From the sequence record PZ476263.1: a stretch of DNA of 64,000 bases. One strand, given 5' to 3'. Positions 1 to 64,000 of this stretch are shown here, one piece after another. The notes beneath the pieces were generated by a model, which did no database searches, was not told the DNA's origin, and saw only the letters and a program-made list of their open reading frames with translations. How positions within the stretch are numbered: the stretch's first letter is position 1; each line of letters starts with the position of its first letter. This stretch comes from a phage. The position numbers and the translations under genes are program-made.

Positions 1-59
1 TTCTCTGGAGAAGCAGGCAAGAAATATGAATTCGATCCTTCATCTCTGAAGAGGTAAAA

Positions 60-428
60 ATGATTGACTTAGATAAGAAATACGTTAGAACTTTCGATTT
101 TGAATTGAGTGGTTACCCTGACGAAACATTCCGTGTGGTATTGGACTCTGTAACATATGAAGTGAGATTTACTTGGAATGAAAGGGATGAATCTTGGTTC
201 TTCTCTCTTGGAGATATCGGTGTCCCACCGACAATAACAACTAAACTCACATGTTATTCCGATATCATAGGCCCTTATCGTTATTTAGATAATGTGCCTG
301 ATGGTAACCTTTACCTCTTTCCACTGAGAAACATTGAAACTCGTGTGGGAAGGTATAATGTTGGCCCACTTGCGGGTGTTCAAATGATCTATGCCTCGCA
401 AGAAGAAGATGTGGAGACTATATTCTAA
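60..428 (+). CDS. hypothetical protein, first gene of tail/baseplate module
   Basis: 122-aa ORF; stop overlaps start of next gene (ATGA at 425-428), so co-translated with structural genes. Confidence 0.55.
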   Translation: MIDLDKKYVRTFDFELSGYPDETFRVVLDSVTYEVRFTWNERDESWFFSLGDIGVPPTITTKLTCYSDIIGPYRYLDNVPDGNLYLFPLRNIETRVGRYNVGPLAGVQMIYASQEEDVETIF

Positions 429-1384
429 TGAGAGCATTGGAAAGGACATATACTTTAGTTATCGGAAGACCTGTTTACATTGGTGAAAAGCCCGTCAATA
501 TCGAGAGATATGCGAGTAACACTAACCAAGGTGAGGCATACAAGATTACAGATCTTCATATGACCTTTGAGTTGAAAAAAGATAACTCGAAGGAACCGAA
601 TAAGGGATTTGTTAGTGTATTCAACCTTTCCGATGAAGTAGTTAACTACCTGTCTATCAACCAAAGAGAATCCTTGGCGGTTCTCTTATACGCAGGCTAC
701 AATGGGGATGAGAAATTAATATTCTCGGGAACTATTGAATGGGTTCAAGATACCTTCAAAGACGAGACACGAGAAACAAAATTCATATTTGGAGATGGAA
801 CTTTAAATTTAACTACTGCAACAACTGCCCGTTCTTATCGTAAAGGTACACCGACAAATCAGGTATTAAATGATCTTATTTCAGACCTGAAATTACCAAA
901 AGGTAGAGTGGTAGATTTCGGTAATCAAACTATTCAAAACTCTATGGCTTTTACAGGATCTGCGTCTCAAAATCTTGATAACCTGGCAAAGAATACCGGA
1001 TCTACTTTCTCTGTTCAAGATGGGGCTGTGTACTGGACGAAAGAAGGCTCTCGATTCGCTAATGTAATGTTTGAAATATCTGAAGACGGTGGAATGGTTG
1101 GTGTCCCAACATTAAAACAGCCTGCGGTTTCTAAAAAGAAGAAGAAAAAGGATACTAAAGAGTCCGCGAAGACAAAAGAGAAGAATGTTAAAGAGGATGT
1201 TGGTCTTACGGTAACCACATTACTTAACGGTGCAATTCTTCCTGAGTCAACTGTGTACTTAAATACAAAGTACATAAAAGGATTTTATAAGGTGATTGAG
1301 TTAACCCATCGCGGAGGTTATGAGGGCGGCGACTGGACAACTGAATTAGGATTGGCAGAAACACGAGGGGAGTTGATAAGATAA
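428..1384 (+). CDS. putative baseplate/tail assembly protein
   Basis: 318-aa ORF in co-oriented structural operon; internal lysine-rich linker (KKKKKKDTKESAKTKEK). Confidence 0.5.
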   Translation: MRALERTYTLVIGRPVYIGEKPVNIERYASNTNQGEAYKITDLHMTFELKKDNSKEPNKGFVSVFNLSDEVVNYLSINQRESLAVLLYAGYNGDEKLIFSGTIEWVQDTFKDETRETKFIFGDGTLNLTTATTARSYRKGTPTNQVLNDLISDLKLPKGRVVDFGNQTIQNSMAFTGSASQNLDNLAKNTGSTFSVQDGAVYWTKEGSRFANVMFEISEDGGMVGVPTLKQPAVSKKKKKKDTKESAKTKEKNVKEDVGLTVTTLLNGAILPESTVYLNTKYIKGFYKVIELTHRGGYEGGDWTTELGLAETRGELIR

Positions 1385-1387
1385 ATT

Positions 1388-2128
1388 ATGGCTTATGTAG
1401 ATCGCTACGATGCTGCACTTTCTGTATTCTTTTCCAGACATATGAGAAACGTGCATACAAATATCCGAGGGAGAGTTGTAGGCGTTAACTATGCAGTACC
1501 TTCCGTAGATGTTCAACCTATGGCACAAACTCAATTTGAGAATGGTACTGTGGATAAATTCCCTGTTCTTTATGATGTGCCTATAAACTTTCCTTCAGGT
1601 GCGGGTGGAAAGGCAAGATTGACTATGCCGATCAAAGTGGGGGATATGGTCGGCGTATCTTTTTCAGAAAGAAATGAATCAGATTTTAATGATGTTACCA
1701 CCCATCAATTATTCCCAGGGTGGGCAGTCACCCAAATATTTACAGACGGAAACTCTAAGGCTTCTCACCCAGACAACGTTGTGCTTGAAAATGATAAAGG
1801 ATCATTAACTTTCACGCCCGAGGGTAAAACAACATTGAAAAACGATGTTGCTACTTTTGACGTTTCTGAAACAGGTAAGCTTAACTATACAAATGGTCCC
1901 GCCAATCTTGAAATAGACGAATCGGGAAAAATGACATTCAGCAATGGGTCTGCGAACATAATAGCAAACCCTGGTGGATTGGTAACTGTAAACGGTTGTC
2001 AAATAACCCCTTCGGGGAACGTGATAACTGCATCCGGTATTGACTTAGAGCAATTCTACAGCGAATACAGAATCCATAAACACGGTGGTGTCGAAAGAGG
2101 TGGTGATATTAGTGGAGAACCAGTATAA
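1388..2128 (+). CDS. putative baseplate protein
   Basis: 246-aa ORF tightly packed between neighbours (stop/start overlap at 2125-2130). Confidence 0.5.
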   Translation: MAYVDRYDAALSVFFSRHMRNVHTNIRGRVVGVNYAVPSVDVQPMAQTQFENGTVDKFPVLYDVPINFPSGAGGKARLTMPIKVGDMVGVSFSERNESDFNDVTTHQLFPGWAVTQIFTDGNSKASHPDNVVLENDKGSLTFTPEGKTTLKNDVATFDVSETGKLNYTNGPANLEIDESGKMTFSNGSANIIANPGGLVTVNGCQITPSGNVITASGIDLEQFYSEYRIHKHGGVERGGDISGEPV

Positions 2129-2652
2129 TGGCAACAGTATTTAAAGATTTTCTTTTAAATCCGACAACTGGGGATCTTGATTTTAGTTCTCGAACCCTTG
2201 AGGTTGTCACATCTAACCAGATGAGCTTAAGACAAAGGCTTTATATCCGTTTTGGTATCTGGCAAGGAACTTGGTATTTCGATGAAGGTATTGGATTTCC
2301 TTACGGAATGTTTATCGCTAAGAAAACCTCTAAAACAGTTCTGGACAACAGGATAAAACAAGAAGTAAGACAAGAGCCAGATGTTATCGCAATAGAAGGC
2401 TTTACTTCTTCAATTGACGTGACTAGCAGAAGTTACAAATGCTTTTTTACGGTTGTTACTTCAGAAGGGGAAGAAATAAACTTTGCATTCTTAGGGGAGG
2501 ATGCTTTCGAATACCCTACCCCGCCAGAAGGTAACGTTGAATTGTGTGGTGATGTTGGTTCATTAATCGAATTTAAGAACAAGCTTTACTATCTTATCAA
2601 CTTCAGATTACCTAAATATGGTGATTCCACTTGGGTAAATAACTGGAAATAA
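2128..2652 (+). CDS. putative baseplate protein
   Basis: 174-aa ORF followed by rho-independent terminator. Confidence 0.5.
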   Translation: MATVFKDFLLNPTTGDLDFSSRTLEVVTSNQMSLRQRLYIRFGIWQGTWYFDEGIGFPYGMFIAKKTSKTVLDNRIKQEVRQEPDVIAIEGFTSSIDVTSRSYKCFFTVVTSEGEEINFAFLGEDAFEYPTPPEGNVELCGDVGSLIEFKNKLYYLINFRLPKYGDSTWVNNWK

Positions 2653-2657
2653 CACAA

Positions 2658-2683
2658 GGGAGCCTAGCGCTCCCTTTTCTTTT
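2658..2683 (+). terminator. rho-independent terminator
   Basis: GGGAGC-ctagc-GCTCCC hairpin followed by TTTTCTTTT. Confidence 0.7.
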
Positions 2684-2742
2684 AATTCTCGGAATATTAT
2701 GATAAAATACGCTTATCGTCTAATTTTGGAGCAGGAGGAACA

Positions 2743-4227
2743 ATGGCGTCCAATTACGGTCTAACGGGTAGTGGATTTAACCTCCCGCCGATGGAAGACT
2801 TAGTTCAGGAAACGAAGAAAACCTTTAAGAATGAATTTGGTGAGGACTTCAATACTGAAAGCAACTCCGTCGCAGACAAACTAATTTCTATTTTCAACGA
2901 ACGTGAATACCAACTTTGGCTTTTGATGGGTTCTGTATATTACGCTCAGACAATGCAAGGTGCGGAAGGTATTTACCTTGATGATCTTCTATCTAAACGC
3001 GGTATCTATCGTAACGGCAAGACTCGAAGCACAGGTCAGGTACAAATGACCATTGGGTCAACTGTTCCTTACAATATGATCTATTCCGCGACGGCTTATA
3101 CCATTGACAATGATTATCGTCTTTCTAACGATGTACAGGTAGCAGGGAACATCTTTGCTCAAGTCATTAAAGGAACTGATCTTTCTGTTGGTAGTTATCG
3201 TCTACAGATCCAGAATATTAATGATCAATCCATAAAGGTCATGACTTATCAACTAACAGCCACTTCCGGTGCGCCTGTTATCGCATTCTTCTCAGCAATC
3301 AAAGAATTTATCGTCGAAAACACGATCCTTTCCAATACGGATAAGATCATCATCGACTCTGTGGAAAATGCAATCTACATTGGTTATGATACTAACAAGA
3401 ATCTTACAGGGTTGTCAAGTCGTATCGACTTCAGAACTCAACCCATTGCAGGTAACCGAACGATAACTTTAGATGTTCGTGCAACAGAGCCTGGTCCAAT
3501 ATCTCGTGATGCTTACAGTGTACGAGGTATAAGTCCTGTCCCTGCCGACTTCCTCGATCTTACAAACCTTGTGGCGTTCACGCCTGGTTCAGATGTAGAA
3601 TCTGATAACGAATATCGACTTCGTGCAATCGATGCAGTTAATACCGGAAAGGCAACAAGAACCGCGATCTTGGCTGCATTGCTGAACAAGGTTGAAGGTA
3701 TTGAAAAGGTAAGGATCTTCGCAAACAACACTGACAAGACTAATGCACTTGGTGTCCCTCCTTACTCGTTTATGCCAGTTGTTTATGGTGGTAACACCGC
3801 AGAGATTAGTCAAGTCCTTTACGACACAATCGCAGGTTCCAATAACACTTCGGGAACTACCTTCTACAACATCACGACTGAAGATGACCAGGTGGAAACT
3901 ATTTGGCATACAAAAGCTCAGGCAAGAAGATTGAGCTTACGTATCAGCTATCGTGGAAGACCTCTTTCTGTTGTTGAAGAAACAACGATATCAAATAGCT
4001 TGATTACTGCGATAAATGGAACTATGATAGCCGGAACACTGTATAACGTACAGCTCGTGGGTACTGTTATCAGTTCTACCGCATCCTCCCGCTTTACTCA
4101 AGTTTTTGTAGAGATAAAGAACGTAGAAGAACCTGAATCTTCCTACGTGGGAACGGATGTGTCTGCGGCAGTGACAGAAGTTTTTGCATTGTCGGCAGAA
4201 AATATTGAATTCCGTCAAATAGTTTAA
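2743..4227 (+). CDS. putative baseplate wedge protein (J-like)
   Basis: 494-aa ORF with RBS GGAGGA upstream; size and position typical of baseplate wedge proteins; assignment by context only. Confidence 0.45.
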   Translation: MASNYGLTGSGFNLPPMEDLVQETKKTFKNEFGEDFNTESNSVADKLISIFNEREYQLWLLMGSVYYAQTMQGAEGIYLDDLLSKRGIYRNGKTRSTGQVQMTIGSTVPYNMIYSATAYTIDNDYRLSNDVQVAGNIFAQVIKGTDLSVGSYRLQIQNINDQSIKVMTYQLTATSGAPVIAFFSAIKEFIVENTILSNTDKIIIDSVENAIYIGYDTNKNLTGLSSRIDFRTQPIAGNRTITLDVRATEPGPISRDAYSVRGISPVPADFLDLTNLVAFTPGSDVESDNEYRLRAIDAVNTGKATRTAILAALLNKVEGIEKVRIFANNTDKTNALGVPPYSFMPVVYGGNTAEISQVLYDTIAGSNNTSGTTFYNITTEDDQVETIWHTKAQARRLSLRISYRGRPLSVVEETTISNSLITAINGTMIAGTLYNVQLVGTVISSTASSRFTQVFVEIKNVEEPESSYVGTDVSAAVTEVFALSAENIEFRQIV

Positions 4228-4237
4228 GGAGTTAATT

Positions 4238-4879
4238 GTGGCAGAGAACGTAGAGAAAAAAGATGTTAACCACATCCATCCTCTGCCCGATTTCGTAAAA
4301 GGCGGTATAGATTACTTACCGCCCGAGATCTTTGAAAACAAAGATAACTTGCAGAAGGTCCTTGAGATCTTTCTGAAACGTCTTGAACTCATTGATCAAA
4401 AAGCTGTTGAACTTGCAGAGATGAGAACAATAATCAATGCGGAAGGTGAGACGCTTGACGAGATCGGAAGACAAAATGGGATATTCCGTAATGGACTCAA
4501 TGACCCTGAATATCGCGCGGTAATCATCATCCTAACGGGTGTTGGTTCTAAGAGCGGCACAAGGTCAGAAATAATATCCACACTGAAGCAGCTTTTCGGT
4601 GACGAAGGTGTTACTACCTATAAGGGTAAGAACTACCGAATGGATATTAACATATTTAACACATGTGTTGAAGTTGAACTTATTCTTGACCAGATCCTCG
4701 ATATGCTTCCTTTGGTTACTCACTTGAGACTTGTGGAGCATCAAGGGTATCCCTTTGGATTTGAGGGTGACCAACAAGCTTTCGGGTGGGCATCTGTCTA
4801 TGACAGTGAAAGAACTGGTGCAGGTGGATTATCAACTTTAGTTTATGTATCTGACGAAGAAGACCCTTGGAGCTTCTAA
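4238..4879 (+). CDS. putative baseplate/tail protein
   Basis: 213-aa ORF, GTG start after RBS AAGGAG; sits between wedge-like gene and tail fibre gene. Confidence 0.5.
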   Translation: MAENVEKKDVNHIHPLPDFVKGGIDYLPPEIFENKDNLQKVLEIFLKRLELIDQKAVELAEMRTIINAEGETLDEIGRQNGIFRNGLNDPEYRAVIIILTGVGSKSGTRSEIISTLKQLFGDEGVTTYKGKNYRMDINIFNTCVEVELILDQILDMLPLVTHLRLVEHQGYPFGFEGDQQAFGWASVYDSERTGAGGLSTLVYVSDEEDPWSF

Positions 4880-4891
4880 TAGGAGAATTTA

Positions 4892-6526
4892 ATGGCTATA
4901 CCAACTACGCCGATTGTTGTTTTTGCGGCACAAGATGTTAACCTTCCTGGTACTGGAAGACCAAACAAATCAAAACCTATTGATGATCTGTTGGCGAAAG
5001 GTTATGACAAGGGCCAGAAACCTGCGGCGGAAGAATTTAACTATATCCTCCACCAATCTGGAGCTTGGCTTTCTTATATCATCAATGAGAAGTTCCCCGA
5101 GGTAGAAGAGGAATATCGCAGACTAATCAACGAGCTTGAAAATCGTATTAACGAACAGATCACTATTATTCGTCAAGACGTTGCTGCGGTAAGGCAAAAC
5201 GTAATTGAATTACGTCAATACTTGGATCAACAGGTGGCGAATCTTCGTCGTGAGATTACTGCGGTTGACCAACGGGTTACTCGTTTATCTCAAGACTTGG
5301 ATGCGGCTGTTGCTAACCTTACTTCACGTATAGATGCATTGGAGCCTCGTTTAGTTCCAATTGGTGCAATCCTTACATGGGCAGGACAAACCCCGCCTGC
5401 GGGTTATTTAGAGTGTAATGGTCAGGTATACAATACGAACCAAAACCCGAAACTCTATCAAGTTTTAGGAAGAAACGTAGTTCCTGATTATCGTGGTTTG
5501 TTCCTTCGTGGATGGGCGCATGGGTCTAACGCATACGATCCTGATTCTGGTCGTGCATTGGGATCTATTCAGGGCGATGCAATCCGAAACATTACGGGCG
5601 CAATGGGATATGAAAGTATCCGTACTGACCACGGTTATCGTGAAACTGGTGCACTTTATACTCAGTACAATTCCAACAGTGGTCCAGACCATGACCGTAA
5701 AAACCCTGCGGGTGATGTACGGTTTGATGCGAGCCGTGTAGTTCCTACCGCTCCTGAGAACAGACCAAAAAACGCCGCAGTTATGTATATCATAAAAACT
5801 GATCAGGCTCAGGGTACGGGAAGTCTTTCTCCTACGTCCTTGATTACTACACCTGATACGATAACTAACCGTGTTGGATTTACTCAAGGGATTAGTGCTC
5901 AAGTTCTTCCTGCAAACTTAGCTAGTCAGTATCCGGTAACTTGGACATCACAAAACGGTAATGTTGCAACCGTGGATAGTGCAGGTAACGTAAGATTGAC
6001 CGGACCTGGTGAGACGAATATTATTGCCTCTATATCTACGGGATTGTCGGCGCAGGTTAGAATTGTATCCTATACCGCACTAACAAGTATTAGTATTGGC
6101 ACTATTCCAACCATAGAAGTTAACGGGTCTGAAGTTGTACCTATTAACAGAGTACCTGCAAACTCCAATGAACCTCTGGTTTATTCAACCAGTAATGCAA
6201 ACGTGGCAGTAGTTACCCAAGGTGGTTATGTTTCAGGTGTTGCTCCAGGGACAGCTGTTATTACTGTGCGTGGCTCTATTTCTGGCGCTCAAGCTACAAG
6301 ACAGGTAACTGTAATTCCTGCGACTGTTGTTCAAACTATCGAAGATGTTCGTTTAGGTATTGAACAGCAAACCACTATGAACGGTGACAACTACACGAGT
6401 CCAGTTCGTGCTCCGGCAGGTTGTGTTATCACAGGTGTTGTTTCTGCGGGTCTTGGTCTTAACCAAGGTTATTATAAACCAATCCAGAAGCTTATGTCCG
6501 GCGTTTGGGTGACAGTTCAAGGATAA
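4892..6526 (+). CDS. tail fibre protein (coiled-coil, tail-collar motif, Ig-like repeats)
   Basis: 544 aa; heptad-rich segment (NELENRINEQITIIRQDVAAVRQNV...); tail-collar-like motif GAILTWAGQTPPAGYLECNGQ; two Big_2-like repeats (VTWTSQNGNVATVDSAGNVRLTGPGETNIIAS; LVYSTSNANVAVVTQGGYVSGVAPGTAVITV). Confidence 0.75.
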   Translation: MAIPTTPIVVFAAQDVNLPGTGRPNKSKPIDDLLAKGYDKGQKPAAEEFNYILHQSGAWLSYIINEKFPEVEEEYRRLINELENRINEQITIIRQDVAAVRQNVIELRQYLDQQVANLRREITAVDQRVTRLSQDLDAAVANLTSRIDALEPRLVPIGAILTWAGQTPPAGYLECNGQVYNTNQNPKLYQVLGRNVVPDYRGLFLRGWAHGSNAYDPDSGRALGSIQGDAIRNITGAMGYESIRTDHGYRETGALYTQYNSNSGPDHDRKNPAGDVRFDASRVVPTAPENRPKNAAVMYIIKTDQAQGTGSLSPTSLITTPDTITNRVGFTQGISAQVLPANLASQYPVTWTSQNGNVATVDSAGNVRLTGPGETNIIASISTGLSAQVRIVSYTALTSISIGTIPTIEVNGSEVVPINRVPANSNEPLVYSTSNANVAVVTQGGYVSGVAPGTAVITVRGSISGAQATRQVTVIPATVVQTIEDVRLGIEQQTTMNGDNYTSPVRAPAGCVITGVVSAGLGLNQGYYKPIQKLMSGVWVTVQG

Positions 6527-6531
6527 TAATC

Positions 6532-7044
6532 ATGAGAATGAATAATTTTAAAGTATACTCGCCAGAGGTTAAAGCTTTTGGTGAAGGAGTTCAATATTTT
6601 CAAGATGAAAAGGGAAGGGACTTCTATGAATCTCGTGGACTATTCAAAAAGAAATATGTAGTTTTCTTTGATGAGCACAATATAGTTCGTGGATGGGCAA
6701 AAAGTGAAGAAGTTACCCGTCTTCACCCAGGTGGTTTATCCGTTGTCGACCTGAATACCTTGCCGAAAGAATTTTCTTTACAGGATGGTGTGTGGTCATT
6801 CAATGGGAAACAGGTCGTTAAAGCCGACTATGATCCGGTATTTACCACGGAAGTAAGAAAGGCAGGTATTTTGCAAGTAATTGGGTCTGTTATCGCCCCA
6901 CTTCAAGATGCTGTTGAATTAGGAGAGGCTACGGAAGAAGAGACTGAAAAATACAATCATCTCCGCAGGATGAGAGTTAAAGTCATGCGTATTCCAGATA
7001 GCACTTGCCCCGCCGATATAGACTGGTCAGAGTTTACTGTCTAA
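6532..7044 (+). CDS. putative tail fibre assembly protein/chaperone
   Basis: About 170 aa, immediately downstream of tail fibre gene; start placed at ATG 6532 after AAGGA; track ORF begins 6505. Confidence 0.4.
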   Translation: MRMNNFKVYSPEVKAFGEGVQYFQDEKGRDFYESRGLFKKKYVVFFDEHNIVRGWAKSEEVTRLHPGGLSVVDLNTLPKEFSLQDGVWSFNGKQVVKADYDPVFTTEVRKAGILQVIGSVIAPLQDAVELGEATEEETEKYNHLRRMRVKVMRIPDSTCPADIDWSEFTV

Positions 7045-7056
7045 TCTTACATTTAT

Positions 7057-7073
7057 GTCGGGCTTCGGCCCGA
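7057..7073 (+). terminator. GC hairpin (possible weak terminator or RNA stabiliser)
   Basis: GTCGGGC-ttcg-GCCCGAC perfect hairpin after stop; no downstream T-run. Confidence 0.35.
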
Positions 7074-7086
7074 CTGTGGAGAATCT

Positions 7087-7419
7087 ATGATTGTTGATTT
7101 AATGGCAGTATTAAAAGCACTATGGGGCCTATTAACATTCATTCTTTTAGGTGCACTTAAGATATTTTATTCCGACTTCAAAAAATTGGAGTCCCGTCAA
7201 AGTGAACTTGAAAAGGATGTTCTGCGACTTAAAGAATCTGCGGTCACTAAGGATAGTATTGATGCGATCCTTGACCGAAAAATAAAACATATTACTGATA
7301 CCATTCAAGATATCCGCGAAGATATCACCGACATGAGAAGGGAGGCTAAGGAAGAGAACCATGCTCTTCAGCGTGATATTCGCGAATTGTTGAATAAGAT
7401 CATAGAGGGTCGTAAATGA
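7087..7419 (+). CDS. small membrane protein with coiled-coil
   Basis: 110 aa; N-terminal hydrophobic helix (LWGLLTFILLGAL) then charged coiled-coil. Confidence 0.5.
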   Translation: MIVDLMAVLKALWGLLTFILLGALKIFYSDFKKLESRQSELEKDVLRLKESAVTKDSIDAILDRKIKHITDTIQDIREDITDMRREAKEENHALQRDIRELLNKIIEGRK

Positions 7420-7874
7420 TTACAGCCATAATATATGGCCTTTGTTTTGTAATCCTTGCAACCCGAAAAGAGAGTGGCACGAAGATGGTGGCGGGGATTT
7501 GCCTCGCCTACCTGATTATCGAAAATATAATTTTGTATTATTTCAGCGGTATGATCGTCTTTGACATTTCTCTTTATTTTAATGTCCTCTGGGCATTGGA
7601 TTCGATACTGCTTTTCACTTTAGGTTGCACAGTGAAAGGATTAAGACAAAAGCTAATAGTCGGACTCAGTATACCTTTTATGCTTGTCCAAGTGTTTGCA
7701 ATCCAATACCCAGAACTTTTCCCTCTTTGGGTGTATGAATTCGCTTTCAAGGATGCCCACAAATATTTCATAGAGGTATTTGTGTTTGTATTTTCTTGGA
7801 AGGATAATACAGTCCCTGAGTGGATCAGAACAGCCATAGTAATATTTCTGGTCTTGATTGCTCATTTGGTCTGA
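7416..7874 (+). CDS. polytopic membrane protein
   Basis: 152 aa with at least four hydrophobic segments; ATGA overlap with upstream gene. Confidence 0.5.
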   Translation: MITAIIYGLCFVILATRKESGTKMVAGICLAYLIIENIILYYFSGMIVFDISLYFNVLWALDSILLFTLGCTVKGLRQKLIVGLSIPFMLVQVFAIQYPELFPLWVYEFAFKDAHKYFIEVFVFVFSWKDNTVPEWIRTAIVIFLVLIAHLV

Positions 7875-7896
7875 ACATTGATAATGAAGGTGATCC

Positions 7897-8157
7897 ATGT
7901 TAAAATTTCTGAAAGACCTAGTAACCTCCGCAATAGAACCAGATAAGGCTTCACATACGAAGTTTTGGTCCAATGTGGGTATGGCAGCTATGACTGCTGT
8001 CTTTTTATGGTATGGGTTTAATAATACATTACCAGAGTGGTACGTTTGGTTGTATGCCCCAACCGTGGTTGCTCCGCACCTGTTGAGTGACCTAATTAAC
8101 CTTCGCTGGGGATTATCTCTTAAAAAGGATAAAGACCCTTCAGACGAAAACAAGTAA
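7897..8157 (+). CDS. small membrane protein
   Basis: 86 aa, two hydrophobic helices, charged C-terminus. Confidence 0.5.
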   Translation: MLKFLKDLVTSAIEPDKASHTKFWSNVGMAAMTAVFLWYGFNNTLPEWYVWLYAPTVVAPHLLSDLINLRWGLSLKKDKDPSDENK

Positions 8158-8169
8158 GAGGAGACAACT

Positions 8170-11100
8170 GTGTCGTCTAATACCGATATTTTAGCTTTGC
8201 TTAATACGGAAGCGGATCAAGCTGTGGACCAAATCATTGAAGACTCTAGAAGACTTCACTTGGTGGTCAATGGTACAGGAACAGAACAAGTAGTTACTGA
8301 AGATGGTAGCCTGATTCCTACAATCCGTAAAGCAATTATTGATAATTTTTATTTCAAAACTCCACCTTTACCTTGGAGAAATGGAGGATCGGTTGTTGAG
8401 TTTAACCAACTGTATGCTTTCACCGATCTGAATGGGAATGTATCTTGGTGGTATGCTCCTGGTGCGACGAGTGCTTCTCCTGTTGTGATGAGAGATAGCC
8501 CAATCAATGATGGTAAGTTTAGACCATTCTTTGATAAAGGTAATATTCAAGACACTTACGCTCCGCTTCTTTCTCCGGCTTTCCGTGGAAACCCTACAGT
8601 ACCACTCCCTCCTGAGGGAGATTCTTCCTTTACCATTGCACCAACTGCATGGGTATCTCGCGAAATTGAAAAGGTCCGTGGTGAAATAGTTGAAGAATCT
8701 CGCGGTGAATTTCAAAACATTATTGTAAGGGACGATGCATCTCTTAAAGACCTCTACGTAAGTGGGGAAGCGATCTTTACAAGTGAGAGAATTGCTGCAT
8801 TGGATTCCGAGCTGTCGCTTAAGCGCTTAAGAATGGCAGGTCCACAAGCGGAGATGGCTTTTGAGCAAAATGGATCCTCCCCTGCTGCGGGACTTACCAA
8901 AAAGACAAATATAAAGCCTTATGAAATAACCACTGGCAGGTTCATTTCCAATACTGTGCAGGCTGACGAGATTAAAGTTGGTGATACCTCTCGTTCAGTA
9001 AACAGTTTGGATGTTGAAGGTTACATGCAGGCTGATTATTTACATCTGGAAGGTAATGCCAATAACGATGCGGAAAGACCTCAGTTAATTGTTGACGGCA
9101 TCGCAGAGATTAAAACTCTTCGCGTTATAGATACAATTGAAGGGTTGAAAGCTGACGTTGAAGGTCTAGATATTAACCCCAATAGTGTCGTAGTTGAAAG
9201 AACTTCAAGGGTAAAAGGTGCAGCAACTTTTGATTCTACCGTAAATGTATCCGGCACAACGACTTTAAATAATGTGGTTATTGAAGGTACGCTAACGGGC
9301 GCAGGGATCGGTGTTGACGGAAAAGATATTGCTCCTCGTTCAGTAAATGCGACTTCTGTAACTGTTGCACAAAATCTTAACGTAACTGGTGAGACTTTTG
9401 CAGCTGGGGATATGACTGTAAATAACCTTAGGGTTAACGGTGCACTCATCGCAGATATCGATATTGAGGGAAGTGATCTTAACTTCACCAACATTAACGT
9501 CTCAGAAAAAGCCACAATAAAAGACCTTGAAGTGACAGGAACTGTAACCGGATTTACTGTAAGTGTTGACGGAGAGGATATTTCTCCTGCAACGGTAACA
9601 ACCTCCGGCAATGTAACTGTTGGAAATAACCTTCGTGTCTCTGGCGATCTTACTGTAGATGGTGAACTGGCAATACCTGCCTTAGATACAGGAGAGATCA
9701 CTGCGGGAGATATTTCAGGTAATTCTTTAACCCTCGACGGCGATCTTACCACAGGTCCAGAGTCTACCACTCGTCTTCATAATCTCGTTGTCACAGGAAC
9801 GACCACAGGCCTCACTGTAACAGCGAATGTAGATGGACAAGACATTCTCCCATCCAGTGTCGCTACAGGCAATCTGGATGCATCTGGAGAGGTTTCAGCG
9901 GCATCTCTGTCGGTTACTGGGGCAACGCAAGTAAAAGACCTGAATATTACAGGGACTGTTACCGGATTACAGATCGATCTTTCTGACGAGGCGGTATCTG
10001 TTGATTCAATAACGGCAAGAAGAACTTCCAACTTCGCAGATATTAGTACGACAAATATCACAAATGCTGAAAAGATTACAACTCAGGATTTACAAATCCT
10101 CGGTGATCTTACAGATGCTGACGGTAACCCATTCTATGCCAATGTGACTGGTCAAGACATCTTACCTAACAGTGTTCAATCTGCAACATCTGTCCGAACT
10201 AAAACTTTACGTGTTGAAGAAACATCTCTTCTTGAAGGAACAGTTACTTTAAATAACGGATTGATTGTTACTGACGGGGACATAACTTCAACGCAAGGTA
10301 TTGCAAAGTTTAACGATGTTCAGATATTTGGTTCTTTAACAGATGCGAATGGTAATGGTATTGGCACTGTTGAAAGTATCCAAGGAAGAGATATTGCCCC
10401 TCGAAGTGTTGTGGCTCAAGTTGATGTTCAGGCCGCAGCCTTAGAAATAACAGGGCAGGCACATGTAGGTTCTTTGATTGTTGATGGAGAAACTACAACG
10501 AGCAGCATAAACATTTCAGGTATTGCAACTGCTAATGAAGTTATTGTTGACACGGTAAGGTCTGGTCAGATAACTTCAGGAAACGTAGTAATAACAAGAA
10601 CTGTAGGCTCTTCTGATCCGGCACTTGAAGTACGTGGCCCAGGGCAGATTCAAGGCGATCTCAGTGTTACTGGAACAATCTCTGGAAACATTGACCTGTC
10701 TGCCAAAGATATCAGTGTAAACTCTTTAACCTCAGCAGGAGCTATAACCGGAATATCTGTTTCTTCCAGCACTTCTGTAACTGGATTGTCTGCTACTTTT
10801 GGTGAAGATTACCCTGAAGCACCTGCCTACGGGATTACATCTTTATCTGGTGCAAACATTAATAAAAACCTTCGTGTTGGTGGTAATTTAACTGTTGTTG
10901 GGAACATCTCTGGAAACATTGATCTTAGTGGGAAGACTATCTCTCCGCAAGAGGTTGATGCAACCACGATTGGAGCTACAAATGCCAATCTGACCAACCT
11001 TACAGTTACCGGAAACCTGACTTTACCTTCAGTACCTTTGACTTCTCAAAGTCTTACGGCGGAGGGTCTTGTTAGTGCAGCTAAGTTTAGCACAACTCCA

Positions 11101-11403
11101 AAAGAAAATACAACCAGTTCTTCTACCTACATCCCTGACGGAACTACAAGCGTTTATAACGTTAACGTAGTAAACGATGTGGAAGTAAGAGCACCGTTGA
11201 ATTTGCTTACAAGTGCTAAAGGAGAATCAATTTTCCTGTTCTTCGAACAAGACTCCATCGGAGGTCATGCTGTAACCTTCGGTTCTGATTTTGTTATTCA
11301 TGGAAGTGAAACCATCAACACGGATCCTAGTTCAATAACTGTGGTAAACATGGTTTATCGTGGTAAAGGTCCTTTGATTGACGTTTTCATCACCCGTCGC
11401 TAA
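8170..11403 (+). CDS. large tail fibre protein with internal repeats
   Basis: 1077 aa, GTG start after AAGAGGAG; recurring motif G(K/Q/R/E)DI(A/L/S)P(R/N/A)SV about every 70-90 aa; Ser/Thr/Gly/Val-rich beta-like composition. Confidence 0.75.
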   Translation: MSSNTDILALLNTEADQAVDQIIEDSRRLHLVVNGTGTEQVVTEDGSLIPTIRKAIIDNFYFKTPPLPWRNGGSVVEFNQLYAFTDLNGNVSWWYAPGATSASPVVMRDSPINDGKFRPFFDKGNIQDTYAPLLSPAFRGNPTVPLPPEGDSSFTIAPTAWVSREIEKVRGEIVEESRGEFQNIIVRDDASLKDLYVSGEAIFTSERIAALDSELSLKRLRMAGPQAEMAFEQNGSSPAAGLTKKTNIKPYEITTGRFISNTVQADEIKVGDTSRSVNSLDVEGYMQADYLHLEGNANNDAERPQLIVDGIAEIKTLRVIDTIEGLKADVEGLDINPNSVVVERTSRVKGAATFDSTVNVSGTTTLNNVVIEGTLTGAGIGVDGKDIAPRSVNATSVTVAQNLNVTGETFAAGDMTVNNLRVNGALIADIDIEGSDLNFTNINVSEKATIKDLEVTGTVTGFTVSVDGEDISPATVTTSGNVTVGNNLRVSGDLTVDGELAIPALDTGEITAGDISGNSLTLDGDLTTGPESTTRLHNLVVTGTTTGLTVTANVDGQDILPSSVATGNLDASGEVSAASLSVTGATQVKDLNITGTVTGLQIDLSDEAVSVDSITARRTSNFADISTTNITNAEKITTQDLQILGDLTDADGNPFYANVTGQDILPNSVQSATSVRTKTLRVEETSLLEGTVTLNNGLIVTDGDITSTQGIAKFNDVQIFGSLTDANGNGIGTVESIQGRDIAPRSVVAQVDVQAAALEITGQAHVGSLIVDGETTTSSINISGIATANEVIVDTVRSGQITSGNVVITRTVGSSDPALEVRGPGQIQGDLSVTGTISGNIDLSAKDISVNSLTSAGAITGISVSSSTSVTGLSATFGEDYPEAPAYGITSLSGANINKNLRVGGNLTVVGNISGNIDLSGKTISPQEVDATTIGATNANLTNLTVTGNLTLPSVPLTSQSLTAEGLVSAAKFSTTPKENTTSSSTYIPDGTTSVYNVNVVNDVEVRAPLNLLTSAKGESIFLFFEQDSIGGHAVTFGSDFVIHGSETINTDPSSITVVNMVYRGKGPLIDVFITRR

Positions 11404-11407
11404 TAAA

Positions 11408-11430
11408 GGCCCTTCGGGGCCTTTTCTTTT
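11408..11430 (+). terminator. rho-independent terminator
   Basis: GGCCC-ttcg-GGGCC hairpin followed by TTTTCTTTT. Confidence 0.75.
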
Positions 11431-11441
11431 AAGGAGATAAC

Positions 11442-12674
11442 ATGATCCCTTTTCCAATTATAAACTTCGGTGCAGGACCTGTAATTCCGGCTGGGGTGAA
11501 AATTAAAAATATTCTTAATAATGTTTCTGGCGGAATCTATCTTTTGCTAACAAATGGTGATCTCTATGTTGTTGGTAATCAGGGCGGAAACGGTCTAGGA
11601 AAGAACGGAACAGCAAATATATTACCTTCTGGGTGGACCCTTACAAACACAGGTGTTGAGGAAGTCTATCCTGCAAGTATTACATATGGTTCTGGTGTGT
11701 GGGTTAAGAAGAATAATAATCTTTATGAGTATACGTCATCTTCAGTATTCCCTGCCGTAGCTACTGAACTAAATAACTCCTGGAACGTATTGCCTGCATC
11801 TTATTACACAATAGGAGGGGTTAATATACTGTCCTCCGCTGTCCAGATAACTAAAAACTACGCTATTCAACCTGACGGCACAGTTTACCAATTCAAAGCC
11901 ACAGGTCCTGAAGTGGCATGGCCCGAGAAGACTAAATACATTTTCGAAAATACCTTTAACCAAGTAAGGGTTGATGTTGACGGAAGTTTAAGATACAACG
12001 GTCCCAACGGGTACGACAGGATAGATGGCACTGTTTCTGGGGCAACTACCACATTGACTTGGAAAACAATAGGCGATTCCACAGTAAGATACGTGAAGGC
12101 AAAATGTTCGAGAGGTCAAATAAGAGATCCTTCCGGCGGGACTGGTGCGGTCCCTATAGTTGCTGTCTTTGCTCAAAGAGAAGATGGAGTTTGGGAAGGA
12201 TGCGGATCTACAGGTAGAGCAGGTTCCTCGCTTGGCAATTTACAAGGACCTACCTTGGGTGTAATGACCGACGTACCTGTGGGTAGTGACCTCTATACAG
12301 GTCAGGTATCCAGTTACAGAGAGGCGAGCTTAGGTGTGAGGACTGCCCTTCAAACATATATTGTAGATAGGGTTACCAATACGTACCTTTCCTCTGGCGG
12401 ACAAGGTGGTGAAACATACTCCCTGTACAGAAACTTACCTATCGCCACAAACTCTACCACTTATGCATCTATGGATCAACAGATAATTGATGATGGTGGT
12501 GTTCTGACGATTGCGGAAGGATTTGGAGATACCTTTGGACTACTTGCTACAAATAATGGGAGTCTTTATTGGGTTGGTAAGGGTTACAGTGGTACTAACT
12601 GGCCTTCTGACTTTAATAACACCTCTACTTATTTAAGTAAGTTCAATCTTGAAGGGATAGTGATTCCTGAATAA
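11442..12674 (+). CDS. putative distal tail fibre/receptor-binding protein
   Basis: 410 aa, Gly/Thr/Ser/Tyr-rich, last gene of structural operon before bidirectional terminator. Confidence 0.5.
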   Translation: MIPFPIINFGAGPVIPAGVKIKNILNNVSGGIYLLLTNGDLYVVGNQGGNGLGKNGTANILPSGWTLTNTGVEEVYPASITYGSGVWVKKNNNLYEYTSSSVFPAVATELNNSWNVLPASYYTIGGVNILSSAVQITKNYAIQPDGTVYQFKATGPEVAWPEKTKYIFENTFNQVRVDVDGSLRYNGPNGYDRIDGTVSGATTTLTWKTIGDSTVRYVKAKCSRGQIRDPSGGTGAVPIVAVFAQREDGVWEGCGSTGRAGSSLGNLQGPTLGVMTDVPVGSDLYTGQVSSYREASLGVRTALQTYIVDRVTNTYLSSGGQGGETYSLYRNLPIATNSTTYASMDQQIIDDGGVLTIAEGFGDTFGLLATNNGSLYWVGKGYSGTNWPSDFNNTSTYLSKFNLEGIVIPE

Positions 12675-12709
12675 TAAAAAAGGCTCCCAAAAGGGAGCCT
12701 TTATTTTTA
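12675..12709. terminator. bidirectional rho-independent terminator
   Basis: AGGCTCCC-aaaa-GGGAGCCT hairpin flanked by A-run and T-run; sits between convergent + and - blocks. Confidence 0.8.
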
Positions 12710-12719
12710 TCCTTGAATA

Positions 12720-13877
12720 TTAGAATGGAATTTCATCATCGAAATCCATCATTCCGTCTGCAACCGACATATCGATGTGACCATCTGAAATCGTAGATTG
12801 AGGAGCATCTTCTTCACTAGGCTTCAGATCCTGCTGTTTTACAGGATCCTCTACCTTGCCACCATTTCGAATCTTATCTTCCAGAGAATTAATGAATCGG
12901 AATGTTTCTTCTGTTTTCTGAATAAATGCATCAATACTTTCATTTCCCCAACGAGCAGAAAGAATACCGGACTGACCTAAACGTGCACCAAATGCATAAT
13001 CATCTAAAGATTTAAATTCATCACGTAGCTTGGCTTTAACAGAATCCATAGCTTGAAGGATCTGTTCTACGATAACACCTTTTTCCAAAACTGATTGTTC
13101 AGGGAACATAGCTTCAGAAATTGAAAGGGCATTTCCGAGGCGAATAGGTAGATCATCTTTCTTACTGCCGCCGGACTTATTGCCTGTTGAGCCGCCTGAA
13201 TTTTTAGGACCATACGCTTTAAAGTTAGTTACTTTACCTTCACCATCCCGCAGACCTGCAATTCGACCATCTTTAGCAATTTGAGCCAACTGATCATTAG
13301 AAAGAACGACAAAAACTTCTTCACCACTTTCCACTTTCACAACCACACGATTCCCATCTACCGATGTAATATCACCATAGATTTTAGTTGCCGTTGCAGA
13401 AGACGTTTGCTGGCCTTGCTGTGCTGACTGTTGGCGAGCCTCTCGTGCACCGGAAGCGTCCGTAACCTTAATCTTAGATTTCTTACCTTCAATTGATTCA
13501 CCTTGCTCACCATTAGCACGAGTAAAGACTTTCTTTGAAACAGGTAGACGAATCTTCATACCCTCTTTCAGATCAACGTAGCCACCTTCAGGATTCTTAA
13601 TCTGGAACTGATTTTCATACTTCAGATTCTTAACTTCACCTTCACCAAAAGAAATCCAAGCCTGATCTTCACCTTCTTTCAACAGAACAGAATATCGATG
13701 AGTATTGTTAATGCTCTTTTGTTGGCCTGTGCTCTTATCCTTGAATGTCGTAACTCGTGGACTGCCGTCTTCATTAATACGTTTGATAACGATTCGCTCA
13801 ATAGTACCCGCAGCGATAGAAACAGTAACATCGTTAACAGCATCGTATACAGAATTAATAACTTTAACTTCAGACAT
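12720..13877 (-). CDS. putative ssDNA-binding protein with SSB-type acidic C-terminal tail
   Basis: 385 aa; C-terminus ...MDFDDEIPF matches bacterial SSB tail (DFDDDIPF); Gly/Ser/Gln-rich linker; body not recognisably a canonical OB fold. Confidence 0.55.
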   Translation of the reverse strand: MSEVKVINSVYDAVNDVTVSIAAGTIERIVIKRINEDGSPRVTTFKDKSTGQQKSINNTHRYSVLLKEGEDQAWISFGEGEVKNLKYENQFQIKNPEGGYVDLKEGMKIRLPVSKKVFTRANGEQGESIEGKKSKIKVTDASGAREARQQSAQQGQQTSSATATKIYGDITSVDGNRVVVKVESGEEVFVVLSNDQLAQIAKDGRIAGLRDGEGKVTNFKAYGPKNSGGSTGNKSGGSKKDDLPIRLGNALSISEAMFPEQSVLEKGVIVEQILQAMDSVKAKLRDEFKSLDDYAFGARLGQSGILSARWGNESIDAFIQKTEETFRFINSLEDKIRNGGKVEDPVKQQDLKPSEEDAPQSTISDGHIDMSVADGMMDFDDEIPF

Positions 13878-13955
13878 TCAAACTCTCCTTTATTGATTAC
13901 CCTTTCGGGAACAGAAACTATATTACTACTTCAAAACTTCAATTGCAACTACTTT

Positions 13956-14342
13956 TTACAAATAAACACGTTTAGTTTTAGAATCCACACCCTCAAAAAG
14001 TTCATTGATAATGTTTAAATCTTTGATAAAGCGAACAGTAAAGTCCTCATCTTTCAATGCTCGTAAACGGTCACGTTTTACAATCTTAGGTTCACCGTCA
14101 TCATAATTCAAAACATCAGTTAGATCAAAGAGAGTGATCGTAATTTTTGCGTAAGTTTCCTTATCTATTTTTTGGTTCTTGTCAATCCCATAGACTGACG
14201 CAATTTCAAGTTCGTCTGTATCTTTACTGTATACAATGTTGGTATTCATTGCATACTCTACATCAGTCCATTTTGTGATATTACGAGTTGCAGATTTAAT
14301 TTTCCAACTATCGTCTAATTCGTATTTATCAAAAACGCTCAT
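13956..14342 (-). CDS. hypothetical protein
   Basis: 128-aa ORF in - strand block. Confidence 0.5.
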   Translation of the reverse strand: MSVFDKYELDDSWKIKSATRNITKWTDVEYAMNTNIVYSKDTDELEIASVYGIDKNQKIDKETYAKITITLFDLTDVLNYDDGEPKIVKRDRLRALKDEDFTVRFIKDLNIINELFEGVDSKTKRVYL

Positions 14343-14398
14343 CTTTATCTCCTTCGTTTAGGTTGAGGTAATCATCTTACCCCAACCTTTATTACCTG

Positions 14399-14842
14399 TC
14401 AATACTCTGCGCGAGGTTTAACTACACCAGCTTTAGAAATTGGAAGCTCATCTGCATCTTTACCACGAAGACTATTGATCCATTCCCGTTCTGTCATGAC
14501 ATATTCGTGGTTGTCCTCTTTTGCTAGGCGAACATAAATTTCATAAGCTGACTCTCCGACGGGTCCCATATTACCTCGATCACCTTGTGGACCAGATAAA
14601 ATCTTTTCTACCTGTGCTTTTTCAACGACAGGTTTTGATTTGTATAGCGACCAAATCAGCAGGCCAGTCCAAATAGCCAGACCCGCAAAAGGGTAAATCG
14701 ACAATACAAGTCCCAACAAAGAAAGGATTAAAATAATGTGTTTGTTAAGATGGTCCCGCTTATAAGCGATAACTACAGGAACAAACCAGATCGCCAATAC
14801 AATTAAAGACAGAAAAAGAAAAATTACTATTGCAACATCCAT
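14399..14842 (-). CDS. membrane protein with collagen-like G-X-Y stretch
   Basis: 147 aa; three predicted TM helices then GPQGDRGNMGPVGES (five G-X-Y triplets). Confidence 0.5.
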   Translation of the reverse strand: MDVAIVIFLFLSLIVLAIWFVPVVIAYKRDHLNKHIILILSLLGLVLSIYPFAGLAIWTGLLIWSLYKSKPVVEKAQVEKILSGPQGDRGNMGPVGESAYEIYVRLAKEDNHEYVMTEREWINSLRGKDADELPISKAGVVKPRAEY

Positions 14843-14857
14843 AATGACCTCCTCAGA

Positions 14858-15061
14858 TTAATCGCTTAAAGTAACAGTATCGAAAAACACATCCCGCATC
14901 CACTCTTCAGCGGGACGAATGTAATAACCAGTTTTACCTAGAGATTGGTAATATTTTAAAATCTCTTTGGCAATATCTTTAGTCAAACCTGCCGCTACAA
15001 TACAGCCACCAGGTCCAGAGACTACATGTGTTTTGTATTTATCATTTTTGTTTTTGCTCAT
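14858..15061 (-). CDS. hypothetical protein
   Basis: 67-aa ORF. Confidence 0.4.
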   Translation of the reverse strand: MSKNKNDKYKTHVVSGPGGCIVAAGLTKDIAKEILKYYQSLGKTGYYIRPAEEWMRDVFFDTVTLSD

Positions 15062-15350
15062 TATTCTCTCCCTCTAATTTTTGTTTAAGTTTTTCTGCAT
15101 CCCAACTGTATGAGCTTGGAAGCCCCATTTTAACGTCACTATCTGTAAATGTACATAAAACACCTTTTGCGTCCTGACCCCGTTTAATTATAGAACTATT
15201 ATTATAGTTCGGTTGACTTTTACAAAATTTGTGCAGACTAATAATTTCACTTGGGGTTAAGGATGGTAATTTAGAATAAGAATCTGGTTTTTCATCTTTT
15301 AAATCACAACCTGCAAGAAGAAAAATAAAAGCAACGATTAATTTTTTCAA
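15042..15350 (-). CDS. putative lipoprotein
   Basis: 102 aa; signal peptide with lipobox MKKLIVAFIFLLAGC. Confidence 0.55.
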   Translation of the reverse strand: MKKLIVAFIFLLAGCDLKDEKPDSYSKLPSLTPSEIISLHKFCKSQPNYNNSSIIKRGQDAKGVLCTFTDSDVKMGLPSSYSWDAEKLKQKLEGENNEQKQK

Positions 15351-15497
15351 TTCACGATCCTCCCCAATACTTAAACAATTCTACACATGCGATTGTTGAC
15401 AGTATGAACCATATGGCACTTACAACATTTACATACAGGAATCTACAACCTGCCATAGAAACCATTATAAAGAGGCAGACAAAAGTTTTATAATCAA

Positions 15498-15902
15498 TCA
15501 TTTCTTACTCTCCTTTTTTGATTTTTCGTCTGCATCTACCTGATCTTCCGCCAGACTAATTATCTGATAAACTGTTTCAGGGTTTTGAAGAAACTCTGTA
15601 TATTTCTTGATCCGAACTACGAGTTTTGAACGAACTTTTCTTTCTCTTTCTACTTGCTTGAAGTAATGACCCTTCTGAGTATAAGTCCACGCATAGTAAA
15701 CTGTTTTTGCACGATGGCGGGTTGATTTTAATTTCTCCGCCAGCTCCGTATACGGGTCATTATCTGTGGGACCAAAAAGAAAAATTTGTGCAAAATTCTC
15801 TTTCATAATTTGAGATTCTTCAGGTGTCAGTCGTGGACACTCTTCGGAACCGTACTTAGGACCTTTTACCATTGGTTTTTTAGGATAAACTTTACTATTC
15901 AT
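15498..15902 (-). CDS. hypothetical protein
   Basis: 134-aa basic ORF. Confidence 0.5.
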   Translation of the reverse strand: MNSKVYPKKPMVKGPKYGSEECPRLTPEESQIMKENFAQIFLFGPTDNDPYTELAEKLKSTRHRAKTVYYAWTYTQKGHYFKQVERERKVRSKLVVRIKKYTEFLQNPETVYQIISLAEDQVDADEKSKKESKK

Positions 15903-15977
15903 ATTAATACCTCACTCCCGTTATGTTACTTTTACTCCGATGTAAGAGGGGTATTATAACCCCTCTCGATTTATTTA

Positions 15978-16607
15978 TCAATCACAACTTGAAGAACTTG
16001 AACCGCTATCATAAGAGCTACTGTCATAAGAGCTGGATGAACTCTCATAAGATGATGAAGAAGAACTTGAAGAACAAGATCGACTAGGTTCATCGCTCGC
16101 CATAACAGCGGCATACGTTCCAATACCTCCTAAAACACCTGCTGTTAATGGTACGTCATTGTTGCTGTTGACTTGAGTTGTTCCAGATCGAGATGTCGAA
16201 TTATGGGCCTCTTTAATAAATTTACGTTTAGCCTTTGGCGGCAGTTTCTTACCTTGTGCATAAACAGGAAGGTCAACTTCTTTCAATTTCTCATCTAAAG
16301 GTTTAGCCTTTTTAGGTGGAACTTTTTCAAGCTTAGAAACTTTAACAGTTTTCTTGTCGATGTTAACTCCAACGACGACTTCATTTTCTTCCAGATCGGT
16401 TTCAAATTTTTGAATCTTCGGCTTAGTGAAACGAACACTTTCAGACTTAACATTTAAACCAACAGCTTCAACATATTCTTTTACCTTTTGGGGAGCCTGA
16501 ACATTGTTCACATACTTCCGAGAATTAATATACTCATCAACTTTTGAAGTTTCGATCTTGACAGGTACAAAAATAGATTTCACCCAAGAAAATAATTTTT
16601 TAAACAT
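15978..16607 (-). CDS. hypothetical protein with Ser-rich low-complexity C-terminus
   Basis: 209 aa; Lys-rich body; C-terminal SSSSSSSSYESSSSSYDSSSYDSGSSSSSCD. Confidence 0.5.
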   Translation of the reverse strand: MFKKLFSWVKSIFVPVKIETSKVDEYINSRKYVNNVQAPQKVKEYVEAVGLNVKSESVRFTKPKIQKFETDLEENEVVVGVNIDKKTVKVSKLEKVPPKKAKPLDEKLKEVDLPVYAQGKKLPPKAKRKFIKEAHNSTSRSGTTQVNSNNDVPLTAGVLGGIGTYAAVMASDEPSRSCSSSSSSSSYESSSSSYDSSSYDSGSSSSSCD

Positions 16608-16674
16608 AACTTCCTCCTTTCAATTTTTAATTCGAGGCTATTGTAATTCAATAGCCTTTGCTTGTCAATAAAAT

Positions 16675-16977
16675 TTAAATACCTTCTTCATCTTTTGGTC
16701 GACATTTCTTTTCCATAGCTTTTAGATTCTTATCAGTTTCTTCTGCGAGATCACGAAGTTTTTTAGCAAGAGGTTCACCAACAACGAACCATTTCTTTAC
16801 CGCAATCTTTGTCAACTTCGATAACCAATCGGCGAAATCTTCCATACGCCAAGCTACCCAACTGATAATCGCTGCAAAAATGTTTACAAACATCAACATA
16901 AATCGATGTGGGTTAATAATGCAAAGAATAACGATAAGGGAAAACATTTTTACAAAGTTAAATACAATTTTACTCAT
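16675..16977 (-). CDS. small membrane protein
   Basis: 100 aa, two hydrophobic helices. Confidence 0.45.
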   Translation of the reverse strand: MSKIVFNFVKMFSLIVILCIINPHRFMLMFVNIFAAIISWVAWRMEDFADWLSKLTKIAVKKWFVVGEPLAKKLRDLAEETDKNLKAMEKKCRPKDEEGI

Positions 16978-17381
16978 TTATTAATAGTCTCCTTAACAGT
17001 GTTTTGAATATTCTCATCCCATATTTCAAGGTCAAAGAATTCTAAAGGGCAATCGCCAATATCGTATGAGTTTGCAGTGCAAGGTGAAACCCAATAGCCT
17101 TCAGCAACTATTGATTGTACGCCTTCTGAACTAACAACATACTCAGTTATATAGGGAACCAAGATCGGTTCTACATCACCACAACCACATCCACAACAAA
17201 AATATTGACCATTTTTCAACTCATAGAGTTTATGTGGTGGTTTGATTATCACCTCTGCTAAAGGATATTCAGAGATGATTGCATCATTATACTGTTGGCC
17301 TCGGAACTTTGCAATAAATTTTAAAAAGTTTTGCGTATGTTTTTCTTGAGCTTCGTATTTACGTAAATTATCAATATTCAT
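16974..17381 (-). CDS. hypothetical protein
   Basis: 135 aa, Cys cluster CCGCGCGD. Confidence 0.45.
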   Translation of the reverse strand: MNIDNLRKYEAQEKHTQNFLKFIAKFRGQQYNDAIISEYPLAEVIIKPPHKLYELKNGQYFCCGCGCGDVEPILVPYITEYVVSSEGVQSIVAEGYWVSPCTANSYDIGDCPLEFFDLEIWDENIQNTVKETINK

Positions 17382-17614
17382 TTTTCTTCCTCTTTCCCTC
17401 CAAAGATACTAAAAGCTTTACTGTAGTCAATATGACCATCCACATAATGCTGTTCTTTCAACAGGCATTTCTTGCAAATACGGGATACTCTTGTCATATT
17501 GTCGGGATCATCTATGTACCGTCCTCTTATCGTGGTGTGCATATTTTCTGTTATGACCCACTCATGATTGCAAATAGTTTGAGGGTGTTCTTTTTTCTTT
17601 TTAAAAGGCCACAT
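17378..17614 (-). CDS. small zinc-ribbon-like protein
   Basis: Likely starts at MWPFKKKK (track ORF extends to 17683); C-x-H...CKKC pattern. Confidence 0.4.
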   Translation of the reverse strand: MWPFKKKKEHPQTICNHEWVITENMHTTIRGRYIDDPDNMTRVSRICKKCLLKEQHYVDGHIDYSKAFSIFGGKEEEK

Positions 17615-17615
17615 G

Positions 17616-17813
17616 TTATTTTCCTTTCTTTGTAATGATGAGTTTAAATTTACCATACACTGAATCAGAAAACAAGACATCAACTAAAGAATTATCGTCC
17701 GCTTTAACTTTAAGAAAGTTGCGATTGCCACATTGATTAATGACTTCATACTCCTTACCTTCACTAAAAAGACCCCAACCCTTAAAATTACTTTTCTCAC
17801 AGAGTAGCTTCAT
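17616..17813 (-). CDS. hypothetical protein
   Basis: 65-aa ORF. Confidence 0.4.
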   Translation of the reverse strand: MKLLCEKSNFKGWGLFSEGKEYEVINQCGNRNFLKVKADDNSLVDVLFSDSVYGKFKLIITKKGK

Positions 17814-17888
17814 ATTTTATCCCCTTCTCGTCATTTGATGTAGAGATTATAGTTCATAAAGTATGGACCTGTCAACATATTTATATAA

Positions 17889-17912
17889 ATAAAAAGGCCA
17901 CCCGAAGGTGAC
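17889..17912 (-). terminator. rho-independent terminator (- strand)
   Basis: GC hairpin AGGCCACCC-gaa-GGTGACCT with T-run on - strand. Confidence 0.6.
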
Positions 17913-17921
17913 CTTAATAAA

Positions 17922-18332
17922 TTAATCTTCCAGTGCTGCCAGTGCTGCCAGTTCCGCACGAAGTTCTTCTGGCGTTTTGTTCTTCAGTTCACGAAGTTCT
18001 GCATCTGCAAGCTGATCAATCAGGATCTGACGTTTACGCTTGATTTCTGCACGTTTTGCTGCTTCATCTTCTTCAGCTTTACGGATTTTAATTACCTCTT
18101 TAACAACGGCAAGAGCGAGATCCAGTTTCTTATCTTCTTGAGGTTTATCGTCCACAAAAGAAACTCCACCGAGGCTTTTAATTTCATCATCCAGGTCAAC
18201 AGCAATTCGGTTCAAAGAAAGTTCTGGACCACGAAGATGCAGTGTAAACAGGTCTTCAGTTGTGATATTGCCACGTACAGTTTTAAAACGCAGGTGCTGA
18301 CGAATAGCCTGTTCAAATACATTGTTACTCAT
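17922..18332 (-). CDS. hypothetical protein (coiled-coil)
   Basis: 136-aa ORF, charged helical C-terminus. Confidence 0.5.
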   Translation of the reverse strand: MSNNVFEQAIRQHLRFKTVRGNITTEDLFTLHLRGPELSLNRIAVDLDDEIKSLGGVSFVDDKPQEDKKLDLALAVVKEVIKIRKAEEDEAAKRAEIKRKRQILIDQLADAELRELKNKTPEELRAELAALAALED

Positions 18333-18358
18333 GATAATCTCCTCTGTTATTTATTAAA

Positions 18359-18634
18359 TTATTCTTTTTCGAAAGGGCCGCCAAGGGACACTTTAAGATC
18401 AAAAGATTTTGATAAAATAAAATCAGCGTCCTCATTAAAGAAGTCAAACTGAATAAAACATTCGTTTAGGCTCACACAAACCCCAACCGATTTTACACCG
18501 TTGACATCTTTCATCAGATATTCATATTCAGGTAATAATTTTACATCATAAAAATAAAAGACTCCAGAATCAATTTCGTCCCAACCATCCCAAGATTTAA
18601 CAAATTTACCTTCAATACCTTTTAAGTCGCTCAT
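18359..18634 (-). CDS. hypothetical protein
   Basis: 91-aa ORF. Confidence 0.45.
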   Translation of the reverse strand: MSDLKGIEGKFVKSWDGWDEIDSGVFYFYDVKLLPEYEYLMKDVNGVKSVGVCVSLNECFIQFDFFNEDADFILSKSFDLKVSLGGPFEKE

Positions 18635-18692
18635 TCTAATCTCCTCTCGTTGTTGATGTGATGATTATAGGCTTCCTTGCCCAATGTGTCAA

Positions 18693-20705
18693 TTAAAAAG
18701 TTACTTCAATTACACGATTAAATTTACCAGCTACTTTCAGAATCACAGATTTGCCAGAGGTTTCTGAGAAACCGATACCTGCCAGTTGCTGATCAGATGG
18801 TGCAACTTTCATCTTCTCTGCCAGAACTTCAAATACCTTCTTATGTTTGTTCAGCTCTGGGCGAAGGTATTCATTATAGAATCCACGAGTACCTTCTGGA
18901 TTTGCACAACCTTCCAACATAAAGAAGTAGTGGCGCAGGCCAGTTTTGTTGTTATCCCAATGGTTAGGTGAATTCATAATTACAGAGACTTTCTTAAAGT
19001 TTTCTGTGTTGATTCCCCATACCTTTTTGGAGACTGGTGCAGCCGCCTTCATTTTGCCAGTAATCTTTTCCACCTTACCATTAACAATCTTCACAGAGGC
19101 CACCTGAATTTTGTTGCCATCCTGCGGATTGTTCTCGGCACTCATGTTGTAAATTTCCCCGTTCACCTCCACTTGGATAGAGAAACCTGAACGAGTATTT
19201 GAACGACGACGATAGTTGTGAACAAAGATACCATAAACCCCATCAACGAGATCAGAATAGTAAATATTCTCAACTGGATCCACATCATTCCCAATTCCGC
19301 CTGCATTCATATCTACATCCAATTGACCACCCATTGGAGATCGACGATTACGGTTACCGAAGTAAACTGTGTAATTGCCTGGTTCAACAACAGACAGATC
19401 AAGGTCATCCCCGTTTGACCAAGACAAAGATACACGGAAAGGTGAATCTGTATTGCCGCCTGCTGCTTTAACGCGCTCTTTAATAGAGTCGGTTACTTCA
19501 CCATTGTACGACCAAGAGAAGTTGTTGTCCCACTTAAGCATGTTTGTAGCATCTGCATGTACAGGTGCGATCAGGGATACAAAGTTACCCGCCAGATTGT
19601 TACCAACAAACGCATCAATTCGTTCAGCCGATGGAAGAATATTCTTAAAGAAGTGCTCAGCACTTACCTTTTCCACCTTGTTCAGACTACGAGATGAACC
19701 TTTTGCAGACTCCTCTGAAAGCTCCTCAAACACATTGAACAGCTTCTTAGCTTCACGGTTAGCAAAGAGTACATTGTTAATCGTAATGTCTTCAATCGTC
19801 GCATATCGACGTGCAAGAGAGTCTTCCATACCCAACTCTGCAACTGTTTTCTGAGCCTGTTCAATCATACCTTTGGTGATCAAAGACGTTGGGCGCTTAT
19901 AGTTTGTCGGAGCCATAACTTTTTCCCAAGCTTTAACCGCAGCTTCCAGATCCATATCGTTAGATAAGTTTTCAAGCAACGTTCCTAAAGCTGTGTTACG
20001 GAATTTAAGAACATAGTTATGTTCAACTGCCATCGTCCACAAGAAACCTTGTTTCTCTGAAATGGAGCGACGATCATATTCCTTTTTCAGTTTAATAAAC
20101 AGGTCTACTAAACCACGGAATTCATTACCGCGATACAGAGAGCCTTGAGCAGTCAGTTCTTTGATCGTCTCAGCTGCATCAAGAGTAAGTTCTTTCATGC
20201 TGCGCTCAAAAACTTGAACAATACCACGGATATCGTTCTGCTTGGTTGGGATCACACCTTTATCATACACAACATTGCTCGGAAGAACTGCATAAAAGTG
20301 ATTATAAGTTACAACCTGCCCATTTTCAATAACGTTGTTTTTCTCTAAGCCAACACGGCGTTCATGATGGAAAAACTGATCAACAACATTGCTATTACGA
20401 ACTTTGTTGGCAAGAGAATCAACCACGGCCTGATAGTAGCCAGGGACAGTGATATCCCACACGGACACGATCTCATTGTCGACAAAAGTAACTACACGAC
20501 CAACGTCACGAATAAAGTTTTTGCAGCAATTGCAATCGTACTCACGACGCTCACGGTATACATTGTTAGTCCCTTCAGGGAAAGAATCAAGGTAAAGGTT
20601 GTAAAATTCATCTTTATCAATATCGACAACGAACAGTCCGGTTTTAGACATTTTAGCCAGTTGTTTCTGAATCTCGGTTACGAAAGCGTGGTAGTTGTTA
20701 GACAT
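18693..20705 (-). CDS. large hypothetical protein (enzyme-like, unassigned)
   Basis: 670-aa ORF; N-terminal Cys cluster YDCNCCKNF; no family recognised by eye. Confidence 0.6.
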   Translation of the reverse strand: MSNNYHAFVTEIQKQLAKMSKTGLFVVDIDKDEFYNLYLDSFPEGTNNVYRERREYDCNCCKNFIRDVGRVVTFVDNEIVSVWDITVPGYYQAVVDSLANKVRNSNVVDQFFHHERRVGLEKNNVIENGQVVTYNHFYAVLPSNVVYDKGVIPTKQNDIRGIVQVFERSMKELTLDAAETIKELTAQGSLYRGNEFRGLVDLFIKLKKEYDRRSISEKQGFLWTMAVEHNYVLKFRNTALGTLLENLSNDMDLEAAVKAWEKVMAPTNYKRPTSLITKGMIEQAQKTVAELGMEDSLARRYATIEDITINNVLFANREAKKLFNVFEELSEESAKGSSRSLNKVEKVSAEHFFKNILPSAERIDAFVGNNLAGNFVSLIAPVHADATNMLKWDNNFSWSYNGEVTDSIKERVKAAGGNTDSPFRVSLSWSNGDDLDLSVVEPGNYTVYFGNRNRRSPMGGQLDVDMNAGGIGNDVDPVENIYYSDLVDGVYGIFVHNYRRRSNTRSGFSIQVEVNGEIYNMSAENNPQDGNKIQVASVKIVNGKVEKITGKMKAAAPVSKKVWGINTENFKKVSVIMNSPNHWDNNKTGLRHYFFMLEGCANPEGTRGFYNEYLRPELNKHKKVFEVLAEKMKVAPSDQQLAGIGFSETSGKSVILKVAGKFNRVIEVTF

Positions 20706-20909
20706 TTAATATTCTCCTTTGTGTTTTGATGTGGTAATACTACTTACTTTTCTTTTTGTTGTCAACCTCTTTGTAGAATTCTTTTAAAAATTCTTCGGGA
20801 GGGACTCCCTTTTTATAGTAAGGTAAGCAATCAGAGATCACAAACCACCTGTGTGTTTTCATAGACCAAACGATCTTCTCACACTCGGCAATATACTGGA
20901 TAAAGGTCA

Positions 20910-21185
20910 TTAATCCTTTTTCCCATAAGAAAGAGATTCAAACTGAGATGAATCATTTTCAAAGGACACTTGCTTAGAGTCTTGTTGAGTCTGCTTGTCG
21001 ATCTGGATCAGGCATGTTTCAATCACCGACCCTAAAGGCATTCTCATGCTTTTGCTATAGGCAAGTAAAAACTTAAGTGCTTCTGCTTCTTCTTTTGACA
21101 TGTTTAGTGTAATCATTGTTTTCTCTCTTTTAGTATTATACGTGAACAACAAACCAGACTTGATTTTTATTATTGTAAACTTCAT
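20910..21185 (-). CDS. hypothetical protein
   Basis: 91-aa ORF. Confidence 0.4.
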   Translation of the reverse strand: MKFTIIKIKSGLLFTYNTKREKTMITLNMSKEEAEALKFLLAYSKSMRMPLGSVIETCLIQIDKQTQQDSKQVSFENDSSQFESLSYGKKD

Positions 21186-21321
21186 AAGATTTTAGTATGG
21201 AGTAACAATATTTTTGAAATCCTTTTACTAAGATCGTTGTTTTCTCTTCAGGGATTTCTGAAATATCTACATCAAATATTTCCATAACTACCTCACCGCT
21301 TTCAATTATGCGAATATTCAT
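21136..21321 (-). CDS. hypothetical protein
   Basis: 61-aa ORF. Confidence 0.35.
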   Translation of the reverse strand: MNIRIIESGEVVMEIFDVDISEIPEEKTTILVKGFQKYCYSILKSYEVYNNKNQVWFVVHV

Positions 21322-21331
21322 ATCAGTACCA

Positions 21332-21706
21332 CTATTTAAGTTTTTTCATCTTTTTGATCTGTGATGGCAAAATATAAGTTACTTCATTGAAGATTTCAAG
21401 ATCTTCTTTTTCAACCCATACTCGGCCCGTGTCTGGACAGAAAGTATGACCAACGAGGACAGTCATTGTGTTCTCTTCCCCGATCCCGTAGCAGGGTTGA
21501 CCATCACCATAGTTACTGAAAACAAAGTTTTCATTAGGTTTAAGTGCTTCACCTTGGACAAAGATAACGTAACCAGCTTCTTTCATCGCTTGGATTTCTT
21601 TTGCTCGTTCAAAGCCTTTCATGAAACGAGTGTAAGAGTGTTTATTGGCGAAATCTTTAATTTTGATCTCTTCTAACTTGATGTGGCGGATGTTCAAATG
21701 AGACAT
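21332..21706 (-). CDS. hypothetical protein
   Basis: 124-aa ORF. Confidence 0.5.
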   Translation of the reverse strand: MSHLNIRHIKLEEIKIKDFANKHSYTRFMKGFERAKEIQAMKEAGYVIFVQGEALKPNENFVFSNYGDGQPCYGIGEENTMTVLVGHTFCPDTGRVWVEKEDLEIFNEVTYILPSQIKKMKKLK

Positions 21707-21718
21707 TTTGTTTTCCTC

Positions 21719-21895
21719 TTATTTGTTAATGAATTGGCTAAGGATTTCGATAAGATCTTTAGCTTGTTTCTTGTCGAGAATCACGCTGTCTCCTGCGTGG
21801 AGGATTTCAATAACATCCTCTTCTGCATGATATTCAACTTCCTTTGCATGAAAATCTTCAGTTTCTTTAATCACTTTTACAATGCGCTGTGTCAT
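21719..21895 (-). CDS. hypothetical small acidic protein (not in ORF track, <60 aa)
   Basis: 58-aa ORF read from reverse complement, co-oriented with neighbours; the overlapping + ORF 21683..22009 is antisense and rejected. Confidence 0.4.
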   Translation of the reverse strand: MTQRIVKVIKETEDFHAKEVEYHAEEDVIEILHAGDSVILDKKQAKDLIEILSQFINK

Positions 21896-22005
21896 CTTGT
21901 TTCTCTCCTTTTCTCTCTTTCATCGTTTAGTTTCGATAAGGTGATAGTACATCAACTAACCAATTATTATTTAGCAATTAGTGCTAAACGCCATAATCAA
22001 TCTTA

Positions 22006-22248
22006 TTAATTTTCATTTAATACCCTTAGTGATTTCTTTTCACAAATATCCCTGAGCCTGACTACCTCTCCTATTAGATAGGAAATAGCCTTAGCTTGTA
22101 CTGGTTCATCGTAATCCCCAACTGTCCCAAACACTTCATCGAGAGATAGGAAGAACCCTGAAGAGTAAATACTGTTTTGATCTTCTATAGCACGGTCTGC
22201 ATTAAATTTAATATCTTCCAGGGTGCTATTACTGATATTCATAGTCAA
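22006..22248 (-). CDS. hypothetical protein
   Basis: 80-aa ORF. Confidence 0.45.
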   Translation of the reverse strand: MTMNISNSTLEDIKFNADRAIEDQNSIYSSGFFLSLDEVFGTVGDYDEPVQAKAISYLIGEVVRLRDICEKKSLRVLNEN

Positions 22249-22670
22249 ACTCCATAATCTATCTTAACAAGCTTCCCTTTGTAGTATCCAAAGTTTTTAG
22301 GAAATGCGTCGTACTCGAAGAAATCTCGGTCAAGGGTTCTATCTTTATCGTTATCAATCTCATCATAAAGTTTTTGTAGATCAGCTTTAAATAATTCCTC
22401 ATTTTCTACTGGTTTAGCCTTGTGCATCACAACCATAAGTCCGAACCTGTTTGAGTGAGCTATTGGGCACAGATGCGGGTTATTATACCCTTTCCACTGA
22501 CCCTCTGTCATATTGCTGAGCATTCCTTGAACAAACGCCTTCCATGAATTAAATCTTGGGAACTTAATCGCATACTTGTTTGTGATTATGACAATTCTCG
22601 TCCCGCCACTCCTGTTTATCTGCATCTTAATATCTCCAGACCTCGTTACTTGTTTCGATGAGGGCATCAT
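22245..22670 (-). CDS. hypothetical protein
   Basis: 141-aa ORF. Confidence 0.5.
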   Translation of the reverse strand: MMPSSKQVTRSGDIKMQINRSGGTRIVIITNKYAIKFPRFNSWKAFVQGMLSNMTEGQWKGYNNPHLCPIAHSNRFGLMVVMHKAKPVENEELFKADLQKLYDEIDNDKDRTLDRDFFEYDAFPKNFGYYKGKLVKIDYGV

Positions 22671-22712
22671 ACCAGAATGAATCTGTGTGTCAACACTTTT
22701 TATTCAGGCAAT

Positions 22713-22736
22713 AAAAAACCACCCCGAAGGGTGGCT
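22713..22736 (-). terminator. rho-independent terminator downstream of DNA polymerase (- strand)
   Basis: CCACCC-cgaa-GGGTGG hairpin with T-run on - strand. Confidence 0.7.
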
Positions 22737-22752
22737 TAAGATTAAAGTTTCA

Positions 22753-23651
22753 TTAGTGACAATCTCCCCAGCTGTATCCACACAAGTATTCCCCTGTGAT
22801 ATGCACTGGTGATTTCATCATCTTAGCTGCTTGTTCGACACAACGAACAACCATCTCTCCTACAGGGCAGTATGTAATAGTGAAGATACCATTTTCATCT
22901 GGATCACACTTAAACTTACCTTCCTTGACACAATGGCCTTCGAGGACCATCTTCTTAGCAAGACATGCCTCAACAAAAGCTTTTGCATCAGCTTCGTTAT
23001 CAAACTTCCATACCTTTTTGAACTTCTCCGGCACTTCAAGCTGGTACTCGTCATGGTAATAAATTGTACGACGTACACCTTGATCATACCAACCTTTTTT
23101 AACCAGCTGCCAATGCAACAGGATACCTACCAAGTCAAACATGGCAGCACCACCGTTCTGTTGGAAAGCGTTAAGCAATGAGTGTTTGGATCGGGTATAG
23201 ATCTTACGACCATCAAGACCATAAATGAATCGTTTACCGTTGGCTTCCCAAAACTTCTCAAGTGCTTCTTTACGACCTTTCAAACCTAAGTTGCTATCCC
23301 AAAATGCATCGATTACTGCTTGTGCTTTCTCCAATGAAATTCCAAGCATGGATGCAATCTTAGCTGCTTGAGCACCGTACATAATTCCATAGGTGATCCC
23401 CTTTCCTTCCCCACGAGATACTTTCTTACCCGCTGCCTTGGTATATGCTTCTGCGTTTCGACTATGAGCATCACCACTTTCCATAATTCGGAGGTAAGCA
23501 CCACCATCGAATTCATAACTTCCCCATGCAGCGACCATACCCTCTAAGTTAGAACCGTCTATACCTACCTGATACTTACCCTCGGGTACAGTGAAAAGGT
23601 CACGCATTTCTTTACCTAGAAGAACCTTAGGATCAGGCTTCGGCACGTTAG
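22753..23651 (-). CDS. DNA polymerase, family A (T7 gp5-like), 3' exon: palm/fingers from motif A to C-terminus
   Basis: GIDGSNLEGMV (motif A region), KGITYGIMYGA, GLDGRKIYTRSKHSLLNAFQQNGGA, YHDEYQLEV (motif C), C-terminus ...SWGDCH; parallels the T7 DNA polymerase C-terminal half as recalled; 5' boundary approximate. Confidence 0.85.
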
Positions 23652-24875
23652 CACAATATGTTCGTTAAAGGTCGCAACTCTTTAACCGGGATCGTATACA
23701 CCTGAAGAAATATCTCTTCACACTTTCGAGTACGATTCCTGTTTCTTTTGCTACGTCACAGAAATCTTTCCCATCAAGTATCATTTTTGTTATCTCTAGT
23801 TCCAACTCTTCTTTAGTTTTGTTTCTTAACTTACTGACCCCAAAAGTTTTATCTTCGGCAAATTTACCGATAAAAAATCTAACTGTCGGTTTCTCTAAGT
23901 TTAGGATCTCACAAATCTTTAAAAGAGTCGCACCTTTCCACCATAAAGATCTTGCTTCTTCTGCAAGATGTTTCTTTTCTTCCACTTCAGAAACACATTT
24001 CCCCATGTCGAAAGTTTTTAAGTATCTTGCTGCAAAGTGCCTTTCTTGTCCAAGGTCCAGAGAGATTTTTGCATACGAATCACCTGCCAGATATCTTTTA
24101 TGGATGTGCAGATACATCTCTCCATAGTTATCAAAGCCGGATTGTTTTGCTCTATTATCTCTTTTTGCCATTGAACTTCTTTCAGATGCGATAGTTTTTA
24201 TGGACTCACCAAAAGAGTTTCCAATTGCATCTGGACTAGGACTCACCGCTGAAAAAGTATTATTAGTCATGTTATAGAATTCTGTATTGTTGGCTGCATC
24301 ATTCTCTAAAAGAACTTTTTCTTCGATTTCACGAAGGAGATCTCTTTTGTCTACAACTTCCAACACCTCAGCTACAAATCTATGACCACTTTTTAAATCC
24401 TTTTTCATATCTGGATTGGAAGAGGACCCAAGATAAGGTTTTCCACTCTTAATCGAGATTATTGTGGGGATTCCATCCACATCTATCACTTTGCATTCAC
24501 TTTTACTTCCGATATATTTGTTCGGGTATTCTTCTTTATCGATGTTTTTCAAGAGATAAACAATGTTCATGTATACGTCCTCCGCTGTATCTTTCAACAC
24601 AGTTCAGACTATATCTTTGACACACTAAAGGATAGCTGAACCAATCTACCCCTAATGTATCACAAACCACTTCGATTGTCTACGCTTACAATCTACGCCT
24701 TCCGGCTAGTCGTTGAACCTTCTACCTGTCTGGTAGCTTGGCTGCTGATTGCCCAATCCTTTAACTTTTTAAACCTTCGCTTTGTATTCCTACTCGCAGT
24801 GGTATAAAGGCTCTAAGGGGTTCCCAGCAATTCAATTTGTTTTATACTGAGGCAGCTTTAGTTTACCACAGTGTG
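23652..24875 (-). mobile_element. group I intron interrupting the DNA polymerase gene, carrying a GIY-YIG homing endonuclease ORF
   Basis: All four conserved core elements on - strand RNA: P AAUUGCUGGGAAC (rc of 24820-24832), Q AAUCAGCAGCC (rc of 24740-24750), R GUUCAACGACUAGCC (rc of 24704-24718), S AAGAUAUAGUCUGAAC (rc of 24602-24617); polymerase reading frame resumes after the inserted ORF; exact splice sites not resolved. Confidence 0.75.
23665..24600 (-). CDS. GIY-YIG family homing endonuclease (intron-encoded)
   Basis: 311 aa; N-terminal MNIVYLLKNI...NKYIGSKSE matches the GIY...YIG module; Lys-rich C-terminal half; RBS GGAGGA; located inside the intron downstream of core element S. Confidence 0.75.
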   Translation of the reverse strand: MLKDTAEDVYMNIVYLLKNIDKEEYPNKYIGSKSECKVIDVDGIPTIISIKSGKPYLGSSSNPDMKKDLKSGHRFVAEVLEVVDKRDLLREIEEKVLLENDAANNTEFYNMTNNTFSAVSPSPDAIGNSFGESIKTIASERSSMAKRDNRAKQSGFDNYGEMYLHIHKRYLAGDSYAKISLDLGQERHFAARYLKTFDMGKCVSEVEEKKHLAEEARSLWWKGATLLKICEILNLEKPTVRFFIGKFAEDKTFGVSKLRNKTKEELELEITKMILDGKDFCDVAKETGIVLESVKRYFFRCIRSRLKSCDL

Positions 24876-26594
24876 TTTACGACGGCCTGTATTCGTTATT
24901 CCAGTATAACGTGCAGGTAATTTACCGTCCACCGCAAGTCGAGGATGGTTTAACCAACCTGTATCTACTTTATCCTCTTTCAAAGGATCAAGAACACTTC
25001 GACGGTTACGAAGAGATAGCCATTTTACAATCTGCTTTGCCATATCACCATCGACTCGCTCAAGGTTAGGACAAAGGCCCTGCTGATCCTTAAGCTGCGG
25101 TGATGTTGGTAATGCTCTTGCCTTCTTCCTGAAGAACTTATACATCTTCTCTTTATCTTGCCACTGCTTACCACTGATACCTAAACTTTTCAGAATCAGA
25201 TCGCGATATTCAGTCTGGTCAAGATCATCAATGTATTGACGAACAATGATATCGACTTCGTTATCGGGACGTTGTTTCTTAAACTGGTCCTTCGTCGCAT
25301 CTTTGGTTCGCCACAATGTTGGGACCCAACCCGCATCACGAATAAGGAATTTTTTAACGTCATCCTGATTACCAATACGCATCGGAATCATAATATCCGG
25401 CATCTTTTGATCTTTGATATCCATCAATGCACGGGCCATGTCTTCCGGTGGCAAAGGTACAAGATTTTCCTTTTTCACATTTTGAGAACGAATAAATTCA
25501 GCCATTTTGGATTCATCTTCTACACCATGCTCTACACAATACTTAATTGCAGCAGATGTGAGTGAACCATCGCCCTTAAACGGCTTACTTGGAGCGCCTT
25601 TAAATTCAAGAGCTTCCCAATTCACATTGTAACCTAACTTCTCTAACCATTTCCAGCCCGTACCAGAAAGAGATCCATCTCCTTTAAACGGCTTAGACGG
25701 GAAAGTAGGCTGTGCTGACTTGGACATCTCTTTCTTCGGCAGCTTTGGTTCAACCTCTTCTTCAATTTCTTTCATCATCGTATCAATACGATCACGCAAA
25801 GCTAAACCTTTCTCCACGTCGAAAGTAACACCCTGAATTTCTTGCTCAACCATCAAATAGTCGGTAAGCATACCTCGACGCAAGGCATTCTTCCAATTGA
25901 TGAGCTTCATCTTCTTCGGATCTTTGTCCGATTCATCTTTGTACATGAAACGTTTATCATCCGGCATAGAGTCACATGAAATTTCTTTCATGAGGGCATC
26001 CCATACCATTTCGTTGATGATTACGTCTTCAATAATACGATCACAATATTTCCACAAAGGGAGTCCACGCCAATCTTCGATTGCTACCTTCTGGTTTGCT
26101 ACTCGCATACCCCAAGCTTCAAGTCCATGAGGGCCTACAGGCTTCATTTTACCTGTAACTGGGTTCTTTACCATCTCGGGACAACCGCGCGGCAGAGGGC
26201 GATCTGGATACAGTGTACGGGACATTGAAAGGGTATCGAAGATGTTAACTTGTTTACCATTGATAGTCCCCATGCAACCAGGGTCTGCAAACATATCGTA
26301 TGTTGTTCCAAACATCTTTTTAAACAGCTGTAAGTCATAGCCGAAGATATTATGGATAGCAACAGCTTTTGGTTCAGTCACAAACCACTCATTAAGTTCT
26401 TCCAACTTACGGATCTTAAAGTTCTTACCTTTGGATTGAATAAACTTAACCGCTTGCTCGTAGCCTTCGCGGTTCGGATCGATAAAAATATTCCAATTGT
26501 CCTTTTTGTACTCTTTAAAAAGAACACAGTGAACAAGATCAACTTCTGTCAACAGGCCGTTAGCCTCTGCATCTCCAATAAACAAACCTTTCAT
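24858..26594 (-). CDS. DNA polymerase, family A (T7 gp5-like), 5' exon: 3'-5' exonuclease domain plus N-terminal part of polymerase domain
   Basis: FIGDAEANGL (Exo I), GPHGLEAWGMRV and GWVPT match T7 gp5 landmarks as recalled; ends ...TGRRKHTVVN just before the conserved PNL(Q)xIP region; last codons and stop probably intron-encoded. Confidence 0.85.
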   Translation of the reverse strand: MKGLFIGDAEANGLLTEVDLVHCVLFKEYKKDNWNIFIDPNREGYEQAVKFIQSKGKNFKIRKLEELNEWFVTEPKAVAIHNIFGYDLQLFKKMFGTTYDMFADPGCMGTINGKQVNIFDTLSMSRTLYPDRPLPRGCPEMVKNPVTGKMKPVGPHGLEAWGMRVANQKVAIEDWRGLPLWKYCDRIIEDVIINEMVWDALMKEISCDSMPDDKRFMYKDESDKDPKKMKLINWKNALRRGMLTDYLMVEQEIQGVTFDVEKGLALRDRIDTMMKEIEEEVEPKLPKKEMSKSAQPTFPSKPFKGDGSLSGTGWKWLEKLGYNVNWEALEFKGAPSKPFKGDGSLTSAAIKYCVEHGVEDESKMAEFIRSQNVKKENLVPLPPEDMARALMDIKDQKMPDIMIPMRIGNQDDVKKFLIRDAGWVPTLWRTKDATKDQFKKQRPDNEVDIIVRQYIDDLDQTEYRDLILKSLGISGKQWQDKEKMYKFFRKKARALPTSPQLKDQQGLCPNLERVDGDMAKQIVKWLSLRNRRSVLDPLKEDKVDTGWLNHPRLAVDGKLPARYTGITNTGRRKHTVVN

Positions 26595-26678
26595 GTTCTA
26601 AAACCCTCCTCATCTTCTCTTTACCTTTGACCATATGACCGACTAACTATCTTACACATGATCAAAGAGAAAGACAAC

Positions 26679-26912
26679 TTAATCTTCAATCAATTCGAAT
26701 TCTGGAGCGAAGAGAACTATATTTTGGTCCTCTTCACCTGCCCAGATCCTTGCTGTACAAGGCTTGCCGCTTTTACAACAAAAGTAAACATCGGCCTCGT
26801 AGATATCTCCTACAGAAATTCCATAAGAAGAAAGACTAACGCCATTGGTATCGGGAATGTCGTTCTTTCTGATCTTTATCGAAATTTCTTTTTCTACATA
26901 TGTATTTCTCAA
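26679..26912 (-). CDS. hypothetical protein
   Basis: 77-aa ORF. Confidence 0.45.
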   Translation of the reverse strand: MRNTYVEKEISIKIRKNDIPDTNGVSLSSYGISVGDIYEADVYFCCKSGKPCTARIWAGEEDQNIVLFAPEFELIED

Positions 26913-27352
26913 CGTTCAATCTCCTTCTTTTTGGACATAGTGATGAAATAGTTCTGACCTTTCTTGCACTGGTTAAACCAGCCAACAAGATATCCATCTT
27001 CGATACGAATATCATACTCAGGGTATTCGCCCGTTCCACTGATTATATGGAAAAGTTTACCGAAGTCAATAAAGGTCAGATTATACTGAAAGTTTTCCTC
27101 GTCCTGGAAGATTGCAACAGCAGAGCTTCGGCCCTTTGACGTAGTAATAAACTTAAGTTTAAGTTCACGATGCTCATGATCGACAATGTTAACTTTTCTC
27201 TCAAGCAAGTAATTTGGGTCAACACGGGGCCAATGAGCTTTAAATCTTTCAGCGCCTTCTTCAGTAAAGGCATCACCATCGTAACCAGTAAACCATTTAC
27301 CATTATCTTTTACGTAGCCATGATAACTACGCTTACCTTTTACTTTAATCAT
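26909..27352 (-). CDS. hypothetical protein
   Basis: 147-aa ORF. Confidence 0.5.
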   Translation of the reverse strand: MIKVKGKRSYHGYVKDNGKWFTGYDGDAFTEEGAERFKAHWPRVDPNYLLERKVNIVDHEHRELKLKFITTSKGRSSAVAIFQDEENFQYNLTFIDFGKLFHIISGTGEYPEYDIRIEDGYLVGWFNQCKKGQNYFITMSKKKEIER

Positions 27353-27552
27353 TCCGTTATCTCCTCTTGTTCTGGATCTTCGATCATTGAGCTTTTAACT
27401 CTTGACCCGTATGTGGTCATTTCACCCGACCTACTCGAACCCTCAGGTGCTCTTATGACAGCATGACCTCTTAATAGTGTTCCTTCGTAGGTTTGTCCAA
27501 CTACAAAACCCATTTGGGAAACACCATTATCTCTATAACAAAGTAAATTCAT
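27349..27552 (-). CDS. small paralogue array member 11 (divergent)
   Basis: 67 aa; GQTYEG...IEDPEQEE; shares family scaffold. Confidence 0.55.
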   Translation of the reverse strand: MNLLCYRDNGVSQMGFVVGQTYEGTLLRGHAVIRAPEGSSRSGEMTTYGSRVKSSMIEDPEQEEITE

Positions 27553-27763
27553 CGTTCTCTATTTTAATTTCCTCTGTGATTTTATTTTCGGGATCAAGAA
27601 TAAGGCATGACTTTTTACACGGCACGGAATAAAACAACCCCCGCTCGTTTGGACAGATAATTAAAATATTTCGACCTCCCATATCTTTACCCTCGTAAGA
27701 CTCTCCTACCATTACCCCTTTGTCCCTCAGGAAACTATCCTCTTTTATGTAGATATACCTCAT
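27533..27763 (-). CDS. small paralogue array member 10
   Basis: 76 aa; MRYIYIKED...VGESYEG...ILDPE. Confidence 0.6.
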   Translation of the reverse strand: MRYIYIKEDSFLRDKGVMVGESYEGKDMGGRNILIICPNERGLFYSVPCKKSCLILDPENKITEEIKIENDEFTLL

Positions 27764-27960
27764 AGGCTGTTTTCCTCAGGGTCAAGAATAAAATGTTTAT
27801 CTTCGCAAAATCCCCAGTTATTTTCTCGTCCTAATGGATAGATACAGAGAATATTTTTCTTTATACTTGCATATTTCCCTTCATAAGTACAGCCTATTTC
27901 TACATGTTTCCAAGTAGGAACACTTAAGCATATGTATTTTTTAAATGTTTCTTCATTCAT
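27760..27960 (-). CDS. small paralogue array member 9
   Basis: About 66 aa from internal Met (track ORF to 27984); KKYICLS...IGCTYEG...LCIYPLG...ILDPEE. Confidence 0.6.
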   Translation of the reverse strand: MNEETFKKYICLSVPTWKHVEIGCTYEGKYASIKKNILCIYPLGRENNWGFCEDKHFILDPEENSL

Positions 27961-28156
27961 TTTGGTCCTCCCCCTCAGGGTCAATAACGAAGTGTATAGA
28001 ATTTAAATATCTTATCCCACCATCCAACCCTGTCGGGTAGATACAAAGATAGTGAAGCATTACGCTATCTTCACATCCATAATAAGTCGATCCTAAAGAA
28101 ACTTGACTGCTTGCTTTATCTGATAAGCAGATGTACTTTTTTAAATCCTGTTTCAT
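27953..28156 (-). CDS. small paralogue array member 8
   Basis: 67 aa; KKYICLSD...GSTYYG...LCIYPTG...VIDPEGE. Confidence 0.6.
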   Translation of the reverse strand: MKQDLKKYICLSDKASSQVSLGSTYYGCEDSVMLHYLCIYPTGLDGGIRYLNSIHFVIDPEGEDQNE

Positions 28157-28359
28157 TCATTAACCTCCTCAGGGTCGAGAATGAAATCATTAAAATCGCA
28201 AATTATCCAATCAGCAGACCAAGGGTGATGACCATCAGGGAAAATATATAGAACACCAGGTATCATTCCCCCTATAAAACCTGTATATGTCTCGCCTATT
28301 TTGACAAGATCCTCGTTACTTTTTATACAGAGGAACTTTTTAGTGTTTTTATCTCTCAT
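28153..28359 (-). CDS. small paralogue array member 7
   Basis: 68 aa; KKFLCIKS...IGETYTG...LYIFPDG...ILDPEE. Confidence 0.6.
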   Translation of the reverse strand: MRDKNTKKFLCIKSNEDLVKIGETYTGFIGGMIPGVLYIFPDGHHPWSADWIICDFNDFILDPEEVNE

Positions 28360-28565
28360 TTTTTAATATCCTCTGGTTCCTTTGCAAAACTCTTAGTGCC
28401 TATATATACCCATCCACTACCTATTCCATGAGGATATATACAAAGTGCATCCGACATTGTACTGTCGAATCCTGAATAAGTCTCCCCCAAATTAAGATTT
28501 GAGCATCCTTTGGTGCTTATGCATATGTAATTTTGAATATACATTTCAGGTTTTTGTTTCATTTT
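28356..28565 (-). CDS. small paralogue array member 6
   Basis: About 69 aa from internal Met (track ORF to 28622); NYICIS...LGETYSG...LCIYPHG. Confidence 0.55.
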   Translation of the reverse strand, partial: KMKQKPEMYIQNYICISTKGCSNLNLGETYSGFDSTMSDALCIYPHGIGSGWVYIGTKSFAKEPEDIKK

Positions 28566-28566
28566 A

Positions 28567-28764
28567 TTACTCCTCGTGCTCGGGGTCAAGAACGAAGTCC
28601 GCAGAATGATAGTACACACCATAAGTTTCTATCCCTTTCGGAAAAATATGAAGATAGTTGCTCATTAAAATATCTTTACGACCATAATAGGTCAATCCTT
28701 GAGAGATTGCTGTACCTGCCTCATCAGATATGCAAAGATACTTTTTAAATCCTATTTCACTCAT
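28567..28764 (-). CDS. small paralogue array member 5
   Basis: 65 aa; KKYLCISD...GLTYYG...LHIFPKG...VLDPEHEE. Confidence 0.6.
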   Translation of the reverse strand: MSEIGFKKYLCISDEAGTAISQGLTYYGRKDILMSNYLHIFPKGIETYGVYYHSADFVLDPEHEE

Positions 28765-28953
28765 TTAATCTCCTTCCGGATCAGCCGCTAAGCAAGATCC
28801 CTTACAAGGTGCTGACCTGAGCCAACCCTCATCGTTTAAATAGTAAATGATAATAACAGCATCTCCTATACCCTCAGTGCCTTCGTAAGATTCTCCTATT
28901 ATCAACGGGTAGTCTTCCAAAAGGCGATCTTCTTTTATGTAGATATATTTCAT
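28765..28953 (-). CDS. small paralogue array member 4
   Basis: 62 aa; MKYIYIKED...IGESYEG...AADPEGD. Confidence 0.6.
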   Translation of the reverse strand: MKYIYIKEDRLLEDYPLIIGESYEGTEGIGDAVIIIYYLNDEGWLRSAPCKGSCLAADPEGD

Positions 28954-29145
28954 TTATTCATCGCCTTCGGGATCTTCGACAAAATTATCTAACTTTACAG
29001 GCATAGATAAATTATCAGTCACCTTCACTGTGATGTAAATACTTTGAAAAGATTTAAATTTATTCTCTTCCCGATAAGTCTCGCCAACTACCAAGAGTTT
29101 AGAGTCCTTATTTTGTATGCATAGATAATTTGTCATTGTTTTCAC
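28954..29145 (-). CDS. small paralogue array member 3
   Basis: 63 aa; NYLCIQN...VGETYRE...VEDPEGDE. Confidence 0.6.
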   Translation of the reverse strand: MKTMTNYLCIQNKDSKLLVVGETYREENKFKSFQSIYITVKVTDNLSMPVKLDNFVEDPEGDE

Positions 29146-29345
29146 CTGTATTCAGGGTCTTCCGTGAAACTCTCCTTATTGAAAAATAGAGTAGTATCTT
29201 CATTTGGGAACGTTATAGGTATGTACTTACCCCGAGGAATACTATCGTTTATAAAGTAAGTCATACCTAATTGAAGTTTAGTGCTGTGTATGTTACTTAT
29301 ACATATAACCCCGACAAATCTTTCACCCTTCCTCTCCTTCTTCAT
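29142..29345 (-). CDS. small paralogue array member 2
   Basis: 67 aa; VGVICISN...LGMTYF...TEDPEYR. Confidence 0.55.
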   Translation of the reverse strand: MKKERKGERFVGVICISNIHSTKLQLGMTYFINDSIPRGKYIPITFPNEDTTLFFNKESFTEDPEYR

Positions 29346-29532
29346 ATATTTCAGGATCCTCTACAAAATCAGATTTCTTAAGCCATAGTTCCAAAGTATC
29401 ACTTACCCTTACGGATATCTGCCCACCAAATATTTTAGATGGTCTTACATAGTAAGTTTCTCCGATTACAAGTTTGTAAGTAGACCTATTGCTAACGCAG
29501 AGAAACTTAACATATTTTTGCTGTATACTCAT
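29323..29532 (-). CDS. small paralogue array member 1
   Basis: 69 aa; KFLCVSN...IGETYY...VEDPEIYEE. Confidence 0.55.
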   Translation of the reverse strand: MSIQQKYVKFLCVSNRSTYKLVIGETYYVRPSKIFGGQISVRVSDTLELWLKKSDFVEDPEIYEEGEEG

Positions 29533-29849
29533 GCAAGGCTTCGAACATACTCAAAGACTTTTTCATAATCTTCACCAAAGGAAACATAACCACTTCCCTT
29601 CGGATTGTCTAAACCATATGAATCGTCTTCAAATTTTTCCAGAATGATCCCGCCAGTGTATTCGATATACATCAAATCTCGTACTTTTGTCCACTTACCT
29701 ATACCAAAGGAAGCGAGATCTTTTTTGCAAATTTTAACATGCATATCTTTCTCTCCAGTATGATAGATATAAACATCCCCACTTTGGAGCTGTTCAACAA
29801 TGACCTCTGGAAAGATACCGCTTTGTGATTTACCGAATACCTTTTTCAT
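29529..29849 (-). CDS. hypothetical protein
   Basis: 106-aa ORF immediately upstream of the array. Confidence 0.5.
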   Translation of the reverse strand: MKKVFGKSQSGIFPEVIVEQLQSGDVYIYHTGEKDMHVKICKKDLASFGIGKWTKVRDLMYIEYTGGIILEKFEDDSYGLDNPKGSGYVSFGEDYEKVFEYVRSLA

Positions 29850-29863
29850 TTTACCCCCAATAA

Positions 29864-30544
29864 TTAGTGATTGAATTTAAAAACTGCCCGTGCAAAACCT
29901 TCTGGTGTTAGTGATCGCAATTGTTTTGTCCGATCAGACTTTCCACCTAAATACCGCCATCCCCAAAAACATCCAATATGTTCAACAGGTTTCTTTTCAG
30001 GCATTATAAACCCATTTCCTGACCAAAGGCAAGTCTTTTTAGTGTAGGCATTCTGTAAAGGCATCTGAGGATGATAAGAACCTTCGTGTGGTTCCAGATA
30101 ACCCCCATACTCATACGGATCAAAGTAATGGTCAGGTTTTCGCCATAGGGTACTCATCTTTCCTACAGGATTCTCCACAAACCAAGGACAATTAAATGTA
30201 TTCGCAATCCGCTCTACCATTTTTGCATTGATGATTGACTCCATCAACTGATCATTAGTCCTCTCATGTTTTGCACCCGCTACCGTTAAGTTTGTGCAAG
30301 AAGGGAAAGAGAAGATGATATCTGGCTTTGGGATACCCGCTTTGGCTGCAAAGGCTTCAAAATTATCATCAATCCAACAATTCACATACTCAATATTTGG
30401 ATGCTCTTTACGCATCTTGTACTGACCGTGATCCGCCGTATCGGCATTGAAGCAATAAACTTTCCAACCTGCCTTTGCATACTCATAGCCCATAAAGCCA
30501 CTACCGTCAAAAAGCGACCAAACCACTTTAAAAATATTAATCAT
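29864..30544 (-). CDS. putative DNA (cytosine-5)-methyltransferase-like protein (short)
   Basis: 226 aa; motif I-like LFDGSGFMG, motif IV-like FSFPSCTNL (PC dipeptide), motif VI-like FVENPVG (ENV); too short for a canonical enzyme with target-recognition domain. Confidence 0.5.
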   Translation of the reverse strand: MINIFKVVWSLFDGSGFMGYEYAKAGWKVYCFNADTADHGQYKMRKEHPNIEYVNCWIDDNFEAFAAKAGIPKPDIIFSFPSCTNLTVAGAKHERTNDQLMESIINAKMVERIANTFNCPWFVENPVGKMSTLWRKPDHYFDPYEYGGYLEPHEGSYHPQMPLQNAYTKKTCLWSGNGFIMPEKKPVEHIGCFWGWRYLGGKSDRTKQLRSLTPEGFARAVFKFNH

Positions 30545-30545
30545 A

Positions 30546-30875
30546 TTATCCTCGGATTGAAAGTTTCGCCAAATAAAATATAACCAGGTACAAGCCGTAT
30601 GCTAACGCAACCGAACTCAGTATTGTAATTGTGACAGGCAAGGCCCATAAAAGAACGATAATCATCATCGTTAAACCGAATGCTCCACCAAAACACTCTA
30701 AAAAAGCTTCACTTCCGAACTTAATGGGGTCCAAAGATTTCTTTATCTTGTCCCTTAGGAAAAGAAAAGACATAATAACAAATATTGCGATCCCCAGCAA
30801 GACCCATTGGGTAACAGAGGTGTTTTGTCGGATAAAATGATACCATGCATCATAAATTACTGTCAAGTTTTCCAT
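30546..30875 (-). CDS. membrane protein
   Basis: 109 aa, three hydrophobic segments. Confidence 0.5.
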   Translation of the reverse strand: MENLTVIYDAWYHFIRQNTSVTQWVLLGIAIFVIMSFLFLRDKIKKSLDPIKFGSEAFLECFGGAFGLTMMIIVLLWALPVTITILSSVALAYGLYLVIFYLAKLSIRG

Positions 30876-31240
30876 TAGGTCCTCACTGATAGTTTAACAA
30901 GGATTTCAATAATTTTTACAAGTACAAAGATTAAGACTGCAAAAATAGACACAAAAATAATCAAAGGTAAAAGGTATATTGTCCCTGTGATCAATGCTGA
31001 AATAAGTAAGGAAAAGAAAATCTCCGGTACACCATCCCAACACCACAGTTGCTTACTCTTTTTGTATTGATACCTTAAAATACCAAATAAAGATACAATT
31101 GAAAAAGATATGAAAATGATAAATGGTGTTTCCTTCGAGATCAAGAAACTTATTACATCATTAAACCAAAATATTACGACTCTCTGTGCGAATTCAATCA
31201 TTTCTTTTTCCTCTCTTTCTTCTCTGGTTTTACATCGCAA
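30875..31240 (-). CDS. membrane protein
   Basis: 121 aa, several hydrophobic segments; ATGA overlap with downstream gene. Confidence 0.5.
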   Translation of the reverse strand: MRCKTREEREEKEMIEFAQRVVIFWFNDVISFLISKETPFIIFISFSIVSLFGILRYQYKKSKQLWCWDGVPEIFFSLLISALITGTIYLLPLIIFVSIFAVLIFVLVKIIEILVKLSVRT

Positions 31241-31407
31241 ATTTTGGCTTCATATGCAATTGGTGTTACATAGCGCCAAGTCTTTTTGTAATGGTCGAGG
31301 AGTTCTCTCATATTCTCCTCGTCCTTTGCCCAACCACAAACGTGAGGTATTTCATCAACAGACATTTGACACTTAATATACCAACGCGTTTCTGTGTTTT
31401 TATTCAT
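31198..31407 (-). CDS. hypothetical protein
   Basis: Likely starts at internal Met (MNKNTETRWY); track ORF extends to 31479. Confidence 0.4.
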   Translation of the reverse strand: MNKNTETRWYIKCQMSVDEIPHVCGWAKDEENMRELLDHYKKTWRYVTPIAYEAKICDVKPEKKERKKK

Positions 31408-31640
31408 GATTTTTTCACCAGTTCGTAAATCTCGAAGTCGGATTTCTTTACACACGCTCGCCAACCTGAAGATAAGCAACGAGCAACAACAAAGTCGTCT
31501 GGTAAAGAGGGTGTATTGTTTTCAACCATCAACACATCGCCTTTGAAAACATTAATTTCTATGCTTGTATTATCCCAACATACGTAAGAATAATTATCAT
31601 TTTTGGCAACTAAGAACATTTTAATATTTTTAATTGTCAT
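31404..31640 (-). CDS. hypothetical protein
   Basis: 78-aa ORF. Confidence 0.45.
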   Translation of the reverse strand: MTIKNIKMFLVAKNDNYSYVCWDNTSIEINVFKGDVLMVENNTPSLPDDFVVARCLSSGWRACVKKSDFEIYELVKKS

Positions 31641-31921
31641 TTTACCAACCCCAATTCATATGCCGAGTATAAATCATTTCCTTCGTACCCGTCAACAATA
31701 ATTTTCACATTTTTATCGCGACGCTCATCAACAACCATTCGAGATCCTGCGCCGGATTTAACAAGGTAGGTGTCCTTATTAACCCTTACCGTTTGTGTTC
31801 TTCTTGCAGAAACAATCTCAACCTGTGTATTTTTAGGAACAAATTTAACAATCTCCACCATAGTACCTTCGGTCCCCATTTCCATAAGGTCATACTTAAT
31901 AGCTTTCATTAATGTAGTCAT
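31637..31921 (-). CDS. hypothetical protein
   Basis: 94-aa ORF. Confidence 0.5.
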   Translation of the reverse strand: MTTLMKAIKYDLMEMGTEGTMVEIVKFVPKNTQVEIVSARRTQTVRVNKDTYLVKSGAGSRMVVDERRDKNVKIIVDGYEGNDLYSAYELGLVK

Positions 31922-32091
31922 TGTGCATTCTCCTCTGAAGGGCCTTCTTTAGCCTTTGCAATTGCGTTAATAGTGATTATATAGCTATCTTGTAAGTTTT
32001 CAAGCTCTTTCTTAGTGTCAAAAGGATACCATCCATCTTTAGACATCTTGGCTATGGTTTCGTAATCATCAAATTTCACATCTGAAGGCAT
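31921..32091 (-). CDS. hypothetical small protein (not in ORF track, <60 aa)
   Basis: 57-aa ORF read from reverse complement; TAATG and ATGA overlaps couple it to both neighbours. Confidence 0.4.
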
Positions 32092-32468
32092 TAGCATAAT
32101 TTTACCTCTTTGTTCAGAAAGTCTTTGGCAATAAGACGGATAATTTCTTCTGCGTTTTCAGAATTTACCACACCATAGTTCTTGAAAGGTAAAATGGTGT
32201 CTTCACAAACTTCTTCGAAGAATTTAAATTCGTCATCACATATTTCAAAATATTCGTCACCATTCTCCAGGCAAGTTAACTTTTTTCCATTTATACACAA
32301 AGCCTCTTCAATAAAATAAACCTCATTGAAAAGTCCAATTTTCGTAGGACAAAACACACCACCATTAGAATTAAGTAAATTTACCATTGGGGTGTTGGAA
32401 CGAGGATTATCCTCGACAAACTCAGAGACACGAGATTCTTTTAATTTGTACCATTTACCTAATTCCAT
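32091..32468 (-). CDS. hypothetical protein
   Basis: 125-aa ORF. Confidence 0.5.
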   Translation of the reverse strand: MELGKWYKLKESRVSEFVEDNPRSNTPMVNLLNSNGGVFCPTKIGLFNEVYFIEEALCINGKKLTCLENGDEYFEICDDEFKFFEEVCEDTILPFKNYGVVNSENAEEIIRLIAKDFLNKEVKLC

Positions 32469-32533
32469 CTTCTTTTCCTCTTTTATTGTGTTGATGAGAT
32501 AAGTATAAGGATATTTTAGGTGGCTGTCAATAG

Positions 32534-32562
32534 AAAAACCACCCCGAAGGGTGGTTTATTTT
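32534..32562. terminator. bidirectional rho-independent terminator downstream of primase-helicase
   Basis: CCACCC-cgaa-GGGTGG hairpin flanked by A-run and T-run. Confidence 0.7.
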
Positions 32563-32570
32563 GAAAAATA

Positions 32571-34613
32571 TCAGAAAGGTGCTTCCTCGTCGAAATCCAC
32601 ATCTTCAACTTCCGGTACGTCTGGAATGTTTGCTGCCGCTTCGACAATATCTTGTTGCTCCCAAATCTCTTCCATAGGTTGTCCAAGTTCTTCCATTACT
32701 TCCTTCATCTCTTGCTTCTGAGCTTCAAGGAAGTTTTCATCCGGATCTGGAATGTCCTCTTCTGTGATATCCGAACGGGTAAGGTCCGAATTACTTTCCG
32801 ACAGAGGCTGGATTTCAGCTGCCTTTGGCTTAAAGTCTGGAGAACGATGATCATCTTCTGGATGTGCTGCATACCATTCCCGAAGAGTCTCATATGGACT
32901 GTCCAAAAAGCCTTCTGGCGGCTCAAGGTAATCACCCGTGTCAATGTCATAGAACACAGGGAATTTACCAGCACGACCGTGTTTACGGTCATCCAGAATA
33001 ACAAACCATGAAGTATTTCGTTGCTTCATAGGTAGTTCTGGATCTTTGTTACGCTCAATACCCCACATGTAATACGTGTTACGCATCATTGCACGACTAC
33101 CAGCAAACTGAGCTGATTGAACTTGACCACCAAACTCGTGTGGCTTACCTGCATCTGGCTTATTGAGGTGGCAGAAGCAATAATAAGTAAAACCAAGTTC
33201 TTTAGCCAGCTTGGAGATCTCATCAGAGAACCGCTCAAGTTCCTGGTTAGCCTCTGACGCACTCATACCCTGAACAAGTCGAGTGATCGGGTCAATAAAG
33301 ATATCTTCACACCCTTCTACGATTACAGCATGGCGGATAGCACCTTTCAGTTCATCCCATACTGCACGACCATAGTTGTTATAGTAAATTACACTATCAC
33401 CAACTTCATCTGTCGCCTTGATCAGCTCTTCCTGCTTAAAGTATCCACGTTGACCTTCAAAAACTTCATTGCCCCAAATGTCACGGTAAGTCCCGTCAGG
33501 TTGCGGAAGCATTACTTTTTCTGCGTTAACGAAGTCTTTATGATATCGCTTACCTGCAATCTTCTTACAGGTGATTTCGTTCTCTTCTTCAAACTTAAAT
33601 ACCGCTGCTTTTGCTTTCTCTACGCCAGTGATATGTTCAACCAGCTGGTTAAGCAATTCACTCTTACCCATTTTTACACCCGCACCAATGAAGTAACCTT
33701 CACCGAGGCGACGGCCCAAAGTAAGTTTTGTCAGTGTAGGCCAAGGGAATTTTTTACCCAGCTTAGGGATTTCATGAGCCTTTTCACGGAATTGTGAATA
33801 AGTTGAAAAACCGTCCGGTACATATTCCTTTGGTTTCATTGCTGCCCAAAACAACTGATCAGCAAGACCTTTGTTATACATGTCACAAGGGTCCATATCT
33901 TCAGGGATATCGACCACCTTCATTTGAGGAATAACAGAGTAAACTGCGGCAACCGCATCTTTACCCTTCATAATTCCTTTTGCTTTTTCTGCTTCAGTTG
34001 CCCGATCCGCATCGAAAGCTACAATAATCTCATCAAACTTACTTAACAGCTTATAGTTGTTCTTTTGTGACAAGTTCTGAACAGCGTTAGAAGTTCCGTT
34101 AGAGATGGAAACAACTGTGAAGTTCGGTTTACGTGTCGCACCATCTTTGGGTTTATACTTTTCACGAAGAACTTGCCAAAGAACGGCAGCATCGTATTCA
34201 CCCTCAGTGATAAAGATCATTCGTTTGGAGGATTTATTAGCACCTTCAAGACCAAACAGATCACAAGCTACCGATTGAAAACCGATAGTTGTAAAATGAC
34301 CTTTCTGCTGTTTTGGGATTGTAAGATCACGCTTCTTAAAACCTACAATCTTCCCATCCAAAGTATACGGAAAGTAATGTGCTTCTGCCGAAAGACCGTC
34401 TTTTGCGGAAAGCTTAGTACGAATACCAAAACGCTCTGCTGTCTTTTCATCGATACCACGCTCAGGGATTGCTTTGAACGGATAAGTCATTACATCTGCA
34501 ACTGTTTCTTCTACTCGCGAAGAACTGCTACCAAAACTACGTTGAACACTGGCCTTTGGATTCTTATGCCCAAATTTGTAACCGCCAAACAAACTTTCTC
34601 CGATGGTACTCAT
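32571..34613 (-). CDS. DNA primase-helicase (T7 gp4-like)
   Basis: 680 aa; TOPRIM-like motifs IFITEGEYDAAV and IIVAFDAD; Walker A GAGVKMGKSEL; acidic C-terminus ending ...DVDFDEEAPF; no N-terminal Cys zinc ribbon visible. Confidence 0.85.
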   Translation of the reverse strand: MSTIGESLFGGYKFGHKNPKASVQRSFGSSSSRVEETVADVMTYPFKAIPERGIDEKTAERFGIRTKLSAKDGLSAEAHYFPYTLDGKIVGFKKRDLTIPKQQKGHFTTIGFQSVACDLFGLEGANKSSKRMIFITEGEYDAAVLWQVLREKYKPKDGATRKPNFTVVSISNGTSNAVQNLSQKNNYKLLSKFDEIIVAFDADRATEAEKAKGIMKGKDAVAAVYSVIPQMKVVDIPEDMDPCDMYNKGLADQLFWAAMKPKEYVPDGFSTYSQFREKAHEIPKLGKKFPWPTLTKLTLGRRLGEGYFIGAGVKMGKSELLNQLVEHITGVEKAKAAVFKFEEENEITCKKIAGKRYHKDFVNAEKVMLPQPDGTYRDIWGNEVFEGQRGYFKQEELIKATDEVGDSVIYYNNYGRAVWDELKGAIRHAVIVEGCEDIFIDPITRLVQGMSASEANQELERFSDEISKLAKELGFTYYCFCHLNKPDAGKPHEFGGQVQSAQFAGSRAMMRNTYYMWGIERNKDPELPMKQRNTSWFVILDDRKHGRAGKFPVFYDIDTGDYLEPPEGFLDSPYETLREWYAAHPEDDHRSPDFKPKAAEIQPLSESNSDLTRSDITEEDIPDPDENFLEAQKQEMKEVMEELGQPMEEIWEQQDIVEAAANIPDVPEVEDVDFDEEAPF

Positions 34614-34770
34614 TCCTTCTCCTTAATCATTGTCGCCAAATAAATTGTGTTGCCATTACTATTTACACCTATAGTTACTGATCCTACAAGATGATAACCA
34701 TGACCATAGCACTTCCCTATGATATTTTCAAGAATCGCTAAATTGGTATAACATAATAATTTAACCTCCA

Positions 34771-35046
34771 TTAAAAACCTCCAGTTTCTTCATTGAATGC
34801 TCGTTCGAGTTGAGCATTACGAACCTGATTTTCAATGTTACGATACACTACAGAGTAAGGAATATCAAGAGCAACTTCTTCACCATCTTCATAAACAGTT
34901 ACCGACCAAATGTCCATATAATCACTTGCGTCCCAGTCACTTGCGGCTTCTTCAATACCTTTGGTAAGGATAACTTCAGCCTCAACAACAACTTCTTTAC
35001 CAATTTCTTCGTTAAACATGGTGAATTCGATATTTACTGTACGCAT
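34771..35046 (-). CDS. hypothetical acidic protein
   Basis: 91-aa ORF. Confidence 0.45.
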   Translation of the reverse strand: MRTVNIEFTMFNEEIGKEVVVEAEVILTKGIEEAASDWDASDYMDIWSVTVYEDGEEVALDIPYSVVYRNIENQVRNAQLERAFNEETGGF

Positions 35047-35080
35047 TTATTGTCTCCTGATATTTTATATTTATTCTATA

Positions 35081-35275
35081 TTACTTTTGAGAAGTGATCT
35101 GATCTTCTCTAACCTGAACCTTAGTTCCGTCTGGCATTTCAACAAGATATGCGTTGCATGTCAAGTATTCTTGTTGGAGAAGAATTTTACCTTCTCCGTT
35201 GTAATCCCATTTTTGACTACCTTGCTCAAAATTAACCGAATCGTTGATCTCGTACTTGAAGGTCGTACTCTTCAC
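35081..35275 (-). CDS. hypothetical protein
   Basis: 64-aa ORF. Confidence 0.4.
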   Translation of the reverse strand: MKSTTFKYEINDSVNFEQGSQKWDYNGEGKILLQQEYLTCNAYLVEMPDGTKVQVREDQITSQK

Positions 35276-35471
35276 TTGTCAATACCTCCCCAATCTTTTC
35301 AAAGTTGTCTTTATTCAGATAAAAGTTCATAGTACCTTTATCTACCGGAAGAATCAACCACATTTCATCTTTTTCACAACCATAGTAATTAATTCCGTAC
35401 CCTAAATCACAGGCCCGATCAAAGTCACCTTGGCCTTTTACAACTTTACAACGGCATTCGTTTCTCATCAT
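35232..35471 (-). CDS. hypothetical protein
   Basis: 79-aa ORF, several Cys. Confidence 0.4.
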   Translation of the reverse strand: MMRNECRCKVVKGQGDFDRACDLGYGINYYGCEKDEMWLILPVDKGTMNFYLNKDNFEKIGEVLTSEEYDLQVRDQRFG

Positions 35472-35737
35472 TTACCTCTCGTATGTGGATGGTCAGGAAC
35501 AACATATTTAGAAATAACCTTCGAGATCTGCGTCCGACATTGTTGTGTGTTACCATATTTCTCTGTTGTTTCCATAATCTCGATGATCAACTTATTATAA
35601 AGATCAGGACGAATACGGGGAACTTTGTCTTCAGTCTTTAAAAGCTCCTCAATCGCATCATAAGCGATGCTTTTCATTTGCTGAGCGTTTCCATGATCAG
35701 CTTCGTCAAACCTTTCCCACAAGCGTTCTGGAGTCAT
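35468..35737 (-). CDS. hypothetical protein
   Basis: 89-aa ORF. Confidence 0.45.
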   Translation of the reverse strand: MTPERLWERFDEADHGNAQQMKSIAYDAIEELLKTEDKVPRIRPDLYNKLIIEIMETTEKYGNTQQCRTQISKVISKYVVPDHPHTRGK

Positions 35738-35967
35738 TAATCGTCACTCCCGATAACCTTTAGACCACCATCCATTTCATAGATGACGTGTTCTTTATTT
35801 TCGATCTCTTCTAATCGAGCAATAACGGCATCAAGAAAATTTTGTTCGTCTTTAATTTGTGCCTTAAGACGCTGTAAATTTTGAGAGCTAATGTCACGCA
35901 AGCTTAAGATCTGTGCCTTGTTCAGTTTTGAAAGGTCTTTGCTGTAATCAACAACTTCTAATTTCAT
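35737..35967 (-). CDS. hypothetical coiled-coil protein
   Basis: 76-aa ORF. Confidence 0.45.
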   Translation of the reverse strand: MKLEVVDYSKDLSKLNKAQILSLRDISSQNLQRLKAQIKDEQNFLDAVIARLEEIENKEHVIYEMDGGLKVIGSDD

Positions 35968-36049
35968 TTGTTATCTCCTGTTCTTAAGTATGTGTGTACT
36001 CTATCATAAGTTTTGAAAGGTGCAAGTGTTAATTACACCTTTCTTAAAA

Positions 36050-37402
36050 TTATTGAAAAATTGTCGGGAACTTTTCCTTATAGAAAGCCACAACATCTTG
36101 ATCAACGATAACATCCTTTACTCGCAAACGCTTAAGTAAGCGAAGACCGCTAGTATCTGTCGCACGAGAAAGCATAACGTAAGCCTGACCAGGTGAGAAT
36201 GTCCCATATCCTAGATCAATGTTAACTTTACCAAGTGTAAGACCCTGTGCTTTGTGTCCGGTGATCGCATATCCCAACTTAAATGGATACTGAATATATT
36301 CACCAATTGACTTATCAACCAAAACTGTTTTCTCTACCATCTTCTTAATGGTCTTCTTAGTCCCATCCGGCATATCAATCTCTACGTCTTCGAGAACATT
36401 TTTCTTTTCAGGGACTTGTGTAATATTGTTCCAAGTGAACGGTGCAATCGGGACCATTTTACCATCGATCTCTACAACAACGAAAGTTTTAGCGATACGT
36501 CGAATAATTCCAACAGTACCATTCACATAATCAGGGGTCTTTTTCTTCTGATCATTGTCATTAACGACAATCATAACCTTAAGACCTTCTTTGAGCATTA
36601 ATTTTTCATTAACAGGACGCTCAGTAAATTCACCTGTGATACGTGCATTGAATTCATGAGGTTCTGCCTTAATTTTAGAAAATTCTTTATTGTTAATCTC
36701 TTCCGCGAGCTTGTTTGTTGTTGTAAGAGTTACAGCACCCTCTAAAGAAGGCCCATAGCATTTACTGTTAAAGTAATTCACCGCATCAGGAATGTTTTTA
36801 CCGATACGAATATTATTGAGATGTTCAGCAAATTCTGGATCTGTTTGGCGATGAACCTTAGGCAAGTAAGCATAAGTCATATCCAAGGATTCCCAAGCCT
36901 CACAACCAAAAGGGATTTCTTTACCGTGAAGTTCACGGAATGTTGGAACTTCTTCTTTTTTAAGGACAGGCTTGATCTGGAAGCCATCACCAAACATGAT
37001 TACCTGCAAGCCACCGAAAGGCTCATTAACTTTACGATGATAACGCAGCTTCATATCGATCTCTTTAAGCTTGTCACTACGTGTCATGCCGATCTCATCG
37101 AATACGATTGCATCCAATGCTTCAGATGCCATAAGCATAGCGGGTTTCTTTGATTTAGCTTTATAATCTTCGCTTGTGGTTACTCCAAAGGTGAGTCCAA
37201 AAGCTTTATGAGTCGTCACACCACGGATATTCAATGAAGCTACGCCAGTTGGTGCGACAAAAAGAAAACTGTCAGCAAAGAATTCACGCAGAGAAGCGAT
37301 CATCATACTTTTACCACTACCACCAGGGCCTGTAACGAAAACATTCTTCCCTGCCATAATCTCTGCCATAGCCGCTTCTGTACCGATAACATAATTACTC
37401 AT
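36050..37402 (-). CDS. Dda/RecD-like superfamily 1 DNA helicase
   Basis: 450 aa; Walker A VTGPGGSGKS, Walker B FDEIGM, plus GDGFQ, TGHKAQGLT and YVMLSRA motifs typical of Dda/RecD/Pif1-type helicases. Confidence 0.85.
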   Translation of the reverse strand: MSNYVIGTEAAMAEIMAGKNVFVTGPGGSGKSMMIASLREFFADSFLFVAPTGVASLNIRGVTTHKAFGLTFGVTTSEDYKAKSKKPAMLMASEALDAIVFDEIGMTRSDKLKEIDMKLRYHRKVNEPFGGLQVIMFGDGFQIKPVLKKEEVPTFRELHGKEIPFGCEAWESLDMTYAYLPKVHRQTDPEFAEHLNNIRIGKNIPDAVNYFNSKCYGPSLEGAVTLTTTNKLAEEINNKEFSKIKAEPHEFNARITGEFTERPVNEKLMLKEGLKVMIVVNDNDQKKKTPDYVNGTVGIIRRIAKTFVVVEIDGKMVPIAPFTWNNITQVPEKKNVLEDVEIDMPDGTKKTIKKMVEKTVLVDKSIGEYIQYPFKLGYAITGHKAQGLTLGKVNIDLGYGTFSPGQAYVMLSRATDTSGLRLLKRLRVKDVIVDQDVVAFYKEKFPTIFQ

Positions 37403-37592
37403 TAATGTATTCTCCTACTTCTTCAGGATAAAGGACGTATGATTTACCATCTTTAAGGCTCTGTGCATAATAACAGAATACACTACCATCGGAAACAACT
37501 TCATCATACTCGATGTCTAAAACTTTAAAAATATCATTTGCTTTTGGATGATCGTCTCGGTCGCTGTAATCAGCCTTTAAAAAGATTTTCAC
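37395..37592 (-). CDS. hypothetical protein (start uncertain)
   Basis: GTG at 37592 overlaps the hydrolase stop (GTGA); track ORF from ATG 37667 would overlap the hydrolase 3' end. Confidence 0.4.
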   Translation of the reverse strand: MKIFLKADYSDRDDHPKANDIFKVLDIEYDEVVSDGSVFCYYAQSLKDGKSYVLYPEEVGEYINE

Positions 37593-38105
37593 TTTTTCTT
37601 CTCCTCTTTGTCTTTGTAAAAAACATGATTTTCTATTGTAACCGTACGCTTGAGAAGTTTTCTCCAAATTGGTTTAACCTTCTTCGTATGATAGTACAGA
37701 GATCCGTATGTCGGGTCAAGTCTTTTATAAAGTAATTCATTATCTTTTATTTTGTGAACAAACTTAGATATGTTTATCGCAACTTCCCATGAATCTTTAT
37801 CAGTGATTCGATAATCAGATTTAACAAGTGTCCATGAAAATTGTGAAGACTGGTAAAAACACCCCCTTCATGGTGGTAGGGAACTTATCATGTTTCATTC
37901 TGTTCATGGTCACAAAAGCAACAGCCATCTGACCATTAACTGTCTCACCTCTCGCCTCCATATAGACATTACAGGCAAGAGATTTTACAGAATTATCCTT
38001 CTTACTGCATTTATGGATAACCTTCTGTGCTCTCTCTTTGGCATAAGTAAAGCCTGGTGCCAGAGACAGAGTACAAACTAAAACACCTAAAACAATATTT
38101 CTCAT
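37589..38105 (-). CDS. SleB/CwlJ-type cell-wall hydrolase with signal peptide (putative endolysin), interrupted by +1 frameshift in G5 tract
   Basis: Signal peptide MRNIVLGVLVCTLSLAPGFTYA; Hydrolase_2-like NVYMEARGETVNGQMAVAFVTMNR; frame breaks at C5 (+ strand 37862-37866), and one G fewer would continue ...MKG-CFYQSSQFSWT, the expected motif. Confidence 0.6.
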
Positions 38106-38151
38106 CTTTCCTCCAATTGAGGACCCAGTTTATCACTGGGTCGCTCTCTTG

Positions 38152-38535
38152 TCAATTCCCTTTTTTACTTACAATCTGATCAGCGATCCCTTTCCACAGA
38201 TCATTTAAGAAAGGATTGCTGGTGATAACTTCACCCAACCAAGGACCATACAGACGATAAACATAATCATCTGTTATCGCATACAAAGAACCTTGACGTA
38301 CTGCAAGTCCACGAACAAGGGAAGTTGTTACTCGTCTACCATAATCCCCTGTTTCTTTTGCAACGGATTCTTTGTTTTCAATATAACCAACAAGATTTAC
38401 GAGTTTATCAATACCATCGATCTTGAATCCACACTTACTTTCAAGATCTTCTTGCAAAGTACTAAAACCTTCCAAGCATAAATTGCCACCGAATTTTAAA
38501 CCATACTTAGCTGCAAATTTATCTTGTGAATTCAT
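38152..38535 (-). CDS. hypothetical protein
   Basis: 127-aa ORF. Confidence 0.5.
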   Translation of the reverse strand: MNSQDKFAAKYGLKFGGNLCLEGFSTLQEDLESKCGFKIDGIDKLVNLVGYIENKESVAKETGDYGRRVTTSLVRGLAVRQGSLYAITDDYVYRLYGPWLGEVITSNPFLNDLWKGIADQIVSKKGN

Positions 38536-38738
38536 CAGTATTTCCCTGTTTGGATTTTTCGGGTCTGTTCAGCAATATTTTCAACAGTTTGCTTAACTTT
38601 AATAATCGCTCCATCCACTAAAGTAACTTCAACATGATTACCGTATAGTTCGTTATAACGCTCACGAAAATACAAGACAGATTCTGCACGAACACCGATT
38701 TTAGTATCATCACCACAAATTTCTAATTCTACAAACAT
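38535..38738 (-). CDS. hypothetical protein
   Basis: Likely starts at internal Met (MFVELEICG); track ORF to 38858 overlaps neighbour. Confidence 0.4.
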   Translation of the reverse strand: MFVELEICGDDTKIGVRAESVLYFRERYNELYGNHVEVTLVDGAIIKVKQTVENIAEQTRKIQTGKY

Positions 38739-38739
38739 A

Positions 38740-39003
38740 TCATTCCTCCTTTTCTGCTTCATAACGACGAAGAACAGCTTCACAAATGCCAAGAAATTCT
38801 TGAGTGGAGATATCTTTACCTGCCATACCGATTGTATTGAATAAAACTTCAAGGTCAATAGCTTTTGTATCTTTCTTGAGTTTCAGGGAACCATCTTTAT
38901 TGTACTTCAATTTTTCCAAGAAGAGCATTTGTGGATGTTTACCATTCGGATCAGTGGTTGCAAGATAATCCATAATGTCTTCACGAGGTTCAACGATATT
39001 CAT
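38740..39003 (-). CDS. hypothetical protein
   Basis: 87-aa ORF. Confidence 0.45.
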   Translation of the reverse strand: MNIVEPREDIMDYLATTDPNGKHPQMLFLEKLKYNKDGSLKLKKDTKAIDLEVLFNTIGMAGKDISTQEFLGICEAVLRRYEAEKEE

Positions 39004-39004
39004 A

Positions 39005-39448
39005 TTATTCTCCTGTTAAGTTAAGCTTTGTACCTTTACGAGATTCTAAGAAATTTTTCAAATCTCCGAACTTACCCTTGGGTTTTTCTAAATAAGATGG
39101 TGCTTTATTATAATCCCACTCTTCCTTGGTCTTGTCAATGTCTTTTACACGATCCTCTATGAGTTTTCGAAAAGTGTAAGCTGAATAACCAGAGCGAATA
39201 ACTTTTGGAGGTACGTAGCGCATAAGTCCTGCATCTATCGCCCTTTTGGACAGCCTCAGCTTTTGGTTGTGCATCTTTATACATTTTAAAACATATTGAG
39301 AAAATTCTTCTTTGAATGCTGGATGAATCAATGATTCAGGTGCACCAAACTGAACCTTATTGTAATTTCCATTTCCATCATTAAAGTAACATACTTCTGG
39401 ACGACCTGCAATCACTTCAACATTAAATTCTTCAACTGTGAACTTCAT
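39005..39448 (-). CDS. hypothetical protein
   Basis: 147-aa ORF. Confidence 0.5.
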   Translation of the reverse strand: MKFTVEEFNVEVIAGRPEVCYFNDGNGNYNKVQFGAPESLIHPAFKEEFSQYVLKCIKMHNQKLRLSKRAIDAGLMRYVPPKVIRSGYSAYTFRKLIEDRVKDIDKTKEEWDYNKAPSYLEKPKGKFGDLKNFLESRKGTKLNLTGE

Positions 39449-39515
39449 AATAAAAATGCCCTCACTGTTTCCAATAAGGGCATATTAATATAATTTTAAC
39501 TACCTGTCAATCACT

Positions 39516-39923
39516 TTAAGAGACAAATACAAAATCTTCGAACTTCTCTTTAACCACTCTCCATTTCCACAGGTGACCATCAAGAGGTAACTCTTCCCCT
39601 TTTTCCCAACCACCACCATTTTTGAAAGATTTGTCCTGAGTTAAACGAAACCTTTTATTATCTACAAAAACCCCTTTAACTTTTTCACCAAGTGAAATAG
39701 TGGAACTCTTAGATGCAATGCATTCAAAAACAAGAGATTCAACATCTAAAGAGTCACGATGCATCTCTTCAAAATTTATCTCTAAAACCTTGGCGACAAC
39801 GGGAAGACCCGCTTCAATCTTTTCTTTAGCTTTCAACAGGAATTCCAGATCATCAGAGTCTTTTTCAAATTTGAACTCTTCATCATTATTCCATTTTGTC
39901 CACAATTGGTATTTCTTGATCAT
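39516..39923 (-). CDS. hypothetical protein
   Basis: 135-aa ORF. Confidence 0.5.
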   Translation of the reverse strand: MIKKYQLWTKWNNDEEFKFEKDSDDLEFLLKAKEKIEAGLPVVAKVLEINFEEMHRDSLDVESLVFECIASKSSTISLGEKVKGVFVDNKRFRLTQDKSFKNGGGWEKGEELPLDGHLWKWRVVKEKFEDFVFVS

Positions 39924-39937
39924 CTTTTAATCCTTCT

Positions 39938-40258
39938 TTAATTGAGTAGTTGGATTTTTGGAGTTGTGTCTGCTTTAGCTTCATCACGGAGTCGTTGACG
40001 AACATACAGTTCAATATCTGTTGGTCGCCACAGTTCAACAATAACGACTTCAAATCGGTTAGGATGAGCACCTAGTTGGCTGTTCATATGCTCTGCCATA
40101 AGATCTGCACTGGTTTTGTCTGCAAATACTGCCTTCGCGACAATATTTTTACCGTCTGCCGTCTGGCCCATGCTCATCGATGGGATGTTGTGACCCGCAT
40201 CGTTATCACGAATAGCGAATACCAGTGTAGTGCTTGCATCTTTTAGTAAATCAGTCAT
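39938..40258 (-). CDS. hypothetical protein
   Basis: Likely starts at internal Met (MTDLLKD); track ORF to 40369. Confidence 0.45.
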   Translation of the reverse strand: MTDLLKDASTTLVFAIRDNDAGHNIPSMSMGQTADGKNIVAKAVFADKTSADLMAEHMNSQLGAHPNRFEVVIVELWRPTDIELYVRQRLRDEAKADTTPKIQLLN

Positions 40259-40463
40259 TAATAATCTCCACCTTGTCTGTAATTGAACCCATGTAACACA
40301 AACCCTCAGGACCGCCAAACGGGACCAGTATCTTATTTTTGTACTCCATAGCATCATCCGATGCTTCAAAGATCATACTGTATACTGGCTTACCGAATAA
40401 GTCACAGTCTGTAATATAACGGAACTTATCTCCCTTTACAATATCTTTCGCAAGTTTATTCAT
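40251..40463 (-). CDS. hypothetical protein
   Basis: 70-aa ORF. Confidence 0.4.
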   Translation of the reverse strand: MNKLAKDIVKGDKFRYITDCDLFGKPVYSMIFEASDDAMEYKNKILVPFGGPEGLCYMGSITDKVEIIND

Positions 40464-41154
40464 TTTCTTTATTCTCCAGGGTGATTGGTGATATACCTAA
40501 ACCTTCCATACCCTTATTTAAGATTACACGGTGTACACTAGCTTCAAACTCAGCCTGTGCTTGTGCCTTGATCACTTCGGTATTCTCCTCGAACATACGG
40601 ACAGCAAAATCTGTAGTTTCAGGCAGTTTTCGATGAATCTCTGTCAGTTTGGAGTAAGCTATCGCAAGTTTTCCTTTGGTCACTTTACCACTCGTAATCA
40701 TATTTTCAATATCTGAAAGACCATCTTCATAGTCTTTGAGCATCTTTTGTAAATCCTTTTTAATGTCTACACCAGATAATTCAGATGTACTCTTTTGACC
40801 GACAATACGCGGGATCGGGCCTTCACCTTTTACATGACGTAAAGTAGCCGGAACACCTTGACCACTATGGCAAGACACGAGACTGGCCCATTGGTAAGCG
40901 GTCATTTCAACTTCAACAATACGCTGGCGAGATTTTTCATAATATGTTGGGATACCTGAAGTAACATCCTGATAGCCTTGACTAATCCGTAAACAAACAC
41001 GCTGGTTATGTGTGGTATCTGATCCAAACATTTCCATGTCACCACCCTGAGGATGAGTAATAGTCACCATCCCATAAGCAGGGTGTTCTTGAATAAGACG
41101 GTCCATCGAACCTACTTGCTGAACTTTAACTTCTGGTTTTTGTTTGTTGCTCAT
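40456..41154 (-). CDS. hypothetical protein
   Basis: 232-aa ORF. Confidence 0.55.
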   Translation of the reverse strand: MSNKQKPEVKVQQVGSMDRLIQEHPAYGMVTITHPQGGDMEMFGSDTTHNQRVCLRISQGYQDVTSGIPTYYEKSRQRIVEVEMTAYQWASLVSCHSGQGVPATLRHVKGEGPIPRIVGQKSTSELSGVDIKKDLQKMLKDYEDGLSDIENMITSGKVTKGKLAIAYSKLTEIHRKLPETTDFAVRMFEENTEVIKAQAQAEFEASVHRVILNKGMEGLGISPITLENKENE

Positions 41155-41158
41155 ATGA

Positions 41159-41464
41159 TCACTCCTTCAAAGATTCAATGCATTCTTCCAAAATCTGTTT
41201 TGCATGTTTAAGTTTAATGTTGTTTTGACTTTGTTTTTGTTTTTCACGAATTTCTTCAAAGAAAAGATGATCAGCCAAGTTCATAAGTTCTGTTGCTAAT
41301 TCACGGGCCTCTTCACGAGACAAACGGATGCCTGCCGCTGCTGATTTGCCACTTGCAATCTGCGTCATGTTGGTTTCAATAACAATCTTACCCCTTTCAA
41401 TCTCGGAGGGAGAGATACACAAAGAACCTTCATATTGTGAACTTTTTTCTTTATACAATTTCAT
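41159..41464 (-). CDS. hypothetical coiled-coil protein
   Basis: 101-aa ORF. Confidence 0.45.
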   Translation of the reverse strand: MKLYKEKSSQYEGSLCISPSEIERGKIVIETNMTQIASGKSAAAGIRLSREEARELATELMNLADHLFFEEIREKQKQSQNNIKLKHAKQILEECIESLKE

Positions 41465-41474
41465 ACTTTTCTCC

Positions 41475-42017
41475 TTATTTACGTTTAAATTTGTTATGGC
41501 CTTTTCCTTTCTTCAATTTCGATTGTTTCCAATCTGAAGTATTTGAATTTCCAATTTCAATCGGGCTTGCAAACCAACTTGTAAGATCTTTCTTAGTGAT
41601 ATGCTTCCCAATAGTAGGACATGCACCAAGTAATACAGCTTTAGATTTAATTTCTACAACAGCTTCATTAACTTCATCTTTAAAAGAATCCATAAATTTA
41701 CCAGTTGTCTCAATATCGTAATTACTGTATGAATGAACATAAAGCATAGTTTTAAGCTCATGACGGTTACTTACAACAACTTTAAAACCAGTGTAAGTCC
41801 TCAATCTTGAAAAGATTTCCTGAATGTCATCTGCATCTACAACCGAATCTTTGTCAAGAGACTGAATCAATAAGTATTTAAAATCGAATTTGTAGTCAGA
41901 TTTTGGATTCTTGATTGTTTCAACATACTCTTCAAGACGTTCCCACTCAGTAGGATCATTAATAAGGTCTTCAATACGAAAGATAAAGGGATGCTTGCGA
42001 TTTTGTTGAACTGTCAT
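41475..42017 (-). CDS. hypothetical protein
   Basis: 180-aa ORF, basic C-terminus. Confidence 0.5.
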   Translation of the reverse strand: MTVQQNRKHPFIFRIEDLINDPTEWERLEEYVETIKNPKSDYKFDFKYLLIQSLDKDSVVDADDIQEIFSRLRTYTGFKVVVSNRHELKTMLYVHSYSNYDIETTGKFMDSFKDEVNEAVVEIKSKAVLLGACPTIGKHITKKDLTSWFASPIEIGNSNTSDWKQSKLKKGKGHNKFKRK

Positions 42018-42071
42018 TTTATTATCCTCTTTTGTTTAAGTAGGGTCATTATACATGACCCTTATTGTGTG

Positions 42072-42323
42072 TCAAGCAAAAATTAAAGAAAGTACCTTAA
42101 CAACGACCTGTGGGAACAGGATGATATAATAAACCCCTAAAAGTAAGAAAGGGATAATCAATAACTTTGACTTTACACTGAAAGTTTTATTGAACAAAGA
42201 TTTAATCTGTTCGTAAGTATTGATGATTGTCTGATAATAGGCGGCAGATCCTGAAAAAATACCGATAAGAATCAGAACCATTACACTCGCATTTTCAGAA
42301 ATTGTAAAAATTGCATCGATCAT
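42072..42323 (-). CDS. small membrane protein
   Basis: 83 aa, two or three hydrophobic helices. Confidence 0.45.
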   Translation of the reverse strand: MIDAIFTISENASVMVLILIGIFSGSAAYYQTIINTYEQIKSLFNKTFSVKSKLLIIPFLLLGVYYIILFPQVVVKVLSLIFA

Positions 42324-42325
42324 TT

Positions 42326-42574
42326 TTATTCTCCTTGGTTAATGGTGGAAACTGAAATACGGGTTTTACCTGTGCTGTAAGATGTACTTACCTGTGCACT
42401 TGGACAATAGATTGCACGTAGTGCAGGACCTTGACCACGTACAACGTAAATCTCACAACCTTTTGCCACAAGCTCTGGAGGAAGAACATAGCTATCTGAT
42501 ACTTTTTCCGTTTGTCGGTCGTCACATGCACTAATCATAAACACTAATGCGATTACTGTCAACAACTTTTTCAT
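42326..42574 (-). CDS. putative small lipoprotein
   Basis: 82 aa; signal peptide with lipobox MKKLLTVIALVFMISAC. Confidence 0.5.
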   Translation of the reverse strand: MKKLLTVIALVFMISACDDRQTEKVSDSYVLPPELVAKGCEIYVVRGQGPALRAIYCPSAQVSTSYSTGKTRISVSTINQGE

Positions 42575-42934
42575 TTAATCAACCCTCTTAAAGTAAACCC
42601 TAACCTTAACGACATCAAGAATCTTATTGCTATTCCCGCCGCAATTTTGTAGTCGACGACGTTTATCATCGGCTTCACTGTAGTCCCCAAATAAGTAAAA
42701 ATCTTTTCCAATTGTGGGGATATTATCCTGACCACGAATGGCTAATGCATATTTAATGCCGTCGCCTTCGATAAGTCCACGACTTACTTGTTTACTTACC
42801 CATTTCTCAAACTCCTTTGGTGTGGTGTCTTCAATCTCTTTGTAACCTTCCATTCCCCAAAGCTTATCCCAAAACTTGTCTTCAATCAAGATAATTTTAT
42901 CTTTTAATTTCTTAATGCTATTTTTAATCTTCAT
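42575..42934 (-). CDS. hypothetical protein
   Basis: 119-aa ORF. Confidence 0.5.
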   Translation of the reverse strand: MKIKNSIKKLKDKIILIEDKFWDKLWGMEGYKEIEDTTPKEFEKWVSKQVSRGLIEGDGIKYALAIRGQDNIPTIGKDFYLFGDYSEADDKRRRLQNCGGNSNKILDVVKVRVYFKRVD

Positions 42935-43421
42935 CTATAATTTTCATCCAACTTGGTTTAGAGAATCCCATCGCAAGAGTATCAATCTCTTGCTTAGCCT
43001 TTTGTTCTATTACATTTTGCAATACGATTTCGTTTGCCTCTGGTAAACTAGAATACGCTTCTCTGATTACCCTGTCAAACTTTTCCTTCATCTTTTTAAC
43101 TTCAACCTTAATTTCTACTTCGTCCATTGCATCTTTACAAACACAACAATGACCCTTAAAGTTTAATGTTGACCTGTCTTGTATTGGGAGTGCCACTCTC
43201 CCACAATAAGCACATACGGGAGTACCATAATCACCGATCATCACTGTTTTTGTGGGACGCAAACCAGTTTTAGTAGGGTTCCAGTCAGAAACCCAACCAT
43301 CTTTTCCATAAAGAGTGGAAAAGAAAGGGTATGCTCTTTCATCTACATGATCTTCATCTTTATTTTTCGTCTTTCCTAAGAATTTTATCATCTTCGTATC
43401 CTCGTCGTTTTGATGATTCAA
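42924..43421 (-). CDS. hypothetical protein with Cys-rich zinc-finger-like motif; first gene of leftward block
   Basis: 165 aa; CAYCGR...CCVCKD. Confidence 0.5.
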   Translation of the reverse strand: MNHQNDEDTKMIKFLGKTKNKDEDHVDERAYPFFSTLYGKDGWVSDWNPTKTGLRPTKTVMIGDYGTPVCAYCGRVALPIQDRSTLNFKGHCCVCKDAMDEVEIKVEVKKMKEKFDRVIREAYSSLPEANEIVLQNVIEQKAKQEIDTLAMGFSKPSWMKIIDED

Positions 43422-43449
43422 ATTTACGAGAACTTGAGGGAGAAGTCAA
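43421..43449 (-). promoter_or_regulatory. sigma70-like promoter for leftward block
   Basis: On - strand TTGACT (rc 43444-43449), 17-nt spacer, TAAATT (rc 43421-43426); spacer contains the GAACTTGAGGG motif also repeated at 51.3-51.5 kb. Confidence 0.5.
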
Positions 43450-43512
43450 TACTTGATTTTCATTTATTTTGTGATATTCTTCTCTCAACTTAAACGAGAA
43501 GGAGAGTAATAG

Positions 43513-44043
43513 ATGAAAAAAGATAAAGAGCTTGCAATTGCAATCAGTCTTGCAGCACATCACCACGTTGATCAAACAGATAAAGGAGGTAACGTATACA
43601 TCCTTCACCCTTTGGAAGTTATGAATACTCTAGCAAGTCGTGGTGATTATCATCTTATGGCTGCTGGTGTTCTTCACGACATTCTGGAGGATTGCCCTGT
43701 TACTGAACAAGATTTATTGGACGCAGGGATTAGTATAAAGACAGTAAGAACAGTGAAGAAAGTTACAAAGGTTAAGGGTCAGAAACCTCGGGACTATCTC
43801 TTAGGTATCTTGTATGACATTAACGCTTCAAAAGTTAAGTTGGCAGATCTTAAGCATAACTTGGATCTTCTACGTGTTCGTGAAATCGACGAGAAAGCAG
43901 TAAAAAGAATTAAAAAATATGTTGACATGTATACCGTAATAGAGCAATCTATTGCCTGGCAACAAAAGAACTTTGAAGATTCGGATTCTTACTATAATGC
44001 AAGAGATGAGTATCTGGAGGAGTTAATCAAAATACTGAAATAA
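43513..44043 (+). CDS. small alarmone hydrolase (RelA/SpoT-type HD domain, (p)ppGpp hydrolase-like)
   Basis: 176 aa; HD-domain motifs AAHHH, AAGVLHDILED and KLADLKHNL, characteristic of SpoT/Mesh1-type hydrolases. Confidence 0.7.
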   Translation: MKKDKELAIAISLAAHHHVDQTDKGGNVYILHPLEVMNTLASRGDYHLMAAGVLHDILEDCPVTEQDLLDAGISIKTVRTVKKVTKVKGQKPRDYLLGILYDINASKVKLADLKHNLDLLRVREIDEKAVKRIKKYVDMYTVIEQSIAWQQKNFEDSDSYYNARDEYLEELIKILK

Positions 44044-44059
44044 ATTATTAAAAAAGTTA

Positions 44060-44088
44060 TTGACACGATAAACAAAACGCTCCATAAT
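44060..44088 (+). promoter_or_regulatory. sigma70-like promoter
   Basis: TTGACA (44060-44065), 17 nt, CATAAT (44083-44088); RBS AAAGGAG before ATG 44121. Confidence 0.6.
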
Positions 44089-44120
44089 GAGCACATCAAC
44101 TAAACGAAAGGAGAAACAAA

Positions 44121-45350
44121 ATGCAAGCAACTTATCAACGTATGGACCAGAGCATGTTCAAAAAACGTATCAGCATTCGTCATATGGAAGCGCTTATTCG
44201 CTTGGGTGCATCGATTGGTAAAACTGTGTTCTTTTATGGCGGCGCTGGTCTGGGTAAATCCGAGAAAGTTCGTCAGATCGCAGACGCAATGTTCCCAAAT
44301 CGCGTAGGTAATAACCTCTGTGATGTTCGTCTGTCCGATAAAGAACCACAAGACGTTGCAGGTATTCCGATCCCTGTTACCTTGATTGATGAGAAAACTG
44401 GTAAAGAAGTTACTCGTACCGTTTATGCTGTACCAAACTTCTGGCCTACCGATCCTGATTGGCAGGGTATTGTTTTCCTTGATGAACTGCCTAACGCCCC
44501 GCTGGGTACTCAGCACTCGGCATATCAGGTAATTCTGGATCACGTTGCAGGTGAGCATAAATTCCCTGAAGGCTGCGTGTTTGTAGGTGCGGGTAACCGT
44601 GATACCGATGGTGCAGGTACTACCACAATGCCAGGTCCATTGGTTAACCGTATGATCTTGGCAGAAATTGATTATAACTTGGATGTTTGGATTGAAGATT
44701 ATGCGATTCCTTATCGTTTACATCCGAACGTAATTGGTTTCCTCAAGCAATTCCCTGAACATTTTTACACAGGGGATGTTGAGAACCGAAGCACTCAGGT
44801 ATTCGCTTCGCCTCGCCAATGGAAAACTGTTTCAGATATCCTTTATAAATATGATCAAGGAACTATGTCTGAATTTATCGCAGAGGTGGCGATTGCAGGT
44901 ACAGTTGGCGAAGGTCTTGAAGTTCAAGTATTGGCTTATCATATGCGTACTAAAGAACTTCCGGCGATTGAAGACATTTTCAGCGGTAAAACTAAAGAGC
45001 ATAAGTTGGATCGTAGTAAAAACGACCTGGTTTATGTATTGGCACAGACTGGTCTTCGTAAGATGGAAGATGAAGTCATGGATAATGAGATTAAGGATGA
45101 AGATTTCCTGGAGCGTTCAGGTAACTTCTTAACCTTTATGTACAATAACTATTACGATAACAACAAGGATACTCTGATTGCGATGATCTTGGGTGTATTC
45201 CGTGGTCCAAATGACAAGCCGTCCATTTTGACTGTTAACCCTCGTCGTCAGAAGATGATCCCGATGATGCGTAAGACTTGTCCGACCATCTCAGCTGTTG
45301 TTATGGAGTACATGACTCGTTATGGTCAACTGATTAAAGATTTTGAATAA
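44121..45350 (+). CDS. MoxR/CbbQ/CobS-like AAA+ ATPase
   Basis: 409 aa; Walker A FFYGGAGLGKSE; Walker B VFLDELPNAP. Confidence 0.75.
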   Translation: MQATYQRMDQSMFKKRISIRHMEALIRLGASIGKTVFFYGGAGLGKSEKVRQIADAMFPNRVGNNLCDVRLSDKEPQDVAGIPIPVTLIDEKTGKEVTRTVYAVPNFWPTDPDWQGIVFLDELPNAPLGTQHSAYQVILDHVAGEHKFPEGCVFVGAGNRDTDGAGTTTMPGPLVNRMILAEIDYNLDVWIEDYAIPYRLHPNVIGFLKQFPEHFYTGDVENRSTQVFASPRQWKTVSDILYKYDQGTMSEFIAEVAIAGTVGEGLEVQVLAYHMRTKELPAIEDIFSGKTKEHKLDRSKNDLVYVLAQTGLRKMEDEVMDNEIKDEDFLERSGNFLTFMYNNYYDNNKDTLIAMILGVFRGPNDKPSILTVNPRRQKMIPMMRKTCPTISAVVMEYMTRYGQLIKDFE

Positions 45351-45355
45351 AATCG

Positions 45356-45384
45356 TTGACAACAAAATCTAACTGACTTATTAT
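45356..45384 (+). promoter_or_regulatory. sigma70-like promoter
   Basis: TTGACA (45356-45361), 17 nt, TATTAT (45379-45384). Confidence 0.5.
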
Positions 45385-45432
45385 AGGGGCATCTCGAAAG
45401 GGGTGTCCCTTTTTAATACCGGAGGATATGTA

Positions 45433-46950
45433 ATGATTGACCAAAAAGAAAAAGATATGATTCAACAACAAGACTCAGAAGCTGTTCGTATTATCGAGGC
45501 AGCAAGCCTTCAGTTGATGCGATTTAAACCGTTTTACGGAGTCATGCTGTCATCCATGCCCGTTAAGAACGGTACTTCATGGTGCTCCACAATGGCAACT
45601 GATGGTCGTAACCTCTATTATCATCCAGAATTTATCGCAGGGATGACAGATGAGCGTAAACAGTTAGTTCTTTCACGCCTGAAAGCTTCTGTGAGCGATC
45701 CTCAGCGCCTTAAAGAACTTACCCTGTACATCGAGTCATTTTATCGTCGTAAGACCGCCAGAGAGGTCGCTCTTATCCTTGAGCACGAATGTGACCACGT
45801 AGTTTCTGATCACGCCAGTCGTGGGAAAGGTTTTAATCACGAGCTTTACAATATTGCTGCGGATCATCGTATCAATACAACGGCAGTCCTGATCCATCAA
45901 AAAGGTGATGCATTAGGTAAGGCTTGGTTCCCTCAGGGTGAAAAGACAGTATTTGATCCGTTGCAAGAGTTTGGTTTTATGCATTGGGCTTATTGTGATT
46001 TCAAATTCAAAGATATGTATACAGAGCAGATCTATGAAATTTTGAACAAAGAAGAAAATGAGAAAGATAAATCTGATGGGAAAGGAAATGGATCGGGTAA
46101 CGGTGGGCCGGATGGCGATCTGAAAGGTGTTGACCAACACACAGATGAAAACGGTGATCCTGATGATGGTAATAATGATGTTGAAGATGCATTAGGTATC
46201 GACAAGAAAAGCAAACCAAAGCAGACAGCCGAAGAGCGTCAATATAACGATGGTGTAATGCGTCGAGCTATTGAGAATGCTGTTCAGGCGGCGGGTTCTG
46301 GTGCGCCGGAAGATGCTCGTCTCTTTGTTGAAGCTGACGGTAAGCCAAAGATTAACTACCTTCGTTTGCTTCGTCGTACTATTGAGCGTTTATTTAAACA
46401 GGATGTGTCTTATCGTCGTTTATCTCGTCGTAGTCACTCTTTGACTCGTACATTGCGTGGTGCTGGTTATATTAGTTCTCGACAAACTGTTGGTTTACCT
46501 TCTCACAACAAGCAGAAGACTATTCGTGCGGGTGTTTTCTTTGATGTGTCGGGTTCTTTTAACGATGAACTTCTTAAGCCAACAATGCGAGAGATCAGGG
46601 GTCTTTGTAATCTTTATGATGAGTTTGAAGTTACAATGGCCTGTTGGTCAACTAAGGTTGGTAACATAGAAACTTACACCAAAAAGAATATTAAGGACAT
46701 GGCTAACTATAAGATTAAGACTACTTTTGGTACGGACGTATCTTGTGTCTTTGAAGAGCTAGATAAGATGGAAAATCCTATGGATCAGATCATTATCTAT
46801 ACGGATGGTTACTTCTCTGATGTTTCTCAAACAAAAGATTGGGCCAAAAAGTATGGTAAGAATGTTCTTTGGATCATCCTTGGTCGTGGAGGAAATTCTT
46901 TCAAACCTCCATTCGGCAACGCGATTGATTTTGATAAGTACGTTAAGTAA
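45433..46950 (+). CDS. VWA-domain protein with HExxH motif and acidic linker (partner of AAA+ ATPase)
   Basis: Start placed at ATG 45433 after GGAGGA (track starts at GTG 45403); HECDH motif; acidic low-complexity segment; C-terminal VFFDVSGSF... resembling a VWA MIDAS region. Confidence 0.6.
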   Translation: MIDQKEKDMIQQQDSEAVRIIEAASLQLMRFKPFYGVMLSSMPVKNGTSWCSTMATDGRNLYYHPEFIAGMTDERKQLVLSRLKASVSDPQRLKELTLYIESFYRRKTAREVALILEHECDHVVSDHASRGKGFNHELYNIAADHRINTTAVLIHQKGDALGKAWFPQGEKTVFDPLQEFGFMHWAYCDFKFKDMYTEQIYEILNKEENEKDKSDGKGNGSGNGGPDGDLKGVDQHTDENGDPDDGNNDVEDALGIDKKSKPKQTAEERQYNDGVMRRAIENAVQAAGSGAPEDARLFVEADGKPKINYLRLLRRTIERLFKQDVSYRRLSRRSHSLTRTLRGAGYISSRQTVGLPSHNKQKTIRAGVFFDVSGSFNDELLKPTMREIRGLCNLYDEFEVTMACWSTKVGNIETYTKKNIKDMANYKIKTTFGTDVSCVFEELDKMENPMDQIIIYTDGYFSDVSQTKDWAKKYGKNVLWIILGRGGNSFKPPFGNAIDFDKYVK

Positions 46951-46959
46951 GGAGGTATC

Positions 46960-47331
46960 TTGGACCAGTACGGTACTAAACACAGTATCCTTCGTAAAGG
47001 AGGACACCTCACTGTGTTCTCTATGGATCCCAAAGGGAATTTTAAATCAGAATGGATAATAACTTACAACGGCAAGGGTTTTAAAATGACAAGGTACACT
47101 TACCCTAGTTTTATTAGAAAAGATATTGTCAGCGAAGATACATTCTTGTATCCTGATAAGCTTAAGGATGAGGATATTGATTTTATCGAGGCACTCTTAG
47201 GGACACTAACTGATCAAGAGAGATCTTTGATTAAGCTTTGTTCCTTACTTGTTGCAAAATGGGCGGCGGGTCATTCAGAAGAAGATTTGTTAACAACGAC
47301 TAACAACGTAGTTAAGAGTTGGTCTAACTAA
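46960..47331 (+). CDS. hypothetical protein
   Basis: 123 aa, RBS AAGGAGG. Confidence 0.55.
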   Translation: MDQYGTKHSILRKGGHLTVFSMDPKGNFKSEWIITYNGKGFKMTRYTYPSFIRKDIVSEDTFLYPDKLKDEDIDFIEALLGTLTDQERSLIKLCSLLVAKWAAGHSEEDLLTTTNNVVKSWSN

Positions 47332-47494
47332 CAACATTCTCTTTATGCCCGTTTAGGCATACAATACTATATTAGATAATAAAACCCCTCGCTACGCTCA
47401 CCATTCTGGCCCTGGGGTTTTATATATCTATTAAAAAATTAACCACACTCACATCCGTTCGGTACTTAATTTTTTAAGTTTTCCCAAAATTGTG

Positions 47495-47523
47495 TTGACA
47501 CACAAACATACTGAAGATATAGT
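47495..47523 (+). promoter_or_regulatory. sigma70-like promoter
   Basis: TTGACA (47495-47500), 17 nt, TATAGT. Confidence 0.45.
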
Positions 47524-47790
47524 GAGTTAAAGGAAAAGATATGAATGTTAATGATTTATATAGTAAACTATCCAAAAGGTTCTTTACTTTCTATGGATTG
47601 ATGTTGATTGGTTTAGTTATGTTCTTAGTTGGATCTGTAGGTAAGTTGATCTTAAAATTGTTGGAGGTAATATGATCACAGTTACAAACATGAAGTGGTG
47701 GGCATTAGCTCAAGTGGCTAATGATCAAGATGGTGGTGATGGTAAACGTGCAGTGGCACAGATCTATGTGTATGGTAAAGGAGGTAACTG

Positions 47791-48162
47791 ATGTTGGAAT
47801 TTATTAATAATCTTGATTGGTATTTAGTAGCTTTAGTGGTTGTATACCTTATTTGTGTACCTTTGGTGTTATTCAACTTTGTGGACCTACTGGCCCTAGA
47901 TGATAAATCTGAAACTGCCACTTTTGGTGATCATCTAATGGCGATAGTTTGTGTATTGTCTGCACCCTTGGCACTGCTGTGCTTCTATTTTGTGGCCTTT
48001 GCTTTCTATTTCCCAAAAAGCAAATATGGGAAAAAGTACATTGCATGGAAGATTGAACGAAAACTACGTCGTAAGAAGATTATTAGTCCACTTGATTGGG
48101 CAGTGACCAAACGCCGCATTAGCCGAAAGGAGAAGAGAGATGAAACAGATAACCAAGTTTAA
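47791..48162 (+). CDS. membrane protein
   Basis: 123 aa, two hydrophobic helices, basic C-terminus; preceded by two tiny ORFs (47541-47675, 47672-47791). Confidence 0.5.
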   Translation: MLEFINNLDWYLVALVVVYLICVPLVLFNFVDLLALDDKSETATFGDHLMAIVCVLSAPLALLCFYFVAFAFYFPKSKYGKKYIAWKIERKLRRKKIISPLDWAVTKRRISRKEKRDETDNQV

Positions 48163-48293
48163 GTGGAAGTTTTGGGAGTACACTCTGATCATTGCTGGTT
48201 GGTTATTTGGCTATGGTCATGAAGTGTATTACAATGTGAAACATAAGAGAAATATGGCTTACATTCGTCATGTCTTCCACAAAAGAGGTTAAG

Positions 48294-48821
48294 ATGAAAA
48301 TTGAAAGATCAATGGTTGAGAAGATTACCATCATGGGTCTTAAGAATTACACACCTATCACGGTGATTGTTGAAAATGGAGAGACGGAAGAGCAAGCGAA
48401 CATTAAAATATCTTGCTTTGGTGAAACTTGGTCACACTATTGGGGCAGTATGGGGTCATCGATTGGGGACTTCTTTAATCGTTGCGATAACGATTATCTG
48501 ATCTCTAAGTTAACCAATATCCCTCAAAAAGAAGAGGACTTGTTCCTTGATTGGAAAGTTATGCGTGATATTGTGCTAAAGGCAAGACGTAGACGAGAAA
48601 TTTCAGAGACAGATGCAAGACAGGCTTATTACTACATTTTATTTTATAAACCTGATCGTCATGAATTTGGAAATGGGTTGCCAGACGACCTTCAGCCTAT
48701 TGAAGAGTTGAGAGAATACTGGTATATTGACTGGCCTATGCGAGATAACCCGAAGTACAACTACATTTATGGGATCATTGATGCAGTACGAATTGCATTG
48801 AATACTGAAAAAGGTTGTTGA
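48294..48821 (+). CDS. hypothetical protein
   Basis: Start placed at ATG 48294 after AAGAGG (track starts 48270). Confidence 0.5.
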   Translation: MKIERSMVEKITIMGLKNYTPITVIVENGETEEQANIKISCFGETWSHYWGSMGSSIGDFFNRCDNDYLISKLTNIPQKEEDLFLDWKVMRDIVLKARRRREISETDARQAYYYILFYKPDRHEFGNGLPDDLQPIEELREYWYIDWPMRDNPKYNYIYGIIDAVRIALNTEKGC

Positions 48822-48846
48822 CAACACCACATGGGTGCAGTAAGAT
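48818..48846 (+). promoter_or_regulatory. sigma70-like promoter
   Basis: TTGACA (48818-48823), 17 nt, TAAGAT (48841-48846), overlapping the stop of the upstream gene. Confidence 0.5.
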
Positions 48847-48876
48847 GTACCCATCAAGACAGAAGAGGGAAACAAA

Positions 48877-49557
48877 ATGAGTCATCTTATCGCAAAAATT
48901 AAACCAAACAAACTGGAAGAATTTCTTAAACGTGATTCTGCAAATAAATCTATTTATCATTCTTTGGGTGATAAATTTAAAATTAAACCTGCCAATTCAA
49001 GATGCCGAACAGCGGCCCCTGTACTTTTACCTCAGTATGGGTTCAGTGCAGAAGAAATTGAATATTTCATGAATGTAGTCCCAGATGAAAAATGTGAAGG
49101 GTTTGAATTTAAAGTTGTGTACACTGGAAATAAGGAACGGATGTCTTCTTACCTTGGAAGTTTGTTTGACGGAAAAGAGTTGGATTTTGAATTCACTGTT
49201 GAATTGAAATCCCTGAAATATGGCAGTACAGGAGAATTGGCTTGGTATTTTAAAGACCATCGGATTGACTTTTGTTTAAGTCATGGAGCATTTATTAAAG
49301 ATTTTTCCTTGACTTTAGATTCTGTTTTGGCATACTTAAAACATGTTCAAGAGAAACAAGACGCGGCAAATAAGAAACTAGAGGAGAGTCGAATGAATCC
49401 TAAGAATATTGCATCTCAACGCTACAACGGTTCTACAGTGCAGAGCATCCCTCTTGAGCTAGTAGTGGAAAAGAAAGTTGTAATCCATGATCTTGAAATC
49501 ACTAAACAAAACATTCAAGAAGTTTTTAAGAAAATCTCAAAAATGTTGGAGGACTGA
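48877..49557 (+). CDS. hypothetical protein
   Basis: 226-aa ORF. Confidence 0.55.
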   Translation: MSHLIAKIKPNKLEEFLKRDSANKSIYHSLGDKFKIKPANSRCRTAAPVLLPQYGFSAEEIEYFMNVVPDEKCEGFEFKVVYTGNKERMSSYLGSLFDGKELDFEFTVELKSLKYGSTGELAWYFKDHRIDFCLSHGAFIKDFSLTLDSVLAYLKHVQEKQDAANKKLEESRMNPKNIASQRYNGSTVQSIPLELVVEKKVVIHDLEITKQNIQEVFKKISKMLED

Positions 49558-49559
49558 TT

Positions 49560-49862
49560 ATGAACATTGATGTAGATATTGAAAAACTTTCTCAGGTATT
49601 TGCTGTTCGTGAAAAAATTGCGGTTGACTTTGAGTTTGAAGAAGATGGTCATAAAGACCTTGATTGGTCAAAACTGGAAAAGGATTTCTTAGATGATTTT
49701 CATGACCAAAGTTTTTCAGAGTTTGTTGAAATTACAGGGGATGATTCGGTATGGATGACCTTCTATATGGAAGCTGAAATTGATAATAAGTCTCACTTCC
49801 TTCAAGCACTGGCTTGGATCGAGGCTTACCAACAAGTTATTAATTTAAATATCGTTCGATAA
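49560..49862 (+). CDS. hypothetical highly acidic protein
   Basis: 100 aa, very D/E/F-rich. Confidence 0.5.
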   Translation: MNIDVDIEKLSQVFAVREKIAVDFEFEEDGHKDLDWSKLEKDFLDDFHDQSFSEFVEITGDDSVWMTFYMEAEIDNKSHFLQALAWIEAYQQVINLNIVR

Positions 49863-49872
49863 GGGGGCTTAT

Positions 49873-50112
49873 ATGAGTACGAAGGACGTAAAATTTTATA
49901 TTGGCACTAAGCGAAAAGATTCACGAAAACTAATCATCGTTGAAAATACGAAAACTAATCTGGTTTACGAATTCGATGTTTTTAAGGACCAGGCTCTTGA
50001 TTATCAATCGGTTGTTGATTGGTGGAAAGATGATGATACGGTAAATTACTTTGCCAGCGATATCAAATCCATCCTCCGCTTCTCAACCGTTGAAGAACTG
50101 AAACCAGAATAA
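49873..50112 (+). CDS. hypothetical protein
   Basis: 79-aa ORF. Confidence 0.5.
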   Translation: MSTKDVKFYIGTKRKDSRKLIIVENTKTNLVYEFDVFKDQALDYQSVVDWWKDDDTVNYFASDIKSILRFSTVEELKPE

Positions 50113-50118
50113 GATATA

Positions 50119-50140
50119 AGGGGCCTAAGCGCCCCTTTAA
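50119..50140 (+). terminator. possible terminator
   Basis: AGGGGC-ctaagc-GCCCCT hairpin with short T stretch. Confidence 0.4.
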
Positions 50141-50218
50141 CGCATCAAAGAACAAAAGATGATAAATGACCTTACCTGATACAAAAAGTCCCCACAATAG
50201 CTTACAGGAGATGATAAA

Positions 50219-51031
50219 ATGGCACTCGGATTTGATCCTTTAGTACTTTACGGCATTGTTGAACCATCAACATACAAAACTAACTTTCTTCCTGACGAAC
50301 CGGATACCAAATACTATGTCAAATGTGTAGACGAGATCATAAGAGATGTGGAAAATGAAAACTACGCTGATGCAATCACAGACCTTAATTCTTTGCGTAG
50401 CGACCTTGACATGGGATCTGAACTTACTGACTATATAAATGCAAGTAATGACGCTATCAACAAATTCCACACGGTAATTAAAGATTTGGTTTTAACATAC
50501 GAAGATCTCGATAAGGAGAAATTAACTAAGACTTCCGCCTTGCAATTTATTGAAAGGGTCGGTGAACTACTTGATGAAATCAAACCTGACAGTATTGGCA
50601 TGTCTGCATGGGGTTACTTAGACTCAGATGCAAGAACCTTTGCCCAAACGTTACCTGGATTAAAGCGAGCTAATTTCAGATGGGATCCTGAGAGCGATTG
50701 CTATGTTTCAACAATACATAATAACCATACAAGAGGCTCACTCTTTGCAAAGATCTACCCTAATGGCGACCTGTACATCAATGATCACTTTAATGAAACA
50801 TCTTTACTTTTCAAAAAAGAGAAACAAGGGTATGCCTATAGCTACTTGCTTTACTTCTCAACAAAGGATAAGAAGTTTGGGCCTCACTACGATACTAAAG
50901 TTTTCAAGGAATATTTTGAAGACTGGACACAGCCTACAGACGAAGAGATTTTACTGTTCAATGCAACTATGTCTTATGAGCACGACTTTAGTATCTTTAA
51001 GTATCTTGCTGGAGAGGAATTCGATATTTGA
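50219..51031 (+). CDS. hypothetical protein
   Basis: 270-aa ORF. Confidence 0.55.
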   Translation: MALGFDPLVLYGIVEPSTYKTNFLPDEPDTKYYVKCVDEIIRDVENENYADAITDLNSLRSDLDMGSELTDYINASNDAINKFHTVIKDLVLTYEDLDKEKLTKTSALQFIERVGELLDEIKPDSIGMSAWGYLDSDARTFAQTLPGLKRANFRWDPESDCYVSTIHNNHTRGSLFAKIYPNGDLYINDHFNETSLLFKKEKQGYAYSYLLYFSTKDKKFGPHYDTKVFKEYFEDWTQPTDEEILLFNATMSYEHDFSIFKYLAGEEFDI

Positions 51032-51163
51032 TATTTGATCTCGGGTTGATTTTCAGATTTCAAAGTCAAATTGAAATTGAGATATTTGTCCGTGATATTT
51101 GTTTTGTTTTAGAAAATCAGATTTCAAATTGAAAAATGAATTTGAGATATGAAAGTAGACAAT

Positions 51164-51190
51164 GAGAGGCCAATGGCCTCTTTTCTTTTT
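51164..51190 (+). terminator. rho-independent terminator
   Basis: GAGGCC-aat-GGCCTC hairpin followed by TTTTCTTTTT. Confidence 0.7.
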
Positions 51191-51329
51191 GATACGGAAC
51201 CTATACTTACTAACCCTCCACGTACACGATCCGATAACGCCCCTATGCAAACATACGACAATTAATGTATGACTTACACAACCTCCTTAATCAATTAAAA
51301 TAGTCAAGCTTAAGACCCTAAAAAATTTT

Positions 51330-51520
51330 GAGAACTTGAGGGCTTTTTCATTTTCCAGATCGTATTTTCGATTACTCGAACGAGAACTTGAGAGCTTTCT
51401 CACTAGAAAATTTGGAACTTGAGGGCTTTTTCATTTTTGAGATCGTATTCTGGATTGAGAACTTGAGCTACAGGCCAGATACTTGAGGGCTTTTTCATTT
51501 TCCAAATCGTATTTTGAATT
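51330..51520. repeat. iteron-like direct repeats (five copies of GAACTTGAG(G/A)GCTTT...)
   Basis: Units at about 51330, 51381, 51414, 51457 and 51481; three share the longer form ACTTGAGGGCTTTTTCATTTT(C/T)(C/G)A(G/A)ATCGTATT; inside an ~800-bp ORF-free region. Confidence 0.6.
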
Positions 51521-51855
51521 GAAAAATTTTTCATATGCATAAAATTATATGCATGTCAAGGTCTGGAGGGATAAAATTTTACAGAGTTGAGAATTATTCT
51601 CATTTGCAGAATAGCGGGCAGGGGTGGTGATTATTTCGTGAAACCGTCCTCATCACCATGAATGTATAATAGCACCGTTCAGCTCAAGATTGCAAGAGGT
51701 ATTTTAATTTATTTTTCAATAAATTTTAAACGAATTACCGGCGATCAACCTTACATCTGGTCGCCCAGTATGTTAGCCCCGCCTTTACGCCGTGGGGTGG
51801 CGCTTCCTCTTCTGTATGTAAAACAATATAAGCCCGATCCTTGGGCTTGTCAAGA

Positions 51856-52122
51856 TTATTTTTTGTTTTCTTGCCAGGCTAGGACACCTAACCAGAAAAA
51901 GACGTTCCCTTTCTCGACCTTAGGTATATTACTTTCACCGCCACCGCTTTGCATCCATTCCGCACCGTTATTATACATCTCAAGCTCATAAAGATCGGTT
52001 ATCTTTGTATCCTTAAGGTTAAGGATTGTTTCAACCTTTAAGCCTGTTGCGCTCGCCACTTGGTGGACCGTTCCGCCTTGCCATTTTAAAGCGTGCATAA
52101 GGTGTAGTGTAGTAGTTGTCAT
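51856..52122 (-). CDS. putative HTH DNA-binding regulator
   Basis: 88 aa; helix-turn-helix-like TVHQVASATGLKVETILNL; diverges from rightward small-gene cluster. Confidence 0.45.
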   Translation of the reverse strand: MTTTTLHLMHALKWQGGTVHQVASATGLKVETILNLKDTKITDLYELEMYNNGAEWMQSGGGESNIPKVEKGNVFFWLGVLAWQENKK

Positions 52123-52329
52123 GTTGTGTTGCCCTTTCTTCTATTGTGCGCCCTAGTTGACGCGGTAAAAAGATATTAACTCTTCTTCCTATATAAAGCA
52201 AGTAAAAAGAAACATAAAAAAGATTGAAAATGTTGTTGACGTAGGAAAAAGGTTGGCGTAGTATTCATCTCATCGAACGGCGGCACAACTTAACGCCTAC
52301 ATTAATTAACGTTACTCACTAAGGGGTAA

Positions 52330-52518
52330 ATGATGGAAAGAAAAATTAATCAGCTTGCACCTGGTGCGGTAATGATTCACGAAGGATCAAAACACACTGT
52401 AGTAACTAATCGCCCACACAATGTAAGAGCAAACAAAAATATATTGCAGTTAAAGGATCGTTTTGGTATAGTACAGACTTACACGATTGAGTCAAACAAA
52501 TCAGTTATCGCACACTAA
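52330..52518 (+). CDS. hypothetical small protein
   Basis: 62 aa, RBS AAGGGG. Confidence 0.5.
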   Translation: MMERKINQLAPGAVMIHEGSKHTVVTNRPHNVRANKNILQLKDRFGIVQTYTIESNKSVIAH

Positions 52519-52535
52519 TTAAAAAGGTATACACT

Positions 52536-52871
52536 ATGAGTCAGCAAACTAAATATTTCATCGAAGGCGTTCAAGCGGCATCAACTGGTTTAGGTCCAGT
52601 AAGCCGTTATAAAAAGCCTGAGAACATCGCTGAATTTATGAAAGGGTATGAATCTGTAAGCCGTGAGGCAATGATACTGAGATTCGAATCTAATCCGGTA
52701 GGCAAGTCTAAAAATTCATACAGTGAAGCGCCCGACGTTGTTTATGTTGGTACAGTTAAGCAATGTAACGACCGATTGATCATGTTGCAGCAAAAAGACC
52801 GTAGCGGATTTTTTAAGGTCTACACTAATGATGGTAAACCTTATGAATACGAAAGCAAATATTTCAAATAA
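52536..52871 (+). CDS. hypothetical small protein
   Basis: 111-aa ORF. Confidence 0.5.
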   Translation: MSQQTKYFIEGVQAASTGLGPVSRYKKPENIAEFMKGYESVSREAMILRFESNPVGKSKNSYSEAPDVVYVGTVKQCNDRLIMLQQKDRSGFFKVYTNDGKPYEYESKYFK

Positions 52872-52886
52872 GTTTTAAAAAAGTAG

Positions 52887-52946
52887 TTGACAGCAAGAAA
52901 GTAAACAAGTATATTACACACATAGCGGCGGCAATGATGCAACCGC
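52887..52946 (+). promoter_or_regulatory. sigma70-like promoter plus conserved 5' leader hairpin
   Basis: TTGACA 52887-52892, 17 nt, TATATT 52910-52915; leader hairpin GCGG...CCGC 52925-52946. Confidence 0.6.
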
Positions 52947-52968
52947 AAGACAAAGAGAGATTATCAAG

Positions 52969-53184
52969 ATGGCTAAAGTAACTTTTAAAAAATCCCATAC
53001 CGTTTCCAATGTTGCAGCTGTAAACATGACTATGCCAACTTATAAAACACGCGACGCAGCTCGCAAGGTGGCAACGAAGATCCGCAGTGCTGGCTTGTCT
53101 GTCACGCAGCCTGTAAAAACGGAAAACGGTTGGCAATTGAATGTTAAGCATGTTGGCGGTACTCTTACAATCAACAAAGGCTAA
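52969..53184 (+). CDS. hypothetical small basic protein
   Basis: 71-aa ORF. Confidence 0.55.
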   Translation: MAKVTFKKSHTVSNVAAVNMTMPTYKTRDAARKVATKIRSAGLSVTQPVKTENGWQLNVKHVGGTLTINKG

Positions 53185-53254
53185 TAATAATACTAATCTT
53201 TCATAGCCGGATCGCTGGTCCGGCAAATAACCAACAATATAAAAGGAAACAAAG

Positions 53255-53407
53255 ATGGCTTATTCCAACAACGTAGAAAAAATCAAAGCAAACAAAGATC
53301 GTAAAGCCTGGAATGAAACGGTGATCCGTAAAGGTGCAAAACTGAATAAGACCAAACGTGATCGCACTGATAAACGTGCCTTTGTTGAAATGGAAACAGA
53401 GATCTAA
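53255..53407 (+). CDS. hypothetical small basic protein (not in ORF track)
   Basis: 50-aa ORF with RBS AAAGGAAA. Confidence 0.4.
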   Translation: MAYSNNVEKIKANKDRKAWNETVIRKGAKLNKTKRDRTDKRAFVEMETEI

Positions 53408-53408
53408 C

Positions 53409-53699
53409 ATGAAAAAATTTATTATCGGCGCGGCGGCGGTGTTTCTTTCCTTGAATTGCCAGGCTAATGATACAAAATATCTAAGATGTAACGCCGTCAT
53501 GACCGATGAACAATCAGGGAACACGTTTAAAAAGCCGTTCGAAATAAATCCGGCTGCATTTAATGACGGTGTATTCTACCAAAAGAAAGGGAAAGGCAGT
53601 ACAACGATCTACTATGACGCATCAAAAAACCGAGGGGATATCAGTATCATGGTTGGCCCTGAGGTTGTAGTGTCCGGTTACTTCTCCTGTGAGAAATAA
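53409..53699 (+). CDS. small secreted protein
   Basis: N-terminal signal peptide MKKFIIGAAAVFLSLNCQA; start placed at 53409 (track ORF starts 53358). Confidence 0.5.
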   Translation: MKKFIIGAAAVFLSLNCQANDTKYLRCNAVMTDEQSGNTFKKPFEINPAAFNDGVFYQKKGKGSTTIYYDASKNRGDISIMVGPEVVVSGYFSCEK

Positions 53700-53703
53700 A
53701 GCA

Positions 53704-53732
53704 AGGCCCCTCCCCTGGGGCCTTTTTCTTTT
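53704..53732 (+). terminator. rho-independent terminator
   Basis: AGGCCCC-tccc-ctGGGGCCT hairpin followed by TTTTTCTTTT. Confidence 0.7.
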
Positions 53733-53760
53733 ATGTCCCCCAAAATATTTAAAAATGTTG

Positions 53761-53788
53761 TTGACAGTAAAATTGATTCTGATAAGAT
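53761..53788 (+). promoter_or_regulatory. sigma70-like promoter driving ncRNA-like element copy 1
   Basis: TTGACA 53761-53766, 16 nt, TAAGAT 53783-53788. Confidence 0.55.
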
Positions 53789-53794
53789 GTATCC

Positions 53795-53869
53795 CATCAG
53801 GACGGGGAACGAAGTAAACACTTCCCGTTAAGTAGTCCAGGAGTAAGACATACGAAAAACTCCCCTGAT
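53795..53869 (+). ncRNA. candidate small structured RNA, copy 1
   Basis: No ORF; outer ATCAGG/CCTGAT pairing and inner ACGGGGA/UCCCGU hairpin; near-identical second copy at 56493-56569 with a different loop. Confidence 0.45.
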
Positions 53870-53887
53870 AAAAAGATTTAAAAGTGG

Positions 53888-53942
53888 TTGACAAGAAATT
53901 AAAAACTGTTAAGATGTATCACATAGGGCGGCAATGAGGCCG
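53888..53942 (+). promoter_or_regulatory. sigma70-like promoter plus leader hairpin
   Basis: TTGACA 53888-53893, TAAGAT 53910-53915, hairpin GCGGC-aatgag-GCCGC 53926-53942. Confidence 0.6.
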
Positions 53943-53965
53943 CAGATAACAAAGAGATAAAGAAA

Positions 53966-54337
53966 ATGGCTAAAAATATCAATGTTGCAATGTACGCTGA
54001 ATCCACCAACGCAGATAATGTAAAATTTAAAATTAGCGAGATTGAAGCGGTTCACATTTTGGCTAAACGTTGGTTTCAATCTTCATACGGTAATACTTAT
54101 TTCTCTTTGTCTGTTGATATCGAGATCAGCGGTAAAATGATTGAAGTGGTAAACGTGCCGTTCCAATATGGCTACGGGGATCACTTTGACACTGTGGCAA
54201 TGGAAGAATTTAGCAAGGTTATTGATATGGAAAGTAAAGAATTTTTAAAAGGTAATTACCTGACACGTTTTTGTAAAGATAATGATGTATCTGTTTACTG
54301 CAATGCAGTTGATGTAAAACGTAAAAAAGATTTATAA
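53966..54337 (+). CDS. hypothetical small protein
   Basis: 123-aa ORF. Confidence 0.55.
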   Translation: MAKNINVAMYAESTNADNVKFKISEIEAVHILAKRWFQSSYGNTYFSLSVDIEISGKMIEVVNVPFQYGYGDHFDTVAMEEFSKVIDMESKEFLKGNYLTRFCKDNDVSVYCNAVDVKRKKDL

Positions 54338-54343
54338 TTGTTG

Positions 54344-54404
54344 TTGACAAGATAATTAAAAAGCGTAGAATGTACAACATAGAGGGCGGGAATGGTTCCC
54401 GCCT
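54344..54404 (+). promoter_or_regulatory. sigma70-like promoter plus leader hairpin
   Basis: TTGACA 54344-54349, TAGAAT 54366-54371, hairpin GGCGGGAA...TTCCCGCC 54384-54404. Confidence 0.6.
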
Positions 54405-54425
54405 CACTAAAAAGAGATTAAAATC

Positions 54426-54650
54426 ATGGCTATTATCACCACCAAAATCACAAATACTGTTGGCGAGTCTTTTGTAGTTGCATTTATCACCAATCAACCT
54501 GTTGATGATATTCATTGCACTGTCAACAATTTTGCAGAAAATAATTTTGGTCAATGGTCATCTGTTGAGTACATTGAAACGGTCCAGGTTGCAGCGTTCA
54601 AGGTTAGCCAACATGTTGATTATATTGTTGCACTTGATGAATTAAATTAA
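54426..54650 (+). CDS. hypothetical small protein
   Basis: 74-aa ORF. Confidence 0.5.
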   Translation: MAIITTKITNTVGESFVVAFITNQPVDDIHCTVNNFAENNFGQWSSVEYIETVQVAAFKVSQHVDYIVALDELN

Positions 54651-54657
54651 AAAGTAG

Positions 54658-54714
54658 TTGCAAACAATCTTAAAAAGCGTATAATGTTTTACATAGAGCG
54701 GGAACTATTCCCGC
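54658..54714 (+). promoter_or_regulatory. sigma70-like promoter plus leader hairpin
   Basis: TTGCAA 54658-54663, TATAAT 54680-54685, hairpin GCGGGAA...TTCCCGC 54698-54714. Confidence 0.6.
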
Positions 54715-54736
54715 CAGATATAACGAGGAAAGTGTA

Positions 54737-54979
54737 ATGGAAACCATTTTAATCAAAGACACTGCAACTACTGTTACTTATGATAATGATTGTATTATCC
54801 CTGGTACTGATTACGGCGAACGTGTACCCGTTCAAGTCGAGATTGACACTACATACATTGACCAGGCTGAAAAGTGTATCACTATTGTTATTGGTGAATA
54901 TCGTTTTCTACCAGAAGAGATCCAAAAATGGCAGTATATGATTGACCGTTCGAAATTAGTTGCACAAAGTTTAAAATAA
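54737..54979 (+). CDS. hypothetical small acidic protein
   Basis: 80-aa ORF. Confidence 0.5.
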   Translation: METILIKDTATTVTYDNDCIIPGTDYGERVPVQVEIDTTYIDQAEKCITIVIGEYRFLPEEIQKWQYMIDRSKLVAQSLK

Positions 54980-54982
54980 TAC

Positions 54983-55042
54983 TTGCAATTAGTTTTCAGT
55001 ACTGTACAATGTTTTACATCGAGAGCGGTAGTATTGCCGCTC
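54983..55042 (+). promoter_or_regulatory. sigma70-like promoter plus leader hairpin
   Basis: TTGCAA 54983-54988, TACAAT 55005-55010, hairpin GAGCGG...CCGCTC 55023-55042. Confidence 0.6.
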
Positions 55043-55062
55043 ACAGCAAAGAGAAATCTAAA

Positions 55063-55305
55063 ATGAAAAAATTATCTTCCATCGTCAATCATAATGAAAT
55101 TTTCATTAATGAAAAATCCTACGCATGCATTCAACTAAAAGAGATGAAAGGTGATCGCCGTGTAACTGTCGTTCGCAAAGTTAAAAGTAAGCCTTTTAGT
55201 AATTACTCTATCGATACCGTTCGCATCAATAACGAAGATTATTTGATCGATAGTCAAATAACTTGCAGTCCCACAGCTTCAGTTAGTGCACCATATCACT
55301 ATTGA
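55063..55305 (+). CDS. hypothetical small protein
   Basis: Start placed at ATG 55063 downstream of promoter/hairpin (track starts 55009). Confidence 0.5.
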   Translation: MKKLSSIVNHNEIFINEKSYACIQLKEMKGDRRVTVVRKVKSKPFSNYSIDTVRINNEDYLIDSQITCSPTASVSAPYHY

Positions 55306-55330
55306 CAGAAGGGCCGAGAGGCCCTATAAT
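55302..55330 (+). promoter_or_regulatory. consensus sigma70 promoter with GC hairpin in spacer
   Basis: TTGACA 55302-55307, 17-nt spacer containing GGGCC-gaga-GGCCC, TATAAT 55325-55330. Confidence 0.6.
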
Positions 55331-55364
55331 ACAAACCACCTTAACAAAGAATGAGAGAAACAAA

Positions 55365-55571
55365 ATGATTAATGAAAAACAGATTAACGATGTTCGTGAT
55401 GAGGCTTACTGTACTGCTATTACCAATGGATCACGCGCCGCTTTCAATCTTGTTGTTGACTTGTACCCTGAGCAAGCCGAAAACATTCTTTACCAAGTCA
55501 GTGTAAAGTTGGAAGCAACCGGACACACAAAGTTATCAAACGGAATTGACAAGTTGATCAAAACACTTTAA
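55365..55571 (+). CDS. hypothetical small protein
   Basis: Start placed at ATG 55365 (MINEKQ) after the promoter; track ORF starts 55302. Confidence 0.5.
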   Translation: MINEKQINDVRDEAYCTAITNGSRAAFNLVVDLYPEQAENILYQVSVKLEATGHTKLSNGIDKLIKTL

Positions 55572-55653
55572 TATCTGGTTAACTTTTATCAATGCCGTCG
55601 TTATAGTGGCGGCATGAATAAAAGAAATCATTCTACAACGTAAAGGTTGAAAA

Positions 55654-55965
55654 ATGGATCAAGTCATCCCAATGATAGGTTTAATCGGCTTAGGCTACAT
55701 CGCTACCAGTTTAGCTATGAGTTACATCAATAAGAGAAGAGATAAAATGTTTTGTTACTTTGAATATACTTACAACGGTAAAACAGGGTCATCCCGTGAC
55801 TATGGCCCAATGTTAGAGATTGATGCGGTTGGTGCTATGCGGTATCGAGAGAGCTTAGGGGCAAAGATAACGTTTGAAGTATACCGATCTACCGAAGAGG
55901 AATTATTTTCGATCATTGATGAACGTGCTTACATGCAAGAGCAACAAGATAAACGCCGTAAATAA
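55654..55965 (+). CDS. small membrane-anchored protein
   Basis: 103 aa; N-terminal hydrophobic helix IPMIGLIGLGYIATSLAM. Confidence 0.5.
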   Translation: MDQVIPMIGLIGLGYIATSLAMSYINKRRDKMFCYFEYTYNGKTGSSRDYGPMLEIDAVGAMRYRESLGAKITFEVYRSTEEELFSIIDERAYMQEQQDKRRK

Positions 55966-56014
55966 TTAATATTGTAAATAATTAACAAATCAAACAACAA
56001 GCAAGGTAAACATA

Positions 56015-56158
56015 ATGAATACAAATATTAACCGTGAGAAAGTAAAAAGCAAAAACAAAATGGACTATGAAGAAGTAAAAGCAATGAAGAAAAGCAAAGA
56101 TAACAAACAACAACGCCGCAGGACGCGCTACAGTTGGGAAAACATAGACATCCTTTAA
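56015..56158 (+). CDS. hypothetical small basic protein (not in ORF track)
   Basis: 47-aa Lys/Arg-rich ORF. Confidence 0.35.
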   Translation: MNTNINREKVKSKNKMDYEEVKAMKKSKDNKQQRRRTRYSWENIDIL

Positions 56159-56190
56159 GATTGTATAAGTTGAAACATAAATCATCACAA

Positions 56191-56217
56191 AGGCCCTTTA
56201 AGGGCCTTATTTCATTG
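56191..56217 (+). terminator. rho-independent terminator
   Basis: AGGCCC-ttta-AGGGCCT hairpin followed by T-rich tract. Confidence 0.6.
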
Positions 56218-56227
56218 GAGGGAATAC

Positions 56228-56455
56228 ATGATTAATCCATATAGCTTAACAGAGTTGATCCGACTTCTGAAATCTAAGCCGCTAGGGACGGCTTATACTT
56301 ATATTGTGATGGAGGGTAAGGATTATGCAGGGGTAAGCCGATCTATCACGGCAACGGCCTCTAGGGAGGGCCTAAAGGTGAGTATTTCGCAGATCCTTAT
56401 TGTTGATCCTTCCACATGTGAGACGAAAGAAGCTGTAAAAATAATTAGAAAATAG
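56228..56455 (+). CDS. hypothetical small protein
   Basis: 75 aa, RBS GGAGGG. Confidence 0.5.
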   Translation: MINPYSLTELIRLLKSKPLGTAYTYIVMEGKDYAGVSRSITATASREGLKVSISQILIVDPSTCETKEAVKIIRK

Positions 56456-56458
56456 TAT

Positions 56459-56486
56459 TGACACTGTATTGGAATAGTGTAGAATT
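56459..56486 (+). promoter_or_regulatory. sigma70-like promoter driving ncRNA-like element copy 2
   Basis: TTGACA 56459-56464, 16 nt, TAGAAT 56481-56486. Confidence 0.55.
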
Positions 56487-56492
56487 TATTAC

Positions 56493-56569
56493 ATCAGGAC
56501 GGGGAACAAAAACAAATAGTTCCCCGTTAAGTAGCCCAGGAGTAAGGCAGACGAAAAACTCCCCTGATA
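56493..56569 (+). ncRNA. candidate small structured RNA, copy 2
   Basis: Same element as 53795-53869; perfect ACGGGGAA/TTCCCCGT stem; loop differs while stems are conserved. Confidence 0.45.
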
Positions 56570-56576
56570 AAAAGAT

Positions 56577-56604
56577 TGACAACAAATAGTAAATAAGTAC
56601 AATA
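56577..56604 (+). promoter_or_regulatory. sigma70-like promoter
   Basis: TTGACA 56577-56582, 16 nt, TACAAT 56599-56604. Confidence 0.55.
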
Positions 56605-56654
56605 AGACTTAATGAGACGGGCAAAGGTCCAAAACAACAACAAGGTAACTTATC

Positions 56655-56891
56655 ATGATTGAACAAATCAAAACTACTAAACCAAATTTTAACGGTGATG
56701 TTTCTCACTTTATTGGTGACAATGAAAGAGGAACACCCTACGCTGCGGTAACAGTTCAGCCAAATGGTGATTATTGGTTTACCTTGTACGGGTCTTATTC
56801 CTTTGGACGTTCGGCACATGAAAAGATCTTACAAGTAGTTAAGCCTACAGGAAAGAACATCACGGCAGAAAAATATTTTACTAAACATTAA
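56655..56891 (+). CDS. hypothetical small protein
   Basis: 78-aa ORF. Confidence 0.5.
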   Translation: MIEQIKTTKPNFNGDVSHFIGDNERGTPYAAVTVQPNGDYWFTLYGSYSFGRSAHEKILQVVKPTGKNITAEKYFTKH

Positions 56892-56898
56892 AAAGTAC

Positions 56899-56956
56899 TT
56901 CCAAACTAAGTTTAAAAGCGTATAATGTTTTACATCAAGAGCGGCAAGGGCCGCTC
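56899..56956 (+). promoter_or_regulatory. sigma70-like promoter plus leader hairpin
   Basis: TTCCAA (weak -35) 56899-56904, TATAAT 56921-56926, hairpin GAGCGGC-aagg-GCCGCTC 56939-56956. Confidence 0.55.
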
Positions 56957-56978
56957 ACACAAACAAAGAGAAATTATC

Positions 56979-57230
56979 ATGACTAACAAAACTAAAACTA
57001 CTAAAACTTATAACGGTCACAAAAACAAAACTCATTGGAATGTTTCCTTATGGATTAATAACGGTGAGTCATTGTATCGGCTTGCTCAAAATTGCATCGC
57101 TCAAAGTAAAACGAAAGATATTGCGGCGGAATGTATGTACCGCAGATTAAAAGCCAACGGTACTACTACAACGCCGGACGGATTCAAGTATAGCACTACG
57201 GCGATCCGTGCTGCAATGGTTGGAATGTAA
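56979..57230 (+). CDS. hypothetical small basic protein
   Basis: Start placed at ATG 56979 downstream of promoter/hairpin (track starts 56925). Confidence 0.5.
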   Translation: MTNKTKTTKTYNGHKNKTHWNVSLWINNGESLYRLAQNCIAQSKTKDIAAECMYRRLKANGTTTTPDGFKYSTTAIRAAMVGM

Positions 57231-57286
57231 CATTCAATACTGAGTTAATGGCGGGATTAGTTCCCGCCTTTGCGGAGAAATATCTA

Positions 57287-57574
57287 ATGAGCAAAGTAAT
57301 TGACTATAAAGTGTTAACTAAATCATTGTCAATCAGTGAGTGCAACGATGGTTTTTGGATGTACGATGAAACACGCGGCATGAATCTAGCTATGAAGGCT
57401 AAAACGGCTGAGGCGGCGTATGTGCAAGCCCTGGAATACTACCAGAGACGTTTAAAGGAAGTAGAAAACAATTATCAGAATCTCAAAGAGAAAGTAGATC
57501 ATTTCGTTGGTCAATTCGTTGACGATGACGAGGAAGACGGGCACTACTGCAACCGCTGCGGATCTTACAATTAA
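57287..57574 (+). CDS. hypothetical small protein
   Basis: Start placed at ATG 57287 after leader hairpin GGCGGGAttagTTCCCGCC (57250-57268); track starts 57248. Confidence 0.45.
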   Translation: MSKVIDYKVLTKSLSISECNDGFWMYDETRGMNLAMKAKTAEAAYVQALEYYQRRLKEVENNYQNLKEKVDHFVGQFVDDDEEDGHYCNRCGSYN

Positions 57575-57596
57575 ATAAATAAATAAATAAAAAAGT

Positions 57597-57658
57597 TTGA
57601 CAACGTTTTAAATTAGTGTAATATGTATCACATAGAGCGGTGGAATGGTCTACCGCTC
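57597..57658 (+). promoter_or_regulatory. sigma70-like promoter plus leader hairpin
   Basis: TTGACA 57597-57602, TAATAT 57619-57624, hairpin GAGCGGT...ACCGCTC 57635-57658. Confidence 0.6.
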
Positions 57659-57678
57659 ACAAATAAGAGATTATCAAA

Positions 57679-57858
57679 ATGACTATCATCGCAAAAACTG
57701 AAATAATCGGCCTGGATTCTATCATCATGACGTTTGAAGAACAAAAAGGTATGTATGTAGTTTCCTATAGTAATTATGTTCGGGAGTATGAAACGGTAGA
57801 CGAAGCCTTTGAAAGTTACATTCGTCAGGTGAATAAAGCATACGACGACTACCGCTAA
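57679..57858 (+). CDS. hypothetical small protein (not in ORF track)
   Basis: 59-aa ORF directly downstream of promoter/hairpin. Confidence 0.45.
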   Translation: MTIIAKTEIIGLDSIIMTFEEQKGMYVVSYSNYVREYETVDEAFESYIRQVNKAYDDYR

Positions 57859-57945
57859 AATATATTACCAGTACTATTAAAGATATTGACAATGTTTGAT
57901 AGTACTGTATGATTGATTTTATCAAGACTCCTAAAGGATCACAAA

Positions 57946-58089
57946 ATGAAAATTTGCCAATGTGGTAAAAAGTCTATCCCTGGTTTAAAACGTGGTGTTT
58001 CTCTTTGTCAGTATCATTATAATGTTAAAATATGGGGTAAACAGTGGGCCGACCAAGTGGAAGCATCAAAGAAAGTAAAAAGTAATTAA
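57946..58089 (+). CDS. hypothetical small Cys-containing protein (not in ORF track)
   Basis: 47-aa ORF MKICQCGKK...CQYHY; promoter TTGACA/TATGAT upstream. Confidence 0.35.
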   Translation: MKICQCGKKSIPGLKRGVSLCQYHYNVKIWGKQWADQVEASKKVKSN

Positions 58090-58180
58090 AATATTTAAAC
58101 AGTTGACATTGGTTTATGTGGTCGGGTACAATGACCACATAGACAAATGAAACAAACAATATAAATTAACGAGGTTTATC

Positions 58181-58492
58181 ATGATCTTTGAAGTTTTTGC
58201 GGGTATGTGTTTTTATGGTGCTGCCGCCGTTCGTCAATGCGATGATTATGTAGTTGAATCATATAATGATGTTTTAACTTGTGAGATCGTAACTAGTGAA
58301 TACTCACGGGATCGCCGTTGGATTAATCCAGCCTGTATCGACTCTCTGGAAGCTATGCCAGAAGGTCAAGAATTAACAGAAGAAGAAACAGAAGAGGTTA
58401 GAGAGGTATTATCTTACATGCTCGATAACTTAGATTCTAGTGCACTGCAAAGAATGTATGCAGTAGCACAAGAAAGCGAACTGACCAACTGA
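58181..58492 (+). CDS. hypothetical small acidic protein
   Basis: 103-aa ORF; promoter TTGACA/TACAAT with hairpin ATGTGGTC...GACCACAT over the -10. Confidence 0.5.
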   Translation: MIFEVFAGMCFYGAAAVRQCDDYVVESYNDVLTCEIVTSEYSRDRRWINPACIDSLEAMPEGQELTEEETEEVREVLSYMLDNLDSSALQRMYAVAQESELTN

Positions 58493-58519
58493 CCAAAACA
58501 GATAACAAGGTAAACAAAA

Positions 58520-58702
58520 ATGAAAGCATCAATGATGGTTGCAACTGTAAACATTATCATAGGTAACGGCACGGGACACCATGAGATCATAAAAAACAAG
58601 GCTTACAGCCTTGCAACCTTAAAGGCGGATATGCGCTTATCCCTGGGGCAAATCAAAGCTTACTTTCGTGAAGGTCATCACAAAAAGGTAGTAAATTCTT
58701 AA
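58520..58702 (+). CDS. hypothetical small protein
   Basis: 60-aa ORF. Confidence 0.45.
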   Translation: MKASMMVATVNIIIGNGTGHHEIIKNKAYSLATLKADMRLSLGQIKAYFREGHHKKVVNS

Positions 58703-58721
58703 AATATTTCTTTACTTGTGG

Positions 58722-58750
58722 GCCTATCTTCTTTAAGATAGGCTTTATCA
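58722..58750 (+). terminator. rho-independent terminator
   Basis: GCCTATCTT-cttt-AAGATAGGC hairpin followed by T-rich tract. Confidence 0.55.
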
Positions 58751-58782
58751 GTTTTAGAATACACAAACAAAGAGGGTACAAA

Positions 58783-59076
58783 ATGAAAAAGGCAAATCAA
58801 TATTTCTTCCTGAATGCCGTTAATGATCATATCGTTGTTAGCATGTTGGTTAATTCGAATCCAATGATGCTAACATTTTGTGACGAGGCATACACTTTAC
58901 CAAAACATAAAAAAGCATTTTTAAAAGTGGTTGCAACTCCAAATAAAACAGGGTATATTCTTGACTATAAGGTCACAGAAGGTCAGAAAGTGATTGCAGT
59001 CGGTGAAAGCACCGAGATCCCTAAGGATGAGATCTACGGCGTGATCGCTGGTTTTGTGAATGCAGTGTTTGAATAA
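58783..59076 (+). CDS. hypothetical small protein
   Basis: 97 aa, RBS AGAGGG. Confidence 0.5.
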   Translation: MKKANQYFFLNAVNDHIVVSMLVNSNPMMLTFCDEAYTLPKHKKAFLKVVATPNKTGYILDYKVTEGQKVIAVGESTEIPKDEIYGVIAGFVNAVFE

Positions 59077-59102
59077 TCATACAACCATAAAGAGACAAGA
59101 TC

Positions 59103-59324
59103 ATGAATAAAGTAACTGAATTTTTATATCAATCATTGGCAACTTTACTGTTTACCGTTGCAGGTATCGCCCTTATCAGTGGTGTTGGTGCAATGTTTAT
59201 CGGTTACTTCACTTTTACCGCTATTACTTTCATCGTTTGTCCTGTAATGGCATACGCCGCTACAAAAATTGTAATCTATGTGGATGATAAAATTTATCCT
59301 AAAAAGTCATTGCATACTAAGTAA
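59103..59324 (+). CDS. small membrane protein
   Basis: 73 aa, two hydrophobic helices. Confidence 0.5.
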   Translation: MNKVTEFLYQSLATLLFTVAGIALISGVGAMFIGYFTFTAITFIVCPVMAYAATKIVIYVDDKIYPKKSLHTK

Positions 59325-59387
59325 GATTAAAGTATATTACATACATTGAAGCGGTGAACGGTTCACCGCACAAAAAGAGTAAATAAA

Positions 59388-59540
59388 ATGTTTAAGTTAA
59401 TAACCTGGGAACATCAATCATCTTCACCAATCACCCGCACCTTTTTTGATCTGTGTACCGCTTATCGTTTAGCTAAAGGTGGTTACTATAAAGCCCAGAT
59501 TATTGATGAAAACAATGTAATACTGTACGAATTCAAATAA
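59388..59540 (+). CDS. hypothetical small protein (not in ORF track)
   Basis: 50-aa ORF downstream of leader hairpin GCGGTGAAC...GTTCACCGC (59349-59370). Confidence 0.4.
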   Translation: MFKLITWEHQSSSPITRTFFDLCTAYRLAKGGYYKAQIIDENNVILYEFK

Positions 59541-59742
59541 AAAACTTTAAAAAAGTAGTTGACACGAATAACAGATAGTATATAATTACTATCAACAAGA
59601 CGGGAAACAGGTTCCCCACTAAATAATCTTACAGGAGTCCGTAAAATGATGGCAATCTTCTTAATCTCTCTTCTGGTCGCTGTTTCTTCTGCAACTGCTG
59701 CCGCTGTTCTGTATGATACCCGTTACAATGAGAACTGATAAA

Positions 59743-59970
59743 ATGCTAAACATGAAAAACGTTGTCGGAAAGACTGAGACACTAAAAGCGCTTAATCCTG
59801 GTCAATCAACGGTGTGGATCTGCACTGAGGCCGGAAAGGTCGAAAGAGATATGAGATTATTTACTGCGACCGCTTGCAGATTAAAATTTAAGATTGTTCA
59901 AAGTAGCGCGATGATTGTAAAGGTAAATGATTTACCAGTAGAATCCATTATTATTACCCGTATAGAGTGA
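59743..59970 (+). CDS. hypothetical small protein
   Basis: Start uncertain (ATG 59713 or 59743); a 30-codon hydrophobic mini-ORF (59647-59738) lies upstream. Confidence 0.45.
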   Translation: MLNMKNVVGKTETLKALNPGQSTVWICTEAGKVERDMRLFTATACRLKFKIVQSSAMIVKVNDLPVESIIITRIE

Positions 59971-59982
59971 AAGAGGCCATAA

Positions 59983-60291
59983 ATGTATAAAGACTATATT
60001 TTCAACGATAAATATAACAATGTGATTGAAATCAGCGAACAATCGAAAGATGCGGCGGTAAATCGTATCGGGCAAGTTTTAGGATTATCAGCAAAGGATC
60101 TTATTCTAGTGCATGATCTTATTCTAGTGCATGAGTCTGATAATCCTGATTACCTGGCTGCAAGGGATAGCGGCTTGAATCATGAGTCTGCAATAGAGGT
60201 CGCAAATGGTGAGATATCACTAGATGACGCTCTCGGGGCAATGGATATGGTTAGCGAGTGTAATTTTATGCTTATGGAGGCTTCAAAATGA
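59983..60291 (+). CDS. hypothetical small acidic protein
   Basis: 102 aa; internal 22-bp perfect direct repeat (aggatcttattctagtgcatga twice, 60095-60138). Confidence 0.5.
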   Translation: MYKDYIFNDKYNNVIEISEQSKDAAVNRIGQVLGLSAKDLILVHDLILVHESDNPDYLAARDSGLNHESAIEVANGEISLDDALGAMDMVSECNFMLMEASK

Positions 60292-60480
60292 ATCCTAACG
60301 GCCTTGAATTTAAAGCTATTCCCAACCTTGCCGGATTGCGTAACAAATCGGCACGAAATCAAAGAAGATTGGAGAAAAAGAAGAATAATAGAAAATAATT
60401 GTTGACACCCTTCCTTAAATCCTTTAAATTGCTCCACATAGGGCGGCAATAGTGCCGCTCACTAATCTGGAGTTATCACC

Positions 60481-60882
60481 ATGACTTTTACAATCCTTTC
60501 TTATGCTGACGTAGCAAACATCGCTAAAACTTTTGGACCTCGGGCACTGGAATATGCCGTATCTAATGGTAATCTGACAAAGGAGCAATGCTACCTGATC
60601 GGCAGTTGTAAACGTTGGGCGGTATCCCGTAACATCGAGATTGAAAACGTTAATGATGGGAATATCGAGTACACTGTTGATGCCGTATTCCAATCTATTG
60701 ACCTGGGCGGTATCTATAATACCAATCTTAACGATGTTCGTATTATCCGCACTGGCTTCGGTGCTTATGATGTATCTATCCGTGAAGCTATGGACAAGGG
60801 ATACATTAGCAAGGATCAATTAGCTTACATCATGCAACAAACTAAGGAACGTAACGAAGTAAAGGCTATCTTAGGCTTGTAA
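60481..60882 (+). CDS. hypothetical protein
   Basis: 133-aa ORF downstream of promoter TTGACA plus leader hairpin GCGGCA...TGCCGC. Confidence 0.55.
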   Translation: MTFTILSYADVANIAKTFGPRALEYAVSNGNLTKEQCYLIGSCKRWAVSRNIEIENVNDGNIEYTVDAVFQSIDLGGIYNTNLNDVRIIRTGFGAYDVSIREAMDKGYISKDQLAYIMQQTKERNEVKAILGL

Positions 60883-60900
60883 TCCGGTAGTCAGCTTACA

Positions 60901-60926
60901 AGGCCCCTTCATGGGGCCTTTCTTTT
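60901..60926 (+). terminator. rho-independent terminator
   Basis: AGGCCCC-ttcat-GGGGCCT hairpin followed by TTCTTTT. Confidence 0.7.
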
Positions 60927-60969
60927 ATGTGTTGAGCAAAAATAAATTAAAAATAATTCAAAAAGACTA

Positions 60970-60997
60970 TTGACTCAACCGCAAAAAAGGGTAGAAT
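60970..60997 (+). promoter_or_regulatory. sigma70-like promoter driving long ORF-free leader
   Basis: TTGACT 60970-60975, 16 nt, TAGAAT 60992-60997. Confidence 0.55.
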
Positions 60998-61003
60998 GTA
61001 TTA

Positions 61004-61287
61004 CATCAAGACGATGAAGCAGCGATGTAAAGTAGTCGCCCTGGTGAGTAAGTTCGGTGAAGGTTAATCGACCTAAGTAACCGAAAGTTAGTAAGGATAA
61101 GGACTCTGGGATTGAATACGTCATAGACGGGCTACACTATCCAGTCAGTGAAGAGGTCGGCTGAGCAATGACCCTACGGCTTTACGAAGACCGTGCTATC
61201 CTGTGACTAACAACAAAAACAGTAAAAAGCAGTAAGAAACACAAAGTAAAGAATTTTAATCAAATCACAAAATAAAAGGTTGACATC
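61004..61287 (+). ncRNA. candidate structured RNA / long 5' leader (about 280 nt, ORF-free)
   Basis: Promoter-proximal region with no ORF over 17 codons; many local stem-forming segments; the TTGACA at 61279 is too close to the ATG to serve the downstream gene, so 61288 is probably transcribed through this leader. Confidence 0.4.
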
Positions 61288-61527
61288 ATGCAAACGATCA
61301 TTACTAAGTTTTTGGCCCCTACTAATACCCGTTGCGCTCGCATCATTGCAAAATGCTGGTTGACAAATATCACGATTGCTTATCCAGTAGCGGAGATCAA
61401 CGAAGCCCACAAAATTGCAGCTCAGCAATTGATCGTTAAGTTAAAGATGACGACGGGCAATGATTGGAATATCGTTGCAAGTGGTGAAACACCGGACGGA
61501 TCAGGTTATGCATTTATCATCAAATAA
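61288..61527 (+). CDS. hypothetical small protein
   Basis: 79 aa, RBS AAAGG. Confidence 0.5.
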   Translation: MQTIITKFLAPTNTRCARIIAKCWLTNITIAYPVAEINEAHKIAAQQLIVKLKMTTGNDWNIVASGETPDGSGYAFIIK

Positions 61528-61609
61528 GTGTTGACAAGCTAGGTAATAAATAGTAAATTGATGTTCTGGCGGCGCAACGGTGCACGGCATAGGTTAAGGA
61601 CCAATTATC

Positions 61610-61996
61610 ATGAAAACAGAAATCATTATTGAAATCATCAACGGTTATAAAGAAGCCTTTATCTTTGCTGAATCAGCCAGGGATCATGAAGGTAATTTTA
61701 TAGAGAACATGACTGATTATGAATTTTCAGATCAAGCCCAGCAACGGATCATTCGTGACGTGGCGGCTTTTTGTGATGCCAATGATGCCGCTATCTCTGA
61801 GGCAATGAGCGACGGCGCAACAGCCAACCAGATCGGGAATGATTTACATTTTACCCGTAACGGTCACGGCGTAGGCTTTTGGGATCGCCCTGAAATATAC
61901 ACCACTAACACGGCTAACCGCTTAACTAATGCGGCTAAGTTTATGCCAGATGTGACGGCTTACATTCGTGAAGATAATTTGATTTATATTGAATAA
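61610..61996 (+). CDS. hypothetical acidic protein
   Basis: 128-aa ORF; promoter TTGACA/TAAATT upstream. Confidence 0.55.
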   Translation: MKTEIIIEIINGYKEAFIFAESARDHEGNFIENMTDYEFSDQAQQRIIRDVAAFCDANDAAISEAMSDGATANQIGNDLHFTRNGHGVGFWDRPEIYTTNTANRLTNAAKFMPDVTAYIREDNLIYIE

Positions 61997-62079
61997 AAGT
62001 ATTGACACAGATCGGCATTGTGCTATGATTTACCACGTAGGGCGGCAATATCGCCGCCTCAATCAAAGGAAGTAAAACC

Positions 62080-62379
62080 ATGAATCAGACCACTTTAATT
62101 TCTTCTCTTCTTTCTTATGACGATGACCGCCTGAGCAACGGATCACTTTTTGATGCTATTACCTTTGAATCCTCAAAGATTGGTGCAAGCGTTCTTAAAT
62201 TTGCATATCTTGAAAATTACGAAATCAATCAGATTCGTTTGAACATCCTGGATAGCATTACCACTGAGGAAGGCGTAAAGGTTAGCAAGGCCGCAAGCAA
62301 GGAAGGTAAAACGTTTATCATTGTTGATTATCTCGATATCTATGGGGATAAGGCCAGTAAGTATTTTATTGCACAATAA
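62080..62379 (+). CDS. hypothetical small protein
   Basis: 99-aa ORF downstream of TTGACA/TATGAT plus leader hairpin GGCGGC...GCCGCC. Confidence 0.55.
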   Translation: MNQTTLISSLLSYDDDRLSNGSLFDAITFESSKIGASVLKFAYLENYEINQIRLNILDSITTEEGVKVSKAASKEGKTFIIVDYLDIYGDKASKYFIAQ

Positions 62380-62390
62380 AGGAAAACATC

Positions 62391-62582
62391 ATGACCGTTG
62401 ATCAAGTTAGAAAGGTTTTAGCAGCGTTGCGCTATCACAACCACAGCAAGGTAAAGAATGATCCTGATTATCTGGATTCATCATTGGAAGAGGATACCTT
62501 GCAAGCTATAAGCCATATGCAAACAATGCTTAAGCGTATGACTGAGAAAAACAGATCAGATTATATTGGCGATAAGATTTAA
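62391..62582 (+). CDS. hypothetical small protein
   Basis: 63-aa ORF. Confidence 0.45.
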   Translation: MTVDQVRKVLAALRYHNHSKVKNDPDYLDSSLEEDTLQAISHMQTMLKRMTEKNRSDYIGDKI

Positions 62583-62670
62583 AAAGTACTTGCATTGTAC
62601 TTAGAATCAAGTATAATGTTTTATATCGAGAGGGGGGAAACGGTTCTCCCTGATAATAAGGAATAAAATC

Positions 62671-62874
62671 ATGACTGCTGCTAACCGCCTGATCGCCGTC
62701 CTGAATAAAGCAAAAACTAACCTTTTAGACGTTCAAATCAAAGAACAGGCGAACGGTGAGATTCTCGCCACGGTATCCGATGGCGGTTACATATCAGAGT
62801 CATTCACTACCGATAATCTGGATCATCTTGTCTGGAAATTAGAAATTATCGTAGAGGATATGCAAATCATCTAA
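62671..62874 (+). CDS. hypothetical small protein
   Basis: 67-aa ORF downstream of TTGCAT/TATAAT plus GC hairpin. Confidence 0.5.
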   Translation: MTAANRLIAVLNKAKTNLLDVQIKEQANGEILATVSDGGYISESFTTDNLDHLVWKLEIIVEDMQII

Positions 62875-62883
62875 TCATTGCAA

Positions 62884-62907
62884 AGGCCCTTCGGGGCCTT
62901 TCTTGTT
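62884..62907 (+). terminator. rho-independent terminator ending the small-gene cluster
   Basis: AGGCCC-ttcg-GGGCCT hairpin followed by TTCTTGTT. Confidence 0.7.
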
Positions 62908-62912
62908 ATCGG

Positions 62913-62986
62913 TGTCACTCCCCCAACCTATATAAACCTTCCTATCCTATTCCTCCCATCAATCCACAACCTAACCCAACCGTTTG
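62913..62986 (+). repeat. G-depleted tract on + strand
   Basis: About 70 consecutive nt with no G (tcactcccccaacctatataaaccttcctatcc...). Confidence 0.6.
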
Positions 62987-63278
62987 GATTATCTAATCAT
63001 CAATACCTATAAAATCTTATACTATATCACAATAGCTTTTCCCTTGTCCACAATAATTATGAAAGAGAACCATTGCCAGAATATCGAGAGGGTGGCGCGA
63101 CCGTAGGGAGCGACACTATAAAACGAGTATACCCTCCTACCGCTATGCGGTCATCGGTGATAACCGATATCGTTACACGCTATCTGTTCTCTTCGTTTCC
63201 TCGTTTTATAGTGTCTATCAGTTAAACAAAATTAGTCTTTGTCAATTATTATTTCACTTATTCCCAAAATAAATTGGC

Positions 63279-63362
63279 TGTAGTTACTATTGAATGTAGC
63301 AATAGTTCAAATGATTGTAGTAATAGTTCAACTGAATGTAGTAATAGTTAAAATGATTGTAT
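63279..63362. repeat. tandem 21-bp direct repeats (about 3.5 copies)
   Basis: tgaatgtagcaatagttcaaa / tgattgtagtaatagttcaac / tgaatgtagtaatagttaaaa / tgattgtat. Confidence 0.7.
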
Positions 63363-64000
63363 ATTCACTTTATTTGAATATGTAATCAATAGGGTTGCTT
63401 ATACCATAGATGATTAGTAGTGTCAACAGGTAATTATTGTTCGCAAAGAGATAGAGATTGTTTATTCTTTGTCCACAATGAAGGTCGTAAGGGCACTTAT
63501 AGCATGGTTTTCTTTACCTTTGCTTGATAAAGCACGCTTCTCTCTTCTTGTCAAATAAAAATTTATTTTTTCTTTCTTGCCAGAATATCGAGGGTGACTT
63601 GCCCCAATGTTGGGAGGGCCGTCGGTCGTGGAATCTATCAAGTTGGAATGATTCGACCTGCAACCTTTATTGTTGGGATAGTCACGTCTGTAATCGTCCC
63701 AAACCAGGCGGGGCGCGGAGTAGGGGAGTAGTCGGGTCGTCAGTCAATCCATTTTGGCAACTGGTCCGGCTTAGTGCGTATAAGTTGTATTATGTTAAAT
63801 GCAGATCGAAATCGGTATTCTAAATCAGATTCAGAAGTCAATAGAAATCTTTAACTTTATTGTTGGAAGGGCACAACATTTTTCTTGACAAGTCGAATCA
63901 AAGATGTATTGTGGATTGAAAATAAATGAAGATAATGCTTGACTTCTTGGATATTTTGAAAACATCGGACCCCCCTCCCCCTCCCCCGAGAGCGGCGTGC

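Follow-up and report, generated by a model that had tools for sequence, protein, structure and literature searches.

The stretch of DNA analysed here (64,000 nt, hereafter the window) is from a Vequintavirinae-like E. coli myovirus. At 51.4 kb, in a non-coding region found in many E. coli phages, lie five direct repeats; their sequence and conservation suggest that they most likely serve a phage DNA-binding protein as docking sites. The repeat core recurs once, in the spacer of a leftward promoter-like site at 43.4 kb that heads a replication operon, and array and promoter copy change together across three lineages. We tentatively favour the reading that the array is an iteron-type, origin-like element whose binding protein would also act at the 43.4-kb promoter, although we rate its chances at somewhat less than even.

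Anatomy of the non-coding cassette

The features of the region, and those of the remote promoter, are as follows:

42924..43421, minus strand: first gene of the leftward operon, phrog_13698 (CxxC...HCCxC motif, orthologues)
43421..43449, minus strand: leftward promoter-like site TTGACT-N17-TAAATT at a divergent gene junction (scan; comparison with W70 and KaOmega)
51029..51150, plus strand: module 1, AT-rich short-repeat block, beginning directly past the stop codon of the upstream 270-aa gene
51164..51192, plus strand: terminator-like hairpin GAGAGGCCAATGGCCTCTT, then a T-run (terminator scan)
51193..51329, no strand: unconserved spacer from module 1 to the array (lowest conservation in alignment A1)
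51330..51528, plus strand: module 2, five direct repeats (repeat search, enrichment, invariant cores in six phages)
51495..51565, no strand: AT-rich stretch from the last repeat to the palindrome (AT profile, invariant columns)
51588..51602, no strand: Fur-box-like palindrome TGAGAATTATTCTCA (motif matching; invariant in six relatives)
51603..51660, no strand: ultra-conserved block TTTGCAGAATAGCGGGCAGGGG and hairpin with arms at 51623-51630 and 51650-51657 (alignments A1 and A3)
51666..51695, minus strand: leftward sigma-70-type promoter TTGCAA-N18-(TGc)TATTAT with extended -10 (promoter scan)
51731..51822, no strand: module 5, GC-rich element ACCGGCGATC...GTTAGCCCCGCCTTTACGCCGTGGGGTGGCG (alignment A3, nearly invariant across five genera)
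51830..51848, minus strand: intrinsic terminator of the 88-aa gene (terminator scan)
51856..52122, minus strand: 88-aa gene, phrog_19316 (profile match, E 2e-43)
52236..52264, plus strand: rightward sigma-70-type promoter TTGACG-N17-TAGTAT with A-rich upstream stretch (promoter scan; conserved in relatives)

The order of modules (AT-rich repeats and a spacer, then direct repeats whose 12-nt core is specific to the lineage, AT-rich stretch, Fur-box-like palindromes, conserved leftward promoter) is common to Certrevirus, Vequintavirus, Seunavirus and Mydovirus, and is found in analogous form in phAPEC8-type phages and in T5-like terminal repeats. This deep conservation of a multi-module element, Fur-box-like palindromes included, did not feature in the original prediction. 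At the DNA level the non-coding block is ~78-82% identical to that of W70, as against just 27% protein identity for the flanking 270-aa gene.

The short AT-rich repeats that had been noticed upstream of the array are real. Module 1 contains the motifs GATATTTG, TCAGATTTCA and ATTTGAGATAT and a 42-nt unit present twice, 64 nt apart (repeat families D3 and D6). Six relatives carry the motifs unchanged, and these occur also in Certrevirus, Seunavirus and Vequintavirus. The hairpin that follows probably terminates the upstream rightward operon; it is missing at the exact position in the W70 group, and its Bas54 equivalent lies within module 1. On the other side of the array, A+T content rises to 78-80% around 51500-51560, abutting the last repeat as in iteron origins, and the stretch ends in an invariant TGTCAAGGTCT (51554-51564). 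It is a candidate DNA-unwinding element or promoter zone.

The block beyond the palindrome is nearly invariant in alignment A1 and retains ~85% identity even to rV5-type phages; its KaOmega equivalent has matches in 407 records. Transcription from the neighbouring promoter (51695->51666), which we infer from its sequence to be active, is predicted to cross the hairpin, palindrome, AT-rich stretch and repeats. Equivalent sites (TTGnnn-N16-18-TGcTATTAT or TATTCT), as read by eye in the sequences, are present in W70, SD2, phiWec179, RUS_R7 and EC152. The GC-rich element of module 5 is kept in KaOmega, a phage without the 88-aa gene. It gave no signal of a structured RNA (RNAalifold with shuffles, z ~-1.8 to +0.6, both strands), and no conserved ORF was seen when its frames were read by eye. 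No known RNA or tRNA was detected in the locus by Rfam 15 or ARAGORN; Rfam returned nothing at the gathering threshold and only chance-level matches (E above 1) in a permissive scan.

The stem of the terminator at 51830..51848 carries compensatory substitutions between lineages. The gene it serves had been described as a leftward 88-aa HTH gene. It is indeed a real, conserved gene with homologues in 149 phage records, although its start codon may be the internal Met9, since homologues align from residue 11 onward only. The HTH label fared less well: an alignment-based model (pLDDT 95.3; a single-sequence model was unusable, at pLDDT 39) found no significant structural neighbour, and no HTH, in a fold search. 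KaOmega, CR3 and Bas54, moreover, retain the repeat architecture but have no such gene, and we rejected the 88-aa product as an HTH repeat binder. One of the two tandem TTGACG hexamers reported before the rightward genes, that at 52236-52264, has a usable -10, while the other has none; the promoter it forms heads ~10.7 kb of small early-type genes on our gene map.

The palindrome matches the 7-1-7 Fur motif TGATAATnATTATCA at 12/14 positions and the 19-mer consensus at 14/19, and is the sole survivor in the window of an array of 3-6 copies in related phages. Such Fur-box-like arrays are conserved in several phage families, being present in Certrevirus, Stephanstirmvirinae, Vequintavirus and T5-like phages; sites in the relatives match at 15-17 of 19 positions and number 1-6 per region, compared to 0.01-0.15 in shuffled sequence. 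Their real ligand could be a phage protein or another host protein instead of Fur, and our literature search turned up nothing that connects Fur with T5-type phages.

The repeats and their remote copy

The five copies of GAACTTGAG(G/A)GC in the original prediction, three of them in a longer form, were all recovered, on the same strand and with cores between 51332 and 51490. The 12-nt cores begin at 51332 (GAACTTGAGGGC), 51384 (GAACTTGAGAGC), 51415 (GAACTTGAGGGC), 51459 (a partial copy, GAACTTGAG-cta) and 51479 (atACTTGAGGGC). The long form spans 48 nt (51334-51381, 51417-51464 and 51481-51528) and has the tail TTTTTCATTTTCCAGATCGTATTTT, which the other two copies lack. The repeat unit is 21 nt including the core, in line with the iteron pattern of at least three same-orientation direct repeats of ~17-22 bp. 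The repeats are far above chance and are found only at the array locus and at one promoter (43.4 kb): with at most one mismatch, ACTTGAGRGCTTT has 4 matches, all in the array, compared to 0.20 expected (4 being reached in no shuffle), and GAACTTGAGRGS has 5 compared to 0.74 expected (5 being reached in 0/100 shuffles). Start-to-start spacings are 52, 31, 44 and 20 nt. These are helically phased in this phage (R = 0.92, P ~0.004), but phasing was not seen in the Certrevirus or T5-like arrays and we rejected it as a general property.

In alignment A1 the repeat cores do not vary among six relatives, in contrast to the drifting spacers between them. Homologous arrays occupy the same position in Certrevirus (GGGTCTCGATCG), Vequintavirus (AGTACTCGATCTG) and Seunavirus (GGTTCTCGATCG), each with a lineage-specific core and all with a common tail. 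We considered whether the repeats might instead encode a small repetitive protein, as in the 79-aa minus-strand gene annotated in W70, A7_1, A73 and LTH01, where a 79-codon open frame does span the array. This is the least probable of the readings weighed here. In the window the frame is split into pieces of 45 and 38 codons by a 1-nt deletion and an in-frame stop; it would start at TTG and lacks a ribosome-binding site. Substitutions are concentrated between the cores and not in third codon positions, and other genera have no such ORF. The coding reading was rejected on this lack of conservation.

A copy of the core had also been noticed in the spacer of a leftward promoter near 43.4 kb. We find the exact core 11-mer GAACTTGAGGG there, on the plus strand at 43430-43440, within the 17-nt spacer of the 43449->43421 site. 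The operon behind this promoter contains replication genes, as seen in W70 and on the window gene map, and ends in primase/helicase and DNA polymerase genes. In each of the window, W70 and KaOmega, the homologous leftward promoter has one copy of the phage's own lineage core in its spacer, with conserved flanks, which corresponds to the repeat-related operator that iteron systems have at the replication-operon promoter. The chance of finding the own core at the junction is 1.5e-5, 7.8e-6 and 2.1e-6, respectively, and no junction of the three carries the core of a foreign lineage. The remote copy was not found in Bas54 and was not convincing in phAPEC8.

With three lineages and three cores, each matched at its own promoter, one trans-acting protein probably reads both sites. 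Protein-binding repeats were the premise shared by both options of the original prediction, an iteron origin or a cluster of regulator sites. This premise is well supported by the invariant cores with drifting spacers, by the failed coding reading and, above all, by the co-variation of the promoter copy.

As to the protein itself, neither gene next to the array is recognisable as a Rep-type initiator. We rejected a Rep role for the upstream 270-aa gene, which belongs to no assigned family and was found in 30 records only. An unproven candidate for a repeat-binding, self-regulating factor is the product of the first gene of the leftward operon (42924..43421). Its orthologues (W70_37 and KaOmega gp116) are ~40% identical, it has no Pfam or PDB match, and its CxxC...HCCxC motif has the look of a zinc finger.

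A possible origin-like element and its alternatives

Published transposon data for Bas54 (HIDEN-SEQ) bear on the function of the region. Bas54 belongs to another genus than the window phage, and the synteny of its AT-rich segment 'bas54_0101' was checked by mapping. This segment was hit at 0/11 TA sites, compared to 5/15 for 'bas54_0102', while nearly all TA sites of the flanking genes 0093-0099 and 0104-0109 had insertions. A related phage does not tolerate disruption of the syntenic segment. Mariner inserts at TA only, so the GC-richer cores were barely sampled (bas54_0100 has 3 sites). The transposon screen listed the segment as an 'essential hypothetical gene'; it is better read as a cis-acting DNA element. 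The 2-kb insertion-free region of the same data set was rejected as the array locus, being a different place ~10.6 kb rightward.

In the origin-like reading, the conserved cassette would act in cis and be required for phage growth. A single phage-encoded, lineage-specific DNA-binding protein would occupy the five repeats, after which the neighbouring AT-rich stretch would open, possibly aided by transcription from the conserved leftward promoter firing back into the array, and replication would begin there. The same protein would sit on the single site in the 43.4-kb promoter spacer and feed back on the replication operon, much as a plasmid Rep protein does via iterons and operator. We favour this reading on account of the insertion-free AT-rich stretch of Bas54 and the conserved promoter firing into the array. 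Several observations run against it. The region 51032-52329 has no match to the DnaA box TTWTNCACA, which an iteron origin would be expected to have, and the second insertion-free non-coding region of Bas54 could equally be the origin. GC skew and transcription switch at ~43.4 kb rather than at 51.4 kb, although the skew mostly tracks gene orientation. Early electron microscopy of T5, which has the analogous cassette in its terminal repeat, placed origins near the genome centre, as cited in Davison (bioRxiv 10.1101/866236). Clustering of GATC (SeqA) sites was rejected as an origin mark, being enriched only where the core itself contains GATC (Certrevirus); the window has 7 compared to 5 expected. 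We found no origin or repeats described for these phages in the literature.

The main rival is a purely regulatory array with no part in replication, a distinct possibility to which we give less credence than to the origin. The array would serve as a high-affinity sink or a platform for cooperative repression, and its regulator would switch the divergent junction promoter (43.4 kb) together with local ones, that at 51695->51666 and perhaps the early promoter. The only site that can be read from its context is the promoter-spacer copy, in a classic position for a repressor or MerR-type protein and co-varying with the array; it is direct evidence of transcription control, not of replication. This reading also fits the setting of the array, which heads an early-gene block and is flanked by a terminator and promoters, and the lack of both an initiator gene and DnaA boxes at the locus. 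Yet regulator arrays are seldom indispensable in rich medium, and in Bas54 the downstream early genes are individually dispensable, unlike the insertion-free segment next to the array. A regulatory array would also give no account of the AT-rich stretch, nor of the promoter that is directed into the repeats. The tail of the long repeats suggests another transcriptional role, which we consider improbable: the three long copies would be tandem factor-dependent promoters, with the core as activator site at ~-40 and TATT(T/C)T as a weak -10, and transcription would run rightward into the AT-rich stretch to give a non-coding or primer RNA. In most genera the tail does end in GTATT(C/T)T, 19 nt past the core, and TATTCT recurs as the -10 of further candidate promoters of the region; the primary origin of T7 is likewise defined by tandem promoters followed by AT-rich DNA. 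These units have no -35 element, the hexamer is GATTTT in Bas54, and two of the five copies lack the tail altogether. The promoter scan called no core-plus-tail unit, its plus-strand calls (51455-51483 and 51519-51548) using other hexamers, and no RNA family or structure signal was found downstream.

The position of the locus raises the question of DNA entry. It could be the counterpart of T5 'Repeat Region 3', an entry or early-region boundary where host proteins would bind at the time of entry, a few percent of the genome from its end (Fur here, DnaA in T5), and an early protein on the repeats would release or remodel the complex. The palindrome array gives BLAST matches to the left terminal repeats of T5-like phages, and Spc35 has the same order of direct repeats, hairpin, Fur-like palindromes and genes. 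The KPP-1 locus is 7.7 kb (5%) from a mapped 514-bp terminal repeat, while in Bas54 and the window a second conserved non-coding region lies ~10.6-10.7 kb (8%) away, the intervening block consisting of small early-type genes; the first-step-transfer DNA of T5 is 7.9% of its genome. We nevertheless hold this to be unlikely, if a little less so than the tandem promoters. Two-step injection has never been reported for these myoviruses, and the injection-stop role is only proposed even for T5. Only one palindrome is left at the window locus and DnaA boxes are absent there; the remote promoter site speaks for gene regulation, and the similarity may reflect convergence on a common host protein. A broader and speculative version, which we would not expect to hold, is that rV5-, phAPEC8- and Certrevirus-type myoviruses and T5-like siphoviruses share an ancient cis-cassette, 5-8% from the genome end, where host Fur, already there at entry, on the palindrome array and an early phage protein on the lineage-specific repeats would gate DNA entry or the hand-over from early genes to replication, as in the two-step transfer of T5. 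If true, release or hand-over would take place at the window repeats, and infection would be tied to the iron status of the host. We give very little weight to a packaging site or a physical end of the genome at this locus, even though the LTH01, EC152, RUS_R7 and phi1_175008 records start inside or beside it. Those starts are arbitrary cuts of circular assemblies, with the sequence continuing at the other end of the record; the 'attL/attR' of RUS_R7 is an 80-bp assembly overlap, and the only mapped terminal repeat of the group, that of KPP-1, is 7.7 kb off. The terminus was rejected on these grounds.

Whichever function it serves, the anatomy of the locus is now defined, and its three cores in three lineages amount to a protein-DNA code that can be tested and for which there is a candidate binder. 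Therapy cocktails make wide use of rV5-, phAPEC8- and Certrevirus-type phages. The region is unsuitable as an insertion site in phage engineering; swapping cores could yield orthogonal control elements.

Relation to known systems

E. coli Fur boxes (GATAATGATAATCATTATC; TGATAATnATTATCA) resemble the phage palindromes in that sites in the relatives are 2-4 mismatches off the 19-mer and overlap or lie in tandem like natural Fur operators. They differ in their setting, here a non-coding region of a virulent phage rather than an iron-uptake promoter, and in a symmetric T-to-G change (GAGAAT) that is systematic in the phage palindromes. The T7 primary origin and T4 oriF/oriG share with the locus a promoter directed into an AT-rich stretch of non-coding DNA near early or middle genes. 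Those origins require no repeat array, whereas the window promoter is of the sigma-70 type and has palindromes between it and the AT-rich stretch.

The likeness to iteron origins (plasmids P1, F, pSC101 and R6K; lambda ori/O; P4 ori/crr) lies in same-orientation repeats of ~20 bp at variable spacing, in the adjacent AT-rich stretch, in a lineage-specific repeat at a conserved position and in an extra repeat copy over a promoter governing replication genes. Unlike those origins, the window array has no recognisable Rep, O or alpha-type initiator alongside, its remote site is a single direct copy and not an inverted half-repeat operator, and Fur-box-like palindromes stand where IHF or DnaA sites are usual.

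T5 'Repeat Region 3', a candidate injection-stop region in the left terminal repeat (Davison, bioRxiv 10.1101/866236), is likewise an ORF-poor region of 1-1.2 kb, conserved above its neighbour genes, in which direct repeats are followed by an array of AATGAGAATnATTCTCATT-type palindromes. The order of these elements with respect to the nearest end of the genome is the same, and the fraction of the genome that separates them from that end is similar. Spc35 and the window with its relatives agree in this fixed order of direct repeats then palindromes, the window having one palindrome. The T5 copy lies in a ~10-kb terminal repeat. In the relative KPP-1 the terminal repeat is 514 bp long and 7.7 kb from the locus. 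T5 has paired DnaA boxes and the Spc35 region three, compared to none at the window locus. The cores of the direct repeats are unrelated, and a siphovirus (T5) and a myovirus (the window phage) belong to different families. The resemblance nonetheless links the element described here to the 50-year-old puzzle of the 'injection stop' region in the T5 terminal repeat.

Repeat array in the window

The window's closest matches are large E. coli myoviruses: W70, A73, A7_1, A5-4, UPEC06 and LTH01 (all unclassified Vequintavirinae). Part of the locus, an ORF-poor non-coding region, is also common to Phapecoctavirus and Justusliebigvirus. The sequence features listed in the original prediction, which proposed an origin with iterons or a cluster of regulator-binding sites, were all found where it had placed them, and its AT-rich repeats proved to be real. 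Coordinates at the locus are as follows:

50219-51031 (+), 270-aa gene upstream of the locus
51029-51150, AT-rich repeats
51332, 51384, 51415, 51459 (partial) and 51479, starts of the five core copies, same strand
51588-51602, palindrome
51731-51822, GC-rich element M5, ACCGGCGATC...GTTAGCCCCGCCTTTACGCCGTGGGGTGGCG
51856-52122 (-), 88-aa gene

The core is GAACTTGAGGGC, and three of the five copies are lengthened to a 48-nt unit, ACTTGAGGGCTTTTTCATTTTCCAGATCGTATTTT.... A 13-mer pattern matched four times in 64 kb, always at the locus (0.2 expected), while a 12-mer pattern with one mismatch allowed gave five matches (0.74 expected), the fifth being the remote copy at 43430 that had also been predicted. 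In the TTGACG pair, only the hexamer at 52236 has a -10 partner.

In an alignment of six phages, the cores and a 33-nt stretch across copies 4 and 5 were invariant, whereas the spacers between repeats were variable and the 140 nt to the left essentially unconserved. The non-coding block shares 78-82% DNA identity with W70, compared to 27% protein identity for the adjoining 270-aa gene. Because the cores are invariant among variable spacers and the block is better conserved than its neighbouring gene, selection appears to target the DNA motifs as such. A minus-strand 79-codon ORF annotated over the repeats in relatives was rejected: a 1-nt deletion and a stop split it in the window, and substitutions are located between cores, not at third codon positions. 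Rfam and ARAGORN detected no known RNA or tRNA at the locus. The boundary between the 270-aa gene and 51320-52285 (~80% DNA identity) is sharply mosaic, as would be expected if the non-coding block were either under strong constraint or recently exchanged.

A modular cassette across genera

An equivalent non-coding region of 1.0-1.3 kb is found at this position in Certrevirus (KaOmega, CR3, CB7), Vequintavirus (Bas51, Bas54), Seunavirus (EC152, RUS_R7), Mydovirus and Stephanstirmvirinae (SD2, phiWec179, phAPEC8), where it lies downstream of a homologue of the 270-aa gene or of a gene that has taken its place. With the KaOmega region as query, 407 phage records matched. The order of modules is constant over the groups compared.

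Modules of the cassette, left to right
M1: short repeats GATATTTG and CAGATTTCA
Variable spacer
M2: direct repeats, 3-5 copies
AT-rich stretch
M3: 1-6 palindromes of the type AATGAGAATnATTCTCATT
M4: TTTGCAGAATAGCGGGCAGG, then a hairpin
Leftward promoter, extended -10
M5: GC-rich element, ~95 nt
Right edge: strong rightward promoter, then small early-type genes

The M2 core differs by lineage (GAACTTGAGAGG in the W70 group, GGGTCTCGATCG in Certrevirus, AGTACTCGATCTG in Vequintavirus, GGTTCTCGATCG in Seunavirus), and long copies have a common tail, TTTTTC-N7-8-GATCGTATT(C/T)T. The M3/M4 block is ~85% identical even in rV5-type phages. M5 is nearly invariant across five genera; no RNA-structure signal, conserved ORF or Rfam match was found in it. 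For the 88-aa protein, a very confident model (pLDDT 95) was obtained; solved structures offered no significant neighbour, and the protein may thus represent a new small fold.

Some record labels are probably wrong: the MG0656xx 'Campylobacter phage' records (C3, B15, A110a, others), alongside which PQ002170.1 is listed, are near-identical to E. coli rV5/phAPEC8-type phages at the locus, and RUS_R7 is filed under Demerecviridae while its locus and length look like Seunavirus.

The remote core and its promoter

In the window, a leftward set of genes extends between 43.4 and 12.7 kb, and rightward genes begin at 43.5 kb; in W70, whose gene order is the same, the leftward block contains the DNA polymerase and primase/helicase genes. 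A group I intron in the window at 24585-24952 (-) (Rfam RF00028, 73.8 bits, E 7e-17) probably interrupts a gene, as large ORFs on the minus strand flank it on both sides (23665..24600 and 24858..26594).

Within the 92 nt of the divergent junction at 43.4 kb is a promoter-like sequence on the minus strand, TTGACT-N17-TAAATT, with GAACTTGAGGG in its spacer. At the homologous junctions, W70 has its own core in the spacer of TTGATC-N17-TATAGT and KaOmega its own, quite different core in that of TTGATT-N17-TATATT, within conserved flanks (..TATAC[core]AGAAnTCAATACTTGA..). An exact own-core match is expected by chance at 2e-6 to 1.5e-5 per junction, and none of the three carries another lineage's core. 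From these matches, the main result of the analysis, a single sequence-specific factor acting in trans probably reads both array and promoter. In Bas54, whose genes are ordered differently, 49 kb contained no remote copy, and no convincing one was seen in phAPEC8.

The gene next to this promoter (42924..43421, -), first in the leftward operon, makes a reasonable candidate for a self-regulating binder of the repeats: its conserved product carries a CxxC...HCCxC motif and has a zinc-finger-like look. Orthologues of the protein are ~40% identical and its family, phrog_13698 (no assigned function), is present in Certrevirus, W70-group, phAPEC8-type and Seunavirus phages; the N-terminal half also occurs in Pseudomonas PAK_P3/KPP10-type phages.

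Transposon data and interpretation of the locus

A HIDEN-SEQ preprint (10.1101/2025.11.20.689424) tabulates transposon insertions in Bas54, confirmed to be phage MaxBurger, and annotates three 'hypothetical genes' within the syntenic non-coding region (Bas54, L017:666-1255; Bas51 counterpart, L015:2709-3313). We interpreted the columns of that table as the TA sites, how many of them were hit, and the corresponding fraction.

bas54_0100: over repeats 1-2; 1/3 TA sites hit; call NA
bas54_0101: repeat 3 tail and AT-rich stretch; 0/11; Essential
bas54_0102: palindromes and M4 onward; 5/15; Strong fitness defect

Neighbours 0093-0099 and 0104-0109 took insertions at nearly every TA site (10.1101/2025.11.20.689424). 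The insertion-free stretch corresponds to ~51495-51585 in the window (78-80% A+T). bas54_0101 and bas54_0102, which overlie repeats, AT-rich stretch and Fur-like boxes, are probably not genes, and the essentiality recorded for them is more likely that of a DNA element acting in cis. That the array is part of a conserved element essential in cis is well supported. The ~2.5-kb insertion-free region highlighted in the paper (between genes 0134 and 0135) is not this locus, lying 10.6 kb further right.

Neither is the locus a genome terminus, since record starts in or near it are arbitrary cuts of circular assemblies, the 514-bp terminal repeat of KPP-1 (PMC9862379), the single relative in which one is mapped, lies 7.7 kb from the KPP-1 locus with the early-gene block between, and a second ORF-poor region is found ~10.7 kb to the right. 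This second region (63062-64000, continuing past the window end) is 91-95% identical to W70 (L022:41012-41850), compared to ~76% for the intervening genes. It matches the Bas54 insertion-free region in position (92785-95298), probably corresponds to the KPP-1 terminal-repeat region, and may be where the genome ends or the packaging site lie.

There is good support for the prediction that a lineage-specific factor binds the repeats and also controls the replication-operon promoter. We lean, with some reserve, towards an iteron-type origin, possibly transcription-assisted, whose binding protein also controls that promoter; the cumulative GC-skew minimum falls at the 43.4-kb junction, not at the repeats. 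The main rival, a purely regulatory operator array, likewise has the factor reading the junction core, and we consider it only somewhat less probable. A T5-like boundary for DNA entry or hand-over, for which the palindromes provide a parallel, is a good deal less probable still. The other readings, in which the repeats would be tandem promoters, the locus a packaging site or the array coding sequence, rank low or were rejected.

The window's palindrome matches the Fur 7-1-7 motif at 12/14 positions, and sites in relatives' arrays are 2-4 mismatches from the 19-bp Fur consensus, with 1-6 matches per region vs. 0.01-0.15 in shuffled sequence. Such arrays are conserved in the control region of several phage groups (KaOmega L010:1519-1638; SD2 L007:2403-2518; Bas54 L017:940-1135), and also match T5-like phages within the left terminal repeat (Spc35 L016:1495-1680). 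We found no prior description of the cassette in rV5, phAPEC8 or Certrevirus phages, of array-promoter co-variation or of Fur-like arrays, nor any literature link between Fur and T5-type phages; Davison's text on T5 'Repeat Region 3' apparently does not mention Fur. Iteron and operator arrays are a known kind of element, and the T5 counterpart is already described: the Spc35 region, in which five copies of a direct repeat (GTCGGATTTGCACA) are followed by a hairpin, some six Fur-like palindromes and then perfect DnaA boxes, is 'Repeat Region 3', which Davison found better conserved than the ORFs around it and proposed as an injection-stop signal. Like the T5 cassette, the locus lies 5-8% in from the likely genome end.

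Follow-up and report, generated by a model that had tools for sequence, protein, structure and literature searches.

Predicted promoter–hairpin cassettes shared by unrelated large E. coli phages at putative gene-swap sites

A small-gene cluster in an rV5-like (Vequintavirinae-type) phage contains a family of promoter–hairpin units, and their interpretation as portable early-gene expression cassettes is well supported. Sequence comparison indicates that the cassette is common to unrelated large E. coli phages and that it probably marks sites of gene swapping between them. The window analyzed is a 64,000-nucleotide stretch of the phage (PZ476263.1), with the cluster at 52.9–62.7 kb on the + strand. 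Here each sigma70 promoter leads into a CAT start motif and then a G+C hairpin, in ten solid and two weaker copies.

Promoter–hairpin units of the small-gene cluster

The units were found where the original prediction had placed them, at twelve −35 starts, each with the order promoter, CAT(A/C)RAG, GC hairpin, RBS and ATG. The intervals below open at the −35 start.

52887–52946, + strand: cassette 1, atypical; TTGACA-17-TATATT, CAT, interrupted hairpin 52925–52946 (−11.5 kcal/mol); ORF 52969–53184 downstream; weak covariance-model match (E = 3.6).
53888–53943, + strand: cassette 2; promoter, CATAGG, hairpin GCGGC-AATGAG-GCCGC at 53928–53943; ORF 53966–54337 downstream; E = 5e-6.
54344–54404, + strand: cassette 3; promoter, CATAGA, hairpin 54384–54404 (−15.9 kcal/mol); ORF 54426–54650 downstream; non-seed match, E = 1.5e-4.
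54658–54714, + strand: cassette 4; TTGCAA-16-TATAAT, CATAGA, hairpin 54698–54714; ORF 54737–54979 downstream; non-seed match, E = 6e-5.
54983–55042, + strand: cassette 5; TTGCAA-16-TACAAT, CATCGA, hairpin 55023–55042 with a U-G pair; ORF from 55064 downstream.
56899–56956, + strand: cassette 6; TTCCAA-16-TATAAT, CATCAA, hairpin 56939–56956; ORF 56979–57230 (DUF7249) downstream.
57597–57658, + strand: cassette 7; promoter, CATA, 10-bp hairpin 57635–57658 (−17.5 kcal/mol); ORF 57679–57858 downstream; non-seed match, E = 1e-6.
59310–59369, + strand: cassette 8; TTGCAT-17-TATATT, CATTGAA, hairpin 59351–59369; ORF 59388–59540 downstream; E = 0.006.
59559–59616, + strand: cassette 9, a weak copy missed by the covariance model; consensus promoter, CAACAAGA, 5-bp hairpin 59602–59616 (−7 kcal/mol); ORF 59646–59738 downstream.
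60402–60460, + strand: cassette 10; promoter, CATAGG, hairpin GGGCGGCA-ATAG-TGCCGCTC at 60441–60460; ORF 60481–60882 downstream.
62002–62059, + strand: cassette 11; promoter, CGTAGG, hairpin 62040–62059; ORF 62080–62379 downstream.
62590–62655, + strand: cassette 12; TTGCAT-16-TATAAT, TATCGA, hairpin 62632–62651 with an outer extension 62624–62655; ORF 62671–62874 downstream; non-seed match, E = 0.037 (1e-4 in another run).

Cassettes 5, 6, 10 and 11 are likewise underpinned by covariance-model matches. The model was seeded with five copies and run unfiltered over both strands of the whole window, recovering four non-seed copies (E = 1e-6 to 0.04) and giving no match with E < 0.2 beyond the + strand of 53.9–62.7 kb. 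In A7_1, the closest complete genome, matches were confined to L001 9.1–19.7 kb, with none in the other 115 kb. Units of this kind occur beyond chance expectation: among strong promoters preceding an ORF, leaders of −9 kcal/mol or below were found for 9 of 14 in the cluster versus 2 of 28 elsewhere (Mann–Whitney p = 0.004). The claim that most genes carry the unit was overstated, as the full unit is present at about 12 of about 30 small ORFs and at 12 of about 20 promoters of the cluster. The genes flanked by cassettes are small ORFans, belonging to PHROG families of unknown function and having no informative Pfam match.

A cassette spans about 90 bp, from the stop codon of the preceding gene to the ATG of the following one, and comprises an A-rich UP-like tract, a near-consensus sigma70 −35/−10, CAT, the hairpin, and a spacer with the Shine–Dalgarno sequence. 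The hairpin (7–10 bp, G+C-rich, −7 to −17.5 kcal/mol across units) is the first structured element of the predicted mRNA. The promoters are strong sigma70 matches, as had been proposed. The CAT motif is indeed present in the units but is not specific to the hairpin, since more than ten hairpin-less minus-strand promoters at 14–43 kb carry CATCAA(C/A) at equal distance from the −10; CAT is thus part of the promoter. The −10-to-ATG distance is about 51 nt in the cluster versus about 30 nt for these hairpin-less promoters, so that the hairpin resembles an insert of about 20 nt in a shared promoter/leader design.

The transcription start is predicted from promoter geometry alone. By the standard −10-to-start distance it would be the A of CAT, which would place the hairpin within the transcript, preceded by 3.5 ± 1.8 unpaired nucleotides (range 0–5). 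The predicted leader measures 44.5 ± 3.7 nt, with 19.1 ± 3.8 nt between the hairpin and ATG. This spacer is 54% A, unstructured and holds the Shine–Dalgarno sequence, whose sequestration was seen in no cassette leader. Further elements of the cluster are as follows.

53206–53224, + strand: promoter-poor relic, read directly from the sequence and missed by the covariance model; CATAG, then hairpin GCCGGA..TCCGGC; promoter degenerate; ORF 53255–53407 downstream.
53703–53724, + strand: intrinsic terminator (hairpin and T-run), one of five in the cluster.
56190–56208, 58720–58745, 60900–60920 and 62882–62901: the four other intrinsic terminators.
53761–53875, + strand: ORF-less RNA of about 80 nt, copy 1; promoter of the cassette class, first hairpin a cassette hairpin with enlarged loop; cassette 2 adjoins.
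56458–56572, + strand: ORF-less RNA of about 80 nt with promoter, copy 2 (z = −4.9); promoter 56576 adjoins.
55302–55330, + strand: perfect promoter with hairpin-less leader; GC hairpin within the promoter spacer.
57250–57268, + strand: promoter-less cassette-type hairpin GGCGGGA-TTAGT-TCCCGCC between two co-transferring genes; stem conserved in A7_1 and PBECO4.

These features bear on the possibility that the hairpin is an attenuator or terminator of the promoter-early stem-loop (PeSL) type, damping read-through from the many promoters upstream as well as its own transcripts, so that strong promoters in tandem do not over-express the genes behind them. In RB49/phi1, a PeSL G/C stem-loop lowered lacZ about as much as rrnB T1 (PMC2839356); the cassettes here are also tandem and dense, and the promoter-less copy is followed by TTT (57250–57271). 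However, the 8 nt 3' of the stem contain only 0–3 T and the spacer is A-rich, and the leader hairpin, lacking a U-tract, is therefore not an intrinsic terminator. Being downstream of its own start, an attenuator would also stop the transcript of its own gene. Five canonical T-run terminators are already present in the cluster, so that terminators and leader hairpins are separate elements, and we consider attenuation improbable.

Covariation and apex conservation of the leader hairpin

Covariation was assessed in 61 copies from four phages (the window phage, A7_1, PBECO4 and Justusliebigvirus muut). In a covariance alignment that was itself fitted to the structure, 94.5% of cells were paired, versus 72.9% in shuffles and 35–68% in controls with a slid 3' partner. 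Compensatory double changes were found at all eight stem pairs (104 compensatory cells), and RNAalifold independently predicted seven of the eight. On the sense strand there were 24 G-U pairs versus 6 A-C, under a model that slightly favors G-U, and for 46 of the 61 copies the sense fold was more stable than the antisense fold (Wilcoxon p = 6e-7). From the compensatory changes and the sense-strand G-U bias we conclude that the leader hairpin is an RNA-level structure under selection.

The same data make it quite improbable that the repeat is a DNA-level feature without RNA function, such as a palindromic operator bound by a repressor at +4 to +25, or a recombination hotspot formed by a cruciform or by a hairpin in single-stranded DNA. 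An inverted repeat just past the start does occupy a classic roadblock position, and several homology blocks end at the hairpin. Yet stem sequences differ wholly between copies with pairing kept, which a sequence-specific dimer would not tolerate, the arm spacing varies, and both the G-T versus A-C asymmetry and the greater sense-strand stability point to one transcribed strand. We give still less credence to a functionless passenger kept alike by concerted evolution, through gene conversion between the repeated promoters. The cassettes do resemble one another closely and clearly recombine, and hairpin-less promoters exist in the cluster (57886, 58103, 55302), but the double changes at every stem pair and the wobble bias imply selection for pairing, and orthologous genes of different phages carry entirely different stems at one position.

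The original prediction described conserved stems and differing loops; the opposite is seen in the 61 copies, where stems vary with compensation and the apex is better conserved. Loops are A-Y-R-R (ATAG, ATGG, ATGA, ACGG) or YRG. They are closed by an A-U pair in 46 of the 61 copies, and the apex consensus is AAYRG. A purely structural role leaves this conserved apex and its A-U closing pair unexplained.

Spread across phages and mosaic boundaries

The covariance search over the window and related phages, suggested earlier, proved productive, with matches confined to the cluster in the window phage and A7_1, and 61 copies with covarying stems, all on the sense strand, in the clusters of small genes that A7_1, jumbo phage PBECO4 and J. 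muut, three unrelated lineages, possess. The cassette is thus common to Vequintavirinae-type phage, Justusliebigvirus and Asteriusvirus jumbo phages, while the window's virion and replication region gave no megablast match to Justusliebigvirus or Asteriusvirus. The ORF-less RNA, opening with a variant cassette hairpin, is conserved in all three lineages.

Gene order in the window is scrambled relative to A7_1, and gene-sized blocks with 88–92% nucleotide identity to PBECO4 or muut end inside cassettes. Of 51 block ends, 24 fall within cassette intervals, against an expected 19.5% (p = 8e-6), an enrichment that is partly expected because cassettes are intergenic and mutually homologous. Several ends lie within 7 nt of +1, and PBECO4 homology at cassette 5 ends at its +1. 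In the alignments the promoter moves with the gene upstream of it and the hairpin plus leader with the gene that follows; in other cases only the hairpin is exchanged. The PBECO4 ortholog of the gene behind cassette 4 (ORF 54737–54979) has a differing hairpin; the A7_1 ortholog of ORF 60481–60882 is preceded by a hairpin almost identical to that of cassette 10.

The main rival to a leader stabilizer and recombination linker is that the hairpin tags the transcript for recognition by a factor acting in trans, which could be an RNA or an RNA-binding protein of phage or host. Such a factor would co-ordinate this promoter class, for example by an early-to-middle shut-off, by repressing translation, or by targeting transcripts for decay or protection. 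We regard such a tag as possible but rather unlikely. Of the two sigma70 promoter/leader classes of the window phage only one bears the hairpin, the hairpin apex is conserved above the stems across lineages, its distance to ATG is fairly constant (19 ± 4 nt), and the ORF-less RNA could be a decoy or partner. On the other hand, no candidate binding protein was identified, and no core genes are obviously common to the three lineages, so that the factor would need to come from the host or belong to the mobile gene pool itself. The apex likeness could also stem from common descent and gene conversion among cassettes. Judged by loop type, the cassette hairpins appear unlike the known operator hairpins boxB (GNRA-like loops) and MS2 (ANYA).

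Proposed working and known systems

We put at about even the chance that the cassette is a leader stabilizer or insulator combined with a recombination linker, acting in cis with no phage-specific partner. Host RNA polymerase would fire the cassette promoters on DNA entry into the cell, and the leader hairpin would need no phage-specific factor, in keeping with portability across lineages. On locally initiated transcripts it would restrict 5'-end-dependent attack by RppH and RNase E, for transcripts reading through from the gene upstream it could act as a 3' barrier, and by folding on itself would keep the downstream ribosome-binding site clear of context effects; any small gene placed behind a cassette would thereby be strongly expressed. 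The roughly 50–60 bp of near-identical promoter sequence would provide homology for recombination, shuffling modules of hairpin, leader, gene and next promoter both inside a phage genome and from one genome to another. RppH and RNase E need at least 2 unpaired 5' nucleotides and prefer at least 3 (PMC8833179). The hairpin does lie near the predicted mRNA 5' end, as had been claimed, but most copies leave 3–5 nt unpaired, so that a pure 5'-terminal block is borderline and at best partial.

The phage T7 gene 10 leader carries a 5' stem-loop and resembles the cassettes in having the hairpin immediately after a phage promoter. In E. coli, the ompA and papA 5' UTRs contain 5'-terminal stem-loop mRNA stabilizers (Emory, Bouvet & Belasco 1992, as cited in PMC3997798). 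All three share with the cassettes a sequence-independent hairpin near the 5' end, followed by an unstructured A/U-rich leader and a strong ribosome-binding site; they differ in that effective protection there requires a 5' end with almost no single-stranded tail, whereas most cassette copies leave 3–5 nt, and in that the cassette apex is conserved in sequence. Lambdoid nut (boxA/boxB) and HK022 put also place small RNA hairpins in early leaders, for antitermination, but once or twice per operon rather than once per gene. Neither the GNRA-like boxB pentaloop with adjacent boxA nor the two stem-loops of put (about 70 nt) is seen in cassettes, and the cluster terminators look functional, a new promoter restarting transcription after each. 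Lambdoid morons (promoter–gene–terminator) are likewise accessory genes that form self-contained units, are transcribed on their own and pass from phage to phage, but have no conserved flanking sequence able to mediate exchange and no conserved leader hairpin. The early promoters of phage N4 (see also PMC4496689) are tied to a short G/C hairpin as well. That hairpin, however, is a DNA structure on the upstream side of the start and is recognized by the virion RNA polymerase, a giant phage enzyme, whereas the cassettes have a full sigma70 promoter, their hairpin lies downstream of the start, and the evidence is for RNA.

The closest known system is the PeSL cassettes of the T4-type phages RB49/phi1, PST/T4 and nt-1/KVP40 (Arbiol et al. 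2010, PMC2839356; Comeau et al. 2014, PMC4122927). In both systems an AT-rich tract and a near-consensus sigma70 early promoter are combined with a G/C stem-loop and a Shine–Dalgarno sequence, the units form dense tandem arrays among small ORFan genes (PMC2839356), and they sit at the boundaries where related phages show insertion, replacement or shuffling; the cluster copy at 55302 even carries its stem-loop in the −35/−10 spacer, the RB49 arrangement. The PeSL stem-loop, however, lies upstream of the start, whereas the hairpins here occupy a fixed position after the predicted start, in their own leader, without a U-tract, and belong to a single homologous family that covaries and has a conserved apex. 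The phages here are not T4-type, BLAST with the cassette matched no T4-type phage, and exchange is seen across phage families, not only between sister phages. Beyond the original prediction, the cassette is portable among unrelated phage families and sits at mosaic boundaries, as PeSLs do in T4-type phages.

Small-gene cluster and its promoter-hairpin cassette

The sequence is from a large rV5-like (Vequintavirinae-type) myovirus, and its closest relatives are Vequintavirinae. The first 24 kb of the window, carrying tail fibre, baseplate and DNA polymerase genes, shows ~80% nucleotide identity to Escherichia phage A7_1 and its relatives, and gave no match to the jumbo or Stephanstirmvirinae groups. 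The polymerase gene contains a group I intron (Rfam RF00028, 73.8 bits), with the following layout.

22753-26594, span of the DNA polymerase gene
22753-23646, ORF that would be the second polymerase exon
23647-24952 (-), group I intron
23665-24600, 311-aa ORF in the polymerase gap, unrelated to polymerase and probably intron-encoded
24858-26594, ORF corresponding to residues 9-585 of the uninterrupted A7_1 polymerase (93% identity)

The region at 52.9-62.7 kb contains ~30 small ORFs of 30-133 aa arrayed on the + strand. Ten of the largest belong to PHROG families of unknown function only and, DUF7249 excepted, are without an informative Pfam domain. A terminator scan revealed five canonical terminators with T-runs in the cluster, and several further features lie in the cluster and beyond its 3' end.

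57576-57592, (TAAA)n run just upstream of cassette 7
~60101-60142 (+), in-frame 21-bp tandem duplication (GATCTTATTCTAGTGCATGAT...) inside ORF 59983-60291
60970-61287 (+), strong cassette-type promoter just 3' of a terminator, then ~290 nt without a + strand ORF until the ATG at 61288; rich in AGUAAG/AAGUAG/AAGGA words, structure not above shuffles (z = 0.43), and beyond the promoter not conserved in A7_1
62900-64000, non-coding, after the last terminator of the cluster
63073 and 63577, two exact copies of TTGCCAGAATATCGAG, 504 bp apart; two TTGTCCACAAT boxes also lie in this non-coding region
63112-63132/63195-63215, 21-nt inverted repeat
63291-63361, 21-bp tandem iterons
window end, poly-C/poly-purine run

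A possible rV5 counterpart of the stretch at 62900-64000 is the drawn box marked 'non-coding', an origin or genome-end region.

Sequence reading and promoter scoring confirmed the presence of a repeated promoter-hairpin unit in the cluster. Its elements are, in order, an A-rich tract, TTGACA or TTGCAA, 16-17 nt, a TATAAT-like hexamer, 5-6 nt, CAT(A/C)(G/A)A(G), a G+C hairpin, an A-rich spacer with AGAG/GAGG, and ATG. The unit was found at twelve cluster promoters, at two of them in weak form, with leader hairpins of -7 to -17.5 kcal/mol; it thus precedes only ~12 of the ~30 genes, fewer than the 'most genes' of the original prediction.

A whole-cassette MAFFT alignment placed the hairpin arms out of register, and a covariance model covering the stretch from the -10 to the hairpin was therefore seeded with five copies that were in register, the others being realigned with Infernal. 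The covariance search that had been proposed with the original prediction, run over the 64 kb on both strands without filters, found four copies beyond the five seeds (E = 1e-6 to 0.04), and nothing better than E = 0.2 outside the + strand of 53.9-62.7 kb. The cassette is both recurrent and specific to one promoter class: leaders folding at -9 kcal/mol or below follow 9/14 strong ORF-preceding promoters in the cluster versus 2/28 elsewhere (p = 0.004). More than ten near-consensus sigma70 promoters on the minus strand at 14-43 kb are hairpin-less and carry CATCAA(C/A), spaced from the -10 as the CAT is in the cluster. The CAT motif accordingly belongs to the promoter and not to the hairpin. 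The distance from -10 to ATG is ~30 nt in the hairpin-less promoters and ~51 nt in the cluster; the hairpin therefore behaves like a ~20-nt insertion into a common promoter/leader design, marking a second promoter class. The minus-strand class (14000-43000) has very short leaders of ~25 nt and stands ahead of larger replication and metabolism genes.

Structure and position of the leader hairpin

The first model also matched the unit in three regions of other phages, from A7_1, the 348-kb jumbo phage PBECO4 (Asteriusvirus) and muut (Justusliebigvirus, Stephanstirmvirinae). A second model, built from 47 copies, was run against 285 kb in total, made up of the window, the whole A7_1 genome and the regions of PBECO4 and muut. 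It yielded 61 matches at E < 0.05, each of them in a small-gene cluster and on its coding strand; the 15 matches in A7_1 all fall inside 10.6 kb, with none in the other 115 kb.

Standard pairs occupy 94.5% of alignment cells, versus 72.9 ± 1.3% in shuffles, in an alignment that is itself fitted to the model. Changes on both sides were observed at 8/8 pairs, with 104 compensatory cells, and sliding the 3' partner as a control lowered pairing to 35-68%. An independent prediction with RNAalifold recovered 7/8 pairs, with compensatory changes at each. The sense strand contains 24 G-U pairs and 6 A-C mismatches, the latter being G-U on the antisense strand, in a count to be read against the model's mild preference for G-U; the fold is more stable in sense than in antisense in 46/61 copies (Wilcoxon p = 6e-7). 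Orthologous genes carry wholly different stems at the same position, as seen for the DUF7249 gene (GAGCGGCA / CGGCGGCA / GCGGGGGA), and the gene at 54737 likewise has unlike stems in different phages (GAGCGGGAA / AAGGGGAAA). Together, compensation, G-U bias, sense-strand stability and ortholog stem differences indicate selection for pairing of an RNA hairpin in the sense transcript. The pairing, strand-bias and ortholog-stem results argue against a double-stranded DNA operator, and a DNA-level role of the hairpin is less likely.

The apex is the most conserved part of the hairpin, with loops that are mostly ATAG, ATGG, ATGA, ACGG or TAG, TGG, CGG, closed by an A-U pair in 46/61 copies. Stems conserved in position, with loops differing between copies, had been described; across phages the reverse holds, the stems varying and the apex being conserved. 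Comparison with Rfam 15 at the gathering score and at E <= 1 assigned no family to the hairpin, nor to an ORF-less ~80-nt RNA of the cluster or the 61.0-61.3 kb leader, and within the cluster gave two sub-threshold, chance-level matches only (E = 0.08, 0.11). The leader hairpin is a new, well-supported RNA motif.

The +1 was placed on the A (or G) of CAT/CGT. This base follows the -10 by 7-8 nt and has a pyrimidine before it at -1, consistent with standard sigma70 geometry. Relative to this predicted start, 3.5 ± 1.8 unpaired nucleotides precede the hairpin (0-2 in 12 of 59 copies, 3 in 17, 4-5 in 26 and more than 5 in 4). The proposal that the hairpin sits at the mRNA 5' end stands for its RNA nature and for its predicted position, 0-5 nt from the predicted +1 in 55/59 copies. 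In the same 59 copies, the hairpin is ~22 nt long, its end lies 19.1 ± 3.8 nt from the ATG, and the leader measures 44.5 ± 3.7 nt; the hairpin-to-ATG spacer is 54% A and holds the Shine-Dalgarno sequence.

The hairpin is without terminator features. Only 0-3 T occur in the 8 nt 3' of the stem in the 59 copies, so that it is not an intrinsic (Rho-independent) terminator; a T-run is missing on either strand, and the terminator scan flags other sites. A role as an attenuator is also less likely. The stems, at 7-10 bp, are probably too short for an RNase III site, and a mini-ORF starting in the loop was rejected, as ATG occurs in a subset of loops only and none has a Shine-Dalgarno sequence. The sequence around +1 does not fit the NAD-capping promoter consensus.

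In function, the element would be akin to the ompA and papA 5' stem-loop stabilisers and to the hairpin at the 5' end of the T7 gene 10 leader. A 5'-terminal stabiliser has its stem-loop at the terminus or within ~2-4 nt of it, with too little unpaired RNA left for RppH and RNase E, and loss of the stem-loop shortens mRNA half-life; most copies here offer 3-5 unpaired nucleotides. In a stabiliser pairing rather than sequence matters; here the stems are free to covary, but the apex is conserved in sequence. RppH and RNase E need at least 2 unpaired 5' nucleotides and prefer at least 3 (PMC8833179).

Lambdoid nut sites have a boxA consensus beside a hairpin with a GNRA-like pentaloop, and occur once per early operon. 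The cassettes have A-Y-R-R or YRG loops, with one hairpin to each gene and just 0-5 nt ahead of it, and nut boxA/boxB was rejected. Geometry and loop sequence likewise spoke against N4-type DNA hairpin promoters, lambdoid nut/put and REP-like elements.

Distribution, mosaic junctions and relation to PeSL cassettes

A BLAST search of 50,697 phage records with one cassette as query gave 51 records, carrying as many as 16 detectable copies apiece. Most are jumbo phages of the genus Asteriusvirus that infect E. coli or Salmonella, the rest being rV5-like or of Phapecoctavirus size. By type, the matches of this query were Asteriusvirus-like, rV5-like and Stephanstirmvirinae-type only, and no T4-type phage was among them. 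Some Asteriusvirus copies lie within annotated direct terminal repeats. An exact-pattern scan of IMG/VR gave 25 loci, mostly chance matches, and running the model on these loci left matches only in 121Q-like contigs of ~350 kb and one 109-kb contig. The coliphage cassette also occurs, at 88% identity, in four or five records of ~146 kb labelled 'Campylobacter phage' (MG065639 and others); as these resemble rV5/Phapecoctavirus-type coliphages, the host may be mislabelled. Papers on rV5 and on Rak2/121Q-like jumbo phages describe sigma70 promoters with UP-like elements and do not mention a leader hairpin, and a literature search on rV5-like or 121Q/PBECO4-like phages revealed no earlier description of it and no mapped start sites.

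The cassette is portable between unrelated phages, an aspect absent from the original prediction. The 9.8-kb cluster gave patchy 85-92% nucleotide matches to 158 phage records, and local BLAST of window genes against A7_1 revealed a scrambled order. Single genes or gene pairs show 88-92% identity to PBECO4 or muut, genomes otherwise unrelated at such a level.

Among known systems, the nearest is the promoter-early stem-loop (PeSL) cassette of T4-type phages (PMC2839356, PMC4122927), defined as a stop-codon-to-ATG unit with an AT-rich tract, a sigma70-like early promoter, a stable stem-loop and a Shine-Dalgarno sequence (PMC2839356). The cassette is PeSL-like: it is a composite intergenic unit of the same overall composition and, as PeSLs are concentrated in hyperplastic regions of small ORFan genes, its window and A7_1 copies are restricted to small-gene clusters. 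It also shares with PeSLs a location at insertion, deletion and replacement junctions: 24/51 homology-block ends fall inside cassette intervals covering 19.5% of the region (p = 8e-6), an enrichment partly expected of any conserved intergenic repeat, the cassettes being intergenic and mutually similar. Six of the 51 ends lie within 7 nt of the predicted +1.

Alignments around the gene at 54737-54979 detail one such case. On its 3' side, the window and PBECO4 share the entire next promoter to ...TTTTACAT, followed by complete divergence at the hairpin. On its 5' side, they are alike from just past the hairpin (TAACGAGGAAAGT.TAATG), while the hairpin and the promoter spacer differ. A [hairpin]-leader-gene-[next promoter] unit would thus approximate the exchanged module, the crossovers lying either within the conserved promoter or at the hairpin. 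A role of the cassette as a recombination linker is well supported but not proven, given the enrichment expected of conserved intergenic repeats.

For PeSLs, promoter and terminator activity was demonstrated by reporter assays, and cassette-to-cassette recombination gives mini-circles (PMC2839356). All five PeSL subclasses have their stem-loop ahead of the start site, be it in the AT tract, across the -35 or -10, in the spacer or just before +1; it is read as a terminator/attenuator of upstream transcription, which was shown for one example. Unlike these, the window hairpin lies within the transcript it belongs to, at a constant place, and has no U-tract; the cassettes also have no detectable sequence relationship to T4-type phages, and the host phage is not T4-type. 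The exact layout of the PeSLs of RB49, a T4-type phage, occurs once in the window.

55302-55330 (+), perfect TTGACA-17-TATAAT promoter with a G/C hairpin (GGGCCGAGAGGCCC) in its spacer and the upstream ORF's TGA stop codon inside the -35 hexamer

Possible functions and wider meaning

Strong host-type promoters, small ORFans and the terminal-repeat location in jumbo relatives point to early transcription from the cassettes. In our preferred reading, the leader hairpin would be a cis-acting element needing no partner: it could partly shield the mRNA 5' end, act on read-through RNA of the preceding gene as a 3' barrier, and insulate the ribosome-binding site, and the conserved promoter part would supply homology for module exchange. 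That modules move freely between phage families fits such independence of a partner. That the hairpin is a functionless passenger is less likely.

The main alternative, a binding site for a trans-acting factor, is favoured by the conserved apex and by restriction of the hairpin to one promoter class; we consider it rather improbable. The DUF7249 gene (56979-57230), the most widely shared in these clusters, was checked as a candidate for such a factor, and no homolog with a solved structure was found. More doubtful still is a specific form of this idea, in which the hairpin with its AAYRG apex is an address label through which a dedicated host or phage factor switches a mobile immediate-early ORFan regulon, the ORF-less ~80-nt RNA acting as decoy or partner. 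The label would then move with the gene module, and exchanged genes would arrive pre-wired to the same post-transcriptional control. Copies of this RNA were found as follows.

53795-53875 (+) and 56492-56572 (+), window copies
L001:10003-10086, copy in A7_1
L002:14244-14323, L002:24945-25030, L012:1051-1130 and L003:15309-15385, copies in further comparison sequences

The ~80-nt RNA has a promoter of the cassette class, with the next promoter directly 3', and is conserved in A7_1, PBECO4, 121Q and muut at 84-90% nucleotide identity. In its predicted fold, two hairpins are enclosed by the helix AUCAGG/CCUGAU (z = -4.9 for the second window copy), with a CAGGAGUAAG loop flanked by C-G to U-A covariation. 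It may be a phage early small RNA.

The cassettes extend the PeSL idea, of regulatory cassettes doubling as recombination linkers, past the T4-type phages to rV5-like, Stephanstirmvirinae and 350-kb Asteriusvirus phages, among which near-identical gene modules move. They add a cis-acting RNA motif outside Rfam, with more than 60 covarying copies, that marks one class of early transcripts. For experimenters, the promoter-hairpin-RBS unit is compact and naturally optimised, and the covariance model offers a simple finder of immediate-early, probable host-takeover or anti-defence, gene sets in large coliphages. If the hairpin were a factor-binding tag, it would define a post-transcriptional regulon shared across phage families.

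Follow-up and report, generated by a model that had tools for sequence, protein, structure and literature searches.

A predicted knotted leader RNA common to early transcripts of unrelated coliphages and the T7 A1–A2 spacer

Our analysis of a 64,000-nucleotide stretch of the Vequintavirinae-like coliphage record PZ476263.1 (the whole of it hereafter called the window) points to a family of small knotted RNA domains, two members of which lie in the window. It is very probable that, at each copy, host RNA polymerase starting at a strong sigma-70 promoter makes an early transcript whose 5' domain is the element, that this domain takes up a closed, knotted fold of an uncatalogued RNA family which includes the spacer between promoters A1 and A2 of T7, and that the copy belongs to a portable terminator–promoter–RNA cassette standing before ordinary promoter–gene units. 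The comparative evidence shows a predicted sense-strand RNA fold to be under selection, close to the promoter, independent of the gene downstream, restricted to phages and spread among groups that share little else; by its setting, the element reads as a structured leader RNA that phage early transcripts carry close to their promoter. As a whole, these features are best explained, tentatively, by a new structured leader-RNA family that would bind a conserved host component, with the transcription elongation complex as the favoured candidate. An earlier note on this DNA had described a repeated structured RNA. The repeat is real and the structured-RNA idea was right; the note saw only a small part of the structure and of its reach.

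The two copies are about 75 nt long, free of open reading frames and both on the + strand (Table 1), as had been noted for 53795–53869 and 56493–56569. A 19-nt core pattern allowing up to three mismatches matches the window twice against 0.03 matches expected, and a covariance model likewise returns exactly two sites, 53829–53866 (55.1 bits) and 56528–56565 (52.3 bits). Copy 2 lies 2.7 kb downstream of copy 1. The copies are identical at 74 of 88 positions overall and at 49 of 52 from GTTAAGTAG onward; of the three differences within this conserved 3' part, two make up one compensatory pair, U53836/A53848 in copy 1 and C56535/G56547 in copy 2. The reading-frame list across both elements holds only short mechanical ORFs (30–124 aa, both strands) that start outside the elements, and there is no sign of a gene, in keeping with the ORF-free description given before.

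The minimum-energy fold consists of an outer stem AUCAGG/CCUGAU (stem P1), an inner stem (stem P2) and a third hairpin, GGAG/CUCC. The outer and inner stems said in the earlier note to be kept are both present in it, with the reservation that copy 1 folds weakly (z = -1.6), whereas copy 2 folds well (z = -4.7). The argument then drawn from 'stem-preserving variation' of these two stems carries almost no statistical weight among the 16 distinct close relatives that make up the window class, because stem P1 never varies and the base of stem P2 changes only from G-C to G-U; the distal part of stem P2 is not kept. Selection on RNA structure, which that argument was meant to support, nevertheless holds by another route, namely a pseudoknot that had been missed and covariation across the wider family.

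This pseudoknot, predicted to be of the H-type, is the conserved heart of the element. Its parts follow in the order UAAGUAG, helix S1 (G-N-C/G-N'-C), helix S2 (4–5 bp) and the A-rich loop ACGAAAAA. In S1, the G-Y-C directly after UAAGUA pairs with the G-R-C that follows a UAA linker; in S2, the five bases between the S1 strands pair with five bases after the A-rich run, and the A-rich NNACGAAAAA forms the crossing loop. The pairing was exposed by divergent copies, namely the BF17 type (L001:6667), two EJP2 copies and metagenomic copies. We have high confidence in a modelled domain made up of a closing helix (stem P1), a variable hairpin (stem P2), the invariant UAAGUAG and the H-type pseudoknot.

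In alignment A2, which has 29 distinct cores, 94.8% of the cells pair and five of eight pairs change on both sides, values reached by 0 of 500 shuffles; moving the partners by 1–3 columns brings pairing to 17–39%. The fold-and-covariation check proposed in the earlier note thus finds strong compensatory change, and finds it in the pseudoknot. The middle pair of S1 is A-U in 19 cores, C-G in five and U-A in four, and four of the five S2 pairs change on both sides (variants GGAG/CUCC, GCCUG/CAGGY, GCCAG/CUGG, GCUUG/CAAGC and GGUG/CACC). G-U pairs, which would be C-A on the opposite strand, occur in nine and two sequences of this set and in eight of the T7-type set; since they fit the + strand only, the RNA is read in the promoter sense. 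Crossing helices with compensatory change and pairing on the transcribed strand, as looked for in an H-type pseudoknot, are therefore both found. The retrieval pattern left the S1 middle pair and all of S2 free but prescribed TAAG, GAAAA and the outer pairs of S1, so these prescribed columns are invariant by construction and, S1 being only 3 bp long, its middle pair alone is informative. That pair forms in 40% of 67 chance matches to the pattern and in 26 of 27 members; S2 reaches four pairs in 21% of the chance matches and in 27 of 27 members, a comparison that is partly circular because membership used S2.

The element is not peculiar to this phage. BLAST with the whole element found 84–90% identity in 45 GenBank phage records from three unrelated groups: jumbo phages of Asteriusvirus (PBECO4, 121Q, BF17 and others, at 2–4 places per record), Vequintavirinae (A73, W70, A7_1, A5-4) and Stephanstirmvirinae/Justusliebigvirus (outra, muut, EmilieFrey). 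A 65-nt T3 query found 502 phage records, at one place each. The search of other phage genomes that had been suggested thus yields 45 + 502 records carrying the element or its core, and the family, judged from sequence, includes the T7 A1–A2 spacer. A looser pattern scan of IMG/VR added phiA1122, a 366-kb jumbo phage and many T7-like contigs. The relatives' layout is always the same: a promoter, the element from about +1, usually a second promoter, and a small gene. Every copy lies 26–63 nt after the -10 of a sigma-70 promoter; in copy 1 the distance from the end of the -10 to AGTAG is 42 nt, as in its relatives. A rule that the element follows the first promoter on the genome holds for the T7-likes and fails for the jumbo phage BF17.

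In T7 the core occupies 551–589 (62.1 bits), between the annotated E. coli promoters A1 (498) and A2 (626), and it is also present in T3, Drulisvirus, Kayfunavirus EcoDS1, LIMEzero-like contigs and T7-likes of Klebsiella and Pantoea. The two classes differ in how the knot is closed. The 3' tail pairs with the 5' end in the window class, forming stem P1, whereas in the T7 class a hairpin P2 (e.g. CCGG-GGUCAA-CCGG) precedes UAAGUAG and its loop pairs with the tail bases just after S2. This loop–tail helix reads GUCAA/UUGAC in T7, where UUGAC is also the -35 hexamer of A2, GUCAUC/GAUGAC in EcoDS1, and GUCAC/GUGAC, GAUUAG/CUAAUC and GUCGGU/ACCGAC at loci L037, L047 and L022. Across 21 distinct T7-type sequences, pairing in the four helices reaches 96.4%; compensatory change is seen at 11 of the 17 pairs and, on both sides, at all five loop–tail pairs. 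Closing helices of other members read GCGGC/GUCGC, CAACGAA/UUCGUUG and AUCGAAG/UUUCGGU. The core is complete in T7-likes that bear the label of Aeromonas or Acinetobacter phages, and Vibrio phage VP4 (330–470) gives a weak, diverged match (12.8 bits, E = 0.0015) that hints at a reach beyond the Enterobacterales; the layout there is a promoter, an RNA starting CAUCAGG, GUUAAGUAG...ACGAAAG and a second promoter. No core was found in Pseudomonas phage gh-1.

A second type of element occurs in BF17 (6667–6742), with equivalents in PBECO4, SD-2_S15 and E9.1. It has no P2 hairpin and is probably the direct 5' leader of a conserved 160-aa gene (phrog_27871), as only a weak promoter-like site follows it. 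Small length differences were seen in homopolymers: muut (~4000–4075) has an extra G in GGGG together with an extra C in CCCC, and E9.1 (~3378) an extra G only; either slips in sequencing or changes that are linked may explain them. Most of the phage records listed carry no annotation for the element; in several it lies under a 'hypothetical protein' and in two under a trehalase annotation, calls that are likely spurious.

Table 1. Features at and around the two copies of the element in the window.
Feature	Position	Strand	Basis or details
Intrinsic terminator closing the upstream unit	53703–53734	+	8-bp stem, 6 G-C pairs, then T-run
Promoter P1 of copy 1	53761–53788	+	TTGACA, 16-nt spacer, TAAGAT; predicted start ~A53796
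RNA element copy 1 (predicted)	53796–53869	+	Sequence, fold, model score 55.1 bits, covariation
Copy 1 stem P1	53796–53801 with 53864–53869	+	
Copy 1 stem P2	53802–53809 with 53822–53828	+	
Copy 1 conserved UAAGUAG	53829–53835	+	
Copy 1 helix S1	53835–53837 with 53847–53849	+	
Copy 1 helix S2	53840–53843 with 53860–53863	+	
Copy 1 A-rich loop	53850–53859	+	
Promoter P2 of gene downstream of copy 1	53888–53915	+	Promoter-like site scan
Small G+C hairpin GGGCGGCAAUGAGGCCGC, 5' end of promoter-P2 transcript	53925–53943	+	Read from sequence
Gene after copy 1, 123 aa, phrog_6246	53966–54337	+	ORF list, PHROG assignment
Promoter P1 of copy 2	56458–56485	+	TTGACA, 16-nt spacer, TAGAAT; predicted start ~A56493
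RNA element copy 2 (predicted)	56493–56568	+	Sequence, fold z = -4.7, model score 52.3 bits, covariation
Copy 2 stem P1	56493–56498 with 56563–56568	+	
Copy 2 stem P2	56499–56507 with 56519–56527	+	
Copy 2 conserved UAAGUAG	56528–56534	+	
Copy 2 helix S1	56534–56536 with 56546–56548	+	
Copy 2 helix S2	56539–56542 with 56559–56562	+	
Copy 2 A-rich loop	56549–56558	+	
Promoter P2 after copy 2	56576–56603	+	TTGACA, 16-nt spacer, TACAAT
Gene after copy 2, 78 aa, phrog_9227	56655–56891	+	ORF list, PHROG assignment

Each copy starts at the predicted +1 of a strong, near-consensus sigma-70 promoter and is followed by a second one, an arrangement that the earlier note had recognised at both sites (Table 1). 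This second promoter is the downstream gene's own. The gene after copy 1 is present in 199 phage records, and its A73 ortholog lacks the cassette of promoter P1 and RNA and keeps promoter P2, the hairpin and the ribosome-binding site; the terminator, promoter P1 and RNA thus behave as a separable cassette. The terminator directly 5' of the copy-1 cassette matches a ctRNA terminator in shape, and the same layout of terminator and cassette is found in A73 and A7_1. A73, A7_1 and outra have hairpins equivalent to that at 53925–53943. The genes behind seven of the copies fall into seven unrelated families (seven different PHROGs), and no downstream gene is constant. The surrounding region, 47–64 kb of the window, is an array of small + strand genes that we take for early genes because it carries about 21 near-consensus promoter-like sites on one strand, roughly one per gene; overall, 89 promoter-like sites were found against 57.7 expected from shuffling. 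Short G+C hairpins such as GGGCGGCAAUGAGGCCGC also stand at the starts of transcripts from ordinary promoters (53925–53943 and 54385–54403 in the window, ~7400 in L002). A hairpin at ~54375–54437 gives a sub-threshold 'skipping-rope' Rfam score (18.4 bits against the 36.7 needed), probably by chance.

The discrete transcript of 75–90 nt that had been predicted finds no support in the sequence: apart from the T7 R0.3 hairpin, no terminator-like site lies within 400 nt of about 60 copies, so a discrete RNA could arise only through processing. Of the features of a stand-alone small RNA gene, the element accordingly has its own promoter and lacks its own terminator or defined 3' end. A riboswitch was rejected on the same absence of terminators, together with the seven different downstream PHROGs and a gene that has its own promoter.

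How might such a domain act? The unpaired invariant nucleotides (UAAGUAG, UAA and ACGAAAA), displayed on a closed knot, would form a binding surface for a conserved host component. Binding would occur as the RNA leaves the polymerase, with the elongation complex as the favoured partner, and polymerases started at promoter P1 might, by analogy with known phage systems, become more processive and resist Rho, pauses or terminators. We hold this mechanism to be possible, and do so loosely. The put RNA of HK022 and the nut/boxA leaders make polymerase processive past Rho, pauses or terminators. The elongation complex is favoured because the element is the first RNA to emerge when polymerases leave a strong promoter, because a perfect boxA stands in the same leaders of T7-type and LIMEzero-type phages (23 nt after the knot in LIMEzero-like phages, 120–380 nt after it in the leaders of T7, T3 and Kayfunavirus), and because HK022 put offers a precedent in size, position and copy number.

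Like the element, put is about 70 nt long, lies close to an early sigma-70 promoter (putL from ~+3) and has two related copies per genome, putL and putR. Its action needs no phage protein and is exerted by the nascent RNA, which contains a minor-groove triplex; pausing and termination are suppressed through the beta' zinc-binding domain. The likeness ends there. Of the features of put, the element shows the promoter-proximal early position, the length of about 70 nt and the presence in more than one copy, and shows neither homology to putL or putR nor the two-stem fold: there is no sequence or model similarity (a model search of the whole HK022 genome gives at best 9.1 bits, with E above 1), put forms two stem-loops in a V shape whereas the element forms a pseudoknot, and the phages that carry put are temperate lambdoids. 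The nut and rrn leaders resemble the element in placing a structure beside boxA in an untranslated early leader, as in T7, T3, Kayfunavirus and LIMEzero-like phages; boxB, however, is a simple hairpin, and the knots of the window, the jumbo phages and Drulisvirus are without boxA. No boxA (GCTCTTTAACAA) lies near the window copies or near any myovirus copy, which counts against action on the transcription complex. So do the A2 and A3 transcripts of T7, which cover the same operon without the knot, and the presence of the knot after only two of the ~21 strong early promoter-like sites in the 47–64 kb region. The position of copy 2, just 2.7 kb past copy 1, would also be odd for a long-range antiterminator.

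Nearly as likely as such put-like action is that the knot itself is the product: acting in trans as a decoy, it would tie up some conserved host protein, be it an RNase, Rho, a defence nuclease or a global RNA-binding protein. A closed, nuclease-resistant domain would accumulate after the RNase III cut in the T7 leader, or after trimming by RNase E or exonucleases in the myoviruses; the reading as a whole is a possible one, a little weaker than that just described. It sits well with an autonomous cassette that leaves the downstream gene its own promoter and is independent of gene identity, with few copies (1–3) among the many promoters of a genome, with the very strong promoters of the cassette, and with pairing at both ends of the domain, the helix of the window class beginning at +1. 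The extreme conservation of the unpaired nucleotides across unrelated phage groups, the horizontal sharing among unrelated coliphages and the position of the T7 leader upstream of the R0.3 site favour it too. Against a decoy, all copies lack both a terminator behind them and a defined 3' end, the near-universal vertical retention in enterobacterial T7-likes points to core regulation rather than an accessory weapon, and no candidate target was found. Nor does the element have any similarity to a host RNA in E. coli genomes and plasmids. If true, the decoy would be an RNA-only factor for takeover or anti-defence, available ahead of translation.

Two further known RNAs invite comparison. The leader of the T4 gene 32 mRNA, like the leaders described here, has an H-type pseudoknot at its 5' end, and that knot is a protein-binding site; it is, however, tied to one gene and its own product, whereas the element precedes unrelated genes in phages that have no common partner protein. 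Type III antitoxin RNAs (ToxI, pseudo-ToxI) are likewise small pseudoknotted RNAs with an A-rich run, and phiTE, a relative of this phage group, uses an RNA mimic against ToxIN. A phage listed among the window's relatives is phiTE itself. Unlike ToxI, the element has no tandem 34–45-nt repeats, occurs in single or dispersed copies and has no similarity to host or plasmid sequence. Whichever the partner, the chances appear evenly balanced that this is an RNA-only host-hijacking module, a double pseudoknot found from T7 to jumbo coliphages and transcribed before any phage protein is made, which would either reprogramme the host RNA polymerase in the manner of put or disable a conserved host RNA-binding or defence factor, and which would spread as a promoter-plus-RNA cassette.

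T7 is among the best studied of viruses, and its A1 region is a standard of transcription biochemistry. The A1 transcript contains a conserved, multiply knotted RNA, common to unrelated jumbo and rV5-/phi92-like phages, that is in none of the RNA catalogues and annotations searched. Should it modify the host RNA polymerase, it would represent, after put, a second and widespread class of protein-independent RNA transcription control; action as a decoy would make it an immediate-early weapon of a new kind. In both cases it is relevant to users of A1-derived templates and to engineers of T7-like therapeutic phages.

It is unlikely that the domain serves mainly as a 5'-end stabiliser, burying the triphosphate end in a helix and so shielding promoter-P1 transcripts from RppH and 5'-end-dependent RNase E. 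Stem P1 does pair from the predicted +1 in the window class, the T7 A1 RNA has a helix from +2, and promoter-P2 transcripts likewise open with small hairpins. For such a task a plain hairpin would be enough, and a covarying pseudoknot with invariant unpaired UAAGUAG, UAA and ACGAAAA would be left unexplained. Moreover, the T7 knot is internal, at +54, and the conserved part of the T7-likes lies away from the 5' end. The T7 leader is also upstream of the R0.3 hairpin, an established RNase III site, and stabilisation of the mRNA in cis is disfavoured on this ground.

We consider it improbable that the knot is the aptamer of a small-molecule sensor or the catalytic core of a self-cleaving ribozyme, although its compact multi-pseudoknot fold, its invariant loop nucleotides and its A-rich loop over a short helix would suit either. 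Compact folds with A-rich loops are known from the preQ1-I and SAM-II aptamers and from the twister and pistol ribozymes, and preQ1-I and SAM-II share the element's topology, in which a short helix is followed by a second one and the third loop, rich in A, is placed for the groove. The element differs from these aptamers in having no Rfam match, no expression platform (neither terminator nor sequestered ribosome-binding site) and no association with metabolic genes, the genes downstream being unrelated. The pair GUUAAGUAG / GUUAAAUAG presumably recalls pistol locally; resemblances to hammerhead (CUGAUAAG...GAAA), pistol and twister are local only, with no model match. To our knowledge, self-cleavage has never been reported in decades of in vitro transcription from T7 A1.

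The least probable reading is that selection acts on DNA, with an UP-element-like part of promoter P2 joined to a terminator and promoter P1 in a recombination patch like the PeSLs of T4, and with the RNA pairing incidental. The A-tract and tail do fall at the UP-element and -35 positions of promoter P2 (the T7 stretch AAAAACAGG occupies about -46 to -38 relative to A2, whose -35 is UUGAC), and this overlap with the upstream region of promoter P2 is real and suggests dual coding. PeSLs of the T4 type are likewise composites of a terminator and an early promoter between small early genes and are associated with gene shuffling; the terminator at 53703–53734 and the promoter at 53761–53788 reproduce that layout, and the cassette and neighbouring genes are common to unrelated phages. 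PeSLs, however, have no conserved RNA domain after the promoter, whereas the transcribed knot here is conserved and covaries, and the phage groups differ. Compensatory changes in three helices, strand-specific G-U pairs, a distance to promoter P2 that varies from 2 to 45 nt, and retention of the core without a close consensus promoter (a weak 9-of-12 site in BF17 variant 2, none found by the scan at L082 and L031) all speak against a DNA-level feature.

Searches of catalogues and host sequences agree with a phage-restricted family. In the window, no Rfam 15 family, riboswitches and the twister, pistol, hammerhead and HDV-like ribozymes among them, matches any part of the element, whether the gathering threshold is applied or E values up to 10 are admitted, and the T7, T3, Drulisvirus and EcoDS1 loci give zero matches. 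BLAST against 5,426 E. coli genomes and 72,556 plasmids showed no similarity that would indicate mimicry of a host RNA. Among 100,044 bacterial species, 57 pattern matches were obtained, which is chance level; one is real, a 1058-bp scaffold of an actinobacterial assembly (Herbiconiux daphne scaffold150) that carries a T3-like early region with the full knot and is almost certainly phage contamination. No description was found in Rfam or in the full-text literature searched; a phage RNA catalogue of more than 10,000 candidates, which is not searchable, may list the family.

Several further identities were tried and rejected. A Shine-Dalgarno/anti-Shine-Dalgarno reading of GGAG/CUCC and a CsrA-type GGA loop both fall because S2 differs in other members, being GCCUG/CAGGC or GCCAG/CUGG. 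On inspection, mimicry of type I-E or I-F CRISPR repeats misfits in orientation and hairpin layout, and programmed readthrough at the UAG beside the knot is at odds with a T7 leader that has no upstream ORF or start codon.

Three observations lie beside the element. The A2–A3 spacer is also conserved between T7 (640–720) and T3 (610–690), ending in AAGGUGAAACAAAACGG just before the A3 -35, and gh-1 (560–605) has a similar GAGUAGCAACAAGGGCUGAAACAAACGC ahead of its A3; this spacer may serve as another leader element, or it may belong to an upstream part of the promoter that is shared. Three contigs of one Nitrososphaeraceae archaeon MAG (L130, 12565–12603; L131, 6093–6131, - strand; L132, 882–920) carry a look-alike, AGUAGYCCUGCAGUAAGRCUGAGGAAAAAGCUGUA, in which Y and R covary (14–22 bits) and which is probably an unrelated repeat. 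Finally, the window's only Rfam match at the gathering threshold is a group I catalytic intron at 24585–24952 on the - strand (73.8 bits, E = 7e-17).
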